A DNA stretch of 63,621 bases, the filler included, from Diploschistes diacapsis (lineage: Eukaryota), in NCBI GenBank assembly GCA_023645945.1. It is 24 parts of 24 records of this genome, joined end to end, with 100 filler letters (N's around TTAATTAATTAA, not from the genome) between each part and the next. Parts side by side here need not be neighbours in the genome. Positions count along the whole stretch, not along the records: positions 4,761 to 23,469 come from JALAIB010000401.1; 23 more parts are not named here. One strand, 5' to 3'. The translations under genes were made by a program, and so were the position numbers. Positions within the stretch are counted from its first letter, which is position 1; every line of letters starts with the position of its first letter. Below the pieces are notes generated by a model that worked only from the letters and a program-made list of their open reading frames with translations, did not search any database and had not been told where the DNA came from. Below are positions 1-63,621 of the stretch, piece by piece.

Positions 1-794
1 AAACATACGAAAAGCACATACCCCACCCGATCTTGTCGTCAGAATAGCCTGAACGAAGCTTACCCGCATTGAAAGAGAAAAGTCTGTTGTGCCACCCATC
101 ATCAACATCCGCCCGGCAGAAGTACCTACCACCCTCTCCCATGTTCCTAGCAAAAAAAAACAAAAAAAAAAAAACAGGGGGGGACTTACGACCTATCCAT
201 GTGTGATATAACCCTCAAAGCTTTCCTATCAATCTCCCCTCCACACTCGCATTTCCAAAGGGACCCGACTTCCTTTCTCAATGTCGAACCCCCCCACTTT
301 CCTCCACCGCTCCGGACGCCCGCCCGCAGCAGCGCCATCGAGCGCTCTGCACTCCGCTTCTCGTCCTCGTCTCAGGCGGAAAAATCGAGCCTCTAGATCC
401 GGAGAGAAAAGCGACCGCTGGCGCGGAGAGTGGGCGCGGGCGGCCTGGAGGGGTTGGAGGGGATGGTGTTTGATGTTGATGGAGCGCTTTGGTAGGTTCT
501 TTAATGTTCCTTCTTCTCGATACTTTGTGCCTCCAGGGCTCACGGACGTGGTGGTTCGGAGGTTGGAGGAGCTGGTGGGGTCGCTGGAGGGGGGTTTTGG
601 GAGAGTCGTCCGGCCGTAGGGAGGCAGAGGGAAGGGAGACGTAGATGGCGTACCGGGAAGGCAGGGTGTTGATACGATGGAGTAGAGCGCGCACATATAA
701 AAAAATATAAAATAAAATAAAAATTGAGGCAAGAAACATCGTGTGTTTTTTTGATTATTGTTGGACGTGGATGCTCCCAGAAGCCGTCAAATTA

Positions 795-1090
795 CTAGCA
801 CCGCGTCTCCACGCCCCCCCTCGACACGCACAGATACTTGACCCCCTTCACCGGCTTCACGCCCTCGCCCAAGCCCCTGCTCCTGCGGACGTCGACGTTC
901 AGGCTCTCGACCCTCAGCCCGCTGGCCAACCAGCCCTTCACGGAAAAGCTGGCCGCCGCGCTCCGCGGCATCAGAGCCCTGTTCGCGTCCACGCGCTGAA
1001 TGTCCCTCCCCTCGTCCTTCCCTCCGGCCTGCGTGCTCTTCGCAGCGGGCTTTGCTTTCGACAGCCGCTCGGCCGCCGCAGGGGTAGTAC
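795..1090 (-). CDS. APM3: AP-3 adaptor complex mu subunit, C-terminal fragment (5' part lost at contig edge)
   Basis: Reverse frame is open from the contig edge to TAG at 795 and reads ...LMPRSAAASFSVKGWLASGLRVESLNVDVRRSRGLGEGVKPVKGVKYLCVSRGGVETRC*. This matches the recalled fungal mu3 C-terminus (SG.KVESL...KPYKGVKY). Confidence 0.8.
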
Positions 1091-1190
1091 NNNNNNNNNN
1101 NNNNNNNNNNNNNNNNNNNNNNNNNNNNNNNNNNTTAATTAATTAANNNNNNNNNNNNNNNNNNNNNNNNNNNNNNNNNNNNNNNNNNNN
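1091..1190. other. Artificial contig linker (N-run + TTAATTAATTAA + N-run), first of 23
   Basis: The same ~100-nt spacer with six-frame stops starts at about 1091, 2281, 3471, 4661, 23470, 24660, 25849, 27038, 28226, 29414, 30602, 31790, 32978, 34166, 35353, 54131, 55318, 56505, 57692, 58879, 60066, 61252 and 62437. Confidence 0.98.
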
Positions 1191-2380
1191 ACAGAACCAG
1201 CGCCAGCGACGAGGCGCGCACGACAACCGAGCCGAAAGAACGCGTCGCAACCGTGGGAGACGAGTCTCACCACGGCAGGCAAGCGACGGAGGCGAGAGGC
1301 TGCCAGGGCCAAGGCAGAGGAGAGGGCGGCAGCGATGGTAGCGGCAACGGCGGCGACAAGATCTGCAAAGGTGTTAGCACAAGAACAGAAGAAAGAGGAG
1401 AGAAAGTAAGCAAAACAGCAAAAGAGTAGACGAAAGAGGAGAAAAGAAAGACAAAACATAAGACGCGCAGGGCTGATTAGTAGCTAATAAGGTCGTAAAA
1501 ATGTTATTTAGATATTAATTATCTAGATAATTTAATAAGCGATATATTAAGTTCTGAAAAAGAGCTCTAAAATGTATAGAAAAAAGGGAGTTTTAATAAT
1601 GAGAAATGTTATTACGTGACATGAATGTTAAATGACTTGAGGAAATGCATATATAAATTTATATAGGATCTAGCTTAGCGTGTATGTAGATTAATTGTCA
1701 GCCCTATAAGGTTTGTATGGACGGGGTAAGGAGCAGGTGGTGCTCCCGAATCGCCCTGTCAATAAAGGAGGTAGAGTAGGACAAAACTAAATGTGGGCTG
1801 ATCAATGACGGCTTGAGACTGTAGGATGTAGTGGTTCTCGCCTTAAGCTATAACTATGTGCTTTACATGGGTTATCAACACACATGGCTCAACTATGACA
1901 GGCGAAAGGACATTCATCTAAGGATGCTCGCTTGTTACAACATAATTAAGGAGGTGGTTGGATTGCTATTACGCCTTACTGGCCGAAACTGCCACCATAT
2001 ATTCTCAAACCACGATCATGAATGTGATCCTCAGAAAAGTGAAAATTTTTAATTTTAGCTTTATTTCCCCTAATTTCTGACTATTCAAGATTCATCCACT
2101 AAGCGCTTTATCCGTTGACGCAAACCGCCAAAACAGGCATCTGTCAACGAAACATCTATTAAAGAAAGTTAATCGGGAGTAAAATTCTATTCGTAAACGA
2201 AAGCTATCTATAGACCAATAATTAATCATTTGTACACAGAGCATCCTCAAACCTCCCCGGCAACTCCCACTCCTCCACCCNNNNNNNNNNNNNNNNNNNN
2301 NNNNNNNNNNNNNNNNNNNNNNNNTTAATTAATTAANNNNNNNNNNNNNNNNNNNNNNNNNNNNNNNNNNNNNNNNNNNN

Positions 2381-2975
2381 ACCGTATGGTACGCACAATT
2401 CTTAAGAGATATTAAATATTTAGAGCTTATAGAATCATCTTTATTTATTATTAAATTATTAAAAGACAATATAGGTTCTTTGGATCTAATAAAGCACGCG
2501 AGGATTAACGATAGATTAAAATATATCGATATTATTTATTATTATATACGGGATCTGATTAAACGAAGCCGTATTAATATTATTTATATATTTATAAATA
2601 AAATAGTTACCGACGGATTAACGAAATCACTGAATTATATTAAACACGATATATTCATTAAAGAACTTGGACTAGTATAGAAGGCATCTAACTGGACTAG
2701 GTGAATATGCCGATGATTCCGCCCGTGGGGGAGTGTTGAGTAGACAGGCAGAATGCATGGCTGGGAAGTTCAGCTGAACTTCAGGTTCAGGTTTAGTTCA
2801 GCTGAACCTATTGGGGTTCCTGCTAATCCTAATCGGGAGTAGTGCAAGTCTGTAGGGCTTAGTGGATCCCATTGGTATAAGAAGCTTGCATGTAGACTCT
2901 TCCTTCTAGCTAGATTACTAGACCTCTAGAAATCTAGACTTCAATACATGCGTTGCCCAAAAATCTTTATCAATA
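2381..2975 (+). mobile_element. Ty1/copia 3' end: RIP-mutated RNase H, polypurine tract and ~242-bp 3' LTR
   Basis: KDNIGSLDLIKHARINDRLKYIDIIYYYIRDLI...IVTDGLTKSL is the degenerate copia DNQ...KHIDI.YH.IR...ADGLTK motif. PPT GGGGGAG ends at 2733. The LTR starts TGTTG at 2734 and ends TCAATA at 2975 (RIP form of TCAACA). Confidence 0.85.
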
Positions 2976-3470
2976 AAATCGTCGACATCGTTTTATCAAA
3001 TTATACTATTCGATTTAATTATAAATTTTTTTTAAAATTATTTATGCGTAAAATAATCTTTTATAAAATAAAACGTAATTACGTTAAATTATAAAATAAT
3101 CGCGGTTAAAGTATCTTTCTTATAAATATTATTCTTATTTTTATAATTTCGGGCGAAATAATTAATTTTATCATATTCGAAACATTTCTTTTTTTTAATT
3201 AAAGATCTTTCGTTAAATCCTTTAACTCCTTTCTTCTAATTAAGACGGGGTTTATTAATTAAAACATCGAGATTCATAACGTCGTTATTTACATAGTTTA
3301 TAATTTATATATTCTTTATATAATCGTTACGGTAACGGGATTTTAAATTTATAATCCCTTTTCGTCCGAAATGACGTTCTTGATCTCGATTAAAAAGTCG
3401 ATCGTATAACATAATAACTTTCGTTTATAGAATTATTAGATTTTCGATTTTATTTTAAATGCGTATAAAT
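2976..3470 (-). mobile_element. RIP-degraded retroelement gag fragment with zinc-knuckle relic
   Basis: Reverse translation contains KKKCFEYDKINYFARNYK, consistent with CFECGK.GH.ARNC after C>T/G>A changes. Confidence 0.5.
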
Positions 3471-3570
3471 NNNNNNNNNNNNNNNNNNNNNNNNNNNNNN
3501 NNNNNNNNNNNNNNTTAATTAATTAANNNNNNNNNNNNNNNNNNNNNNNNNNNNNNNNNNNNNNNNNNNN

Positions 3571-3837
3571 ATGTCCGTGTCCGTGTTTTCAAAAATAATT
3601 TTTAAAAAATAAAAACGTAAGAAATAAGCGTGATAATTTTAAAAAAATTAAAAAAAAAACATTTCCGTGCTTTTACTATAATGTAATATCCGTGATAATA
3701 AATTTACGGAAATATAATGTCCGTGTTAGTATCCGTGTTTTAAAATTTTAACTATAGTGTCCGTGTTAGTATCCGTGTTTTAAAATTTTTTACTGCAGTG
3801 TCCGTGTCAGTGACCGTGGCACGAAACGGCCAGCCTA
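3571..3837. mobile_element. hAT-like MITE, end A, with GTGTCCGTG subterminal repeats
   Basis: Ends ...GTGACCGTGGCACGAAACGGCCAGCCTA at 3837. A near-identical terminus recurs at 23906, 24234, 27990, 32141, 57582, 58829 and 60796. Confidence 0.75.
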
Positions 3838-4660
3838 AATTATAAAATAACGTACTCGTTTAAAATATCGCGTAATATATTATTTATAAATTCCTATTCG
3901 ATAATTAATACGTTAATAAGTTTAAAAGATATTATTAAATATTCGAATAACCCGTAATATATTTTAAATATTATTTTTTATTTTTCGTTTTCTTTTATTT
4001 TTATAAAATTAAAACTTGCTCGTTGATTTAATTTTGTATATTATAATACGTTATATAATCGATCTCGTAATTCCTAAACGTTCGATATAAGATAACGATT
4101 CTTTACGGTAACAGCGTTAAACTTTTAGAAATCGATATAAGGTCGAAGAATCTACCTTTTTCTACCGTCAGGTTTCGATACGGAAATAATTAGAAATAAT
4201 GCCGGTGATTTAGATTTATAAATGTAACCTTATTTAAACATTTCCTAGAAATATTGTTTAAGAAATTTCAGCTTTATAGCTAATGCTTTATAAAGAGGTC
4301 TAAATTTTGGGATTTTTTCGTCCATAAGTTCGATAACATGGTCTTAAGGTTTGTAATTAAATAATACTCGTAAGCCTATTTCTTTTTAAAAGAAGTATAA
4401 TTATTAATAATACTTTTCAAAGATTTTTAAAAGGTAATCATTTTTTTTCTTATTAATATTCTTATTAATACGAGTTTTTATTTCTCGTATCTGAATCTGT
4501 TGGTTAAGATCTTTTTTGATTCCGGTTCGAAAAATATTGTATAATACTTTCTTTTTATTTATCGTAGTCGTTATGACTGCGCGTAGGCGGAATGTGTTGA
4601 TATACGTACATCCGTTTAATTTAAAAGTCCGTATCTTGAAATTAATCGTTAGATTATGGA
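3838..4660 (-). mobile_element. Ty3/gypsy reverse transcriptase relic (with upstream gag-like sequence), interrupted by the hAT-like MITE
   Basis: Reverse translation gives GYIYKSKSPA...KPDG...LRPYIDF*KFNAVTVKNRY...GLFEYLIISFKLIN...FINNILRDILNEYVIL. It is cut just before the expected YLDD. Confidence 0.85.
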
Positions 4661-5615
4661 NNNNNNNNNNNNNNNNNNNNNNNNNNNNNNNNNNNNNNNN
4701 NNNNTTAATTAATTAANNNNNNNNNNNNNNNNNNNNNNNNNNNNNNNNNNNNNNNNNNNNAGATAGAATCGTATAAGATTAAATATAAATACTATTCTAA
4801 TTGCGAAGGAATATAATATTTTTTTTAATAAAAAACACGTGTTTTATTACGATATAGTTTATATAACTCGTACGAATATACTACTCGTACATGCTCGCAA
4901 CGCTATAGTATTAATTAGATAGAAGAAATTTGATTATAATTTGAATTAATTATGTTATAAGGTTAAAAACATGTAGAAGGAAGTTAAGTGGGCGGATGAC
5001 TTGTGAAATACGTTACCTCAATCCCGTTACTAAAATGGGATATGGAACACCGAGGCATAACGGAAGCAGGCTTCATGCGAAATGGGAGACAGTTTTAGAA
5101 ATATACTCGTCATTCGGCCAATCCATGGATGGGTTCGTGTAGGTATATGAACAAGCACTCTTGTCTCCAGCCGTGGGCCTTTCAAAGAATTCGTGCCAAG
5201 CGAAGTCTGTAACTGGGTATTCTTAACCAACGTTAACCCGTTCCCCATAACCCTCTTTCACTACCCCATTGGAACCCGGGAGCTTGAGAAGGGCATCAAG
5301 CCCTATCTCATGTACCGTGATAGCCCGTGCTCTTCCATATGCCTTACATAAGGACTTCAATCCGTCGACATCCTGATAAACAAACAAGCCAAGCAGAGTA
5401 TGATACACACAATGTGGATATGAACGCTACAAGAACAAGGTAGCCGCTACTCCCTGTTAGAACAGCCAACAAAAACAGGGTTTGGCCCTGTTATAAGCAT
5501 AGGCGAGTGGTAGCTGAACAGCTATGTGACTATTATGTCTAGTGACGCCTTGAGGTGGAGTTTTTGGCTCCAAAGAATGTGTCCTTCCAAATTCAATGAT
5601 GCAGCTTCAAACCTT

Positions 5616-7246
5616 TCATTCTCGTTTGCTTTCGAAATAATCTCCTCGGGAGCTTCCTCTACGATTGTGATGCTTCAGCGGACTTCCTGGTCTCGATGTC
5701 GTGGTTGCCTCTTCCTTCAATGGCGTTAGAGGTAACTTCAGAGCAAAGGCACGGTCATCAAAAGGCTTTTCCGGGCGGCCATTGATAGGGCTAATGACGT
5801 TTATTGGGGGCGGTCGCGTGATGCGTGCCAGCGAGCCAGGCGCATCAGAGTTGACGTTGTAGAGGTAGGTTGCACAGAGCACTATTGCTGTACCGACAAG
5901 AAACTGTACAAGGACATGAGACATTAGCTTCCCTGATCTACGAACACAAGATAGCGAAGCTTCGTGCAAGCCTCTAGAGATGATTTAAAAGAAACGGCGG
6001 AAACAGAAAGAAAGGACCGTACATTGCGTGTGAGAGTGAAGTCAAAGAAGACCATGCTGAAGCACAGTGAAAGCAAGATGCTTATGCTGGTAGCGAAGCT
6101 TTTGGCGATGTTGTTGGTGTAATGGATGCAGAGAGCGACGATGACCCCGCCTAATGCTTGAAAAATGATGACGAGCCAAACAACGTAGTTGTAACCTACG
6201 AAGAAGCCGTTCTTGGAGATGTTCTCGCCGTCGACGAACATGACGCCTATGAAGAGCGAGGGAACGATCGAGTAGACAGATAGTTGGACATTGCGTATCC
6301 AGATGGAAACTTTACCTGTTGCTTCCTTCAGTATCTTCTCGAAGTAGACCGAACCGAGAGCAGACGCGGTGCTGGAGAGGATGGCTGCAGCAAAGCCAAG
6401 CGCTTCATTCCTATCCGGGTATTTTGCCAGATAATCTTCATCAATGCCCTCGTAAGTAGCCGAACGCTTATTGAGTCCTTCTGCGGCGCCGTATCCCCAA
6501 TTCTTCAGATCGCTGAACGATCTGGGGAAATATATTCGAGAATGGACGTCTTTGAGTGCTGTTGCAGCTGCGGGTTGCTGCGCAACGGGCATTTGAACAA
6601 GAGCCACACCAAACATCAGCAAAGCTAATGCAGCCCACTTCTGAGCTGTCAACGACCGCCGCAGGACCAGGATGCTGAATATTGCAGTGGGCAGGATCTT
6701 GAACTGGTAGGTAACTTGCAACGTGGCAGCATCGAGATTTGATATCGCAACATATTGAAGAGAGTGCTGCAGTGTATACAAAGCCGCAGGTATCGCAAGC
6801 TTCCACGAATCTCCCCCGAAAGTAGCCGCGGCAAGGGTCTGAAAAAGACTCGTCGCTGGTAATGAAGGCGCAACGTCCTGTGAGATCTCAAAGAGAGCGG
6901 CAGTAAAGCAGGCTGCGAATTTGACAACCTCGGTCAAGAAGACCGCTGTGGATGTGATATACCGCTGCCCACCAATCAAAGGCATTATCCTCGAATAGTA
7001 CATGATCTGTCTCTTGTGTAAGCCTAGTGTTTCCTAAGTAGCAAGGGCTATGAATGTTCGCAGAATCGAGGATGGGTTGAACGTACGAGAATAAGGATGG
7101 AATTCTGTACAACGAGCTGCATCGGGCGGTCAGCTAGGATCTGGACATATAGGTAGGCATCTCACGGAAACTAAGGAAATGTGCTTCATGGATACGCCTC
7201 GCCATGATGCGACAGGCTTATGCTGTAGACTCTCAATCACCGCCAT
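5616..7246 (-). CDS. Golgi UDP-galactose/nucleotide-sugar transporter (SLC35A/Gms1-like); exons 7246-7166, 7116-7087, 7006-6023, 5903-5616
   Basis: Spliced product MAVIESLQ...KHISLVS|LVVQNSILIL|IMYYSR. Motifs TSTAVFLTEVVK, KLAIPAALYTLQ, QVTYQFKILPTA, VYFEKILK, SIWIRNVQLS, NIAKSFATSISI. GT-AG introns keep frame. Confidence 0.92.
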
Positions 7247-7949
7247 CTTTCGGGAAACCTCCCACCTTGGAGGGAGAAACCCTACTCGGGTCGAAGGTGC
7301 TGGGCTGGCTCTGCTTGAGGAGTGGGCTATGGGGTACGTAACAAAGTTGTGGAAAGAATGAATAGGGTCAACCGTTTTCTCGAGCAGGTGGAGTGTTAAG
7401 CAGAGGTATGGTATAATAAGAGAATGATTAGAATAATAAAAGAAAAAAAGGAATCATCATTATCATCATCATCCTCATCATAATATTAGTTATCCCCCTA
7501 TATGCATAGGCTACGCTCGTGTGCTGCCAGGTACGGGCCAGTGGTAGGGCTGAGATCTTAGGTGTTGCAGCTGCGTGTTTCTTGGCTGGCTGGTTGCATT
7601 AGACCGCGCCACAGACGAGCCACAGCTGCATCATTGGAATAACTTTGTGATATAATGAGGTACGCTTGCTTCCACGTGGTGTCCAGCAATTCTGTACCTT
7701 GTCAACCAATCAAAGGACTAGGGCTTAAAACAAATGCGATTGAGTGATAGCAAAAGAACAAGCTTGTTTACTTTGTCGTGGAGGTATTAGATTACTAAAA
7801 AAGATCTTAATCGTGCCAGCTCACTGAATGCTGTACGATGTGAGTATCTTATCCTGACATGCATGAAAAGGGGGTATCGTAAGAGAAGAGGGACAAAAGC
7901 CAGTGCGCTGAACGAAGATCCTATAGCCGTACTCGAAAAGACTTCCAGC

Positions 7950-10133
7950 TCAATAGAGGTTCGAAAAGACAAACGTAGCAACGTCATCCTTGCTATTGGC
8001 ATCTAACCCGTCACCATAATCCTCAAGTCCGGTCACATAGATGGGGACATTGCTGATTGTCCGAGTCCTCTGGAGGGCTCGTCGGCTCGCACTACCGTCT
8101 GTCTCTCTCGCTTCGGAAGAGTCAAATCCATTCAAAGATGGATCGACTTCCGACCCCGGCAACTCCTGGGGCTGTAGAGGCAGCTGGTTCACGCTGCTCT
8201 CTGTTGATAATAAAGAGCTTTGAGGTTTAATTGAGCTCACCTGTGAGGCGATAGAACGTGTCAGCAGAACTGCGGCGTCGGCAGGAAACTCGGGTAAAGG
8301 TGGTCTTGATTCTCTCTTTTGCACGTCATCCATCAGCTGAATTTGGATCTTTGGTATGAGTGAGTTTGATCGGGACCTTGGCGGCACAGGAAAGCTAGAA
8401 ATATCGAGCTCTTCATCAACCATCTCATGGTCCTCAGCCTCGGCGTCCTCTAGATGATCGGTGCTGGGCACACGGAAATTTACGTGGTGCTCCGTCGTCT
8501 TGCTCAGCCCGTAAGCGCCGACTGTAGCTGACTTTTTTTGCGAGTTCAGGCCCATATCATGCTTCTCAGGCATTTTCGCAGTATCCCAAACTTTGGCTGT
8601 GAGAGGCTCCATGGGAGGAGTGTTCCGGCATTCGGCTGAGAGTTCATAGTGTGCAGCAGCCGAAACTCTGAGACCAAGGTCGGTCTGATTGTTGTGCTGC
8701 GATTTGACTGCGGAAAAGGCTTCAGGCCTACATCCGACACTAGAAGCAGCAATATTTGCAAGTGCACGTTTGGGCGGCAAACGATGTACTTCAACCGGCT
8801 TCGAAAATCTCGACGGAAAGCTGGTGGACTTCAAGGGGGTAACTGTGCTTGAGTCTAGCTGGATTATGCTGGAAGCTGTGGTGGCGCTGGACGCTTTCCG
8901 ACCTCTGCTATATATCGATGCACTTTCTGCAGTGTTTCCTGATCTAGTGGTGCTCTGTGAAAGACGTAAGGTAGCTCTAGAGCGTTCTTCGACATCGTCT
9001 TCTTCTTCTTCATCAGAAGATAAGGATAAGACGCTTTCAATCCGTAAATCACCTTTGAAAACTTTCCGAGACCTGACCTGGTTCCGTGAATTCCTCGCTT
9101 CAATATTCAGGCCGGCTACCGGCAATGGCCAGCGAGTTGTGTGAGGTCCGGGAGAATCTGGCATATTGCTCACTTCAGGTTGCGAGGTTAAAGTTCTGAT
9201 AGAGGTGCAGGAGCTTGTCGGCGAAAACGCATGCCGTCTAATGTTGTGGAACGCATCGTACGGTCGAGCGAGGGGGCGTTCACCCATTGAGGGACTGCGG
9301 TTGAGGTCTGCACTTTCCAACCACTCTCGGACATGCTTGCCGGTCCGTGGACCATTTTTCTTGTGTATCTGCTCTAAAGGTGCACGTCGGAAGAGATTTT
9401 CTTGCTCAGCTGAAGTGTAGCTCATGCGCCTGAGCCATCTCCCTTTCGATATCGAATCTGACCCGCCAGTAATAACAGATGCGGTCGACCTGTTCCTAGC
9501 CAAAGGAGACCGTAGTCCTGTTTTCGTGTCGGTGGAGGCAGGGGAAAGGGGAGGGAGATCGAGAGGAGGAAGGTCATAGCTCTTCTGGTGCCGAAACTCT
9601 CCAAAGTTTGCCGGACTCTCCGCGATCGTATGCATCTCACTTCCAGACGTCTTTCTTACGCGGAGAAAGCGAGTAACAATATCATCCGAAGTGCCCAATT
9701 CCTGAACATAACCTGGCTGATGTTTGAGACAAGGCGTAAGAGGACTGGAACACACTGAAGGTAATGTGGAAGTAGAGGCAGTAGGATCGAACGTTGGGCT
9801 CGGAGTCGAAGAAGCGCTGTCCAAGTCGTTCCCCGTACTCCCAAAAGCTGCAGTCCTTGCTGGCATCTGGGCCTTATTGTTCTGTCTGTGCGTTCCTGTC
9901 AATGCGCCGCGCAGGTCTGAGAATGGCCAATTAATTCTGCTGCCTTTTGTGCTCGGCTTTTTGGTCCCTCCCGTGAGATCGTTTTGCGCATGCCATCCAC
10001 TGCTGTCCGAGACACCAAGAATCTTTCTCGCCTTTGACCTACTCCGTTGCTCCATTCTAGCCAATAGCTCTTCCGTGGCGATCCACGGCATCTTCGCGGT
10101 CTCTTCAGATACTATAGGCGCGAGTCCCACCAT
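7950..10133 (-). CDS. Hypothetical 727-aa Ser/Pro-rich, probably disordered protein
   Basis: Uninterrupted 2184-nt ATG-initiated ORF in non-RIP sequence. No domain recognised; has an acidic SVLSLSSDEEEEDD patch. Confidence 0.75.
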   Translation of the reverse strand: MVGLAPIVSEETAKMPWIATEELLARMEQRSRSKARKILGVSDSSGWHAQNDLTGGTKKPSTKGSRINWPFSDLRGALTGTHRQNNKAQMPARTAAFGSTGNDLDSASSTPSPTFDPTASTSTLPSVCSSPLTPCLKHQPGYVQELGTSDDIVTRFLRVRKTSGSEMHTIAESPANFGEFRHQKSYDLPPLDLPPLSPASTDTKTGLRSPLARNRSTASVITGGSDSISKGRWLRRMSYTSAEQENLFRRAPLEQIHKKNGPRTGKHVREWLESADLNRSPSMGERPLARPYDAFHNIRRHAFSPTSSCTSIRTLTSQPEVSNMPDSPGPHTTRWPLPVAGLNIEARNSRNQVRSRKVFKGDLRIESVLSLSSDEEEEDDVEERSRATLRLSQSTTRSGNTAESASIYSRGRKASSATTASSIIQLDSSTVTPLKSTSFPSRFSKPVEVHRLPPKRALANIAASSVGCRPEAFSAVKSQHNNQTDLGLRVSAAAHYELSAECRNTPPMEPLTAKVWDTAKMPEKHDMGLNSQKKSATVGAYGLSKTTEHHVNFRVPSTDHLEDAEAEDHEMVDEELDISSFPVPPRSRSNSLIPKIQIQLMDDVQKRESRPPLPEFPADAAVLLTRSIASQVSSIKPQSSLLSTESSVNQLPLQPQELPGSEVDPSLNGFDSSEARETDGSASRRALQRTRTISNVPIYVTGLEDYGDGLDANSKDDVATFVFSNLY

Positions 10134-11412
10134 TGTAAGAATAATTAATATCAGTGGCTACCGCTGCGTATACTGTGTTGACGGAGCAGTTCCCAGTCTT
10201 TTAGACTGCTGAGATCCGGGGCCAACTGCTAGCTCCCTGCATTCCGATAGCTACCTTTCCACGACGACAAAGACCATCTGCAAAGCTAAAGTTGGACTGG
10301 TGAGGGAAGGATGAAAGAGAACGGAAGCAAGTGCGTCCAAAGCCGGAAGAAGACGAAGATATGAGGAAAAGTAGCCACTCAAAAAACAGAAAGAGCGAAA
10401 GCCGGTAGAGTTAATGTGATGGAGCTAGTTCAACGCCAAAGGCAAAATGGCGTCGATGTCCAGAATTTTGAGCCATGGGCCATGAGCACTTCGTAAGGAA
10501 GAAGGGGCCAGTATAATGAGGAGTGCCGCAAAGGGCAAAATCGTGGATGCAACCTTGCCTCAGGCTCTCAGCGGGTCGGGTCTCAGTGTCACGGTCCCTA
10601 CATACACGTCGCAGTAAAAGGTAGCGGTCTTTGCCCAAAAGCTTTTCGAAACGGTTGCATGGTCTTCAAGGTCAAGGTCAAGGTTAAGTTTTTCGTTTCT
10701 TTCCAACAGGGAGTGTTTACGTAACCGAGTCTAAACTGCAAGAGGGTTAGCCGAGGATCTACTTACTGCTAGCTTGTGATTGGGGGATTTTGTAACAGTA
10801 GTAACAGTAGGGATTCAAAGCAAAAATCTCCAAAAGAAAGTCCTGCTGGGCTGTGCAAGAAGTGGCTTGCCAAGCTAGTAGGAACAGTGAGCATTAATTG
10901 AGCTGATTATACAACTAAATATGCTCATGCGCCGTCGTATAAAGATGCACTGATTTCCGGTCAAAAGAAAGATGAACTTGGGGTTACTTCGAAAACCAAC
11001 TCCGCCTACTGATCGTCCTTCGACCTTCAGCCTACTGGTCACCTGAAAGTTGAATGGCGCGGAGTGGCAAGCATGTAACCTGCACAACCCGTTTTCCAAA
11101 ACCAGCTACTACTGGCCAGCCACTCACATTAATCTTGACTCCGCTGCTTAACGGTATCAGCTAGACGCTAAAACTTTTCACTTTTCCCCATTCCATCTGA
11201 AACGACCGACCAAGCTAGCCAGCATAAGCGGACCATTCCCACATGCGTGGTGCGGTTTGCAACTTGCAACAAAATGAGAAAAAGGACAAGACCGAAACTA
11301 GTACCTAGGTAGGTACACACACACGTGTACTTATGCAGGAACCCTTGACGCTTGACAGCAATTATACCACGGCCACCACCACATGGTCTTGCAAATATAT
11401 CGCATCAGGCGA

Positions 11413-14003
11413 TCAAAGCTTCTCGCTCACGTTGACGGGCGACTTCGCGTTACTGCTACAGAATCGCTTGCGCTTCCGTAGGCTCTCAGTGTCGCACCTC
11501 TTTATGCTCGGGGTTATAAACGGTGTCGAATCCTGATACCTTGCGGCAATGCGGTTGCTCCTTCTGCGCTGTGCTGGAAGGGTCTCTTTGTTTTCTTGTA
11601 GGGAAGCGCTCCTGTAGCGATCAGAACTTACAGCCACAAGCTCATCAGTTCCGTTCCCGACATCCGAGACGTCTGCCTTGCGTCTTTTTTTGACGGAGGA
11701 GTCTGACTCGACTCTTTCTACTGTCGAAGGGGTACTTGGTGATAGTCGCTTGTACTGAATCAATATTAGTCTTATTATCTCTTATTGACAACGGCTCAGA
11801 ATTGCTTACGCAATGCTGAAGAAAAGCCAAGGGATGGAGGAGGCCATAGCCTTCACAACTAGCAAGTGCTGCTTGGTTATTAAGTACTAGAAGCCCCTGC
11901 TTTTTGCGGTCGCTCTGTATTGCATTCACTATAAGGCCTTCTTTTTTGAGATTGTGCAACATGGGGCCAAGCTCGCTTGTGCTGTAACCTTTAGAAGTCA
12001 GTTGCTGAAACATATACGGTGGTAATAATCAACTACCTAGCTGCTTTAACAAGATCGACTCGGTCATGGGCACAGTCTGGTTGCGGATAAACCAGCAGAT
12101 ACGTCTCATGGCACTTATAGACCGCAGCTCTTGGAGGAGAGGCATTTCCTCGTCTTCGAGAAGACATGTATAGCACACATGGGTTGTCCCGAGGGTCGTG
12201 CCCTCTAGTGCGTAGCAATGGCGGTGTTGCCAGCTATCGCAGCAATCACATTGAACCTAGTAAATGCATAAGGGGCAAATAATCAAGACCGTTCGAGCAA
12301 TTACCATGTCGCCTTCTTTCTGTTGATACCCACACTCACACCGGCACCTCCACAGTTCTTCTGGTAATGATGCATTTTTTATATGTTTGTCCCGTTTCCC
12401 CCAGAGTTCATGGTCTTTACTGGGGACTAATACCCAACCGTCCGTGTCGTCCTGCACATTCATGTCGTTAACCATTGGTTGAGTTTGTGTTAGATCATTC
12501 GCTATAGATGGAGTTCGAATCTAAACATGGATCTGGTCAGCGATAAGACGAGGTTATCTCATGCACGGGAGCTTGCCATGTTTCTAAGTCGCTGCACAAC
12601 CTTGTTTTCTTTGACCAGCTCTGCGTCTGTGGCAGCCGTGACCATGGCATTTGCTGGCGTTGCATTTTGTGCACATGCCTCTTCTCTAGAGATCAGCAAG
12701 CTATGGGTCGAAGAAAGTCCACTTGTCGTCCTGACGCTATCTTCAACCACTTGTATGTCGAATGCCGTTTCCTTGGTGAGATACCCAGGTTCTTTTCGAT
12801 GCAGGAGTCTAGGGTAGCATAGATTCGTAGGGATAGTCAATTCTTCGGCGCTCGATTGCCCCCTTTGGAGAAAGGCTAGGTGATTTACGCCTAAGTGTAC
12901 GCTATCTCTGGTCAACAGCGTCGCCAGAACATAATTTGCGTTAATACTCATGGAAACCCAAATTCAAGTTGCCAATACCAGCCTTGCGCATTCTCCAACC
13001 TTTAGACTCAGCAACGCGTATATCCAAGTCGTAGTTAGGTTGGAAAGCAGGTGGACAATATCCAACTGGACAATCTTGCGTATAGAATAGATGGGTTGTA
13101 AGATATCGCCTCTCTTATATGAAGTTAGCCTTCTGATATTGACTCAAGACTAACAAGCTGCTTTCTTACCGGGTAAGTTTGGCAGTGTCTGACACAAAGA
13201 GACCAATTGCCTGACGACCGTGCAAAATTTCTCTTTCGCTGCTCCTGTTGTCATGGAAAACTTGGTGGAGGCTTCGACCTTCCCAGTTGCTGTCTGAGCT
13301 TGAAAAATTTCGGGGTCCTCATTATAGTTGAACTTGAAGCTATAAGACTCAATAACATTATTTGGTTGAGCTTTGTCTAGAATAATACTGATTTGAGCGC
13401 TTTGGAGATACCGCTTAGAGAGAGCGTCGAAGATTCCTTCCTGTATTACTTGGTAACTAGTTGGCTTTAGGATAGGCTGAGATACTAACCAGCCAGCAAT
13501 AGAGCTTCTCTGTTACACTGCAATTCTTTCGATCGAGGATCTTGAATAGCCGCTGCCTTTTGAGAGGGCCTGGGGGCGTAAAGGGACCGTGTCTGGCCCT
13601 GTCCCTGCATAGCAGACCATTGGTTTCCAGCTCATGGTTCAGCTGACGGAAATCTTTGCTAATGGATTCGAAGGCCCGGTCCTCAAAGCATTGATCTAGG
13701 AGAAGATTCCTACTGACCATAAGAATAGATATTAGGTATAGAGATCAGACAAGGAGCTTCCCTTAGGTAAGAGATAGAACTGAGCTGTTCCTTCATTAGC
13801 AATCTTATAGTAGGTACGTGTTCCTGTCAAGGGGGGCAAACCGAGACAAGGAGTAGAGCCTGAATGATCTCCAAGCTTTCAGCCGGCTTCAACCTATGAT
13901 CAACGAGCGGCACAACCTTTACGATATTGGCTCGAGTTGCAGGCTGCTGGTCCTTGACGACTCGTACTTTTGGGCCTTGAGAAAGGCGTGTAACAGTGAG
14001 CAT
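11413..14003 (-). CDS. HOP1: Meiotic chromosome-axis protein Hop1 (HORMA, PHD finger, probable winged helix, C-terminal tail), about 10 exons
   Basis: Manual splicing gives ...ESLEIIQALLLVS|LSSISYLR|NLLLDQCFEDR...W L|EGIFDALSKRYL...NNVIESYSFKFNY...LPNLP|ERRYLTTHLFYTQDCPVGYCPPAF (HORMA), then CECGYQQKEGDM|VQCDCCDSWQHRHCY...HVCYTCL (PHD). One intron needs a GG donor (see findings). Confidence 0.85.
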
Positions 14004-14944
14004 CCTAGTTATGCAGTTGGCTATACTACAAACAATGCACTTCACATTGGAAAAAGAAAAGCGTAACAAGAGCCGAGCCAAAAGAATGATAACACTCGGA
14101 AAAGACCAAGGATGAATCGAGCGTACCTAGGAACAGCCCTACAAATGCACGTGATGATGGCAGAGAGCAATATCTACTTGCCTAGAGCCCTACAGGCTTT
14201 ACTTGGGGGAGGCTTTCGAGGAGATGCCCTACCTGAATATTTGATGAAGATAATGCAAACGTTTTCATTTCCAGTTCCATAATCACCTGAATCTCAAGCT
14301 TTTGAGAGAGCACTGCTTGAAACGATTACCCAGAAGAGCACAAATACGAAAGCCCCTTTGCTGAAGATTATAGACAGCGATGATGATTATTTGTAATGGG
14401 GAAGTTTAAGCTGCAAGTAGACTAGAGCGGTTTAGCGAGTCTGTAATCACATTCGCCATCAGCCACACGATTTTAGATTGGGCATACACCCCGTTGGGCC
14501 CGTAGGACTACCGCATCTTCACCACCGTGGACGTTTGCCATCTTCCCGCCCCACCCCTCTTTGCCCTTGAAAAGTAGCGTTTTACGAGCAAAGTACAACT
14601 TTCAACCCTGATCAACGAACAGCAGTTGAGGTTGCACGTCTGGCTTTTCGAGAAAGGTTTAAGCGTCACCCTGTCTTCGGTTGGCACACTCTAAGGACAT
14701 TGCTGAATCTCAGGAGAAATCGAAGCCCGTATGCTGCCCACTCGAACCGACGGACCCTTCTACAACCCTTGAGCTGTACATGAGAGCCTACATCGAAGTC
14801 CATTGCTGCTGCTTAGTTCAGCTCTACTCAGCACTTATTAAAAATGCTTCTAGGCTTGGTGCAAATCTCTGGGTTTTGATGAAACGCGCTTCGACATCGT
14901 GTCAACCTCGTGTTCAACTTTGATTCGGGCCTCAACAACGCACT

Positions 14945-17900
14945 ATGGAAACTCCTGTGGATCTTTCTATAGCCCCTTTTACGGCTCGCTCTCCTTTTGC
15001 ATCGAAAATGGCAGCGGAATCTTTACCTTCAAATATTTCCGCCGATCCTTTTGGAGCAGTGGAGGGATTAGAGGTTGTGAAAAGCAGGTCTGAAAACACA
15101 CAACACTCGCAGGATATCATTCTTGGGCAAGTCTCGTATACTCCAGCGATTCAGACTACTGTTGTTACCACAACTACAACCACTACGACAAAGTTTCCGC
15201 CTCTGGTGATGAAAGCTCCCCAATACCTTAATGACCTCGACCCAAAGCTTTATCCTTTGGCGGGCACGCCCACACCTGCTTCTATACGCAACTTTCATTT
15301 TAATCTTGGTGATCGCTCGGCCTTTTTCCAGGAAGCTCAGGACACCGCCAAAACTCTAGAAGAGGTGAGTACGCAATGCGGCTGGGGGGTCCATGTCAAC
15401 GAAAAACACTAACCATTGGACTAGGTTCGGCAGCAACATAAGGCTTTGAAGGCTTCTAACGGTATGATTCGTTCCGTTAAAAAAACCGATCGTGCTCCCT
15501 ATACACCCCAAATACAAACACCGCAGAGTACACCGGGTCTTGAAGTTCATCGCATGATTCCCGGTGAATCCGATCTGTCTAAAAATGCTTTTCGTTCCGC
15601 TAGGGGTACCAAGACGCGGTCAGACGTCCGTACGTCGCAGAGCGGTGGACTTGGGGAGTTTCAGAAACAAGCAACACGGTCACAATCTAATAGGAATTCG
15701 AGGCTGCAGGCGCTGCAAACCTCAACTCCGATTACCCCTTCTTTGGACAGGGATAATTCTCACGATGGACATGCCAGAGTACAGAGACAGCCAGGGCAAT
15801 CTCACCCTAACCAGTACTCCGTGATTACCCCAGAAATGGAGACCACTGAATTCAACCATGTTCTAAGTCCCAAGCCTGAGAGAAGTTGTGTTCAAGGGAG
15901 TGCTTTCACAGAGGCGATCGTTGCCGATGCCTCCTCAGTCAAAAGCAGCGCAAGTCAAGCGGAAGACCAATTCTATCTGGGGCCCTCAATATCCCAACCC
16001 CGACCCTCGGTGCTTGACACTAGCACAGCTCAGGATGCAAGTCTACCTAGCCCAAGCCTGTCTCCTGTTACGGCAGCTGCGAATCTCCAGAATCGTCGAA
16101 GCTATTTTGATGAGGCTAATGTGCAGTCTCATCAGATGGCCCAAGGGAGCTTTGGTGAGCCTGGTATGACGAACCGTCTCATGAATGCCGGCAATCATGG
16201 CCCTCACCAAAACGAATCTTTTGCACTGTCCGGTGGCCCTCCATCATTAATGGACATCCCACTTTTGCTTGACTCTTTTGAGGCCATGCCAACAGAGATG
16301 AAGAGATACGTGATGTACCAATTGCTCCGACGCAGTCCGAAACAGGTGCTTCATTTCGTAGCCGAAAACGTCAACCCTGCCTTAAAGTGCGATTTCCTAA
16401 GCCTTTTGCCGCCGGAGTTGAGCCAGAATGTCATACGTCACTTGGATCTCAGGAGTCTTTGCCGCGCTTCTCAGGTCTCCAAGAAATGGCGCGAAGTTAT
16501 CGATACGGACGAAAAAATTTGGAAGGATCTGTTCGATGCTGAGGGCTTCGATCTTCCTGCTGCGGAATTACAGCGGGCAATCTCCGAAGGCTGGGGGTGG
16601 CAGCATGGTTCAGACCCTGAAGATTATGAGCGGGATGTCAGTTCCACGAGTATGCGGAGCAGCAGTACCGGCCTGTTACCTTCAGTTGCTGTGGGCATAG
16701 TTCGGAACTCTGTAACGCCAACAATAGATGCCAACACCCTTCCAGAACAGCAACGCCGACCAAAGAGGAAAGCGGCACAGCGAGGCCGTGTTTCCAGCCG
16801 AAAGCAACCTAAAAGGGATCAATTGTCTTTGAACGAGATTGCTGTTTTTGATACCGAGGCCTTCCAGCGACATCTTGAGGAAGCCGACGGCCCTTATGCA
16901 GCTGCTCAAGCTGCATTGCTCGCCGTTCCCAATCCCAAGGTGGGACTGCCAAGTCTCACCAATCTGCATCTTCACAAGTCCATCTACAGAAGGCATCACT
17001 TGATCAGTTCAAACTGGATGCAGGACGAGATTAAGCCTAGGCATCTAGCCTTCAAAGCCCACCAGCGTCACGTAGTGACCTGTCTTCAATTCGATGCCGA
17101 AAAGATTGTGACCGGCAGCGACGACACAAACATCAATGTATACGACACGCGCACCGGCGCTCTTCGTGCCAGGCTAGAAGGTCACGAGGGGGGCGTTTGG
17201 GCTCTCCAATATGAAGGGACAACTCTTGTATCTGGTTCAACGGACCGCTCGGTCAGAGTCTGGGATATTGACAAGGGTGTTTGCACACACGTTTTTCTCG
17301 GTCATACCTCTACTGTTAGATGCTTGATTATCTTGATGCCCACCGAAATCGGCAAAACGCCCAGTGGCAGATCTATCGTTATGCCAAAAGAGCCCATCAT
17401 CGTTACTGGTTCACGGGACTCTACCCTTCGTGTTTGGAAGCTTCCAAAGCCTAACGATACTCCATATACCCAAAGTACGCCGCCTCAAGAAGGTATCGAA
17501 AGTCAATACTTCATAAGGGCCCTCACAGGACATGGGCACTCTGTTAGGGCTATTGCAGCGCACGGTGATACGCTCATTAGCGGCAGCTACGACAACATGG
17601 TCAGGGTATGGAAGATCTCTACTGGAGAGACTATACATCGTTTGCAGGGACATACCTCGAAAGTCTACAGTGTCGTTCTTGACCACGAAAGGAACCGTTG
17701 CATCAGTGGCTCTATGGACAACTACGTAAAGATCTGGTCCCTAGAGACAGGAAGCTTGCTACACACTTTGGAGGGCCATACATCATTGGTCGGCCTGTTG
17801 GATCTGCAAAGAAACCGTTTGGTATCCGCAGCCGCCGACTCAACCCTGCGCATCTGGGACTCGGAATTAGGCCAGTGCAGAAATGTGCTGGGCGCTCACA

Positions 17901-18349
17901 CCGGAGCAATCACGTGCTTCCAGCACGACGGACGTAAAGTCATTTCAGGGGCAGATCGCAACCTTAAGATGTGGAACGTACAGACCGGCGAATTCATCCG
18001 TGATCTCCTTACTGACTTGACTGGAGTCTGGCAGGTAAGGTTTGATGAGAGAAGATGCGTTGCTGCGGTACAACGAGGAGGCCTTACCTACATTGAAGTA
18101 ACCATCCCACCCTGCGCACTGTATAAAACCTGCTAACCGCTTCAGGTTCTTGATTTTGGAGCATCCCGGGATGGCCTCCCTGCTTCTAAGCGCGGGAGGC
18201 GAACCGTTGTTGACATTCATGGCGCAGAAGTCATTGAACCTGGCGCGAATGCCAACGAAGCGGATGGAGTGTTTAGCAGCGACGACGATGGCGGCGACGA
18301 CGACGACGACGATGACGATGATGACGATGATGCTACGAGTGAATCTTAA
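14945..18349 (+). CDS. CDC4: F-box/WD40 SCF substrate receptor Cdc4; exons 14945-15364, 15425-18097, 18146-18349
   Basis: F-box DFLSLLPPELSQNVIRHLD...RASQVSKKW and WD40 repeats (VVTCLQFD, GHEGGVWAL, GHTSTVRCL). GT-AG introns with CTAAC branch sites. Last exon VLDFGASRDG...DDDD ends TAA at 18349. Confidence 0.95.
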
Positions 18350-18944
18350 GCATTCCAATTAAACGGGTAGCAGCATAATACTAATTTTGGAGTCCGTTAT
18401 CTTTTATTTCATGCTTGCATCGAAATACCCCTTTTGTTGTTGGAATTGGTCTTGGCGAAAAGTGTACATGCTTCTAAGATGGCCATTTTGCATGGGGAGC
18501 AGTTGCTGGAAAATAGAAGAAAATCGGCTCGGCATTTGCATGTTATTTATATAACCCTTATCGGCACCCCAGCAGCACAGCGCTAGAACAAGTTGAATAG
18601 AGCAGGACCTGCAGATGGCAAAGGCAAAAATAGACTACTAAGACGATGTACCTGATACAAGCATTGGAAATGATTGGATGTTGATTATCGGTGATCTATT
18701 TGATTCTATTAAAAAGAATTCTACACATTTGATTCCACATGCTCCGCCGGGATGTATGGACGTGGAGTACAAGAGCGATGAAGAAATGCACGTATCAAGC
18801 ATCACGGTGCTGGAAGGGTTCAGGAAACGCCATCAATATTCGGGCAGGCAATATCGAGTTGCTATTGATATCGCCTGTTAGGGCCCAATTCCTTGGAACG
18901 AATCTACTCTACAGCAAGGTCTAGACCACTTGGACAACCTTCCC

Positions 18945-20300
18945 CTATTCCGTATCCTCGTCGCTGTACACTGCCTTGGCAGCCTCTCCCGTTCCTCCTC
19001 CCTTCTTCTTCTTCGTCGCCTCTAGCTCATCCACCCTCGGCGCCAACCCACAGGCCTGTAAAACGGCCCACCTCAGGTTGTCCATACCCAAAGCGCCCAG
19101 CCTCGGCTCACCGAGATATTTGAACTTGCCCGACTCAGCGGCGCATGCAATTACCTGTCCAAACGTCTTCAGCACCCTCTCGCCACTGCTTCCCGTATCT
19201 GGCACGGCGCTCTGTGTTTCGTCCATTTCCCTCAGTTTCTGCTGTATTACCGCCATCCTCGGCGCGAGCTTTTCCGGGGTTATGGGAGGCCGAGTTTTGC
19301 CGGGGGTCTTGAATATCAATCTATCGATTTTCGAGAGCACCACTTGATGGGGGATGCGGCTTTCGCGCAGCATATCCAGGAGCCATATGTCCGTTTTTTT
19401 CAGCCAGTGTGTGCTGTCCACCAGAACGAAAACGCGCTTCAACTCTTTGCGTCCGCTCAGGTACTTTTGGATCTCGGTTCCCCATTCACTGTGGCTGCCT
19501 TTGCCGTAGCCTGGCATGTCGAGGACGTTGAGCAGGCCGCTCTTTCTCTTAGGAGTAGCGCCAATAGCGAAGGCGTTCATGGTCTTGGTGAAGCCAGGCT
19601 TGTGGGATGTGCGCACGGTGTCTGTGCGCATCAGGGCGTTGAGCAAGCTGGATTTGCCGACGTTGGAGCGTCCGAGAAAGGCGACTTCTGGAATTGAGGT
19701 GTAGGGCATATGCAGGAGGCGGGGGGTGGAAAAGAGAAGGGTTGGGCGTCGAGAGATGAAGAAGGTATTTGCATATTCGAGTTGTTTGGGAGATGGGGCG
19801 GGTGTATCGCGGAAGATGGCCAGGGCGGCGGAAGGAAGTGTGCGGACTTCTTCGATCTGAGCAACCCGAAGACTTTCGCGTCCAATATTTGGGAGATCTG
19901 AGGGGTTCTCCTCTAAGGACATAGGGTAAGAGGAAGGATCTCGATTGTCTTGGTCAGCCTCTGGCTGCTCTGCATGCTGCTCTGCATGCTGCTCTGCGGA
20001 GGCCCGGTGTGTTTTGACCATGGCAGGAGCGTTGCCGATGGGTGACTCAATCTGCACTCCAGGTTCGGGGGTAGCATTATTATACTTGGGCACTACTTTC
20101 GAACCTCGTGTTGATTGCCTTGGCCAGCTTTGAAGATGTCTGCGCTCATGTAAGGAAATACTATAAGCACAACTTTTTAGAGGCTGGAGTCTGGGGCTCG
20201 CACTTTGAAGCCCCAGCTTGATCTTCTTTCTGTCCCTCAGATTCTCTGTCTTCAGCCCCACTTTCGTTTGCTCGCCAAAAGCTCTGCGGCATGATGCCAT
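18945..20300 (-). CDS. EngB/YihA(YsxC)-family GTPase (GTPBP8/Mrx8-like, probably mitochondrial); start uncertain
   Basis: PEVAFLGRSNVGKSSLLNAL (G1), PGFTKTMN (G2), LDMPGYG (G3), LSKID (G4). First in-frame ATG is at 20300. Confidence 0.9.
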   Translation of the reverse strand: MASCRRAFGEQTKVGLKTENLRDRKKIKLGLQSASPRLQPLKSCAYSISLHERRHLQSWPRQSTRGSKVVPKYNNATPEPGVQIESPIGNAPAMVKTHRASAEQHAEQHAEQPEADQDNRDPSSYPMSLEENPSDLPNIGRESLRVAQIEEVRTLPSAALAIFRDTPAPSPKQLEYANTFFISRRPTLLFSTPRLLHMPYTSIPEVAFLGRSNVGKSSLLNALMRTDTVRTSHKPGFTKTMNAFAIGATPKRKSGLLNVLDMPGYGKGSHSEWGTEIQKYLSGRKELKRVFVLVDSTHWLKKTDIWLLDMLRESRIPHQVVLSKIDRLIFKTPGKTRPPITPEKLAPRMAVIQQKLREMDETQSAVPDTGSSGERVLKTFGQVIACAAESGKFKYLGEPRLGALGMDNLRWAVLQACGLAPRVDELEATKKKKGGGTGEAAKAVYSDEDTE

Positions 20301-20564
20301 GAAGAATGCGCCATACTGCTCTGAACGATGAAGATTTTGCCAGCGAAAACTATCCGTGAGCTGCGTGCGCAGCAATTCGAAAGGTGTAAAGCGCCATTGT
20401 GGCTTCGAACAGAGCATCAGCTGATTCACTCATGAACTCCCTGCTGATTATTGGATATATAGAAAGCGTTGTAGTAAAATTGCATTCATTGTTTATTGCG
20501 CATGTTCTCACACAAGTATATGCTCAGTTCCTTGATGCTGCTGTCATGGCAAAGCGGATTTAGC

Positions 20565-21680
20565 GGCTTGTCTTATTCTGCCTACTGTAAAATTGTGTAA
20601 CATATTTAGTGGCGCCCTAGTGATGCATTCTGCCTAGTTCGCTGTGGCTCTGCTAGGTACTTAGATTTCTATGTAATTTGTATACAAATGCATGTCACTT
20701 ATAGAAATATGCAAATATAAAATGCATAAAATTTAATTATTATAGCCATAGAGACTATATCGCAATAAAAAATAGATACTAAAGCACCAAAAGATGCTTA
20801 AAGTGCTTTAAAAGCAACTTAAAAGCGTGCTCTTAAACCTCCTATAGCTTCCTTTATGCCGTGCTCCTCCTCCGCCCATTATACTCCCCTTCGCCGCCCA
20901 TTATGCTTCTTTCCGCTTCTTCTCCATCTCCGCGTCCGATCGTAGTGGTAGGTGACCATGAAGCTTACCCGTAGCGCGTAAGAAGTTGCCCATGAAGGTA
21001 TATCGACACTGCGCGCAGTAGGTGTCGCATCGCCATCGCCGTTTCGTTAATGGCGGCAGCGATACCACGTAGTGCTTTTAGACGTCCGATTGGACGCTCA
21101 GAAGTTATCCACGTAAGATCAAAACGCGTCAAAATCCGCCACGGTCATCCGAAGGATGTCCGCGACGGCAAAGAGACGCGCCCTCCATGCCGGGAGGTCC
21201 GCAGGGAAGCTATAAAGCCTCCCCGCGGTAGGCAGCGGCGGCAAGGGTGTCTGAGCCCGCGCAGGCTCGGCGAGAGCGGCGAGGGCAGGCGAGGGGGCAA
21301 CACCACGACCCAGAGCGGCGGAGAGGGCGTCGTAGAGCATGAGGTCTTTAAGACCCAGCTCATCGTTGTCGGCGACCACATCGAACGTGGCCGCGGCGGC
21401 GTCAGGGAGGGCGGCAGGGAGGGCGGCAGGGCGCGCAGGGCGAGCAGGGCGAGCAGAAAACGACGCGTCCATCGCATCTAAAAAAAATTAGAAAGTTAAG
21501 ATCAAAAAACAAGAAAAAAAGCATGTAATCGATCGTTAAATAAACAAATGTGGCTGGAGAGAGCGCTAGTTCTATAGATACTTGTGGCTGCATACAAATT
21601 AGTATGACTGAGAAAGTATCTTGAGAACCATGGTACTTATCATGTAATTTATGTGTACAGTAGGCAGAATAAGACTTGCC
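20565..21680 (-). mobile_element. Complete 1116-bp TIR DNA transposon derivative (Mutator/Merlin-like ends) with a disrupted ORF
   Basis: TIRs GGCTTGTCTTATTCTGCCTACTGTA (20565-20589) and TACAGTAGGCAGAATAAGACTTGCC (21656-21680) match 23/25. Direct repeat GATTTAGC at 20557-20564 and 21681-21688. Internal minus ORF from 21472 has in-frame stops. Confidence 0.85.
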
Positions 21681-21820
21681 GATTTAGCGGGGTTTGCGGC
21701 TGCTTGAGCACAATTTTTTCCAAGCTTTCAAATTTATTCTACAATTTGCCTTAGCTCCCAAATTTTCTACCCTCAGCTGTTATAAGCTTGTCGAAACAAC
21801 ATGCACGCTGTCTGCTGACC

Positions 21821-22162
21821 ATGGCGACTGCCTCCCACAGTGCTGCCCGCGCTCGATCTCTATATCGCTCGATCCTTCGGGAACTACCAGCCCGTTCAGT
21901 CTCTAAGCCTTCGCCTCTCAAGCTTCGTCTCCGTACAACATTCTCCAACAATTCTTCGGAGGCGAAGCCCGTTCATCAATCCCTTGAGGAGGGAGAGCAG
22001 TACTTACAGTATGCTAAAGCTCAGAGAATGTATGCTACCCTTCTCGAGAGATACAATCCTGGCATGTCAATGGATGAAGAAGAGAGGGTTCGGATGACAA
22101 TGCGGAGGGTTGGAATGGATGCACCAACCAGTGGCTTCGAGTGGAAACCAAAGAAAGAATAA
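21821..22162 (+). CDS. FMC1: Mitochondrial ATP synthase assembly factor Fmc1 (LYR-like)
   Basis: MATASHSAARARSLYRSILRELP...QYLQYAKAQRMYATLLERYNPGMSMDEEERVRMTMRRVGMDAP matches the recalled Fmc1 pattern (LYR..LREL; Y..LLERYNPG..EERVRL.ARRVG). Confidence 0.88.
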   Translation: MATASHSAARARSLYRSILRELPARSVSKPSPLKLRLRTTFSNNSSEAKPVHQSLEEGEQYLQYAKAQRMYATLLERYNPGMSMDEEERVRMTMRRVGMDAPTSGFEWKPKKE

Positions 22163-22318
22163 GGTATTAGACTTCAAGTGATATCAAGTTGAGAAATGAG
22201 GTCTTGTCCAAGGCGTTATCTGGTCACGATACAGGAGCACATAGACTGCAAAGCTCAACATCCCCACCACGGCTCTCAGGAGTAAGTCGGATGCTCTTTT
22301 CCTTTCCCATCTTCCAAA

Positions 22319-22406
22319 CTTCATGATGATTCAATCACAATATTAAGACAAGCATATGTCCAAGCAAGCTCATGTCTTGCAACGACGAAACTATGTTGAC
22401 TGAACA
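22319..22406 (+). ncRNA. snR74: Box C/D snoRNA, snR74/U27 (SNORD27) type, guide for 18S Am28
   Basis: C box ATGATGA 22323-22329. Guide AGACAAGCATATG (22346-22358) is the exact complement of conserved 18S CAUAUGCUUGUCU. With D' CCAA at 22360-22363 the +5 rule lands on A28 (yeast numbering). D box CTGA 22400-22403. Lies in intron GTAAGT 22282...GCTAAT...TAG 22470. Confidence 0.9.
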
Positions 22407-22610
22407 CTTTATCCCATTTGGGAAGACGGCTGAACTTCTTAACTTTGCATACGCTAATAAGTCCTAATAGCTCGAGGCTCAACGGGTCACCGATCAAGGG
22501 ATTCCTCTTACGCTTCATCATTCCCTTCCCAGGTCCGTAGGAAGCAGCTGCAAGTCAGCTTGTCTGGAAAAGGTCAGTAGTCCCATTTCTTGCTCCCTAA
22601 GGAATATTAG

Positions 22611-22710
22611 CGTGCTTTGATGATTTATTTACACTTATCACGACGGTCTCCATAGCCACTCGTTGGTATTGATGAGACTGGCCCTTGACAAGGCCTTAAT
22701 CTGATGCACG
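22611..22710 (+). ncRNA. snR73: Box C/D snoRNA, snR73/U35 (SNORD35) type, guide for the 25S Cm2959-equivalent site
   Basis: Terminal stem CGTGC/GCACG. C box TGATGA 22618-22623. Guide TCACGACGGTCT (22638-22649) complements conserved LSU AGACCGUCGUGA. D' CATA 22651-22654, C' TGATGA 22670-22675, D CTGA 22701-22704. Lies in intron GTCAGT 22573...ACTAAT...CAG 22772 or 22777. Confidence 0.9.
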
Positions 22711-23569
22711 AGCCCTAGAACCTTGTACAAATCCAACTTTCGCTCGTCTCTGCAACTGTCTTACTAATCCAGATCAGCCATAGGTTTCGAGTCGTTATGC
22801 TGCCTGAAGAAAGCCGAGTTTACAGTTGAACAGGCGGAGCTCAAACACTTGTATTATTGTTCAGGCCATATGTGTTCAGCAACCTATGTTGTGCAATACC
22901 AACAGCTACTGGTGCAGATTCTTTTTCCGTTAGGAACACCACAAGTATCAATGTATTTTATACTCCTGGTAATACCGAACGAACAAGTCAATATAAATCA
23001 TGGTGCAGTTGCCACTATGAAGCTTTGAACTGACTGCCCCAATTGTCTTTCCTTCGTACTGCTCTTTTCGGATGGTGTCCTCAACTTGCGTCTGGAAATA
23101 CAACAACAACACTCCACTCCCCTGCCCGCAATCTCACGCGTCCCGTTACCGAAGCTATCCCACCCCAGTCCCTCATACACGCTGATTGGCGTGCTGTGAC
23201 TTATGCGGGACATGCAGCACCAAGCTCGTGAGCGGCCTTTTTCGTTGTCTCTTGCATGACGGGCCTCGACGAGGTTTCCTCGGCAGCCGAGTCTCCTTCT
23301 TGCGGCGGGATCAACGAACAGCCTTTCCCTCCTTTTAGCAACAAAGGCTGCTGCGGCGCCGAGACGGTGGGGAGGAGGAGAAAAAAAGGGGGACGATAAT
23401 CCCCTCGAGCGGGATAGCCGTGGGCGTAGTAGACGCGGTGGAGGGGTTGCGATATGGGCAGGGAAGGTCNNNNNNNNNNNNNNNNNNNNNNNNNNNNNNN
23501 NNNNNNNNNNNNNTTAATTAATTAANNNNNNNNNNNNNNNNNNNNNNNNNNNNNNNNNNNNNNNNNNNN

Positions 23570-24234
23570 CTGTAATATAGTATCCGTATTAGTAAATTTA
23601 CGTAAATAATATGTCCGTATTAGTATTCGTGTTTTAAATTTTTTAATTACGATGTCCGTATTCGTGAATTCACGGAAATATAATATCCGTATTAGTATCC
23701 GTGTTTTAAATTTTTTAATTACGGTGTCCGTGTTCGTGGATTTACGGAAATATAATGTCCGTGTCAGTATTAATATTTTAAAATTTTTAATTATAATATC
23801 CGTGTCCGTGCTTTCACTGCAGTGCAGTGTCTGTGTCAGTATCCGTGTTTTAAAATTTTAGCTGTCGTGTCCGTGTCAGTGACCGTGGCACGAAACGGCC
23901 AGCCTAATTAATGGATTCACGGAAATGTAATGTCCGTATTAGTATCCGTATTTTAAATTTTTTAATTACGGTATCCGTGTCCGTGAATTTATGAAAATAT
24001 AATATCCGTATCAGTGTCCGTGTTTTAAATTTTTAAGTTACGGTGTCCGTGTCAATATACGTGTTTTAAATTTTTAATTACGATGTCCGTGTCCGTGAAT
24101 TCACGGAAATATAGTGTCCGTGTTAATATCCGTGTTTTAAAAATTTAGCTATAGTGTCCGTGTTAATGTCCGTGTTTAAAATTTTTTTGCTGTAGTGTCC
24201 GTGTTAGTGACCGTGGCACGAAACGGCCAGCCTA
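23570..24234. mobile_element. Two nested or tandem hAT-like MITE copies (end A at 23906 and 24234)
   Basis: Terminus ...GGCACGAAACGGCCAGCCTA occurs twice, each preceded by degenerate ~70-bp units rich in GTGTCCGTG. Confidence 0.8.
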
Positions 24235-24659
24235 CTTTAATTTATCGGTAAACATTAGGTATCGCGATTTTACAAACGATTTCCTAAAATTATTAATTTT
24301 TGATCGAGGTAAATCGAGTCGAATAATTTTAATGCCATAAATTACGAGGTTATATAACGGTGGTTCGATATAATAATAATTTAATATAATAAGAGATAAT
24401 ACGCGCCCGAATATATCTATTATATAAACGAATTAAATTTTAATATTAATAATAATTTAATCGAATCGATTTAATAATATTATTATTATATAATTCTTAA
24501 AGTATTCGATATCGTAATGTTTTCGCCGTTGAAAAACGCGTTGGCGTAAAAGACGGATTATATTACTCGATTAAATAGATTACGTATAATACGTTCGGAA
24601 TGAATCGAATTATTTTTAATAATTCGAAATCGAGTTATTATAAGTCGAAACGCTTAAAC
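24235..24659 (+). mobile_element. Fot1/pogo DDE transposase relic
   Basis: About 24495-24659 is homologous to 25951-26115 (...ttttcgccgttgaaaa...), the degenerate QPLDV..F.PLK motif. Confidence 0.7.
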
Positions 24660-24759
24660 NNNNNNNNNNNNNNNNNNNNNNNNNNNNNNNNNNNNNNNNN
24701 NNNTTAATTAATTAANNNNNNNNNNNNNNNNNNNNNNNNNNNNNNNNNNNNNNNNNNNN

Positions 24760-25076
24760 TTTAATAATCGTAAAAAACTTAAATTAAATAAACGAATCGA
24801 ACTAAAAAATCATTTTATATTTAATTTAAACGAAATTTTTAAAATAATAATTCGAGTTAAATCGAGTCGAATAATTTCGAAACGATTTATAACGCGTAAA
24901 AAACGTTATCGTATTTTTGAAATCAAGAAGGATAAAGAGGAAAAAGATAGATTCGATTTAGATTAATTAAATTCTAATTGCGACGAATAGGTTATATTTA
25001 AAAACCGTAGAATGTTAACGGTAATGATTTGAAATGGCCGGACTCTAGGGGTGGCCGGACTCACCGTCAAACACGT
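24760..25076 (+). mobile_element. Fot1/pogo element 3' end and TIR
   Basis: Homologous to about 26450-26766. Ends GGTGGCCGGACTCACCGTCAAACACGT followed by TA. Confidence 0.85.
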
Positions 25077-25687
25077 TAATACAAACGAATCGAATCGTTT
25101 TGATCGAAAGAAGATTTATTTTTTTCAAAACTCGACCTTTAAAGTCTAACCGAGGCTAAAACTCCTTAAGTAAATTATTTTTTCGTTATTACCATATATG
25201 ATTCGATTATATGGTATGTTTTTTGTTTAGCTACAGATTTACAAATAAAAGGTATTCTGCCAAGTCTTTTCGGACTTAGGGCTTAACCCCGTAGTGAAAC
25301 CACACAGGCATAGATCAAAAAGTTTGTGTTGTGGTTTCGGATCCGATAGGGCTGTCATCTCTTGGCAAAAAGCTTCCTCTTTGGGCTTAGACTCACGACG
25401 AATGGGATTTACAACATTTGGTGATAGAGATACAGAGCCATCATCAATCCCTCGCTCAGCCTCGTGACATACCCTCGCAAAACACAGCAGGGGAGCAACA
25501 CTCATCTCCCCAAAGGCCTCAGTCTACCGTCAAGAACCTCCCGCAACACCGCCGCAGATCGCGCGTCCGGCCTGTGGTTTGTGGTCCGCGGCCTGAGGCC
25601 TCGAGCCTACCACTTCCTTTCCGGCACCCCCGATCCCTCCGTCGACAAACCTCTCCAAGCCTCCTCCCTCCGTCGACACAACGCGCC

Positions 25688-25814
25688 ATGCCCGCCAAAG
25701 GCGCCTCCACCCTCCCGACCCCGATCCGCCTCCCCCCCCTCCGCACCCTGCGCGTGCGGCGCCCAAACCAAAAGTCCGAGAACCCCTGCGTGGGCCTCAT
25801 GAGCTCCGTCCTCA
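25688..25814 (+). CDS. MRP10: Mitochondrial small-subunit ribosomal protein Mrp10/mS37, exon 1 (rest lost at contig end)
   Basis: MPAKGASTLPTPIRLPPLRTLRVRRPNQKSENPCVGLMSSVL followed by a GTACGT donor. Matches the recalled RLPPL..LRV.RP....NPC...MS.VL.CWAS pattern. Confidence 0.85.
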
Positions 25815-25948
25815 GTACGTTCCTCTCGCCAACGTCCCCCCTTCCTGCNNNNNNNNNNNNNNNNNNNNNNNNNNNNNNNNNNNNNNNNNNNNTTAATTAA
25901 TTAANNNNNNNNNNNNNNNNNNNNNNNNNNNNNNNNNNNNNNNNNNNN

Positions 25949-26766
25949 GAGACAGTTCTTTAACTATTCGATGTCGCAGTATTTTCGCCGTTGAAAAGCG
26001 CGTTGACGTAAGAGACGGATCATATTACTCGATTTAATAAATCGCGTATAATACGTTCGAAATAGATCGAATTATTTTTAATAAATCGGAATCGAGTTAT
26101 TACGAGTTAAAACGTTTAAATAAGTTTTATAAATATTAGATTATAATTTATTAATCTTATAACCGTGTTTAATAAGCTTTTTTCGATTTATCGGATCTTT
26201 TTACTTCTATTTTATAGTCCTTTTTTAACCTCTAATTAATTTAATTTAGATTTATTTTTATTATATAATTCTTTATTAAATACGACCGAATTACGAAAAG
26301 TTAATAAAGAATTTAATTAAACGTTACGAGCCGTTTTAGAATTAATTAGTCCGATTCGACGTTATTCGAGTCGAGTAACCCGTATGTTTAAATCGACGTA
26401 TATTAAACTTATAACGCTTCGTAAAGAAAACCGAGAATAAAAAACGCTTTTTAATAATCGTAAAAAACGTAAATTAAATACACGAATCGAATTAAAAAAT
26501 TGTTTTATGTTTAATACAGACGAAGTTCTTAAAATAGCAGCTCGGGTTAAATCGAGTCGAACAGTTTCGAAACGCTTTACAACGCGTAAAAAACGGCGTC
26601 GCGTTTCTGAAATCGAAGAAGATGAAGAGGAAAAGGATAGATTCGATTTAGATCGATTAGATTCTGATTACGACGAACAGGTTGTATCTAAAAACCGTAG
26701 AATGTTGGCGGTAGTGATTTAAGGTGGCCGGAATCTTGGGGTGGCCGGAATCCCCGTGAAACACGT
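25949..26766 (+). mobile_element. Fot1/pogo (Tan1/Vader-like TIR) transposon, 3' half, RIP-inactivated
   Basis: VL*LFDVAVFSPLKSAL is the degenerate LLQPLDV.VF.PLK DDE_1 motif. TIR ...GGTGGCCGGAATCCCCGTGAAACACGT followed by TA. Related TA-flanked termini at 25076, 28464, 30502, 31332 and 58168. Confidence 0.88.
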
Positions 26767-27989
26767 TATAAGTAAGTTCTGTATTTTTTATAAATGTAGT
26801 TATATATAAAGTTATAATCCTAATATTAAGTGTCGTATAAAATATATTCGTAGTATCGTTTGAACGTTATATTGATAATTAGCTTGCCGTATAGGACATA
26901 TTCTCGTTTTAATGATCTAAGTAGTCGTATCGGAAATCTTTATATTCGTTTAATTGTTCGTAATCTGAATAATTTCGATCGTTGGTAATAAGAGTCTTTT
27001 TTTAAAGTATTTTTTTTAATAATAATACGGTTATTAANNNNNNNNNNNNNNNNNNNNNNNNNNNNNNNNNNNNNNNNNNNNTTAATTAATTAANNNNNNN
27101 NNNNNNNNNNNNNNNNNNNNNNNNNNNNNNNNNNNNNAACTAATATAACCCGTTTAAAATTTTCTAAATTCATATTTTAGAAACGTACGCCCTAAAAAGA
27201 CCAAATAAAAAGATCTTAAAAAATCTAATTTACGATAATAAACTCGTACGCGCTCACGGTTATAAAAACTTAAATAAAGCGTAATAAAATATAAAAACCA
27301 TAAAGGACCTTAAAATCAAAAAAGATCCTCAATCGCCAGAAGTCGAAAAGATTCTATTAAAATATAATAAAACCGATTACACGTATAACGAACTAAAAAA
27401 TATCTTAAAACAAGAATAATAACGGTTACTACGACAAAAAGCGTTGACATCAGAAGATGGTTCAAACTTAATAAAAGAAAGACAAGATATCATTTATTCG
27501 CCCAATCAAAACGATATAACAAAAAAAGTAATGAATACTTCCCTTACGAAACGAAGGCATAAAAAGAACGCTAAAACAAATCGAATAAAATCTAATATAA
27601 ATCTATCGACACGAGTAATTCCGTAATAAGTGAACGTACTTATAAAACCAGATAACGATCAATAGAACGTTAGCGACGCCGCCAAACAACCCGATTTAAC
27701 TATATAATCTAAAGAAATGAAATCTAGGATAAAGATAGATCTCATAGATCCTATAAACCCAAATCTAGGTATAAAAATCAGTACATTAGTAGAATTAGGT
27801 TAGGATTTAAATCCAAAGGTCGACTCTAATAAATTCAATCCGAATCTAATAGAACATATTATTAGTCTTAGATTTAATAAAAGATCTAAATAACGAAACA
27901 ATTTTAAACGAAAGATTTTTAAAAATTAATCATAAAACATTATAAAGATCATTATTAGAAGTATAAAATATTTTGACCAAAGTCCTGAA

Positions 27990-28225
27990 TAGGCTGGCCG
28001 TTGCGTGCCACGGTCACTGACACGGACACTACCGCGAAAATTTTCTCGGCACGGACACTTCTACGGATATTATACTATAGTAAACGCACGGACACGGACA
28101 TTACGACTAAAAATTTTAAAATACGGACATTTCCACGGATATTACGGTTAAAAATTTTAAAACACGGATATTTTCACGGATATTATATTATAATAAATTT
28201 ACCGAAATATTACTATAAATTCACC
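27990..28225. mobile_element. hAT-like MITE end A (reverse orientation)
   Basis: TAGGCTGGCCGTTGCGTGCCACGGTCACTGACACGGACAC followed by ACACGG repeats. Confidence 0.8.
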
Positions 28226-28499
28226 NNNNNNNNNNNNNNNNNNNNNNNNNNNNNNNNNNNNNNNNNNNNTTAATTAATTAANNNNNNNNNNNNNNNNNNN
28301 NNNNNNNNNNNNNNNNNNNNNNNNNATCGATGAGCGACCTAATAGTAATATTTCGAAAGTAAATCAAAATAACGATTAAATTCGAAGAGTTATTAAAGAT
28401 TTAAAATATTTCTTGGCAAAAGTGGCCCAGATGGGGGGGTGGCTCAACTCCCCGTGAAACACGTTATCCGCTCACTATTAGTGTCCGCTCGCTATACAT

Positions 28500-28935
28500 A
28501 TACGTTAAGTTAATAAATTATTAATAATATTCGAGTTAATTAGTACTAGTGGTATCGGATTTAACGGGGTTTATCAGGTACTATATATTGTCGCGAAAAT
28601 ATTGAGAATGGCGTATTTTTATATTACGTAAGCGTGGATATTCGTAGCGTGAGAGCTTTAGCGAGTTTTTAACGCTAGTTATCCCGCGCTAAATTAGCGG
28701 ATTTTTTAATATTTTTTTCGAGAATTTCTTTTTTAAAAGTATTAAAAAAAGCGTTTTTATTTTCTGATTACGTAATAAAATGGATTGGCCTCGCCATCTT
28801 TGCCGGTTTCGTTAGTTTTGCTCGTTTCGCCAGGTTTCGCCAAACGTTTTGGCGAAAGCTGGCGAAATGGGCAAAACCCGCGAAACAGGCACTTTCGCCG
28901 GAAATTTTTTTTGGCTTGAAAAACTTTTCGTGATG
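28500..28935 (-). mobile_element. CACTA-like non-autonomous element, left-end copy (terminal bases lost)
   Basis: Reverse complement of about 32480-32950, with TTTCGCC repeats. Confidence 0.65.
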
Positions 28936-29056
28936 ACGCCAGTAAAAACTACAGACAAAAACGAGCCTTTAAAATAAAGTAATATTAATTATCACGACGA
29001 TCACGCTCTTCTATAAAATCTAAAAGCATATTTAACTAAGAACGCCGCCGAAAGGG

Positions 29057-29200
29057 TGTTATGATCTCTATCTCTATAATGTAGACACGAGGTATTAATC
29101 AAGGTGGTTTGGTCTCTGTTAGAAGAGGAGTGTGGTAGGAGAAGAAGTAGATCGGTTATAGGTCTGTATTAATCTTTAGAAAGATTGTTATCCGTTGATT
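29057..29200. repeat. LTR-like repeat starting TGTTATGATCTCTATCTC; second copy in reverse ends at 31043
   Basis: About 29057-29170 is the reverse complement of about 30930-31043. TGTTA/TAACA terminus. Inner boundary approximate. Confidence 0.65.
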
Positions 29201-29739
29201 AAAGGTAACGAATATAAATTGACTTGGAATAATCGTTAAGGATGTTTATAAAAATAAACACGTTTCGATTTAAAAAAGTTATAACGGTATTTTTATATAA
29301 TTTAGGGCGATAGTTGGTTGTCGATAATAGAATTGTTACGATAGAATTATTATTGATAGATAATTGTTTAAATAGATCTGTTTTTAATAAATGTTTGTCA
29401 CTGAATATCTATTNNNNNNNNNNNNNNNNNNNNNNNNNNNNNNNNNNNNNNNNNNNNTTAATTAATTAANNNNNNNNNNNNNNNNNNNNNNNNNNNNNNN
29501 NNNNNNNNNNNNNATAAAGAAAGAAAAGAAAAGATGAAAAAAATAGAGTCTTTATATTAAATCCACGTTAGTAGTGAATTAATAATAATAATATATTAAA
29601 ATATTAACGACTCGCCGTCGACGCGTTAGTTAGGAATTAACAAATATTAACAAAATTGGGTATTAATAATTAATATTACTAAAATATAGAAGATTAACGA
29701 CACGTTAGAAATCTATTATCGTATAATTAATAATAAAAG

Positions 29740-30210
29740 TAGGCTGGCCGTCACGGACACTGACACGGCCGTGTCCGTGTTTTAAAATTTTTAGCCGTAG
29801 TGTCCGTGTTAATGGATTTACTGCAGTGTAGTGTCCGTGTTAATGTCAGTATTTTAGATTTTTTAATTATAGTGTCCGTGTCCGTGCTTTTATTATAATG
29901 TAATGTCCGTGTTAATGTCCGTGCCGAGAAAATTTTAGTTACGGTGTCCGTGTCCGTGCTTTTACTGTAATGTAGTATCCGTGTTAATGTCCGTGTCGAG
30001 AAAATTTTAGCTGCGGTATCCGTATCCGTGTTTTTATTTTAATATAGTGTCCGTGTTAGTGTCCGTGCCGAAAAAATTTTAATTACGGTGTTCGTATCTG
30101 TACTTTTATTGTAATGTAGTATCCGTGTTAGTATTCGTGTTAAGAAATATTTGGTTACGATATCCGTGTTCGTGAATATATTATAATATAATATCCGTGA
30201 TTTCGTGTTT
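29740..30210. mobile_element. hAT-like MITE end B with tandem ~70-bp units
   Basis: Starts TAGGCTGGCCGTCACGGACACTGACACGGCCGTGTCCGTG. Shares the 11-12 bp TIR TAGGCTGGCCG(T) with end A. Confidence 0.75.
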
Positions 30211-31331
30211 ATAAAAAAATGGCCGAGAATATGGCGATAAATATAATAAAAAATAATATTAATATCGGCATATTATAGCTTATAAATATATTTAATAGAT
30301 TTACGAATATTATTTATAACGGATTTTTATAAATAAAAGAATTATATTAAAAGATATACGTATAATTAAATTCCATGTTTACGATTCTTAGATTTACGTA
30401 TTATATCCTACGATATAATTTGCGAATAATTACGCTTTTGAACGTTATTTATAAACAAATAAAGTTCCTTTAAGTTATCTATAGTGATTATTAGTTTCAT
30501 AACGTGTTTGACGGGGAACCGGGCCACCCCCAGAAATGGGCTACCTCTCATTATAACTTTCATCTTTTTCTTCGATTTTTTCAATAATGATTATCTCGTA
30601 TNNNNNNNNNNNNNNNNNNNNNNNNNNNNNNNNNNNNNNNNNNNNTTAATTAATTAANNNNNNNNNNNNNNNNNNNNNNNNNNNNNNNNNNNNNNNNNNN
30701 NATAGAAAGCCTTGGAAGCTATTTTACCTTCTATAAATAAAACGGGAGAACGATAGTTCTATTTATCTATTAATCTACGCCGCTAAGAAATAGTCAATTA
30801 TATAAAAACGTCGTTATGGTTCTTATAAGTCCTAATATGTTCACTTTTATAGATATCCCTAGTTATTACTCGGGATTAATCTATATTCGTTACTTCTATC
30901 ATTAGAGAGCTTTCTTTCTAGAGACAGTCTAAGACCTATAACTGCTCTACCTTCTTCTCCTGCTTGCACTCCTCTTCTAAACGAGACCAAACCCACCTTG
31001 ATCAATACCTCGTGTCTACATTGTAGAGATAGAGATCATAACAATAACGCGTTTATATGTCGGCACGATTTTTGTTAATTTAAAAACCTTTTGATTACGG
31101 CGAATACGACATTTACGCTGAAAACGACGATCTTTAATTTCACGGAATTACTTTTTTAGTTCTTCTTCTTATTTATTATTCTCGTTAATAAGTTTTATTA
31201 TTTTTTTCGATCTCGTCTCTCTTCGAAAGGATGGTTCGTTTAATTATTTCTTAAATGATAGAAATGCAATCCTTCTTATTAAACTTAACATAACGAACGC
31301 ATTTAACGGAAATAGAAGGCATCTTAATATA

Positions 31332-31789
31332 ACGTGTTTCACGGGGATTCCGGCCACCCCCAGATTCCGGCCACCTCAAATCACTACCGCCAACATTCTA
31401 CGGTTTTTAGATACAACCTATTCGTCGTAATCAGAATCTAATCGATCAAAATCGAATCTATTTCCTCCTCTTTATTCTTCTCGATTTTAGAAACGCGATA
31501 ATATTTTTTACGCGTTATAAATCGTTTTAAAACTATTTAATTCGATTTAGCTCGAGCTGTTATCTTAAGAATTTTAGTTATATTAAATATAAAACGATTT
31601 TTTAATTCGATTCGTTTATTTAATTTACGTTTTTTACGATTATTAAGAAGCATTTTTTTTTCGGTTTTTTTTACGAAGCGTTATAAGTTTAATATACGTC
31701 GATTTAAGTATACGGGTTATTAGACTCGAATAACGTCGAATCGGGCTAATTAGTTTTAGAATAACTCGTAACGCTTAATTAAATTCTTT
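31332..31789 (-). mobile_element. Fot1/pogo element 3' end (reverse copy)
   Basis: TA|ACGTGTTTCACGGGGATTCCGGCCACC..., reverse complement of about 26310-26766. Confidence 0.85.
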
Positions 31790-31889
31790 NNNNNNNNNNN
31801 NNNNNNNNNNNNNNNNNNNNNNNNNNNNNNNNNTTAATTAATTAANNNNNNNNNNNNNNNNNNNNNNNNNNNNNNNNNNNNNNNNNNNN

Positions 31890-32027
31890 AGGTAGCGCTA
31901 TCCCACTGAGCCAAAAGACTAACCACAATGCTTTCAGGAACCCCGAAGCACTGTTTCCCTATTACACTATATGTAGGTGCGTGGCTGTGGCAGTAGGCGG
32001 CAGATGTGTAACCCCGCAGGCCTTACA
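31890..32027. repeat. LTR-like repeat ending TTACA; second copy at about 57390-57535
   Basis: Shared core GAACCCCGAAGCACTGTTTCCCTATTA(C/T)ACTATATGTAGGTGCGTGGCTGTGGCAG. Both copies end in TTACA. Confidence 0.6.
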
Positions 32028-32146
32028 CGGTATCCGTGTTCGTGTTTTTATTATAATATAATATTCGTGTTAATATCCGTGCCGAGAAAATTTTTGCTAT
32101 AGTGTCCGTGTCAGTGACCGTGGCACAAAACGGCCAGTCTAACTTA

Positions 32147-32322
32147 ACGGATCACAGCACAAAGCGGCTCACAATCCCTGCACCTTCGTAGAATGTATTT
32201 CATAACATTTTCACCTTTCGTACAAGTAATTTTATGTGTAGTTATAGGGCTCAAAAGCTCGCTTAAAACTATCTAGCGCATCTACATTATAATGTAGTGA
32301 GCCGCTTTATGGTGTGATCCGT
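32147..32322. mobile_element. Complete 176-bp MITE with 26-bp TIRs and TA (or TTAA) target duplication
   Basis: ACGGATCACAGCACAAAGCGGCTCAC...GTGAGCCGCTTTATGGTGTGATCCGT, 24/26 inverted match, flanked by ACTTA and TAAGT. Confidence 0.8.
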
Positions 32323-32474
32323 TAAGTAGTGAAACACGTTAAGGAACATTCTAAAATAATGATTACTAATCATACTAGCGTGAAATGTGCCTATAAAAGG
32401 CCTCTCACCCTCTAACTTTCATAGTTATATAACTTTCAACCTCTTCAATATATTATTACTGAACAATAGTCAGC

Positions 32475-32977
32475 TACTACATCACGAAAAGTTTTTCAAG
32501 CCAAAAAAAATTTCTGGCGAAAGTGCCTGTTTCGCGGGTTTCGCCTATTTCGTCAGCTTTCACTAAAATGTTTGGCGAAACATGGCAAAACGGGCGAAAC
32601 TGGTGAAACTGGCGAAACTGGCGAAACCTAACGAAACTGGCGAAACTAGCAAAACCGGCGAAGATGGCGAGGCCAATCATTTTTATTACGTAATCAGAAA
32701 ATAAAAAGCATTTTTTTAATATTTTAAAAAAAAATTTCGAAAAAAAATATTAAAAAATCCGCTAATTTAGCGCCGGATAACTAGCGTTTAGAACTCGCTA
32801 AAGCTCTCACGCTACGAATATCCACGCTTACGTAATATAAAATACGCCATTCTTAATATTTTCGCGACAAGATATAGTACCTATTAAACCCCGTTATATC
32901 TGATACCACTAGTATTAATTAACTCGAGTATTATTAATAATTTATTAACTTAGCGAAAATACTTTATATAATATAAT
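32475..32977 (+). mobile_element. CACTA-like non-autonomous element, left end
   Basis: Starts TACTACATCACGAAAAGTTTTT (CACTACA after CpA>TpA) followed by GGCGAAACT subterminal repeats. Confidence 0.7.
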
Positions 32978-33077
32978 NNNNNNNNNNNNNNNNNNNNNNN
33001 NNNNNNNNNNNNNNNNNNNNNTTAATTAATTAANNNNNNNNNNNNNNNNNNNNNNNNNNNNNNNNNNNNNNNNNNNN

Positions 33078-33570
33078 GAATAATATAATGAATCGAAAGC
33101 ATAACGCCCGATTATCTTATTCAACACGATAAATAAAATAATCGAAAAAGAATTTATAAATCAAATAAAGGACGTAACCGAAAAAAAAGAATTCTTTTCC
33201 CGTATTTAAATGGGCGGCTGGAAAGGCCGTTCGATAAAAACGGCGGTAAAGTTATTAATAAAATAAATCCATATTATCTAAAGCACGGGATCGGGAAAAA
33301 ATATAATAACGTTATTATCGTTAAATATCGTCGGGATATTTAACACGATGAATCATATTCGGTTCTTGAACGTATTACGAACGAAAGGATTTTTTAAATA
33401 AATGATAAATTGGACGATAGCTTTTTTATAAGAACGACGGATCATGTTATGTTTCTAAAACGAAGAAACCTTATTTCGAAAGATTACCGTTAAAGTTTTA
33501 TAAGATTCGCCGTTATCGATTATTTTATTTCTTTTATATAATTTTATCTTCATGGAAATATGCGAAGATA
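33078..33570 (+). mobile_element. Tad1-like LINE reverse transcriptase relic
   Basis: KA*RPIILFNTINKIIEK...*MGGWKGRSIKTAV...LLSLNIVGIFNTMNHIRF...*DSPLSIILFLLY are degenerate WRPISLL, QMGGR..RST, LD..GAFD and QGSPLSPILF motifs. Confidence 0.85.
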
Positions 33571-33881
33571 TGAAACGCCAGCGCAGGAAAGGACGCTACT
33601 CTACCGGGGGCTGGGCCTGATCCGGAAGGATTAGGTGTAGCTTGGGTATCTACAGGTAAAAGGTCTCGATTCGAAAAGCTGAAAAAGAAACTATTTAAGT
33701 GGGAGAAAAATACCGTTAAATAATGTAGATGTTAGACCTATTAGGGTTCGGGGACTACCCGTCTACACAGCCATCCCCTGACCCTGCCGTGTCTTAGCAA
33801 GCACCTGGGCATTGACCCTGCCGTGGCTTGGCAAGCACCTGGACATTGACCCTGCCGTAGCTTGGTAGGTCCAGCTTGACA
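33571..33881 (-). repeat. LTR (TG...CA, ~311 bp) of a retrotransposon inserted into the LINE; related copy ends at 57198
   Basis: TGAAACGCCAGCGCAGGAA...CTTGACA with three internal TGACCCTGCCGT units. Reverse-complement homology to about 57000-57198. Confidence 0.75.
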
Positions 33882-34265
33882 GGCCCCTAAACTAGGTTAT
33901 CTCATTATCTTCCTTTTTAGATGCTTATGTCTTTTATAAGCGCGATGTTTTTTTTAATTAATCTTTATCTCGATCTTCATTCCTTTTTTTAATTTATTTA
34001 AAAGAATACCCGTTATTTTTTCGTAATAGATATTTCCGTTTCTTTAAACTTCTTTTAACGTCGTTTTTAATTAAATACATTTTTAGATTCTATAAAAAAG
34101 TATAATCGTCGTAATAATCGATACCGCCTTATTTTAAAAATTCGTCCCCGTTTATAGTTCTTATTNNNNNNNNNNNNNNNNNNNNNNNNNNNNNNNNNNN
34201 NNNNNNNNNTTAATTAATTAANNNNNNNNNNNNNNNNNNNNNNNNNNNNNNNNNNNNNNNNNNNN

Positions 34266-35352
34266 TCACCACCCCACTACTGACCCCCTCCTCCCCCGTC
34301 ATCCATCCGGGCATCTTCCGCCCATCCACGGCCCCGCTCTCCACCAGCTGCCGCAACCCCGCAAACACGTGCGTGCCGTTGAACGTGAGCTGGATCTTTG
34401 GCGCCCACGGCTTCGTCTTTGAGGGGCCGTTGCTCCCTTCCGCTTCCGCTCCTGCTTCTCCTTCTTCTTCCTCTTCTTCCAACGTTTGATTGGGGAGCGA
34501 TATTATGGACGAGTCCTGCTCGAGCATAGACAGCGTGGATCGGCGCCCTCGTCTGCGCTTCGGGGGTTGTTTCGAGGAGGGTGGGGATGGAGGAGAATGC
34601 GGACGCCGCCGCTGCCGCTGCCGTTGGGGTATGTTGGGGCCTGCGACGTGAGCGGTGGTGGCAGAGGAGGGCAAAAAACGAAAAGGGTCCTCGATCCTCA
34701 CGGACAGCTTGTCCAGGCCCTGCCCATCGTCCGGGCGCGCCGTGCTCCCGAACCGCGCGGCGGCGATACCCTTCCTCCTCTTCACTTCCACAGTCGCACC
34801 GCTCGCATCGTCATCATCATCATCATCATCGTCCGTTTTGGCCCTCGCTCTCTTCCGAGATTCCCCTATATTTGCAGGAGGCTCCGGTATGTTCGCCTTT
34901 CCTACGCCGCCGCTGGAGTCCTCCCGAACCGCGCGTGTGATGCGCAGCGGTGGCCCCTCAGCGCTGCCGTCCGCATAGATGCTCCAGCCGCCGCTCGCGG
35001 CATTACTGCGCTCGGGACCCCGCGCGGCGACAAGCGCGGCAAGGTTCTTCGCGGTCAGGCTCGTGATCGCTAGGGCGTAGCGCTCGCCCGGGTGGGAGAG
35101 GGCTGCGGGGAGGGCGTCGATGAGGAGGGCGTGGGTGCTTTTCGTGGTGAGGGTCGAGGCTTTGGAATTGGCTTGGCCTCTCCCTTGGCTCTTGGAGGGC
35201 GAGGGAGAGGAGAGGGAGAGGTAGATGTACGGCGCGTCGTAGGGGAAGGCGAGGTAGAGGATTCGGAAGGTTTCGGGATTGGATTTGGGGTTGGATCTGG
35301 TGCGGGAGAGAGAGGAGAGGGCGGCTTGGCTGTTGTAGGGGGAGTCGAGGAT
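34266..35352 (-). CDS. CHL4: Inner kinetochore protein Chl4/Mis15/CENP-N, internal to C-terminal fragment
   Basis: ILDSPYNS...ILYLAFPYDAPYIYLS...RYALAITSLTAKNLAALVAARGPERSNAASGGWSIYADG...KRRKGIAAARFG...IQLTFNGTHVFAGLRQLVESGAVDGRKMPGWMTGEEGV, matching recalled Pezizomycotina Chl4 motifs. Confidence 0.85.
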
Positions 35353-35496
35353 NNNNNNNNNNNNNNNNNNNNNNNNNNNNNNNNNNNNNNNNNNNNTTAA
35401 TTAATTAANNNNNNNNNNNNNNNNNNNNNNNNNNNNNNNNNNNNNNNNNNNNGGAGGTAAAAGGGGGAGGTGGTTATGGGGGATATGATAGCATAC

Positions 35497-36593
35497 GGGA
35501 AACTGGCTGCGCAGGGTAAGGTCCTTCTGGCCGTGGCACTGGCGTGATCTTGATGCCGTGGTCGACGTTGTTGTTCGAACGACTATGCCCTCGTACGTGA
35601 CGTCGTCCACCGCGCCTGTGCCACCGACGGCACGCCCCGGCCAGACCCTGATGCGCGCGCCGTCCGAGGCGTTTGGCCATCGCACACGTTGCGCACGATG
35701 TCCGTCTCGCCGACGTACTGGCTCAGGCCGCGGACGCTGATACCGTGCGAGCCGTTGCAGTGCAGGTTTTGTGCTAGGAGGTCGGGCGGAGTTGGGCTTG
35801 AAGGAAGACGCAGTCGTCGCCGTTGTTGATGGTCGAGTTCTGGATCGTGATCGCGGGCGGCCCGGTAGGTGTCTCAGCCGTCCCGCGTTCTTGGCCGTGT
35901 TGTTGCTCTTGCTGAAGCCTGTGATGGAGATGTTGGAGATGGCGACGAAGTTATACCGGAATGGAGAGCGGACGAGGCTGAAGTCGCTTATGCTGCCGCC
36001 ATGCAGGCGTGCCGTGCCGAAGCGGACCGGCCGCAGGATCAGATCGTCCTGTGCATACAGGTCACACCAGACCCGCCCGTTCCCATCGAGCGTTCCGCCA
36101 CCGTGGATGTTCACGTCCCTCCCACCCAGCTGGAAGAATGTGGTGGCGTTCTGATACACCTGCTTGAAGGAGTTGGCTTGCCAGTAGGGCTGTGTCATTC
36201 GTGAACTGGATGTACCATGTGATGTCGAGATCGAGAAAGGTCAGGTTGAGAAGCAGTGCCGATCAGGCGAGTTGTGCCGCGAGGAAACACGACGTGACCG
36301 CCATTTTTACAGTCCTTCAGGCTTGCAGGATATATACTCGGATCCATCGGTGACCAGGTCGTCATAGCCTTGAACGTAGCAGACCCTCGCTCTGGAAGCG
36401 GAGTAGGGTGCAAAGCCGATGGGAAGAGGGCCGAAGGAAGGGCGTATTGAAGTGGCTCGTGGAGGCGCTGCTTTAGGGCCATGTGATGGGGAAGTTGCCG
36501 GAGATGGAGGACTCGGTAGGCTTCGTAGGTGGTCTTGGCGAAGGTGTTTAGATAGAAGAGGCCCACAAGGCCTGCGACGAGGATTGAGCGCAT
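35497..36593 (-). pseudogene. GH28 exo-polygalacturonase (PgaX/Pgx-like) pseudogene
   Basis: Signal-peptide-like MRSILVAGLVG. Motifs YWQANSF..YQNATTFFQLGG, GTLDGNG, DG*DTY (TGA at 35874-35876), [34 protein letters not shown] and CHGQKDLTL are spread across different frames. Confidence 0.88.
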
Positions 36594-39500
36594 TCTGGAG
36601 ACCTCCTCAACACCACTTGTCCCCAACATTTCAACAGTCGCGGGAGAAGGGGACTGGCCGCGGTGGAAGTATCCATGTTGACTCTAGCAAAGTTTCCACG
36701 AGATCTACCGGGGCTTTAAGATGGAGATGCCGTTGTATCTGATAGATCTGGAGAACGGCTTTTTGTGAGGGAAACAGTTCTACGAGCGCTAAGCCCAACT
36801 AGATTGTCGGATAACTCAAAATTGCTAAAAAGCATTCACTTGCCCTTAGTGCTTTATACAAAAGCTGTCAGGCTGGCGAGGTGTGAGAAAGTTAAAAAAG
36901 GTCTAGATTTTTTCTACATATTCTTAGACGCTAAAAAATGATCATTTGGGGCGCCGAGAGCTGGTCAAGTAAGCTCTGTCGGTTCTAGTTCAACTCGTTG
37001 CCAACTCTTTAGGATATATAATTAACAAGATGGGGATAGTTTAGCTGGAACATGATAAATACGGACATATTCCTTTGAACATTCAGATGGATACTCTCTT
37101 CATATCGGCCACCATTCTATGGACATCCTTCGTCTTCCTCTTCCTCTTCCATCATCACCCGATAGCCACCTCCTGAAACCCCTTTCGAGCGCTCAAAGAT
37201 GTTCTCCAACGTCCCCGCTTCCTCATGAAGAAGAATCTGGTATCCTCCCTTTGCCCCCTGTACTCTGCCGCGCGAGTCCTGCTCCTTGAAGCTCAATTTC
37301 AGGATCAATGAGTAGTATGTCCCTTTCGCCCTAAGCAGGTAATATGAGTTATACACCAGACCCCGAGCACCCTCTTTGCCGTCTGCTGCCGAGCTACAAG
37401 CAGCTCACCACTCTTAAGAAGGTCATTGCCTCTGAGAGAATTGATTGATGGCTTGCAGTTCGCGAGAAATTCATAAAGCATCGCAACGATGGAGATGTGT
37501 GGCAGGTGATTGTCCACGTTGATGGCAGGACAGGCTGGGTGAGATTCGCAGAAATCTTGGAGAGGTTTCGTCTTGGGGTTGAAAAACTAACGAAGCATTG
37601 CGTGGTATGTTTTCCGTGTTGCGGTTGTGTTCAATAAGAAGCTGGATTGCTATCGGCGCTGGTTCAGCAGTGAAGATAATCTTTCTTTTCCGGTACTCAC
37701 CTTGTCTGCTCTGTTCTGACGAGTGGGTGACGGGAGATAACGAAGGGCCCGAAGACTAAATAGTGATCCACGTGTTCGAGTTGGCTAAGGAAACGAACAA
37801 ATTGGAGCGAATTAGATTGTTCCCTTTCGACACTCGAACACGGGACTCCTTTTCGAGAAATCCATAACCAAACGTGAATGAGACCGCAATCACGGCCCAT
37901 ACCCCAAAACTTATGCTCATGACTCTTGTCATTCGCAAGAGTACCCCCGGCAGATTGCACCAGCTGGGATATATATGTTCGTTTCATCCACGGTTTCTCC
38001 TTTTCGCAATCATGCTGCGACTCTTCATCCATCATGTATTCACCATACATATTTGCTGTGTTCTGCCCTGACTTCTTTAACTGATGCATAGTGTACTTCA
38101 TCATGTGCCTTGGACTTGCGCTCGTCGGCAGCAAGAGTCCTTCACTCCACTAGTATTTTTGGAAGTTGAGTGTGTCTCTCCTGCTAAGCTGTATGTCTCA
38201 GCTAAGGTGTGTGACTCTTGCTGAGCTGTGTCTTCTGTGTTCTCGCATCAAATTGATTTCAGACTGAAAATAGCTGCCGTGGCTTCCCTTAGCTTGCTGT
38301 ATAGCTTCTAATATATAGTGAGCATGCAGCTCGCGTGGTGCGGCCGATCGCAGCGGACTCATATAGGAATACCTAATCTCAGTCATTCTGCGATACTTGG
38401 AGTATGTTCATTAATAAATGTCGGTATCTACCATTCCACTACTTTGGTGCCTTGAAGGGCTTGATTATCTTTCCTTACTCGGTTCCAGAAGGTCAAGCTG
38501 CCGCGTGCGTGATAGTGATCGGACGTCCAAACAACCATAGGGGGACCGTTATGGGTAAGAGCCTAGATGATGGGCTTGCTTCTGTGGTGCGTTCAGCTTC
38601 ATTTTCAATATTTGAGTGATCCTCTGCATCAGAAAACAATACTGCAAAAACGTCGGCTCTCTAGGAGTTCCGTAGGAATTCACTCTAATTTAGCTCCAAA
38701 AGAGATTGTTGAGTATCCGTTCAAGATGCCATTCTGATATGGTCAGCATAGTACTTCCTTCGGAGTCTGGTTCAGGTTCAGCGTACCCATACTCAACAAC
38801 CGCCCAGAACGCCGTCGCTATCCATATCTTTCCACTATATCAAAGTTCTCCACTTAAGTTCGCGTCTTCTCTGTGGTACAGGAAAATCTGTTCGCCGCTT
38901 GGGGAAGTGTCCGATATTCCACAGAGTAATATGGATGCAATGGCTTCAATCCAGGTTTATGGTTGAAGCAAAAGTTGTTGTTATTCTTTGGTAGTGTCTT
39001 ATGGACAACAATCTTCTCTTCAAATCGTCACGCTAGTTTTGGCAGAGCAGATGTACTGATACCGCCTTGAATGGGCAAGAACATAGTAATAAGAGGCAGA
39101 GCGAATGCTTGTAGGAAGTAATGAGAACCCAGACACTGAGCGGCAACATCAGCTGGCTAAATCAGGCTAGAGGTTAATCTGGAGGACATAAGAGACGCGA
39201 TCCTTTCTCGAGACTAAGCGGCTTCGACATCACAGCCTTCGATCAACATAGTATCTGCCGTGGTCACGGCTTGATCACAAGAAACCTCTACTTTAAAGAC
39301 GCTTTAATCACCGACGTGGCCTGTCTTGGGGAGGACTGATCACCGTCGTTGTTGATCAGCCACCCTAGGTATGTTGTGCAAATCTGCTCCGCTTTCCGCT
39401 TTGTCAATATTCCTCATCTGCTACCGGCCCAGACCATGCACGCTCAGGCATAGCCGCATAAGCTCATAGCTAGCGCCTGTAGAACTCGGTAAAGTCGCTA

Positions 39501-40377
39501 ATCTAAAGCAACATTATGATGCAAGATATGGCGTGTTGACGACTGGCGACTGGCGGCTCAAAAGGGTTCGGTCCAAAGTGTCGCGCTAAAGCTTGGCGAC
39601 GCCCGATCAGGAAGGAGCGTTTTATCAGGGGTCAAACAGAACAGTCACAGCTCACTTTAACATGTCGGCGAAATACAGCTTCGGAGCGCTGCACGGCCGA
39701 AAACTATATGGGGCAAAAGCCTACTTTGAGTATGGAACTGTAGTGGGTTGAGAGAGGCTGTAATTCCAACTGCGAACTCATATATCTGTAAGGAGATGCT
39801 GCGCTTCTTAGAGCGTAAATAGAAGTACGATCAATAATCGGGTGACAAGTACCAAGCTGGACTACGTGAAGCATTAGTTGAATGTCTGCTGACCCTGCTT
39901 GCACGGCCCGCCGTACCTAATGTCCATTACTACTTCTCTCTTCCTGAAAATACTTCGGCCTTCAGTTTCAGGTTTTTTTATGGCATCACGCCTAGTCCAT
40001 CTTATCTACAGCCGATCTCCTGCGAAACCCCCAAATCTCCAGGCAAGTGGGGTCGAGTGAACATGTCACCAGATAGAATTTTTCATCATCTGGTCCCAGT
40101 CTGTAGCAAGGATATTCGACATGGGGAATGAACAACGGTTTCCAAGCAAGCGCGCGGCAGCAACCGAGCCTATGAACAACCACATCAGTGCACCAAGCGC
40201 GGTACAGCGATCAAGTATGTGTGCCTCCGAAGGTACCGACAAATCTATGATGATGGGTTGACAATAAATGAGGTTCCATGCGGTTCCAATGGCGTCATCA
40301 CCAAGCAAGACCCGACCCTAAGCGCTGTGATTAACGCTATCAAGTGCAGACCTAGAGGCTGAGGCAGCTATGTACGC

Positions 40378-41301
40378 TGACGTGTATATGGGCGGATACG
40401 GAGAGTGCTCAGCGAAATATATGTGAACAGGAAGAATCATGGAAGGTAAGGGCGAAGCCAGGAAAAGCCCTATTCGAACCTGAGTCAGATGAAAGAAGGC
40501 CAGAGATGGTTCTGGAAAATCACAAGCATCAAAAAAAGGAGTGTGGCTGTGTGGCTGTGTGGCTGTGTAGTTGCGTGGTTGTGTGGTTGTGTGGTTGGTG
40601 GCTGTGACGTAGAAGTAGAGCATCAATGGATGTCAGCGGCGAGTCCTCCGCACATTCGCACTCGGCCGCTTCAAAGCGTGCATCAAATCACGCATCAAGG
40701 AGGCTTGCGTCAATTTCGTCATTGGTGGGGGTGAGGGGTAAGGGGTAAGGGGTCAGTCAAGCTTCGCTTCTGACAACATTGCATTATTATTATTGTTATT
40801 ATTAATTAGCCCCTCTCACTATTGGCCCAAGGCGGTCAAAGCCACACGATAATGACGATAGTGACGTGCAGTGCAGGGCAAGGCAGGGCAGGGGGTCAGC
40901 CCCCCTGATGGAGATCTTCAGGGCCTAATATTTCATTCTTAGAAATCCCATTGCCAATGTCCCCTGTCAATCTGACACCTCGGTTTCGGTGCATCATCAT
41001 CATCATAATAGACATCGAGATCTGCCTCTGCCTCTGCCTCTGCCCGAATGATGTAAGTGTTCCACGCATCCTCCTGCATAATGTAGCCCACGAAATTGAT
41101 CCGGGCATATACGTATACCTATACGCCATGAGCATGATCTCATGGTCATAAACCAACCACGGCCGGGAGATGAAGTCGATGAGTGTTTGTTTACTTGCCC
41201 CTCCATTCATACGTCACTCTCACTCACTCGCCATCCCATGCTCAAGGCTGATTCACGCTTCGTTGGGAGGTCCCCCCCAATGCCCATGAGCTGCTTATAA
41301 A
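40378..41301 (+). promoter_or_regulatory. grg-1 promoter with CRE half-sites, STRE triplet, CreA-type site and TATA box
   Basis: TGACGT at 40378, 40605 and 40862; ACGTCA at 41211; AGGGG at 40734, 40741 and 40748; GTGGGG (SYGGRG) at 40725; TATAAA 41296-41301. Confidence 0.55.
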
Positions 41302-41429
41302 CCTGGGCTCTTCTCCGCTTTCCCTTCTTTCTCTTCTTCACCACAACACCAACGCAAAGCCCACATCCAAAGACCAATAACCACAACAAATTTCCCCTTT
41401 CACAAGCAGACCTCAACTACTATTTCGAA

Positions 41430-41796
41430 ATGGAGTCAATCAAGTAAGTTTCTCCACCGTTTGCTTTCATCTTTTCTAACTGAGAGCAAGGAACGCTGCC
41501 AACTACGTCTCGGACAAGGCCCAGGAGACTACCGCTGGTGCTTCCAAGGAGGCCAACAAGAGTGAGTCCTTTAGGCAAGCTGTCCTGGTCTCAGCGTACT
41601 AACATCCCCTTGAAGACGTCGCTAAGGACTCTGACGCCTCCCTCGGCACCCGTGCCAGCGCTGGCAAGGACGCCGTCTCTGACAAGATGAGCGAGCACGG
41701 ACACGGTGTAGGTTGTCAACTCCACTACTTCACTCCGCCTACTGACAGTATTGAAAGGCTTCTGCCACTTTGAACAAGGAGGAGGCCAAGCACTAA
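41430..41796 (+). CDS. grg1: Glucose-repressible protein Grg1/Ccg-1 (71 aa); exons 41430-41443, 41491-41561, 41616-41707, 41758-41796
   Basis: Spliced product MESIKNAANYVSDKAQETTAGASKEANKNVAKDSDASLGTRASAGKDAVSDKMSEHGHGASATLNKEEAKH*. Three GT-AG introns with CTAAC/CTGAC branch sites. Absent from the ORF track. Confidence 0.95.
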
Positions 41797-44700
41797 GTGC
41801 TTGATTTGGACTTCCATAACTTCTCTCCTACGAGACGCTACATGATACCCTGGGCGGCATTAAATTGGTGCGATAGACGGAAAGAATTGTGTATCAGTAA
41901 TGACATGCATGCATGTTTGAAGGCAGGTGGACTGAACAAAACAAAGGGTGGGAGCCTTACGAGAAACTTTTAGCTTTAGCCGATCTATTAAGCTGTTGTA
42001 CCACCCAAATACTTGCTCATTTCACATTGTATCTTATCCCAGAAGCAATTCTATCCTTTTTGGACCAAGCCTTCAAACCAAGGATTCCCAAGATCCCAGC
42101 CCTCCAAGCACCTCCTACCCCTCCATGGAATTATCCCTTGCAGAGAAGCCAAAGCAGGGCCTCGTCTAAGCCCCTCCCTTTCAGTTCCCTCCCTGCATAC
42201 TCCCTCGGTTTATGTACCTTAGGTAAGGGTTGCAGCCTCTAGCTTGCGTGTCAGTACTACTTGTAGTAATACGGCGGTCGACACATCTCGGGGGATTGGA
42301 TTGGATTGGATTGGATTGAAATTAAATATACAGGCATCGGCTTGTATCTACCTCCAGCCCCGTAGCTCAAGAACACCACCGCAGTTCCGGCGTCCTCTTT
42401 CTTGCATGCCCGTTTTTGTACTTCTCGCCCCCGGATTCTGCTCTCAGAGTTTGTGTGTGTGTGCTCGAGAGAAGAAGGCTTCTACGCTAGAAGTCTGGAC
42501 GACGGAGGTTTTCTTCCCGGAACAAAACGGGTTTTGCCAGCTCTCTCTACTGGCCCGTTTCTTTTTTTCTCGGCCAGGCCATAGGTAGGTACCTCACTTC
42601 GTCTCACCTTTTGTCTTAAAAATTTTCCCCGTTGTTGGAAAAATTGTAACGCCCACGGGCTGCGCGCAGAACTGCATTTCTTTCTTTCTTTCTTTCTTTC
42701 TTGCGCAGGGCTCTGCTGCATCTGCGCTTCCCCTATTCCTATTCCCAGCGCTCTCTTCTTTCTCGTTTGGGATGGGAAGGTGCAGATGCTGGGTTGGTGG
42801 GTTGGTATGGGGACTATCCGCTGGTTGTGCCTTGTGGGCTCGCAGACTGCTGTGCAGCGGTTATGGCTCCTCTTCTTTGCGTGATGAGAGGGATTGGAAA
42901 TGGAAAGGCCCGTATGCGCCATTCGAAAGGGGTTTTTTGTAGAAGAAGAGACACGGACGCAATCGTTGGGGATACAGGTAAAAGGGCAGGAGAGGAATGT
43001 GGTGCGGGAGCGGAAATGAAGAATAGGTGGTTGGCATGCGGGACAAAACGAAGCGGTCACCTCGGCACGGGTCTCACCTGCGGAACCAAGTAGAGAGAGC
43101 CTTCATATTACATTGTTGCTGCATATATTTGAAGCATCTAGAAGACTTGCCCAACGACGACAAGTCCCATCCCTTACCCGAGTGTTGGGTATGCCACGGG
43201 AGAAATAAGAGTGGAAGAAATGCTTGCTGGCATGCAAACAATCTCCTCTGGGCCTGCAGCGAATAGAAATACTCTGATTGATGACGCCCAAGATATCATA
43301 CGCTGGCTCAAGGAGGGTTCCAACCTGCTCTTATCTCCTGTAAGAGCTTGAAGAACCTGTACGTGAAGGATTCGGAATAGGAGCGCGTAGCGCGAAATCA
43401 CGTATGGAGGCAAAGCTCAAACTGCTTACTCCCCCTCTAGACGCCCCTCGTTGGGCGATAGCCGACACAGTCTTTCGTTCGCCCCGGGCCCTGAGGCCTG
43501 ATTTCAGCACCTGCCTTGTTGAGTGTACGGGAACTCTCTCGCCGTCGATGTTGATACTAATCTTCCATAAAGAAATCTCGAGGGGTGGCGCACCGCCAAT
43601 AAAGACCGCTCGATAGAGCGAATAAGCGGAGTATTGGATAGCTTTGGTGTTCTTTGTTTGGTTCTTTTTTGGTTCTTGTTGTCATTCACACCTGCACCTG
43701 CGGCATTCGAGGAAGGATAGACAACGACATCCTCCCTGATGCTGACGACAGCCGTAATACATGCCTCGCTGCGGTACGCATAAAGACTAGGTTCCTGGGA
43801 TATGGACCGGTGGGATGCGGAGTAAAACACTCATGTTGTACTGTTGTTGGTCAGATGTGCCTTTGAAGGGGTCCAAGACCGGAGGATATTCCGGAAAATC
43901 GGTCCTCGTCGTCACCCCTCACCTGAATTGCCCTTGCGAATTGCATTTGCATTCCACCTTTTTCTTGCGCTTAAGGTGGCGAACTGTTGATGCCCCTCCC
44001 TCAGCAAAGAATCTCGATGCAACACAAGCAGTGGGTTTCATTTACCTATTCAGGAAACAATTGTCGAAGGATGGAATTAAGTGCCTCAGGATGTACGCAG
44101 TAGTTGGCGGACTTTTCTCCGTGGATGGAAAAATAACGTTAGACAAGCAGACGTCAAAAGCTGTTCTTCCAGGTTAGGATCAAGTGGGGTTTTATAGTGA
44201 CTGTGCTTGAGGCCTAAGAGCAGAAAAGTGCGCACCTAGCTGTGACCAATATACAGCGTAAAAAGTCCAGATCGCCTGGTGGCGACACTGCACCTGCAGG
44301 CTGATGCGAAGCGCGCTGGCTTCGAGCGTTTGAGATCTCACGCCGGCTGGCCGTTGGAGGACAGACTGCAACTGGTACGGAAGCTTGAGGATATTAGGAT
44401 AACTGCTCGAGACATGGAAATGTTGCTAGGGAGGCTCGCTGGATTGTTGTGTCGCCTGCGGAAGCCTTTGTGTGTGTAGTTGGTGCGGCTGTTGGATATG
44501 GTAGATCTGATGTTGAAGATTTGCCTCGCCACCGAGAAATGGGCTCGATAGGACAGGATCGGTCCGCAATATAGGGAAAGGGTATGGAGAGAGCTCCGCG
44601 GACGTTGAGACATAAAGGATATGGGGTACGGCGATATCTGGTTGGTAGACGGTGGTGGGGTTCGCTAGGCGTACATGGATAATATTCGAAAAAGCTCCAG

Positions 44701-45211
44701 TGGTAGTTCTACGAGGCACTCCTCGCGGCTCGTCGCCGGCTCATCGCGGTTTGACCGGAGTGGCAGAGTCATCAAGTGAGGACTGTAACGGTGTGAAAAT
44801 TGACGACATCCGCTTCACTGATCAAGATAGCTTCAAAGAATGAGACTTTGGAACTTCTGAAAAAAGGGACGACCATGTATACGTACAATGTCAAGAAGAT
44901 GACGGTGTCAACAGCGTCACCATGAAGTGGGACTACGAGGAACGGTAGAGCTCAATCGACACATGATGGAAGGGTATCTAGTGCATTCAACCATAGGCCA
45001 AGGTTGGATATATTATTTCTGGTCCTTAACATAATCAAGTAGGCCGCCATCCTGCCATTACCGTTCCTTCTCCAGTAAATCTCATATCGTAGTAGCGTGG
45101 CTTGCTGAAATTTTGCGATAAGAATAGCAGGGAAAACGGTACTGTAAACACGCTGTGTTATTGCACCCCGTTGTTGCTGCAGCTTTCTCATTATTCCGTC
45201 GTTACTGGTGT

Positions 45212-46246
45212 CTAAGGTTGCTCGACAGCAAAGCCTCGAGCTTCTTCCCGTGGAGTGGCTGAGTACTGGTAGCCGAGGACACGGGGAGACATGGAAACTG
45301 ACGCGGTACCCGCCATGCTGCTCTGGTCATCGTCATCCTCAAGCGATGGGTAGTTGTCGCTCGACCGCCGGCTGCGTAATAATGTGTCACCCGTTGTTGG
45401 CTCGTGATAGCAGTGAGAGCATCTGCCGGCACGTTTCGAGATATCGCCGATTTGGCTCTGAAGGTATGATTTTATTTGAGGACAGCTGCACGTCGAATGC
45501 TTCAGCATCTCGCCCTTCAGAAAGAGGACTTCTTCTTTCAAAGAGTTTACTAGGGCACTCAAAGATTCCTTGTTGACCTGGAGCTCTCGCGCTTTCTCGT
45601 CAAGATTCGAAGCCCATTCCTTCTTCTTCTGTCGACATTTGGAAGCCGCGACCCGGTTGCGCTCGAGGAACTTTGAGCGTTTCTCGACCTCCACGAGGCT
45701 CGTAGGATCAACTTCCTTTCTTTTGCGCGACCTGCGATTGCGGCGTCGAACCTGCTTTGTGGGCATCTCCCCCGTGTTCTTGCTCCATGCCTCTTGCTCC
45801 TTCTTGATCGAGCTCTTCTTCTTTTCCCGACGACCGTTTAGAGAGCCTTCTTTTTTCTCTTCGTCGGTGCTAGGTGGCGTTATGCTTGTGCCCCTCGCTC
45901 TGATATTTCTGTGCTGTATTTTGGAGAATTCGGAATTAACACGTGTTTGCGGTTGATGAAGCGGCATATCGTCCGCTCTGGCCTGCAAGTACGTGGAGAA
46001 TGGCCAGTCAAGCGATACCTGATCTAGAGCGCCATCGAGATAAGAAGGCTCGAAAGGTGGCGTACTTGGCCGCTGAATGAAAGCCGGATACGGGAACTGA
46101 CGTTCCCCAAACATTGGTTTCGTCCCGGAAAAGTCAACATCGTGAGGTTGTGGTGCCGGACTATCCCCGCAGAGTCCTCCTTCAGATTGATGCTCTACTT
46201 CGAAATTGAAAAATTGCTCGAATCCAGGCGTCGACACCTGATGCAT
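45212..46246 (-). CDS. ATF/CREB-type bZIP transcription factor (Atf21/AtfB-like)
   Basis: KRSKFLERNRVAASKCRQKKKEW basic region, leucine zipper, and LKGEMLKHSTCSCPQIKSYL tail. Confidence 0.92.
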   Translation of the reverse strand: MHQVSTPGFEQFFNFEVEHQSEGGLCGDSPAPQPHDVDFSGTKPMFGERQFPYPAFIQRPSTPPFEPSYLDGALDQVSLDWPFSTYLQARADDMPLHQPQTRVNSEFSKIQHRNIRARGTSITPPSTDEEKKEGSLNGRREKKKSSIKKEQEAWSKNTGEMPTKQVRRRNRRSRKRKEVDPTSLVEVEKRSKFLERNRVAASKCRQKKKEWASNLDEKARELQVNKESLSALVNSLKEEVLFLKGEMLKHSTCSCPQIKSYLQSQIGDISKRAGRCSHCYHEPTTGDTLLRSRRSSDNYPSLEDDDDQSSMAGTASVSMSPRVLGYQYSATPREEARGFAVEQP

Positions 46247-47372
46247 AGCTATGGACGATTTCGGTAGTTCAGGTGGCCGAGGAGTAGATATAAATCATGA
46301 ACGTTCGAAAAAGGTGTGCTAACCTTCGACAGCAAATATTGCGGCTTGTATGGGAATTGGATAACAGAAGAATGTTTTTAAATCAGAAGAGGATTTTTTC
46401 AGACGAGTAACGAGTAACGGATGAGGAGACAACTAACGTTGGAGGAGGAGGAGGAGGAGGAGGAGGTGGAGGAGGCGGTAGCGACAGATTTTATTGAGAA
46501 GCTTTTTTACACAAGGGCAATCGCACCCGGGCGGGTTAATCGAAAGATGGCATTGGCACCACGTCGCACTAGGCTCAAGAATCTTCAGGCTGCTTTCGCT
46601 GTAGGTAGAATTAACTGAGGGCCTTTTTCCACCACCTTCACGGGTTCAATGGGTTGTTGATTGGGGACGGCTTGGGAAGACCGGCGTAGCTTCCGGAAGT
46701 CAAGTCATTGACCAATCAGTGGGCCTCCATTGGATGCCTAAAGGGATGCAAAATCACAGGAAATCGATAAGACAAAAGAGGGGAAAGTGTTGGATTGTCG
46801 GAGCGACATCCTAACCAATGAGAGTGATTGCCTGCTGCTGGAGGCGGGGTTGAGCTCTGGTCGGACATGGAATGGATGACGTCAAGAACGTCGTCCGGAG
46901 GAACTGCCGAAGCTCTGAGCCAATGATAGACCTGGCACACCCGCGTTGTGTGCAAGTTCTGCAATGACGATCATTGTGGCTTCACGGTCTCTGTTCCACC
47001 GTCATCGTGCTCAAAGATTCGCATCATGCCAACGAGAATTTCACGAGACTTTCCGAGAGCCTAGGCCTCTCTATTGACGATCTCGTCTGATCCCGTCCCG
47101 AGTCTTTGACATTTGACAATATTGTTTGAGTGAAAGGGAAGCCCCCTTCGTCGGTGCACTTTGTTGGATACTGTTCACTTGAATACCATGAGCACCAGCC
47201 TCTATATCTAGGTAAGCAAAAATACCCAAAGAAATCGCATGGAGTTCTCCATAGCTTAGATTTTATTAACTCACATAACACCGTCAAGAGCGTAAAAGCA
47301 TTCCCAACGGCAGTCCAGGAGAATCGAAGTGCGCTTACATAAATAACATCGGCCGTAGCTCCTAACGTACAC

Positions 47373-47492
47373 CCGCGTGAAATACTACAATAATGCCAAG
47401 CCTCCACTGTGCTTTCTCTGGAGAGATGAAATGTACAAGAGAAAAGGTAAACAATAGTGAAGGCTTGGCATTATTGTAGCATTTCACCGCGG
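47373..47492. repeat. Isolated ~37-bp inverted repeat forming a ~120-nt hairpin
   Basis: CCGCGTGAAATACTACAATAATGCCAAGCCTCCACTG pairs with TAGTGAAGGCTTGGCATTATTGTAGCATTTCACCGCGG. Confidence 0.85.
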
Positions 47493-50259
47493 ACCTTTTT
47501 ATCATCGAGCCCCCCGTTAGAGGGACTAGTAGTGGTGCCTCAGTACCCTACCGTCCGTCATACATACCCGTTGCTCTTGGCTAATTAAGCGCTCACAATA
47601 AGTCAGGTAACAAAGCTTGGATCCGCAGATAGTGCTGTGGGCTGACAGCAGAAATATAGAGTCTTGTGCGTTAGCAGGCCCATATTAAATGTTATGAATC
47701 CAGGAGACCTATGCGCTCTAAAATGCGCATAATAGCCAAGTATGAGAATAGAGTGATGGTCTTAGAACGTTGGCCTAGAGACTTCAAATGGTAAAGGGGT
47801 GTTAATGGAAGCTTTTCACTTTTGTGTGCATATTTAAGTACTCCCCTATATGTTGCGTACCTTATCATTTGAGCTTAGCCAGGCAGGAGACAGTTAGTTT
47901 CCTGAGTAGTCCTACCTCTACCTTGAGAATGCTTTGCGTTAAGCCGTTTTATTCGTTTTCGGCATCAAAGTCGCCCTTCAAGAGGGTTACATGATTGCAG
48001 GTGGCAGATATGGAGCACTCCAGCGTAAAGCCATGGCAACATCAGCAGCCTTACGATGGCTTCGCTCGAAGCATATTATGCATCGCCATTCTGTCTTCAG
48101 TGACCGAGCTTAGCCATGATATTATTCGAGATGGAGTATTGGGGACAATCATTCCTTGTAAGGGGCCGAATGATTTGGAGGACACTCAATGGTAGCTCGA
48201 AAGAACTATGGGTCGTAGAGTGCCTAGAGCTTCGTTCGCAGTAGCAGGCTATGAGTAAGCTCCTGAAAGTTGTGAGTAGAAGCTTTTTAATACATAATAT
48301 TTCTGTCGTTCTCGAAGGCAATTGCAACGCCCTGAACTAACGAAATTGCTTTGGGAGACAGTACCAATCGCTATTAGCGTCATGCGGATATCGCGGGATA
48401 ATTCAAGCAGACTAATTCTGCCTGGGAGCAATTGTATAATATGCTTATATATGCCGTCTGCTTCGTCGTCATCGGCAAGTGGTGTAGAAGATAAAAAGCA
48501 AGAAAGGTTAGCCCTGGGATCAAACCTGGCACTTCCAGCAAGCCATAGGATAATCAAGAAAGCGAATGGATCGACAGGTTACAAAGGTGTTCATGATACT
48601 TCGGACAGAGGTGTTGCTGAGTAAGAATAGAACCTCTCGTTCCGGGAATGCCGTTGCATGAACGCCAGGCCAATGATCAAGCTCAGAGGTCAAAGTAAAA
48701 TTGTAGTGAATCATCATATCCAAGCGAAGGTTGTCTGTGCCGAGAGTTAGTGAACTGTGTCCGAGCTTTTGAAGTTCAGCTGTGAGCTTCTATAAAGTGA
48801 GACATAGATGGACGAATACATCGAGGGAAAGCCATGCAAATGATATATGTCCTTCGCCATCCTTGTCGCCCGGCCATACTGCATTGGTGTGACTATATGA
48901 CGGAAGCAGATGAACAGCTTCCGCCCATGACTGCTGATACTGCTGTATCAAGACCATTAATGGTCTAATGAAGCGCTAAACCAGGAGCTTCTGATGTTTC
49001 GGCTTGATAAAACGAAAACGGAGGAAAGTACCGGATACAGCAAGCCGCAACATCAATGCTCAATTGGAGGGACATTTACATAGACGCGAGAGCATCGTCG
49101 GGAATCAGCTACCCACCAAATGAAAGAATGCACTGCCACTGAAGAATGAGGTGCAGTGGTCACGTTGTACTGGGGCTATGTGCTTGGATATGATTGTGGC
49201 TTGGGTGGGCAGGGCTGAGGAAATAGATTGCTTTGGTAGGTAAGCCTAAGCTGAGCTAAGCTCTGACAAAAAAAACTGGCACTTTTTGGGAGCGTGTAGA
49301 AAATAGCCAAACTACCAATTATTCTTACACAGCGGGAAAGGCTTGGGATTGGCCGGGCGGACATCGCCTATCACGGATTCCATTCTCTCCCGCCTAGCCC
49401 CTGACAGATACTTGACAGGAGGAGGCATCTTGCAGGCTGAAAAAACAGGACTCAACAAGAAGTCAATGGAGGAAGCTTATTTCAACTTATTTTAAACTCT
49501 ATTCCACATACTACATGTACTTAGCAGCATCACGGTCATGCTACGTACAGTAGCGTCCTATCTCATAGCAAGCACACAGAACCATTGCAGCTGAGAACAC
49601 CCTTCTCCGACATGAATCGTGGGCCAATCACACTCTTCAATTCGAACTTTGATGCTGTACAGAGGGTCTTTAAGCGTTGCTTCATCACCGTGGCCCGATG
49701 ATTCGGTTCAATCCTCCGTTAGAGCTTACTCGCTTCGATCATCCCAAGACCGCGTGTAGGATAGCCACACGCTCGCATGGCACAGCTAGTGCATCTTGCG
49801 TCTGAATGTGGTTGCATTGTATCCTCATTGTGGACTGAAAGGTAATCAGTTAAGTGACGGTCTTCTGGAAAGGAAAGTTTGACCATATCAGAAGGATGAT
49901 TGGGATTATGTTTCACAATATCCTTCTGTTGCCTGACCAATAGATGGCAAGCCTTCCAACCTACTTGGACGGCGTCGTGGAGAGGGAGCTCCATTGCTTC
50001 TCTCATTCGTTTGATTGTTGACCATCGAGGGTTTGACGTCTAATGGATGATTACTCCGCATGATGAACGACCGAGGCTTCTGTAAAGGAGGTTCTGATAG
50101 ACCGTGGAGCACGGCAATGCGTGAGTCGTTTTTGTATATGCTTCTTGAACCTGCTTAAAGCCGATGGTCGGCAGATTCTTTACCAAGGATGTAGACCTCT
50201 CATCTTTTATCCACAACAGCCGTCTCATCAGAGGCGTTCCATTCCTTAGATTACCGTCC

Positions 50260-51738
50260 ATGGAAGGAGAAGCGGGATCGTCGTTCCGTGGCAAGTCGCG
50301 GGGCGACAAAGACAAGAGGGTCGTCATCGCAAGCGCTTGTACTGCCTGCCAGAAACGAAAGAGCAAGGTCGGTGTGGAGGCATCTTCTCCATGTTTCCAA
50401 ACGTCTAACCTCGTCGTTAGTGTGATGGCAGATTGCCAAGCTGCTCGCAATGCTTGAAAAAGGGAACGGAATGTAGGTTCGACACCGACGACCTTCGCCG
50501 CATTGCCAACCTCAGGACACTCAATCAGAAGCTTGAGGAGAGAGTCACCGAATACAACGACCTTGTCACCAGATTACAATACGGGTCCGATGAGGATGTT
50601 GCAGAGATCTTGTGCAAGATACGAGGCTCTAACGACCTTGCCGAGCAGATACAGCGCGTTCGAGCGGCAAACCGAGATCCATCAGCGTCCGCGAGCGAGG
50701 AGGCACGTAATAGTCCACGTGGAAACTCTCCAGCCACAGAATCTTTCAGGGGAAGTACCTGGCACCCGGCACTGCGCGTACCAGTGGCCTCAGGGCCCTT
50801 CTCCGAGTCAAGCGGACGTGCAAGATCCATATCCGGCAGTAGCCTGTGGAAAGATCCTGAGAGTCCCTCTCCCCGCAACCTGCCCAGCCCGCACGTTGAG
50901 CTTTTCGGCAATTTTGGTCCATCCGGAGCCGTTATGGCAAGTGGCGTTGCTGAGACACTGCAGTTACAGCAAAGCCATCGGATACCAATCTACTTTGTGC
51001 AATCTTCCGTTGTCATTGAAGACTCGCCTCTGAGCAGAGTGTACACTGACTACCGGGATGCAGCTCGCCAACTCATTGCGGGTGGTGCTCCCCTTGAGGA
51101 TATAATGGGATCTCCGGACTATATTGACGTCGATCTATACTTCAGAACTCGCCAGAATGACAATTTTTCAGCCAATTTTTGGGCTTGTGAGGCTCTCAAA
51201 TCATTCAATGAATTCGATCACCTTGTCAAACTCGGCAGCGTCGCTCTCATCACCCACTTGATGCGCGTAAGTTGTATCGACCGTTCACATACAGTCACCG
51301 TTTCACTGACGTCGAAGCAGTGGACAATCCATCCAACGGCAGAGACCTATGAACGTATCCCTGATATGATGAGACCGACGCCAACTCAGCTTCTCATTCC
51401 GCATATTCCGGCAATAGATATTGTTCCAATGTAAGTCCCTCACTTAGTGGTTTGAAGCTTTTGCTGAAGCATATCCTTATTTCAGTCCTGCCATGCGCGA
51501 TGCGCTAATTCTCAACTTCCGTGACTGGATCACCATCACAAGCGAGACGATGCATCTCGAATGGCCATATCCAACGGAGGAGTGTGTTGAGGTGGATACG
51601 CATACAGGATGCAGGAGGCTGACAGCTAGATTCGAAGAGTTTGTGAAGAATCCCGACCACTGGACCTTTAACAGAAAAGTGTTAGAGGTGTTTCCGGAAC
51701 TGGAGGGCAAATTGTCGCTGCGCGATGAAGCTCCGTAA
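50260..51738 (+). CDS. Zn(II)2Cys6 transcription factor with DUF3425-like C-terminus; exons 50260-50367, 50421-51266, 51321-51430, 51486-51738
   Basis: ACTACQKRKSK|CDGRLPSCSQCLKKGTEC supplies six Cys after splicing. C-terminal RPTPTQLLIPHIPAIDIVPIPAMRDALI motif. Introns keep frame. Confidence 0.9.
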
Positions 51739-53890
51739 GGGTCGAGAGACGGTGTTAGCTCCATCAAGTCGAAGTGAATAGTTGATGAGCCGTCATTGGG
51801 AAGGAGATCAAGAGCGCGTACTCAGGATGAAGCGGACAGCGCGGGACGCGGGTCAGATTCGGTATTGAAATTTTTAGAAGGGGTTGGGTTTTTTTGGCTT
51901 GCCGGAACGATTTCCGAGGGTCGTCGGCGGCAGCAGCGGAGTCACCTCCGCCGGCACTTCGCCTAACTCTTCCGGCGAAGAGGGCACCCTGCTGTTCTCC
52001 CGCTGAACATTCTTTGGTTTGCCTAACTCAGAGCCTCAGCTGTGTCTCTGCTTCCGAAGCGTTTGTGCCATCCCAAAACGTTGCAAAACTGTATTGGGGC
52101 CGAGAACTTTCAGATCCTACTTTTCTTTTCGAACTGATTCCCCATAACCTACATTGATTTTGCGCATATTTCTTTGCGAGAGCGTGCGGTGGTTGTGTCT
52201 TGCAGCTGCAATCAGAATATTTGCCTTCCGCTCTGTGCTAAATAAATGATGATTACTCGGCATATGCCTAGGCAGTCACAGAGAAGCCAGGAATGGGGAA
52301 ATTGTCGGCAGTATTGTGAACTTAGCAGTTCAAGTACCTATGTAGCTCCCAAAGATGAGTGTAATCTGGAGCAAAACCCGAAGTATCTTTAGAAGATCAT
52401 GACTAAATCCTACGTGAAGGGCGATAAGGTTTGGTAACCAACGTGGCCGTACGAACGCACAACAACCACAAGGAAGAGAAACGACACCAGCGTCACGTCC
52501 TCGTTCAGGGAGCAAAGGCTAGGCAGGAACAAGGAGAGGACGTTGAAGGATGATAGAGAGTACAACACTCCGGCAAGAAAGAGAAGCAGCAAAACGTTGA
52601 AAAAGGAAGTTCTACTTGGCTTGTGGTCAGCATCGTTTGCATGGTTTTTGAGCGATTCCGTTGGTTTGGAACAACCAGAACACCTGCACTTACTGATCGA
52701 GCTCGACAAATGACTCCTCAATATGTTCTAGATTACATGTTACATTCTCTGAAGCTTTCCCATGTGATGTTGGCTGCTCAAACCCACTCATCACTTTTAC
52801 CTTCTGACTTCGTTTGTTCTCTGCACCGAGCTTTGCATGTCAACTCTCGTCGAGTTATTGTGCCTAACCAGGTCTTAAGAACCAAAGCTGTCTTGGCTTC
52901 AATCTCGATTCTTGCCAAACCACAAGCGCTTCGCCGATTCGACTTTTGTTCACATCGTCACTGTTCTATACCCTTACAAACATCGAAGGGTATCAATAAA
53001 TGACTAAGTATAACGGAGTTTCCTATGGAAAAAAGCAAAGACTGTACCAAAACGTGTTGTCGAACGACAGGAGAATCCAGTGGACACTGTGAAGAACGGA
53101 TAAGGTAGGAACCAAACAATTGCGATATCGGTACGTTTCCACTATCTGTGTAGCAAGCAAGGCAGGTCCAGATAACTCCTAAAGCTACTAAAATGGCCAA
53201 TAATTGACCACCACGTTGAAATGCTTGCATCTTGTTCGATTGGCCATGCTTCTTCCTTTTTACCTCTCATTTTTACTCCGAAAGAAGCCTAATCACATTT
53301 ACATACTCTTCACAAACTGTTAGAGAAAGGGACAAAAATCAATATAAGACACGAGTGAGGTCCTTTAATAGTGATGTGAATCTATCTAGCGTGAAAATTT
53401 CAGAGCGTGAGAAAAGGATGCTTGGATAACACAATGTGAGAGAGCGAAAGGTCGGTGTCGAAGAGAAGAATGAATAAATCTACACAAGGAAAACCTTGGC
53501 TTGGCCTCGTCGACAATACATTGAAGCGTCAAAAGGGTCGACTACTGAGAACGGCGGTTTTAGGCTTGTCGACATATACTACCTAAAACAACTAGCATGC
53601 TTAGCTGCGCGCTCCCTTCACATGCAGAAGCCGTGAGTAAAAGGCCATTAGGAAGACTGCCTCATGATATGGACAACTAGCAAAAAGATCACAGAGCTGG
53701 AAAAAGCTTCGCTAGTAGTGCCACATCGTGTGCGCCTAGATGCTGTCGGGATCGCCATGAATCGGTTGTGGAACATACGTCCATCCTACATCGAGACAAC
53801 TTTCTCAGTAATTGAATCAACCCACTTCGAGCAACCAAAGTCTCTGTAAAACGTCGCCTCCAAGCACATCCCGCGAAGATTTTTCTCCTC

Positions 53891-54054
53891 TCATCCCTCA
53901 GCACTCCTCTCTCCTCGCCTCCCTAACAAGAAATCCACATAATCCAGCCTCCTCCCCCTCAACAGGCCCACCGCATCCTGCGCCAGCCCATACGTCAAAC
54001 CCGTCACTAGGCCGATCTTCGCCGTCCTCGCCGCCGTCGCCAAGGGGAAACGAT
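53891..54054 (-). CDS. Last exon of a probable conserved fungal membrane protein (upstream exons lost at contig end)
   Basis: Branch GCTGAC and CAG acceptor, then RFPLATAARTAKIGLVTGLTYGLAQDAVGLLRGRRLDYVDFLLG...*. Family not firmly identified; possibly Tim17/22/23-like. Confidence 0.5.
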
Positions 54055-55417
54055 CTGCAACGCAACACACCCGTCAGCCAACAGTGAACAACCCCAACGC
54101 CATCACCCCCCTTGCCCCCTCTCTCAGTTCNNNNNNNNNNNNNNNNNNNNNNNNNNNNNNNNNNNNNNNNNNNNTTAATTAATTAANNNNNNNNNNNNNN
54201 NNNNNNNNNNNNNNNNNNNNNNNNNNNNNNGATCTGGTCTGATCTGTTTCCCAGGGGTGGGACGTGAAAGGGCTGGGGGAAGATGGCAATGTATTAGGAA
54301 CAGCGGTGGCAGAGACGCGGGGCTGTCGGACGGACCGGCGGACCGACGGACAGATGGATGCCGTACGAAGAAAAGGGATTTTCCTACTTCTGGGAGGAGG
54401 ACAGTGTTCATGGGAGTTCGCTTTGCCCAGCTAGCCGCAGTCCTCGGCGATAACTACTTCTGCATGACATGACAGACTTTTTTAAAAATTTACCCCTTGT
54501 ATATGTGCGTGTGTGTGGGCCGCGGGCTGGTTTGCAGCGGGATTCATCTCCATCCTAGACTAGTACTACCGGAAACAGCACGGCGGCAATTTTTTTCACG
54601 CCTCTTCTTCTTCTAGGAGATCATTGTCCCGCAGCTCAGAGCTGTTCGCAGCACACACCCAGCGGCGAAGAGAGACGGTTATCCAGTTTTCGCTTTGGTT
54701 TGTTTTGGCGACAAGCTGGAATCTCCACGCAGTAGTGGCAGTGCATCACTCTGTTCAAGCCCAAGAAAGAACAGCAACCCCCACCTCAACCGTCTTGGGA
54801 GCGTCCTCAATGCGCTGGGATTAGGAGAAAGGGGGGGGGAATGGTTGATGTATGCTGAATCCGTTGTCTGGGCATATGTTTTTGGGTTACTGTTTACTAG
54901 TTTCCTGTATGATCTGGCATAGGAAAAAATATCTTCCCTGAGCGTCCGTGCATGTTCTCGAAATATTGGAGACAGGAGACTGGGTGATGTGATTTCCCGT
55001 TTCCCATACGATGCGGTATAGGGGATAGGTGTCTTCCTAAGCATCTATCAGGAAGAAATCTCATAGTCGTAACGTTGCGAAACTACGAGACATGTACGTA
55101 CAACTTTTGATACAATTCCCGCTCTCCTAGAGGAAACCGCTTTCTCCATCTCTACCCAACGCGGCCAACCAAAGCCTCTCCTTTTCTCCTCTCCGCTCCC
55201 ATCCTCTTCCCTTCCCACTCCCTTATCTCCTCGTATCTTCTGTCCTCCCTCTCCCTCCTCACCTTCTATTCTGCCTTCTCCGTCCCCCACCCATCCATCT
55301 CGCCTCCCCCTATCACCNNNNNNNNNNNNNNNNNNNNNNNNNNNNNNNNNNNNNNNNNNNNTTAATTAATTAANNNNNNNNNNNNNNNNNNNNNNNNNNN
55401 NNNNNNNNNNNNNNNNN

Positions 55418-55821
55418 CCATTAACACGGATATTATACTACAATAAAAACACGAAAATACTGTTTTTTTTTTAAATATTTTTCAAATTATCACGCTTATT
55501 TCTTACGTTTTTATTTTATAAAATTTATTTTTAAATACGGACACGGACACGGACACTACATTACGATAAATAGACGGATACGGACATCGTAATTAAAAAT
55601 TTTAAAACACGGATATTAATACGAATATTATATTTCCGTAAATCCATAAACCCGGACACCGCAATTAAAAAATCTAAAACACGGATACTAATACGGACAT
55701 TAAATTTCCGTAAATCCACGGACACGGACACCGTAACATAAAAATCTAAAACACTGACACTAACACTACGATGTCCGTGTCACGGACACCGGCAGTATCA
55801 GTGTCAGTATCGGCCAGCCTA
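55418..55821. mobile_element. hAT-like MITE, end-B variant
   Basis: ACACGGAC arrays ending ...CAGTATCGGCCAGCCTA at 55821. Confidence 0.75.
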
Positions 55822-56504
55822 AATTAAACTAACAATATTATTCATGCAAGAAAGCGTGTACAAATATAATACACCTAAGGGTATCGTGTTAAATAAAAGA
55901 TTATTATTCATAAACGCGTACTAAAGCGAGATCTGTTACTAAATAAAGATTAAGCAGAAACTAAGCACTACTTTTTATCCTTAAACTAATGATTAGACCG
56001 AACGGCAGAACCAAACGCTTAAATATTACTTGCGAGTATACTACATAAAACAGCAAGATAACTAGCCTGAACTATTACTAGCTACAGAATTTGCATATAA
56101 TTCTAACAAGCATTCGAATACAAGAATGAACCCCTTTAAAGCAGTTTATAAAAAAGAACTGAATTTTTTCAATTTCGAAGACGAAATTATTGAAAGGAAG
56201 GTATCAGCTATCGTAGAACGAGTTCAAAGCATGTTAATAACAAAATAACAGCTTAAACAAAACCTAATATAAGCTTAAGAATAACAAAAGAAATATTTTA
56301 ATCAAAAATATAAATCCAAAAGTTATAAAATTAGAAATCTAATAATACTATTTATAAAAAATTTAAATCAAAGAAAACCGAATAAAAAATTATCGTATCG
56401 ATATATTAAGCCATTTCGCATTATAAGAGTAACGAGATCGCAAATATATAAATTAAATAAAATATATCTTATATTTCATGTATCGTTCCTAGAGCCTTAT
56501 ACTA
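55822..56504 (+). mobile_element. Ty3/gypsy integrase relic
   Basis: TPKGIVLNKRLLFINAY*...KLSTTFYP*TND*TERQNQTLKYYLR...QDN*PELLLATEFAYNS is the degenerate P..IVSDR..LST.FHPQTDGQTER.NQ motif. Confidence 0.88.
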
Positions 56505-58170
56505 NNNNNNNNNNNNNNNNNNNNNNNNNNNNNNNNNNNNNNNNNNNNTTAATTAATTAANNNNNNNNNNNNNNNNNNNNNNNNNNNNNNNNNNNNNNNN
56601 NNNNTAACGATATAAATCGAGTTAATTATTTAATTTATTTTAATAAATAAAAAGAGGATTATAAAGATAGCTCTAAAATATCAAAATAAGAACAAAATAA
56701 TAATTATAAGATTAAGCGAATAATATGCCAAGAATCGGATAAGCGGCGTTTAGGGCCTTAGCTTACTAGTACTTGAAAGGGGATTTTGCCCTTCTTACTC
56801 TCTCCTCTTCTTTAGTAATTAGTCCTAGCATGAACCTGCCCTGCGTACAGCCATCTTGCCACATTGTCGTATTCTACCCTTTACAGCCTGCCAAGTTATA
56901 ACAAAGTTATATAACGGCAGGGTCACATGACGGCAGGGTTACATAACGGGTTCTACCGAGAATAGCCGCTGCCAGCCGTGCCAAAGATATTAGGAGGTGG
57001 CTGTGTAGGCGGGTAATAACCGAACCCCGATAGGACTGATACCCACATTATTTATTTATGCCATCCTTTTATTTAGATAGTTTCTTCTTTAGCTTTTCGA
57101 ATCGAAACCTTTTACCTACAGATGCCAGTTACATGTAATCCTTCCGGATCAGGCCCAGCCCCCGGTCGTGTAGCATCTATTCCTGCGCTGGCGTTTCAGG
57201 ATTATTTAATAAAATTTAACCGTAAACGGAATTACCGGACTTAATCGTATGTTTTTATATAACGATAATCCCGTAAGATACGTATGTTTAACCGTAACGT
57301 AATAAATTCGATAGATTATAGCCGCTCGTGCTCGAACCAACGACCTAAAAAATGAAAGTATAATTATAACAACGGAGATAATGCCTAATAAATAACGCTA
57401 TCCTACTAAATTAAAAAACTAAATATAATGCTTTTAAGAACCCCGAAGCACTGTTTCCCTATTATACTATATGTAGGTGCGTGGCTGTGGCAGCAGGGGG
57501 ACCTGAACCCCGGTGCGCACACTACGGGTGTTACACACCGAGACGTCCAACGAATAATCTAGTACTTAATATCGGAAATACTAGGCTGGCCGTTCCGTGC
57601 CACTGACACTGACACTGACACCGCAGCAAAAATTTTCTCGACACTAACACTGACATTAATACTACATTATAGTGAAAGCACGGACACGGACNNNNNNNNN
57701 NNNNNNNNNNNNNNNNNNNNNNNNNNNNNNNNNNNTTAATTAATTAANNNNNNNNNNNNNNNNNNNNNNNNNNNNNNNNNNNNNNNNNNNNTTTCGGTTA
57801 TTTCTATTATTAACGTAGACGATGCAAGAAAGCTAATTTATATAAGACGTGTAATCCATCGTATTAATATCTTTTCTTTAAAATTTAAAAAGATTTAATT
57901 CGATTCGTGATTATTAAAACGTAATTATATCTTAATAAATCGACGTATAATAATTAAACGAGAAATTTTAAATACGCGAATAATTTTTTAAACGTTAATA
58001 TATTATTAAAAATTTAGAACCTATAAATAATCGTTGATATTAAATTTTATTAAAATCGAATTATTATGATACGAGATAGTCATTATTAAGAAAAATCGAA
58101 TATAAAATGAAAACAATGATTTAAAGTGGCCGGACTCTGGGGGTGGCCGGACTCACCGTCAAACACGTTA

Positions 58171-58638
<468 letters not shown>

Positions 58639-58978
58639 TTATTTTTCTAGTTATTACTTGCCTATCTAGTCACCTTATTTCTCATTTTCAACAATTAATA
58701 AATACGAAAACGGTAGGTTGGAAAATAAGTAAACTTAAATATAATAAATATGAAATTAAAATTAATAGATTCGAAAGCAATAAATTCGAAAATAATGGAT
58801 TTAAAGTAATAAATTAGAAAGTAATAAGTAGGCTGACCGTTTCGTGCCACGGTCACTGACACGGACATTGCATTACAGNNNNNNNNNNNNNNNNNNNNNN
58901 NNNNNNNNNNNNNNNNNNNNNNTTAATTAATTAANNNNNNNNNNNNNNNNNNNNNNNNNNNNNNNNNNNNNNNNNNNN

Positions 58979-59110
58979 GAAAAGAGGGAGAGAAAAGAGG
59001 GAGAGAAAAGAGGGAGAGAAAAGAGGGAGAGAAAAGAGGGAGAGAAAAGAGGGAGAGAAAAGAGGGAGAGAAAAGAGGGAGAGAAAAGAGGGAGAGAAAA
59101 GAGGGAGAAA
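58979..59110. repeat. 13-bp minisatellite (GAAAAGAGGGAGA)n, about 10 copies
   Basis: Tandem array at the contig start. Confidence 0.95.
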
Positions 59111-59651
59111 AAAGATGGAGGAGGAGGAGGAGAGAAAGCGAGGGTAAAAGAGCGAGGAGGGAGTGATGGGAAGAGGAATGCACCGGAGGGAAGCGGGAGA
59201 AGAGGGATGGAGGGACAGAGGGAGGACGGCTGATTGGCGAGAAGGGATGGACTTGAGAAAGATGGCATCACCTTGCAGAGGCAACGAAAAAATGGGTCAC
59301 AGAGAAAGTTGGGCAAGCGAGAGAGCAAGCAAGTACACGGGAAGGAAAACGCAGCTTTTCTAGGACGATATGAAGGAGACGCGCCGTGAGAGATTGTGAC
59401 GCAGCGTATCCATCCCGTATCCCACCCAGCATCCCGTACGAGCGAGAACCCAAAGCATGAAATCCAGACGCTCACTCGACCACCACGCCGCCACCGCTGC
59501 ACCACCACTCGATCCACCACGCCGCCAAACCCAACAGACATATAGCTAGGAAAGCAAACGCAAACTGATAGCGCTCCAACGTCACGATCGATTCGGCATC
59601 CAACCTTCGCTCCCTCATCGGTTCGCCGGCATTCCCCTACGTTTCCCAAAG

Positions 59652-60065
59652 TTAGCGTCGCCTTAGCTCTTTCCTGACACCCTTGCCCTTCCGACCCACC
59701 TCCATCTCTCTCTCCCCTTCCTTTTCCATCACCCTCTCCAGCTTCCCTTCCTCCGCCATCTCTTTCTCCCTCTCTTTCTCCATCACCCACTCCATCTTCC
59801 TGTCCTCCATCACCTCCAAGGCTGCCCGGACCATCGCAGGATGCCACCTCTGCGCCATCTTCACATCTCCCTGCCGATTCGGATGCAGTCCGTCCCGCAG
59901 GTCCGCAACGGGGTCGAAGCCGGAGAAGTGGTCGACGAGGTAGACGGGAGAGATCTTGGCGTTGGCTTGTTCGGCCCAGAGGCGCAGGAGTGTGTTGAGC
60001 GAGAGGAGAGCGGCGTGTTTGCTCGGGAGGGGGTGGAGGAAGGGGGGGAGTTGAGGGACCTGGGT
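59652..60065 (-). CDS. SGNH hydrolase / carbohydrate esterase family 3, C-terminal fragment
   Basis: ...SPVYLVDHFSGFDPVADLRDGLHPNRQGDVKMAQRW contains the SGNH block V DGxHPN..G..KMA..W, followed by a charged tail and TAA. Confidence 0.8.
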   Translation of the reverse strand, partial: TQVPQLPPFLHPLPSKHAALLSLNTLLRLWAEQANAKISPVYLVDHFSGFDPVADLRDGLHPNRQGDVKMAQRWHPAMVRAALEVMEDRKMEWVMEKEREKEMAEEGKLERVMEKEGEREMEVGRKGKGVRKELRRR

Positions 60066-60165
60066 NNNNNNNNNNNNNNNNNNNNNNNNNNNNNNNNNNN
60101 NNNNNNNNNTTAATTAATTAANNNNNNNNNNNNNNNNNNNNNNNNNNNNNNNNNNNNNNNNNNNN

Positions 60166-60796
60166 CACTGACACGGCCGTGGCAGTGTCCGTGTTTTAAA
60201 ATTTTCAGCCGTAGTGTCCGTGTCCGTGCTTTTATTATAATGTAGTATCCGTGGAAGTGTCCGTGTTTTAAAATTTTTAATCGTAATATCCGTGTCCGTG
60301 CTTTTATTATAATATAATATCCGTAGAAATATCCCGTGTTTTAAAATTTTTAATCGTAATATTCGTGTTAATAAATTTATTATTATATTCGTATATTTAT
60401 CGAAATATTTTTAAATAATATTTATTTTTTAATAATTTTAGAATTATTACGTTTATTTTTTACGTTTTTATTTTTTTATCGCGGTGTTTCGATAGATTCA
60501 CGGTAATATTTCGATAAATTTATTATAATATAATATCCGTAATAATATCGTGTTTTAAAATTTTTAACGGTAATGTCCGTAAAAGTATTCGTGTTTTAAA
60601 TTTTTTAATCGTAATATCCGTGTCCGTGCTTTTATTATAATATAATATCTATAAAAGTGTCCGTGTTTTAAAATTTTTAACCGTAATGTCCGTGTCCGTG
60701 CTTTTACTACAGTGCAGTGTCCGTGGAAGTGTCCGTGCCGAGAAAATTTCGCGGTAGTGTCCGTGTCAGTGACCGTGGCACGCAACGGCCAGCCTA
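60166..60796. mobile_element. Near-complete hAT-like MITE (~650 bp; end B clipped by ~18 bp at contig edge, end A at 60796)
   Basis: Begins CACTGACACGGCCGTG as in end B at 29740 and ends GGCACGCAACGGCCAGCCTA. No coding capacity. Confidence 0.8.
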
Positions 60797-61251
60797 ATTA
60801 ATCGACACGGGAATTAACGGAATATATTTTATCGACAAAAAATTCCTCGAATAATTAATAGATCGATTTAACCTCGCTCCGATAAAACTATTTAAAAAAA
60901 TAAATAATATTTATATCGACGATAAGCCGCAAAAACCTATCATTCACGCCCTTTATCTATTATTATAATTAAAGAACCATTCTAACAATATAACCTTCTT
61001 TTATATCTTATTTAAGATCGGGAAACACCGCGTGATTATTAAAAAAAAATTATTATAACTATATAACGTAATAATAAACTATATTATTTCCGATGTAACC
61101 TTTAAACCGAATTACTATAACCACCTAGGATTATTTTCTGTTAAGAAACGAAAAAAAGTCGAAAAAATCTTAATTATTTCTCGATTAAATCTTAAAGTAA
61201 TTAAAATTGATAGACCTCTAATTATTAAGATCTTATCACGTGATACAATAG
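60797..61251 (+). mobile_element. Ty3/gypsy aspartic protease relic
   Basis: LIDTGINGIYFIDKKFLE immediately after the MITE end. Confidence 0.65.
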
Positions 61252-61351
61252 NNNNNNNNNNNNNNNNNNNNNNNNNNNNNNNNNNNNNNNNNNNNTTAAT
61301 TAATTAANNNNNNNNNNNNNNNNNNNNNNNNNNNNNNNNNNNNNNNNNNNN

Positions 61352-61659
61352 GTTCAGCGAGGGTTTTCTTAAACCAATTTACGTCTCGTAAGTTAAATAT
61401 TATTACGATAATATTATCGACGTATAAACTAATTAATAACTTTCGATCTTATAAGATAAAAATATAAAGATCGACGTCGTATCTTTTAAATAACGTTATA
61501 TAAATCTAATACGTCAACGACGCCTCCGTAAACGTATTATTAACGTTTATTTAATAACATTCTAAATCTTATACTACGATAACCGTTAATAAAATACGTA
61601 AAAAATCCGTTCGTATAATAAAAATAAATGTTTCGTTAAAATCGATTCTCTTTTATTAC
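61352..61659 (-). mobile_element. Ty1/copia reverse transcriptase relic
   Basis: Reverse translation SLYVDNIIVIIFNLRDVNWFKKTLAE (YVDD changed to YVDN by G>A). Confidence 0.65.
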
Positions 61660-62003
61660 TATAAACATAAAAGTAGGCGGTAGACTTGGTGGGGGTAGTC
61701 CCCACAGGGCAGCTCCATTTAAGGAGGCCTGATAGGTAGTTCTAGATAAGCAATGCATCCTATACTTTACAAATATCCTATCTAGGTATGCTGTTGACTA
61801 TGAAATCATATTACATTCCCTTACTACATCACTTACGACTATCTACCTACTACAGCAAAAGAAGTCTCCCTAGACAGCGCGTCTTGTATTTATAATGAGG
61901 GTCAACCTAAGGACTTGTTTAAGGACCCTTTCACATCTTGCGAAAGGTAAGGAGAAGGTTACGATCTAAAAGCTTTAGGTATGACAGGAAGACATTATTT
62001 ACA
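61660..62003. repeat. 344-bp LTR (T[G>A]TAAA...TTTACA)
   Basis: Colinear with 63208-63551, differing mostly by transitions. Confidence 0.85.
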
Positions 62004-63207
62004 AGAATATAGAAAGAGAAAGGAAAAAGACATCTAATTGTCCTTAAATAGCCTGTTAGTATTAAAAGGATAAAAGAACAGAATTTAATTAAAATACATT
62101 TAGAAAATTAGGCTACGAATAGATAGAATATTAAGAAAGAATTAGAAATTAAAAATGATCGATATTAAAAACGATAGGTATTATTAACTCGAGTTACTCG
62201 ATACCGAACGGAAATTAAATAAATTAATTAGAATTACGCGAATACGAACACGAGAAAAAGGAAATCGAATACGAATAAATAGATTAAATAAGATAATACG
62301 AATACGAACGGTAAAGAATAGAAATAGAATACGAGTTTTAAAAAAGAACAGCAAAAAATAAATGAATACGAGAACCAATGTTATCAGAACAAAAGAAACA
62401 GGGAATAAAAAAAAGAAAAAAGAAAGAAAAAGTAATNNNNNNNNNNNNNNNNNNNNNNNNNNNNNNNNNNNNNNNNNNNNTTAATTAATTAANNNNNNNN
62501 NNNNNNNNNNNNNNNNNNNNNNNNNNNNNNNNNNNNTCTTTATATCGTTTTTATATTTTTTTTAATCGTGTTTAATTTTTTTTAATTTCGACGCGTTTTT
62601 TTTACAATTAAATTTCGACGCGTTAACGTCGTTCCCGTGTATCGCTTCTATTATTATAATTTAAAATTATATTAATCTTTCGTTTTATTTTATTTTCACG
62701 TATACCCCGATCGTTTATATTACGTCTGTTAATCTATTTTTTGCGTTCGAGCTCCCCGCCGGCCCGTTTACGCGGTTTTGTTGGGAATGAGACGCGTCGC
62801 GACGCGATTTTCCTCTTCCTCGTTATATCGCTGCCTTCTCTCCGCTGTTACCTTGGGGGCGCTTCTGCTCTATATGTTTGTTTCGATCGTATCAGATCCC
62901 TGGAAGGATCGTATCAATTCGGGTCTAATTAGCCATTAATATACCTTTAAGGAAGTTAAGGGATTATAAAACATTAAAACCCGGAGAATCAAATAATTCG
63001 TTTTATATTACTTATATAAAAATCATATCCGTAAAAATGGAATTATTTTTAATAGCGATCTTATTTACTAAATAACGAGTTTTTTTTTTAATTTACTTTT
63101 ATTTTCGCTTTAAAAACTTTTCTTTACGCGATAAACGTATCTATATTTTATTCAATTAAATCAGAAATTGGTCACGAATCTTTTAATCTTTTTTTATATC
63201 TTTCTAT

Positions 63208-63551
63208 TGTAAACATAAAAGTAGGCCGTAGACTTGGTGGGGGTGGTTCCCACAGGGCGGTTCTATTTAAGGAGGCCTGCTAGGTAGCTCTAGATAATTA
63301 ATGCATCCTATACTTCACAAATGTCCTACCTAGGTATGCTGTTGATTATTAGATTATATTACATTCCTTTACTATATTATTTACGACTACCTACCTATTA
63401 TAGCAAGGGAAGTCTCCCTAGACAGCGCGCCTTGTGTTTATAATGGGGGCCAACCTAAGGACTTGTCTAAAGACCCTTCCATATCTTACGAAAGGTAAGA
63501 AGAAGGTTACGATCTAAAAGTTCTAGACATGATAGAAAAATATTATTTACA
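63208..63551. repeat. 344-bp LTR (TGTAAA...TTTACA); a third copy begins at 63579
   Basis: 6-bp terminal inverted repeat; homologous to 61660-62003. Confidence 0.85.
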
Positions 63552-63621
63552 AGAATATAAAGAAAGAAAGGAATCGTATATAAACATAAAAGTAGGCGGC
63601 AGACTTGATAGGGGTAGTCCC

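Follow-up and report, generated by a model that had tools for sequence, protein, structure and literature searches.

A truncated snR74-snR73 cluster in predicted introns next to an FMC1-type gene of Diploschistes diacapsis

The snoRNA pair described here is unusual not for the snoRNAs that it contains but for the truncation of the cluster to which they belong. The two guides, of the snR74 and snR73 types, are the 3' remnant of the host gene of the Ascomycota snoRNA cluster I, a remnant that starts 119 nt past the stop codon of an FMC1-type gene, and the 5' part missing from this contig comprises the cluster's own promoter together with the snR78/72 hybrid, Afu_300 (snR77 type), Afu_513 (snR76 type) and snR75. 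The half-cluster that is left seems to be without a promoter of its own, and we favour, with some hesitation, the view that both of its introns are co-transcribed with FMC1. The window, that is, the whole stretch of DNA that was analysed, is a pseudo-molecule of 63,621 bases in which many contigs of a highly fragmented assembly are joined by linkers of 44 N, TTAATTAATTAA and 44 N. Both snoRNAs and FMC1 lie in a single contig of 18.7 kb (4761-23469), which ends about 690 nt past the second intron.

An FMC1-type gene followed by two intronic snoRNAs

The first of the two RNAs, a predicted box C/D snoRNA of the snR74/U27 type (22318-22409, +), was recognised by its boxes and by R1, a covariance model of our own for which 59 distinct fungal snR74 sequences, but not that of the window, were used. 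Searched against the whole window, R1 matches at 22318-22409 over its full length (1-88), with a score of 64 bits and an E-value of 1.3e-10. The RNA comprises a box C (ATGATGA, 22323-22329), the guide (22347-22358), a degenerate box D' (CCAA, 22360-22363) and a box D (CTGA, 22400-22403), and it is flanked by a predicted external stem (22307-22429, +), in which 22307-22315 pairs with 22421-22429 in the MFE and centroid folds alike. A degenerate D' after the guide is the norm in the fungal alignment, where this element reads C[CGT][AG]A. The Rfam family SNORD27 (RF00086, U27/snR74) matches 22318-22392 at 21.5 bits, short of its gathering threshold of 52, and the snR74 orthologue of one comparator locus, L053, also falls below this threshold (32.7 bits). 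The score and E-value of the fungal model therefore support orthology to fungal snR74, whereas formal membership of the Rfam family SNORD27 is not supported.

The second RNA, of the snR73/U35 type (22616-22706, +), was identified by Rfam (RF01207), alignment and fold. Its 5' elements are a box C (TGATGA, 22618-22623), the guide (from 22638 to 22648 or 22649) and a box D' (CATA, 22651-22654), followed by a C' box (22670-22675), a hairpin at about 22680-22695 and a box D (CTGA, 22701-22704); the predicted terminal stem, CGTGC/GCACG, is formed by 22611-22615 and 22706-22710 (+). RF01207 scores 37.2 bits over the full model (1-103), a small margin above its gathering threshold of 37, with an E-value of 0.019 for the whole window and of 6.3e-4 for 2 kb. 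This is the sole Rfam match at gathering level in the window, and only three of 18 undoubted comparator loci (among the matches listed) reach the snR73 threshold at all. Of the two Rfam families that the initial annotation had put forward for checking, snR73 thus reaches its threshold and SNORD27 does not (21.5 versus 52 bits); the proposed identity of both snoRNAs is nevertheless borne out, by the Rfam snR73 score of 37.2 bits and by the 64 bits of our own snR74 model. In both RNAs a box C (consensus RUGAUGA) near the 5' end and a box D (CUGA) near the 3' end are juxtaposed by a stem, external in the snR74 type and terminal in the snR73 type, an arrangement that belongs to the definition of box C/D snoRNAs. 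The fold z-scores are not significant (-0.91 for snR74 and -0.81 for snR73), as is usual for box C/D RNAs, and were not used as evidence.

Because SNORD27 reached only 21.5 bits against its threshold of 52, comparators were sought among metagenome contigs, with the box C, guide and C' box of snR73 combined into a search pattern; at least 115 stretches matched, and full flanks were retrieved for 80 loci (among the matches listed). Phylogenetically these comparators are not independent of one another, and several of them are all but identical. Furthermore, the snR74 12-mer and the snR73 11-mer guide words served as selection patterns for these loci, so that the invariance of the guides in the alignments is circular, whereas the features that flank them are not. 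In the alignments, the boxes, guide and internal hairpin agree with 62 unique metagenome-locus sequences for snR74 and with 102 unique comparator sequences for snR73, and the degenerate D' box CATA after the snR73 guide is common to the window and to other Pezizomycotina sequences (all among the matches listed). Upstream sequence of 300 nt or more is available for 108 loci, and 71 of these carry the exact 12-nt snR74 guide on the same strand, at a distance of 128-484 nt upstream (median 224) that compares with 271 nt in the window; the loci that lack it include evident chance or non-fungal matches (again among the matches listed).

In the available portion of the description of the Neurospora crassa snoRNAs, CD21 (snR74/U27, 18S-Am28) and CD31 (snR73/U35, 26S-Cm2917) are both intronic and form a 13/0 guide duplex at D' (PMC2780460). 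The snR74-type guide of the window is identical to that of CD21 and the snR73-type guide to that of CD31, each also matching the Rfam consensus, and pairing with rRNA was judged from these orthologues. Guides of box C/D snoRNAs are expected to pair with rRNA over 10 nt or more next to D or D', with the target opposite the fifth nucleotide upstream of that box. The snR74-type RNA (CD21 in N. crassa, U27 in animals) would direct the 2'-O-methylation of an A close to the start of 18S rRNA, and the snR73-type RNA (CD31, U35) that of a C within the LSU sequence AGAC. Judged by their sequences, the two RNAs are orthologous to snR74 and snR73, methylation guides that are conserved in fungi.

Upstream of the pair lies an intronless CDS of 113 aa (21821-22162, +; stop codon TAA, 22160-22162), the predicted product of which is an FMC1-type LYR protein. 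The ORF contains a Complex1_LYR_2 domain (Pfam PF13233, E-value 4.5e-20), 908 of 913 candidate proteins match it at an E-value of 0.001 or below, and several homologues (JGI, UniRef) carry the name 'ATP synthase assembly factor FMC1, mitochondrial'; the best named FMC1 relatives are those of lichen-forming fungi, for example Thelotrema lepadinum, with 79% identity. Domain and homologue names together confirm the ORF as the FMC1 that had been annotated, with its predicted function taken from the names of the homologues. A C-terminal extension of FMC1 into the downstream exons was considered and ruled out, homologues of 141-177 aa differing from the 113-aa ORF by unconserved N-terminal ORF-calling extensions only. 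Since the C-termini are co-linear across an alignment of 17 homologues and the extra length is N-terminal, the CDS ends at 22162 with no continuation downstream.

The stop codon is followed by a spacer of 119 nt (22163-22281, +), which would be either the FMC1 3'UTR, in the role of exon 1 of the host, or, if the host is a separate gene, its first exon. The spacer contains no TATA box and no CACGTG, and by blastn it is not conserved in any of at least 115 loci. Intron 1 (189 nt; 22282-22470, +), as read from the sequence, begins with GTAAGT, has a branch site GCTAAT and ends in TAG, and it is separated by an internal, unconserved exon 2 of 102 nt (22471-22572, +) from intron 2 (200 or 205 nt; 22573-22772 or 22573-22777, +), with GTCAGT, a branch site TACTAAT and a terminal CAG. 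A putative last exon (22778-23030, +), with a predicted 3' end and with TGTA ... AATATAAAT elements near 22960-23005 that may be poly(A) signals, completes the layout. The intron coordinates and the spacing from the FMC1 stop given at the outset were confirmed, with a spacer of 119 nt between stop and 5' splice site, and each intron does carry one complete box C/D snoRNA, as had been claimed. The internal distances resemble those of a homologous locus, L052: the 5' splice site of intron 1 precedes box C by 41 nt, against 36 nt in the L052 intron, box D precedes the branch site by about 50 nt, against 47 nt, and the exon equivalent to exon 2 measures 76 nt in L052 against 102 nt here.

When the region 21500-23469 was compared by blastn with the at least 115 loci, the only matches were 22323-22392, 22614-22708 and, in L052, the FMC1 CDS; the exons downstream of FMC1 gave no blastn or tblastn match in these loci. 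Conservation confined to the snoRNA bodies is the signature to be expected of conserved snoRNAs within unconserved host exons, and the predicted arrangement of one snoRNA per GT-AG intron between unconserved non-coding exons is that of a cluster I host. Each snoRNA would be freed by splicing, debranching and exonucleolytic trimming of its own spliceosomal intron.

A cluster I reduced to its last two members

In the accessible text of two published accounts, every member of the snR78-77-76-75-74-73-72 array ('cluster I') of Euascomycetes is intronic in a non-coding, UHG-like host (PMC3596301, PMC2780460), and a third account, likewise available in part, describes the order and the length of about 1.5 kb of the cluster as 'highly conserved throughout all Ascomycota' and finds no proteins conserved on either side of it (PMC5824354). 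An intronic snR74-snR73 pair is the published norm in filamentous ascomycetes, and neither the snoRNAs nor their intronic layout is therefore new.

The upstream part of the cluster was followed in the comparator loci. Among the matches listed, 18 long loci searched with Rfam contain snR75 (18 of 18), Afu_513 or snR76 (17 of 18) and Afu_300 or snR77 (18 of 18), and in these loci the upstream members always precede snR74-snR73, in that order. With nhmmer profiles of snR75, Afu_513 and Afu_300 built from the Rfam matches in the 18 loci, snR75 was found upstream in all 43 loci that have an snR74 guide and at least 800 nt of upstream sequence (42 distinct sequences). Of the 37 loci that reach 1700 nt or more upstream, 31 carry Afu_300, Afu_513 and snR75 together, and the remaining six (L001, L020, L043, L051, L063 and L072) retain snR75 (again among the matches listed). 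The window departs from this pattern: neither Rfam nor the nhmmer profiles detect snR75, Afu_513 or Afu_300 anywhere in its 63.6 kb at an E-value of 10 or below, in keeping with the earlier remark that no other cluster members were seen nearby. Instead of snR77-snR76-snR75-snR74-snR73 in order within about 1.5 kb, snR74 and snR73 stand alone, and the place expected for snR75 is occupied by the FMC1 CDS. The description of the pair as a two-member piece of the snR78-72 cluster is upheld by Rfam, the nhmmer profiles, our own model and the comparator loci. A weak box C/D-like match at 44771-44827, which reads like coding sequence, was dropped.

The proximity of FMC1 to the cluster is shared with a few other contigs. 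Searches by tblastn and with an FMC1 HMM located FMC1 near the cluster in two of the at least 115 loci, L052 and L053, in each case within about 2.5 kb of a full cluster; of the loci with an snR74 guide, the upstream sequence extends over 3 kb or more in 32 and the downstream sequence in 26 (among the matches listed). The synteny that had been suggested as a check exists in these two of the loci listed. In L052, the FMC1 of which is closest to Dothideomycetes proteins, the gene (377-706, +) lies on the same strand as a complete cluster, 948 nt before its first host 5' splice site, and a TATA box at 1429 precedes that splice site by 225 nt; FMC1 and the cluster are probably separate units there. 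The order in L053 is cluster, a GTPase gene on the opposite strand, and FMC1. The same GTPase (MMR_HSR1) is encoded upstream of FMC1 in the window (18948-20429, -) and adjoins the cluster in L015.

FMC1, the MMR_HSR1 GTPase and cluster I lie close together in the gene order of several distant members of the Pezizomycotina, and the recurrence of this neighbourhood in other contigs makes an assembly chimera unlikely. The adjacency of FMC1 and the cluster is probably old rather than an assembly error, and the layout in the window would most simply have arisen by deletion from an arrangement such as that of L052.

The transcript that hosts the snoRNAs

If the introns are co-transcribed with FMC1, RNA polymerase II would start at the FMC1 promoter and transcribe through both of them, the snoRNAs would derive from the FMC1 pre-mRNA or from one of its isoforms produced by read-through, and two exon junctions would lie 119 and 221 nt past the stop codon in the spliced FMC1 mRNA. 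Three features of the locus lean towards FMC1 as the host, namely the 119-nt spacer, the missing 5' half of the cluster and the absence of an E-box. The last of these derives from a k-mer search of promoters, made after masking the body of the first snoRNA, in which 17 of the 29 distinct promoters of canonical hosts, versus 1 of 27 control stretches, contained a CACGTG E-box, mostly in the form TCACGTGA; in these promoters it lies 173-241 nt, and once 405 nt, upstream of the first snoRNA (among the matches listed). CACGTG is absent from 20400-22300, and 21821-22281 contains neither a TATA box nor CACGTG. However, 12 of the 29 canonical promoters (among the matches listed) are likewise without CACGTG, so that the missing E-box is weak evidence. 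The other enriched promoter 8-mers came from a few related loci and were set aside; a partial match to one of them, TAATGGCGG at 21048, was taken as chance.

The position of the first intron relative to FMC1 also sets the window apart from the comparator hosts. By a crude measure, a recognisable protein ORF ends less than 300 nt from the first 5' splice site in none of 27 comparator hosts (among the matches listed). Same-strand ORFs of at least 80 aa do occur within 300 nt upstream in three of the 27 (among the matches listed), but these have no Pfam match and look chance-like, and one of the three is broken in a near-identical locus.

It is possible, though we consider it rather doubtful, that the snoRNAs are instead hosted by an independent, short, non-coding, UHG-like gene, with a transcription start late in the coding sequence of FMC1 or within the spacer of 119 nt. 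The FMC1 mRNA would then end separately, either overlapping the host or polyadenylated before 22282, and the snoRNAs would lie adjacent to FMC1 without being hosted by it, an outcome that we regard as conceivable but somewhat unlikely. Such a host would conform to the fungal cluster I hosts described in the accessible parts of the literature, all of which are non-coding (PMC3596301, PMC2780460), and the downstream spliced exons of the window resemble known hosts in having short, unconserved ORFs (51 and 52 aa). In L052, moreover, FMC1 seems to form a unit apart from the cluster, so that their being neighbours does not imply that they are co-transcribed. Nevertheless, the 119 nt would leave little room for an FMC1 3'UTR, a poly(A) site, a promoter and a first exon, the absence of a TATA box and of CACGTG extends through all of 21821-22281, and none of the 27 comparator hosts (among the matches listed) starts so close to a recognisable upstream gene. 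It is very improbable that the pair is a partial duplicate, perhaps decaying or unexpressed, of a complete cluster elsewhere, or that the FMC1 junction is a chimera of this highly fragmented assembly of many contigs and N linkers, as both snoRNAs keep all boxes, guides and stems and score over their full length, both introns keep consensus 5' splice sites, branch sites and 3' splice sites, and a random chimera would not reproduce the placing of FMC1 and/or the GTPase beside cluster I in the independent contigs L052, L053 and L015.

Hosting by FMC1 can be extended to a fuller scenario, which we put forward tentatively and to which we give not quite an even chance: a deletion in this lichen-type fungus would have removed the promoter of cluster I together with its first four snoRNA introns and left snR74 and snR73 on the FMC1 promoter, with the FMC1 pre-mRNA as their sole precursor and the mRNA as a constitutive target of EJC-dependent NMD. 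The output of two guides for the methylation of cytosolic rRNA would then depend on how the gene for a mitochondrial ATP synthase assembly factor is transcribed. Against hosting by FMC1 stands that a snoRNA host normally needs strong transcription, whereas an FMC1 mRNA with junctions in its 3'UTR might be unstable. As far as the available text of the sources goes, human snoRNA host transcripts are frequently NMD substrates (PMC4233243), and for Neurospora it is reported that 3'UTR introns, when spliced, set off EJC-dependent NMD (Zhang & Sachs 2015, as cited). An FMC1 mRNA that served as the host would be predicted to resemble these NMD-prone transcripts, with junctions more than 50 nt past the stop codon, the feature that triggers decay; unlike the present case, the known fungal examples of NMD through 3'UTR introns apparently, from the partial account at hand, are not snoRNA hosts.

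Comparison with known clusters

With the cluster I host of other Pezizomycotina (UHG-like in N. crassa), as the available excerpts present it, the window shares both snoRNAs and their order, the placing of each in a GT-AG intron of its own, short unconserved exons and the spacing between snoRNA and splice sites (PMC2780460, PMC3596301, PMC5824354). It differs in retaining only the last two of the six members that these excerpts give (snR78/72-snR77-snR76-snR75-snR74-snR73) and in that no separate non-coding first exon or promoter region precedes the introns, a conserved ORF ending 119 nt before intron 1 instead. Comparative studies describe the order and size of this cluster as invariable in Ascomycota, yet here it is broken, and the half that survives adjoins a protein-coding gene; the missing snR75-78 may have moved elsewhere, or the matching rRNA methylations may have been lost in the lineage.

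Should hosting by FMC1 hold true, the locus would be a natural case of promoter capture, in which a non-coding snoRNA host was replaced by a protein-coding one. It would also provide a fungal protein-coding mRNA with snoRNA introns in its 3'UTR, and would bear on the balance between NMD and snoRNA production.

More distant relatives of the cluster differ in other ways. The SNR78-SNR72 cluster of Saccharomyces cerevisiae is processed endonucleolytically from one polycistronic transcript. Its guides are orthologous to those of the window and follow the same 5'-3' order, but the cluster has seven members and, unlike the arrangement found here, is intron-less after de-intronization, according to the accessible part of its description (PMC3596301). 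The snR74-type RNA also differs from animal U27 in missing the Rfam SNORD27 threshold, with 21.5 versus 52 bits. In animals, U27 and U35 reside in different host genes. As in the window, animal U27 (SNORD27) and U35 (SNORD35) are intron-encoded and have the same guide elements and targets, in the available text of the source (PMC2780460).

Arrangement of FMC1, the GTPase gene and cluster I

FMC1, the MMR_HSR1 GTPase gene and cluster I, the conserved ascomycete intronic snoRNA host gene, form a microsynteny that extends across distant Pezizomycotina and whose local arrangements differ, as illustrated by three of the metagenome-contig loci matched by the snR73 pattern (115 stretches, from at least that number). 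FMC1 precedes cluster I in locus L052 (377-3115), locus L053 reads, over its whole length, from cluster I through the GTPase gene on the opposite strand to FMC1, and in locus L015 cluster I is followed by the GTPase gene, again on the opposite strand.

The first member of cluster I in L052 (1697-1780) has box C GTGATGA and box D CTGA, with a guide region that includes AACTAGAGTC; searched against Rfam, it has no family match at E <= 1. This member presumably corresponds to the snR78/72 hybrid that PMC3596301 reports.

An E-box in the cluster I host promoters

Of 29 distinct host promoters of cluster I, 17 carry the E-box CACGTG, which we take to be of the Cbf1 type, versus 1 of 27 control stretches, the loci not being independent of one another. 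The E-box lies upstream of the first cluster snoRNA in L019, L040, L077, L044, L073, L060, L018, L024, L057, L064, L066, L046, L004, L065, L080, L079 and L051, at a distance of 173-241 nt (once 405 nt) 5' of that snoRNA's box C, and mostly takes the form TCACGTGA. The E-box may thus be considered a candidate for a conserved element in the promoter of the cluster I snoRNA host.

Surroundings of FMC1 in the window

The window is an artificial concatenation of two ~18.7-kb contigs, one at 4761-23469 and the other at 35453-54130, with numerous ~1.09-kb contigs, all joined by N44-TTAATTAATTAA-N44 linkers, with 44 N-runs within 1091-62536 (e.g. 23470-23569); features cannot validly be read across these joins. 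Between the GTPase gene (18948-20429, minus strand) and FMC1 (21821-22162, plus strand) lies a GC-rich, only potentially coding ORF of 117 aa (21119-21472, minus strand), which has no match in Pfam or in the 115 loci. Also 5' of FMC1 are one copy each of CGATGAGC (21358-21365, minus strand) and AAATTTT (21760, plus strand). These are similar to two motifs, PAC and RRPE, that occur in the promoters of yeast ribosome-biogenesis genes, and, being single short copies, could easily be chance occurrences. Convergent with the GTPase gene is the gene for a 903-aa F-box and WD40 protein (15425-18136, plus strand), of Cdc4/Fbw7-like architecture.
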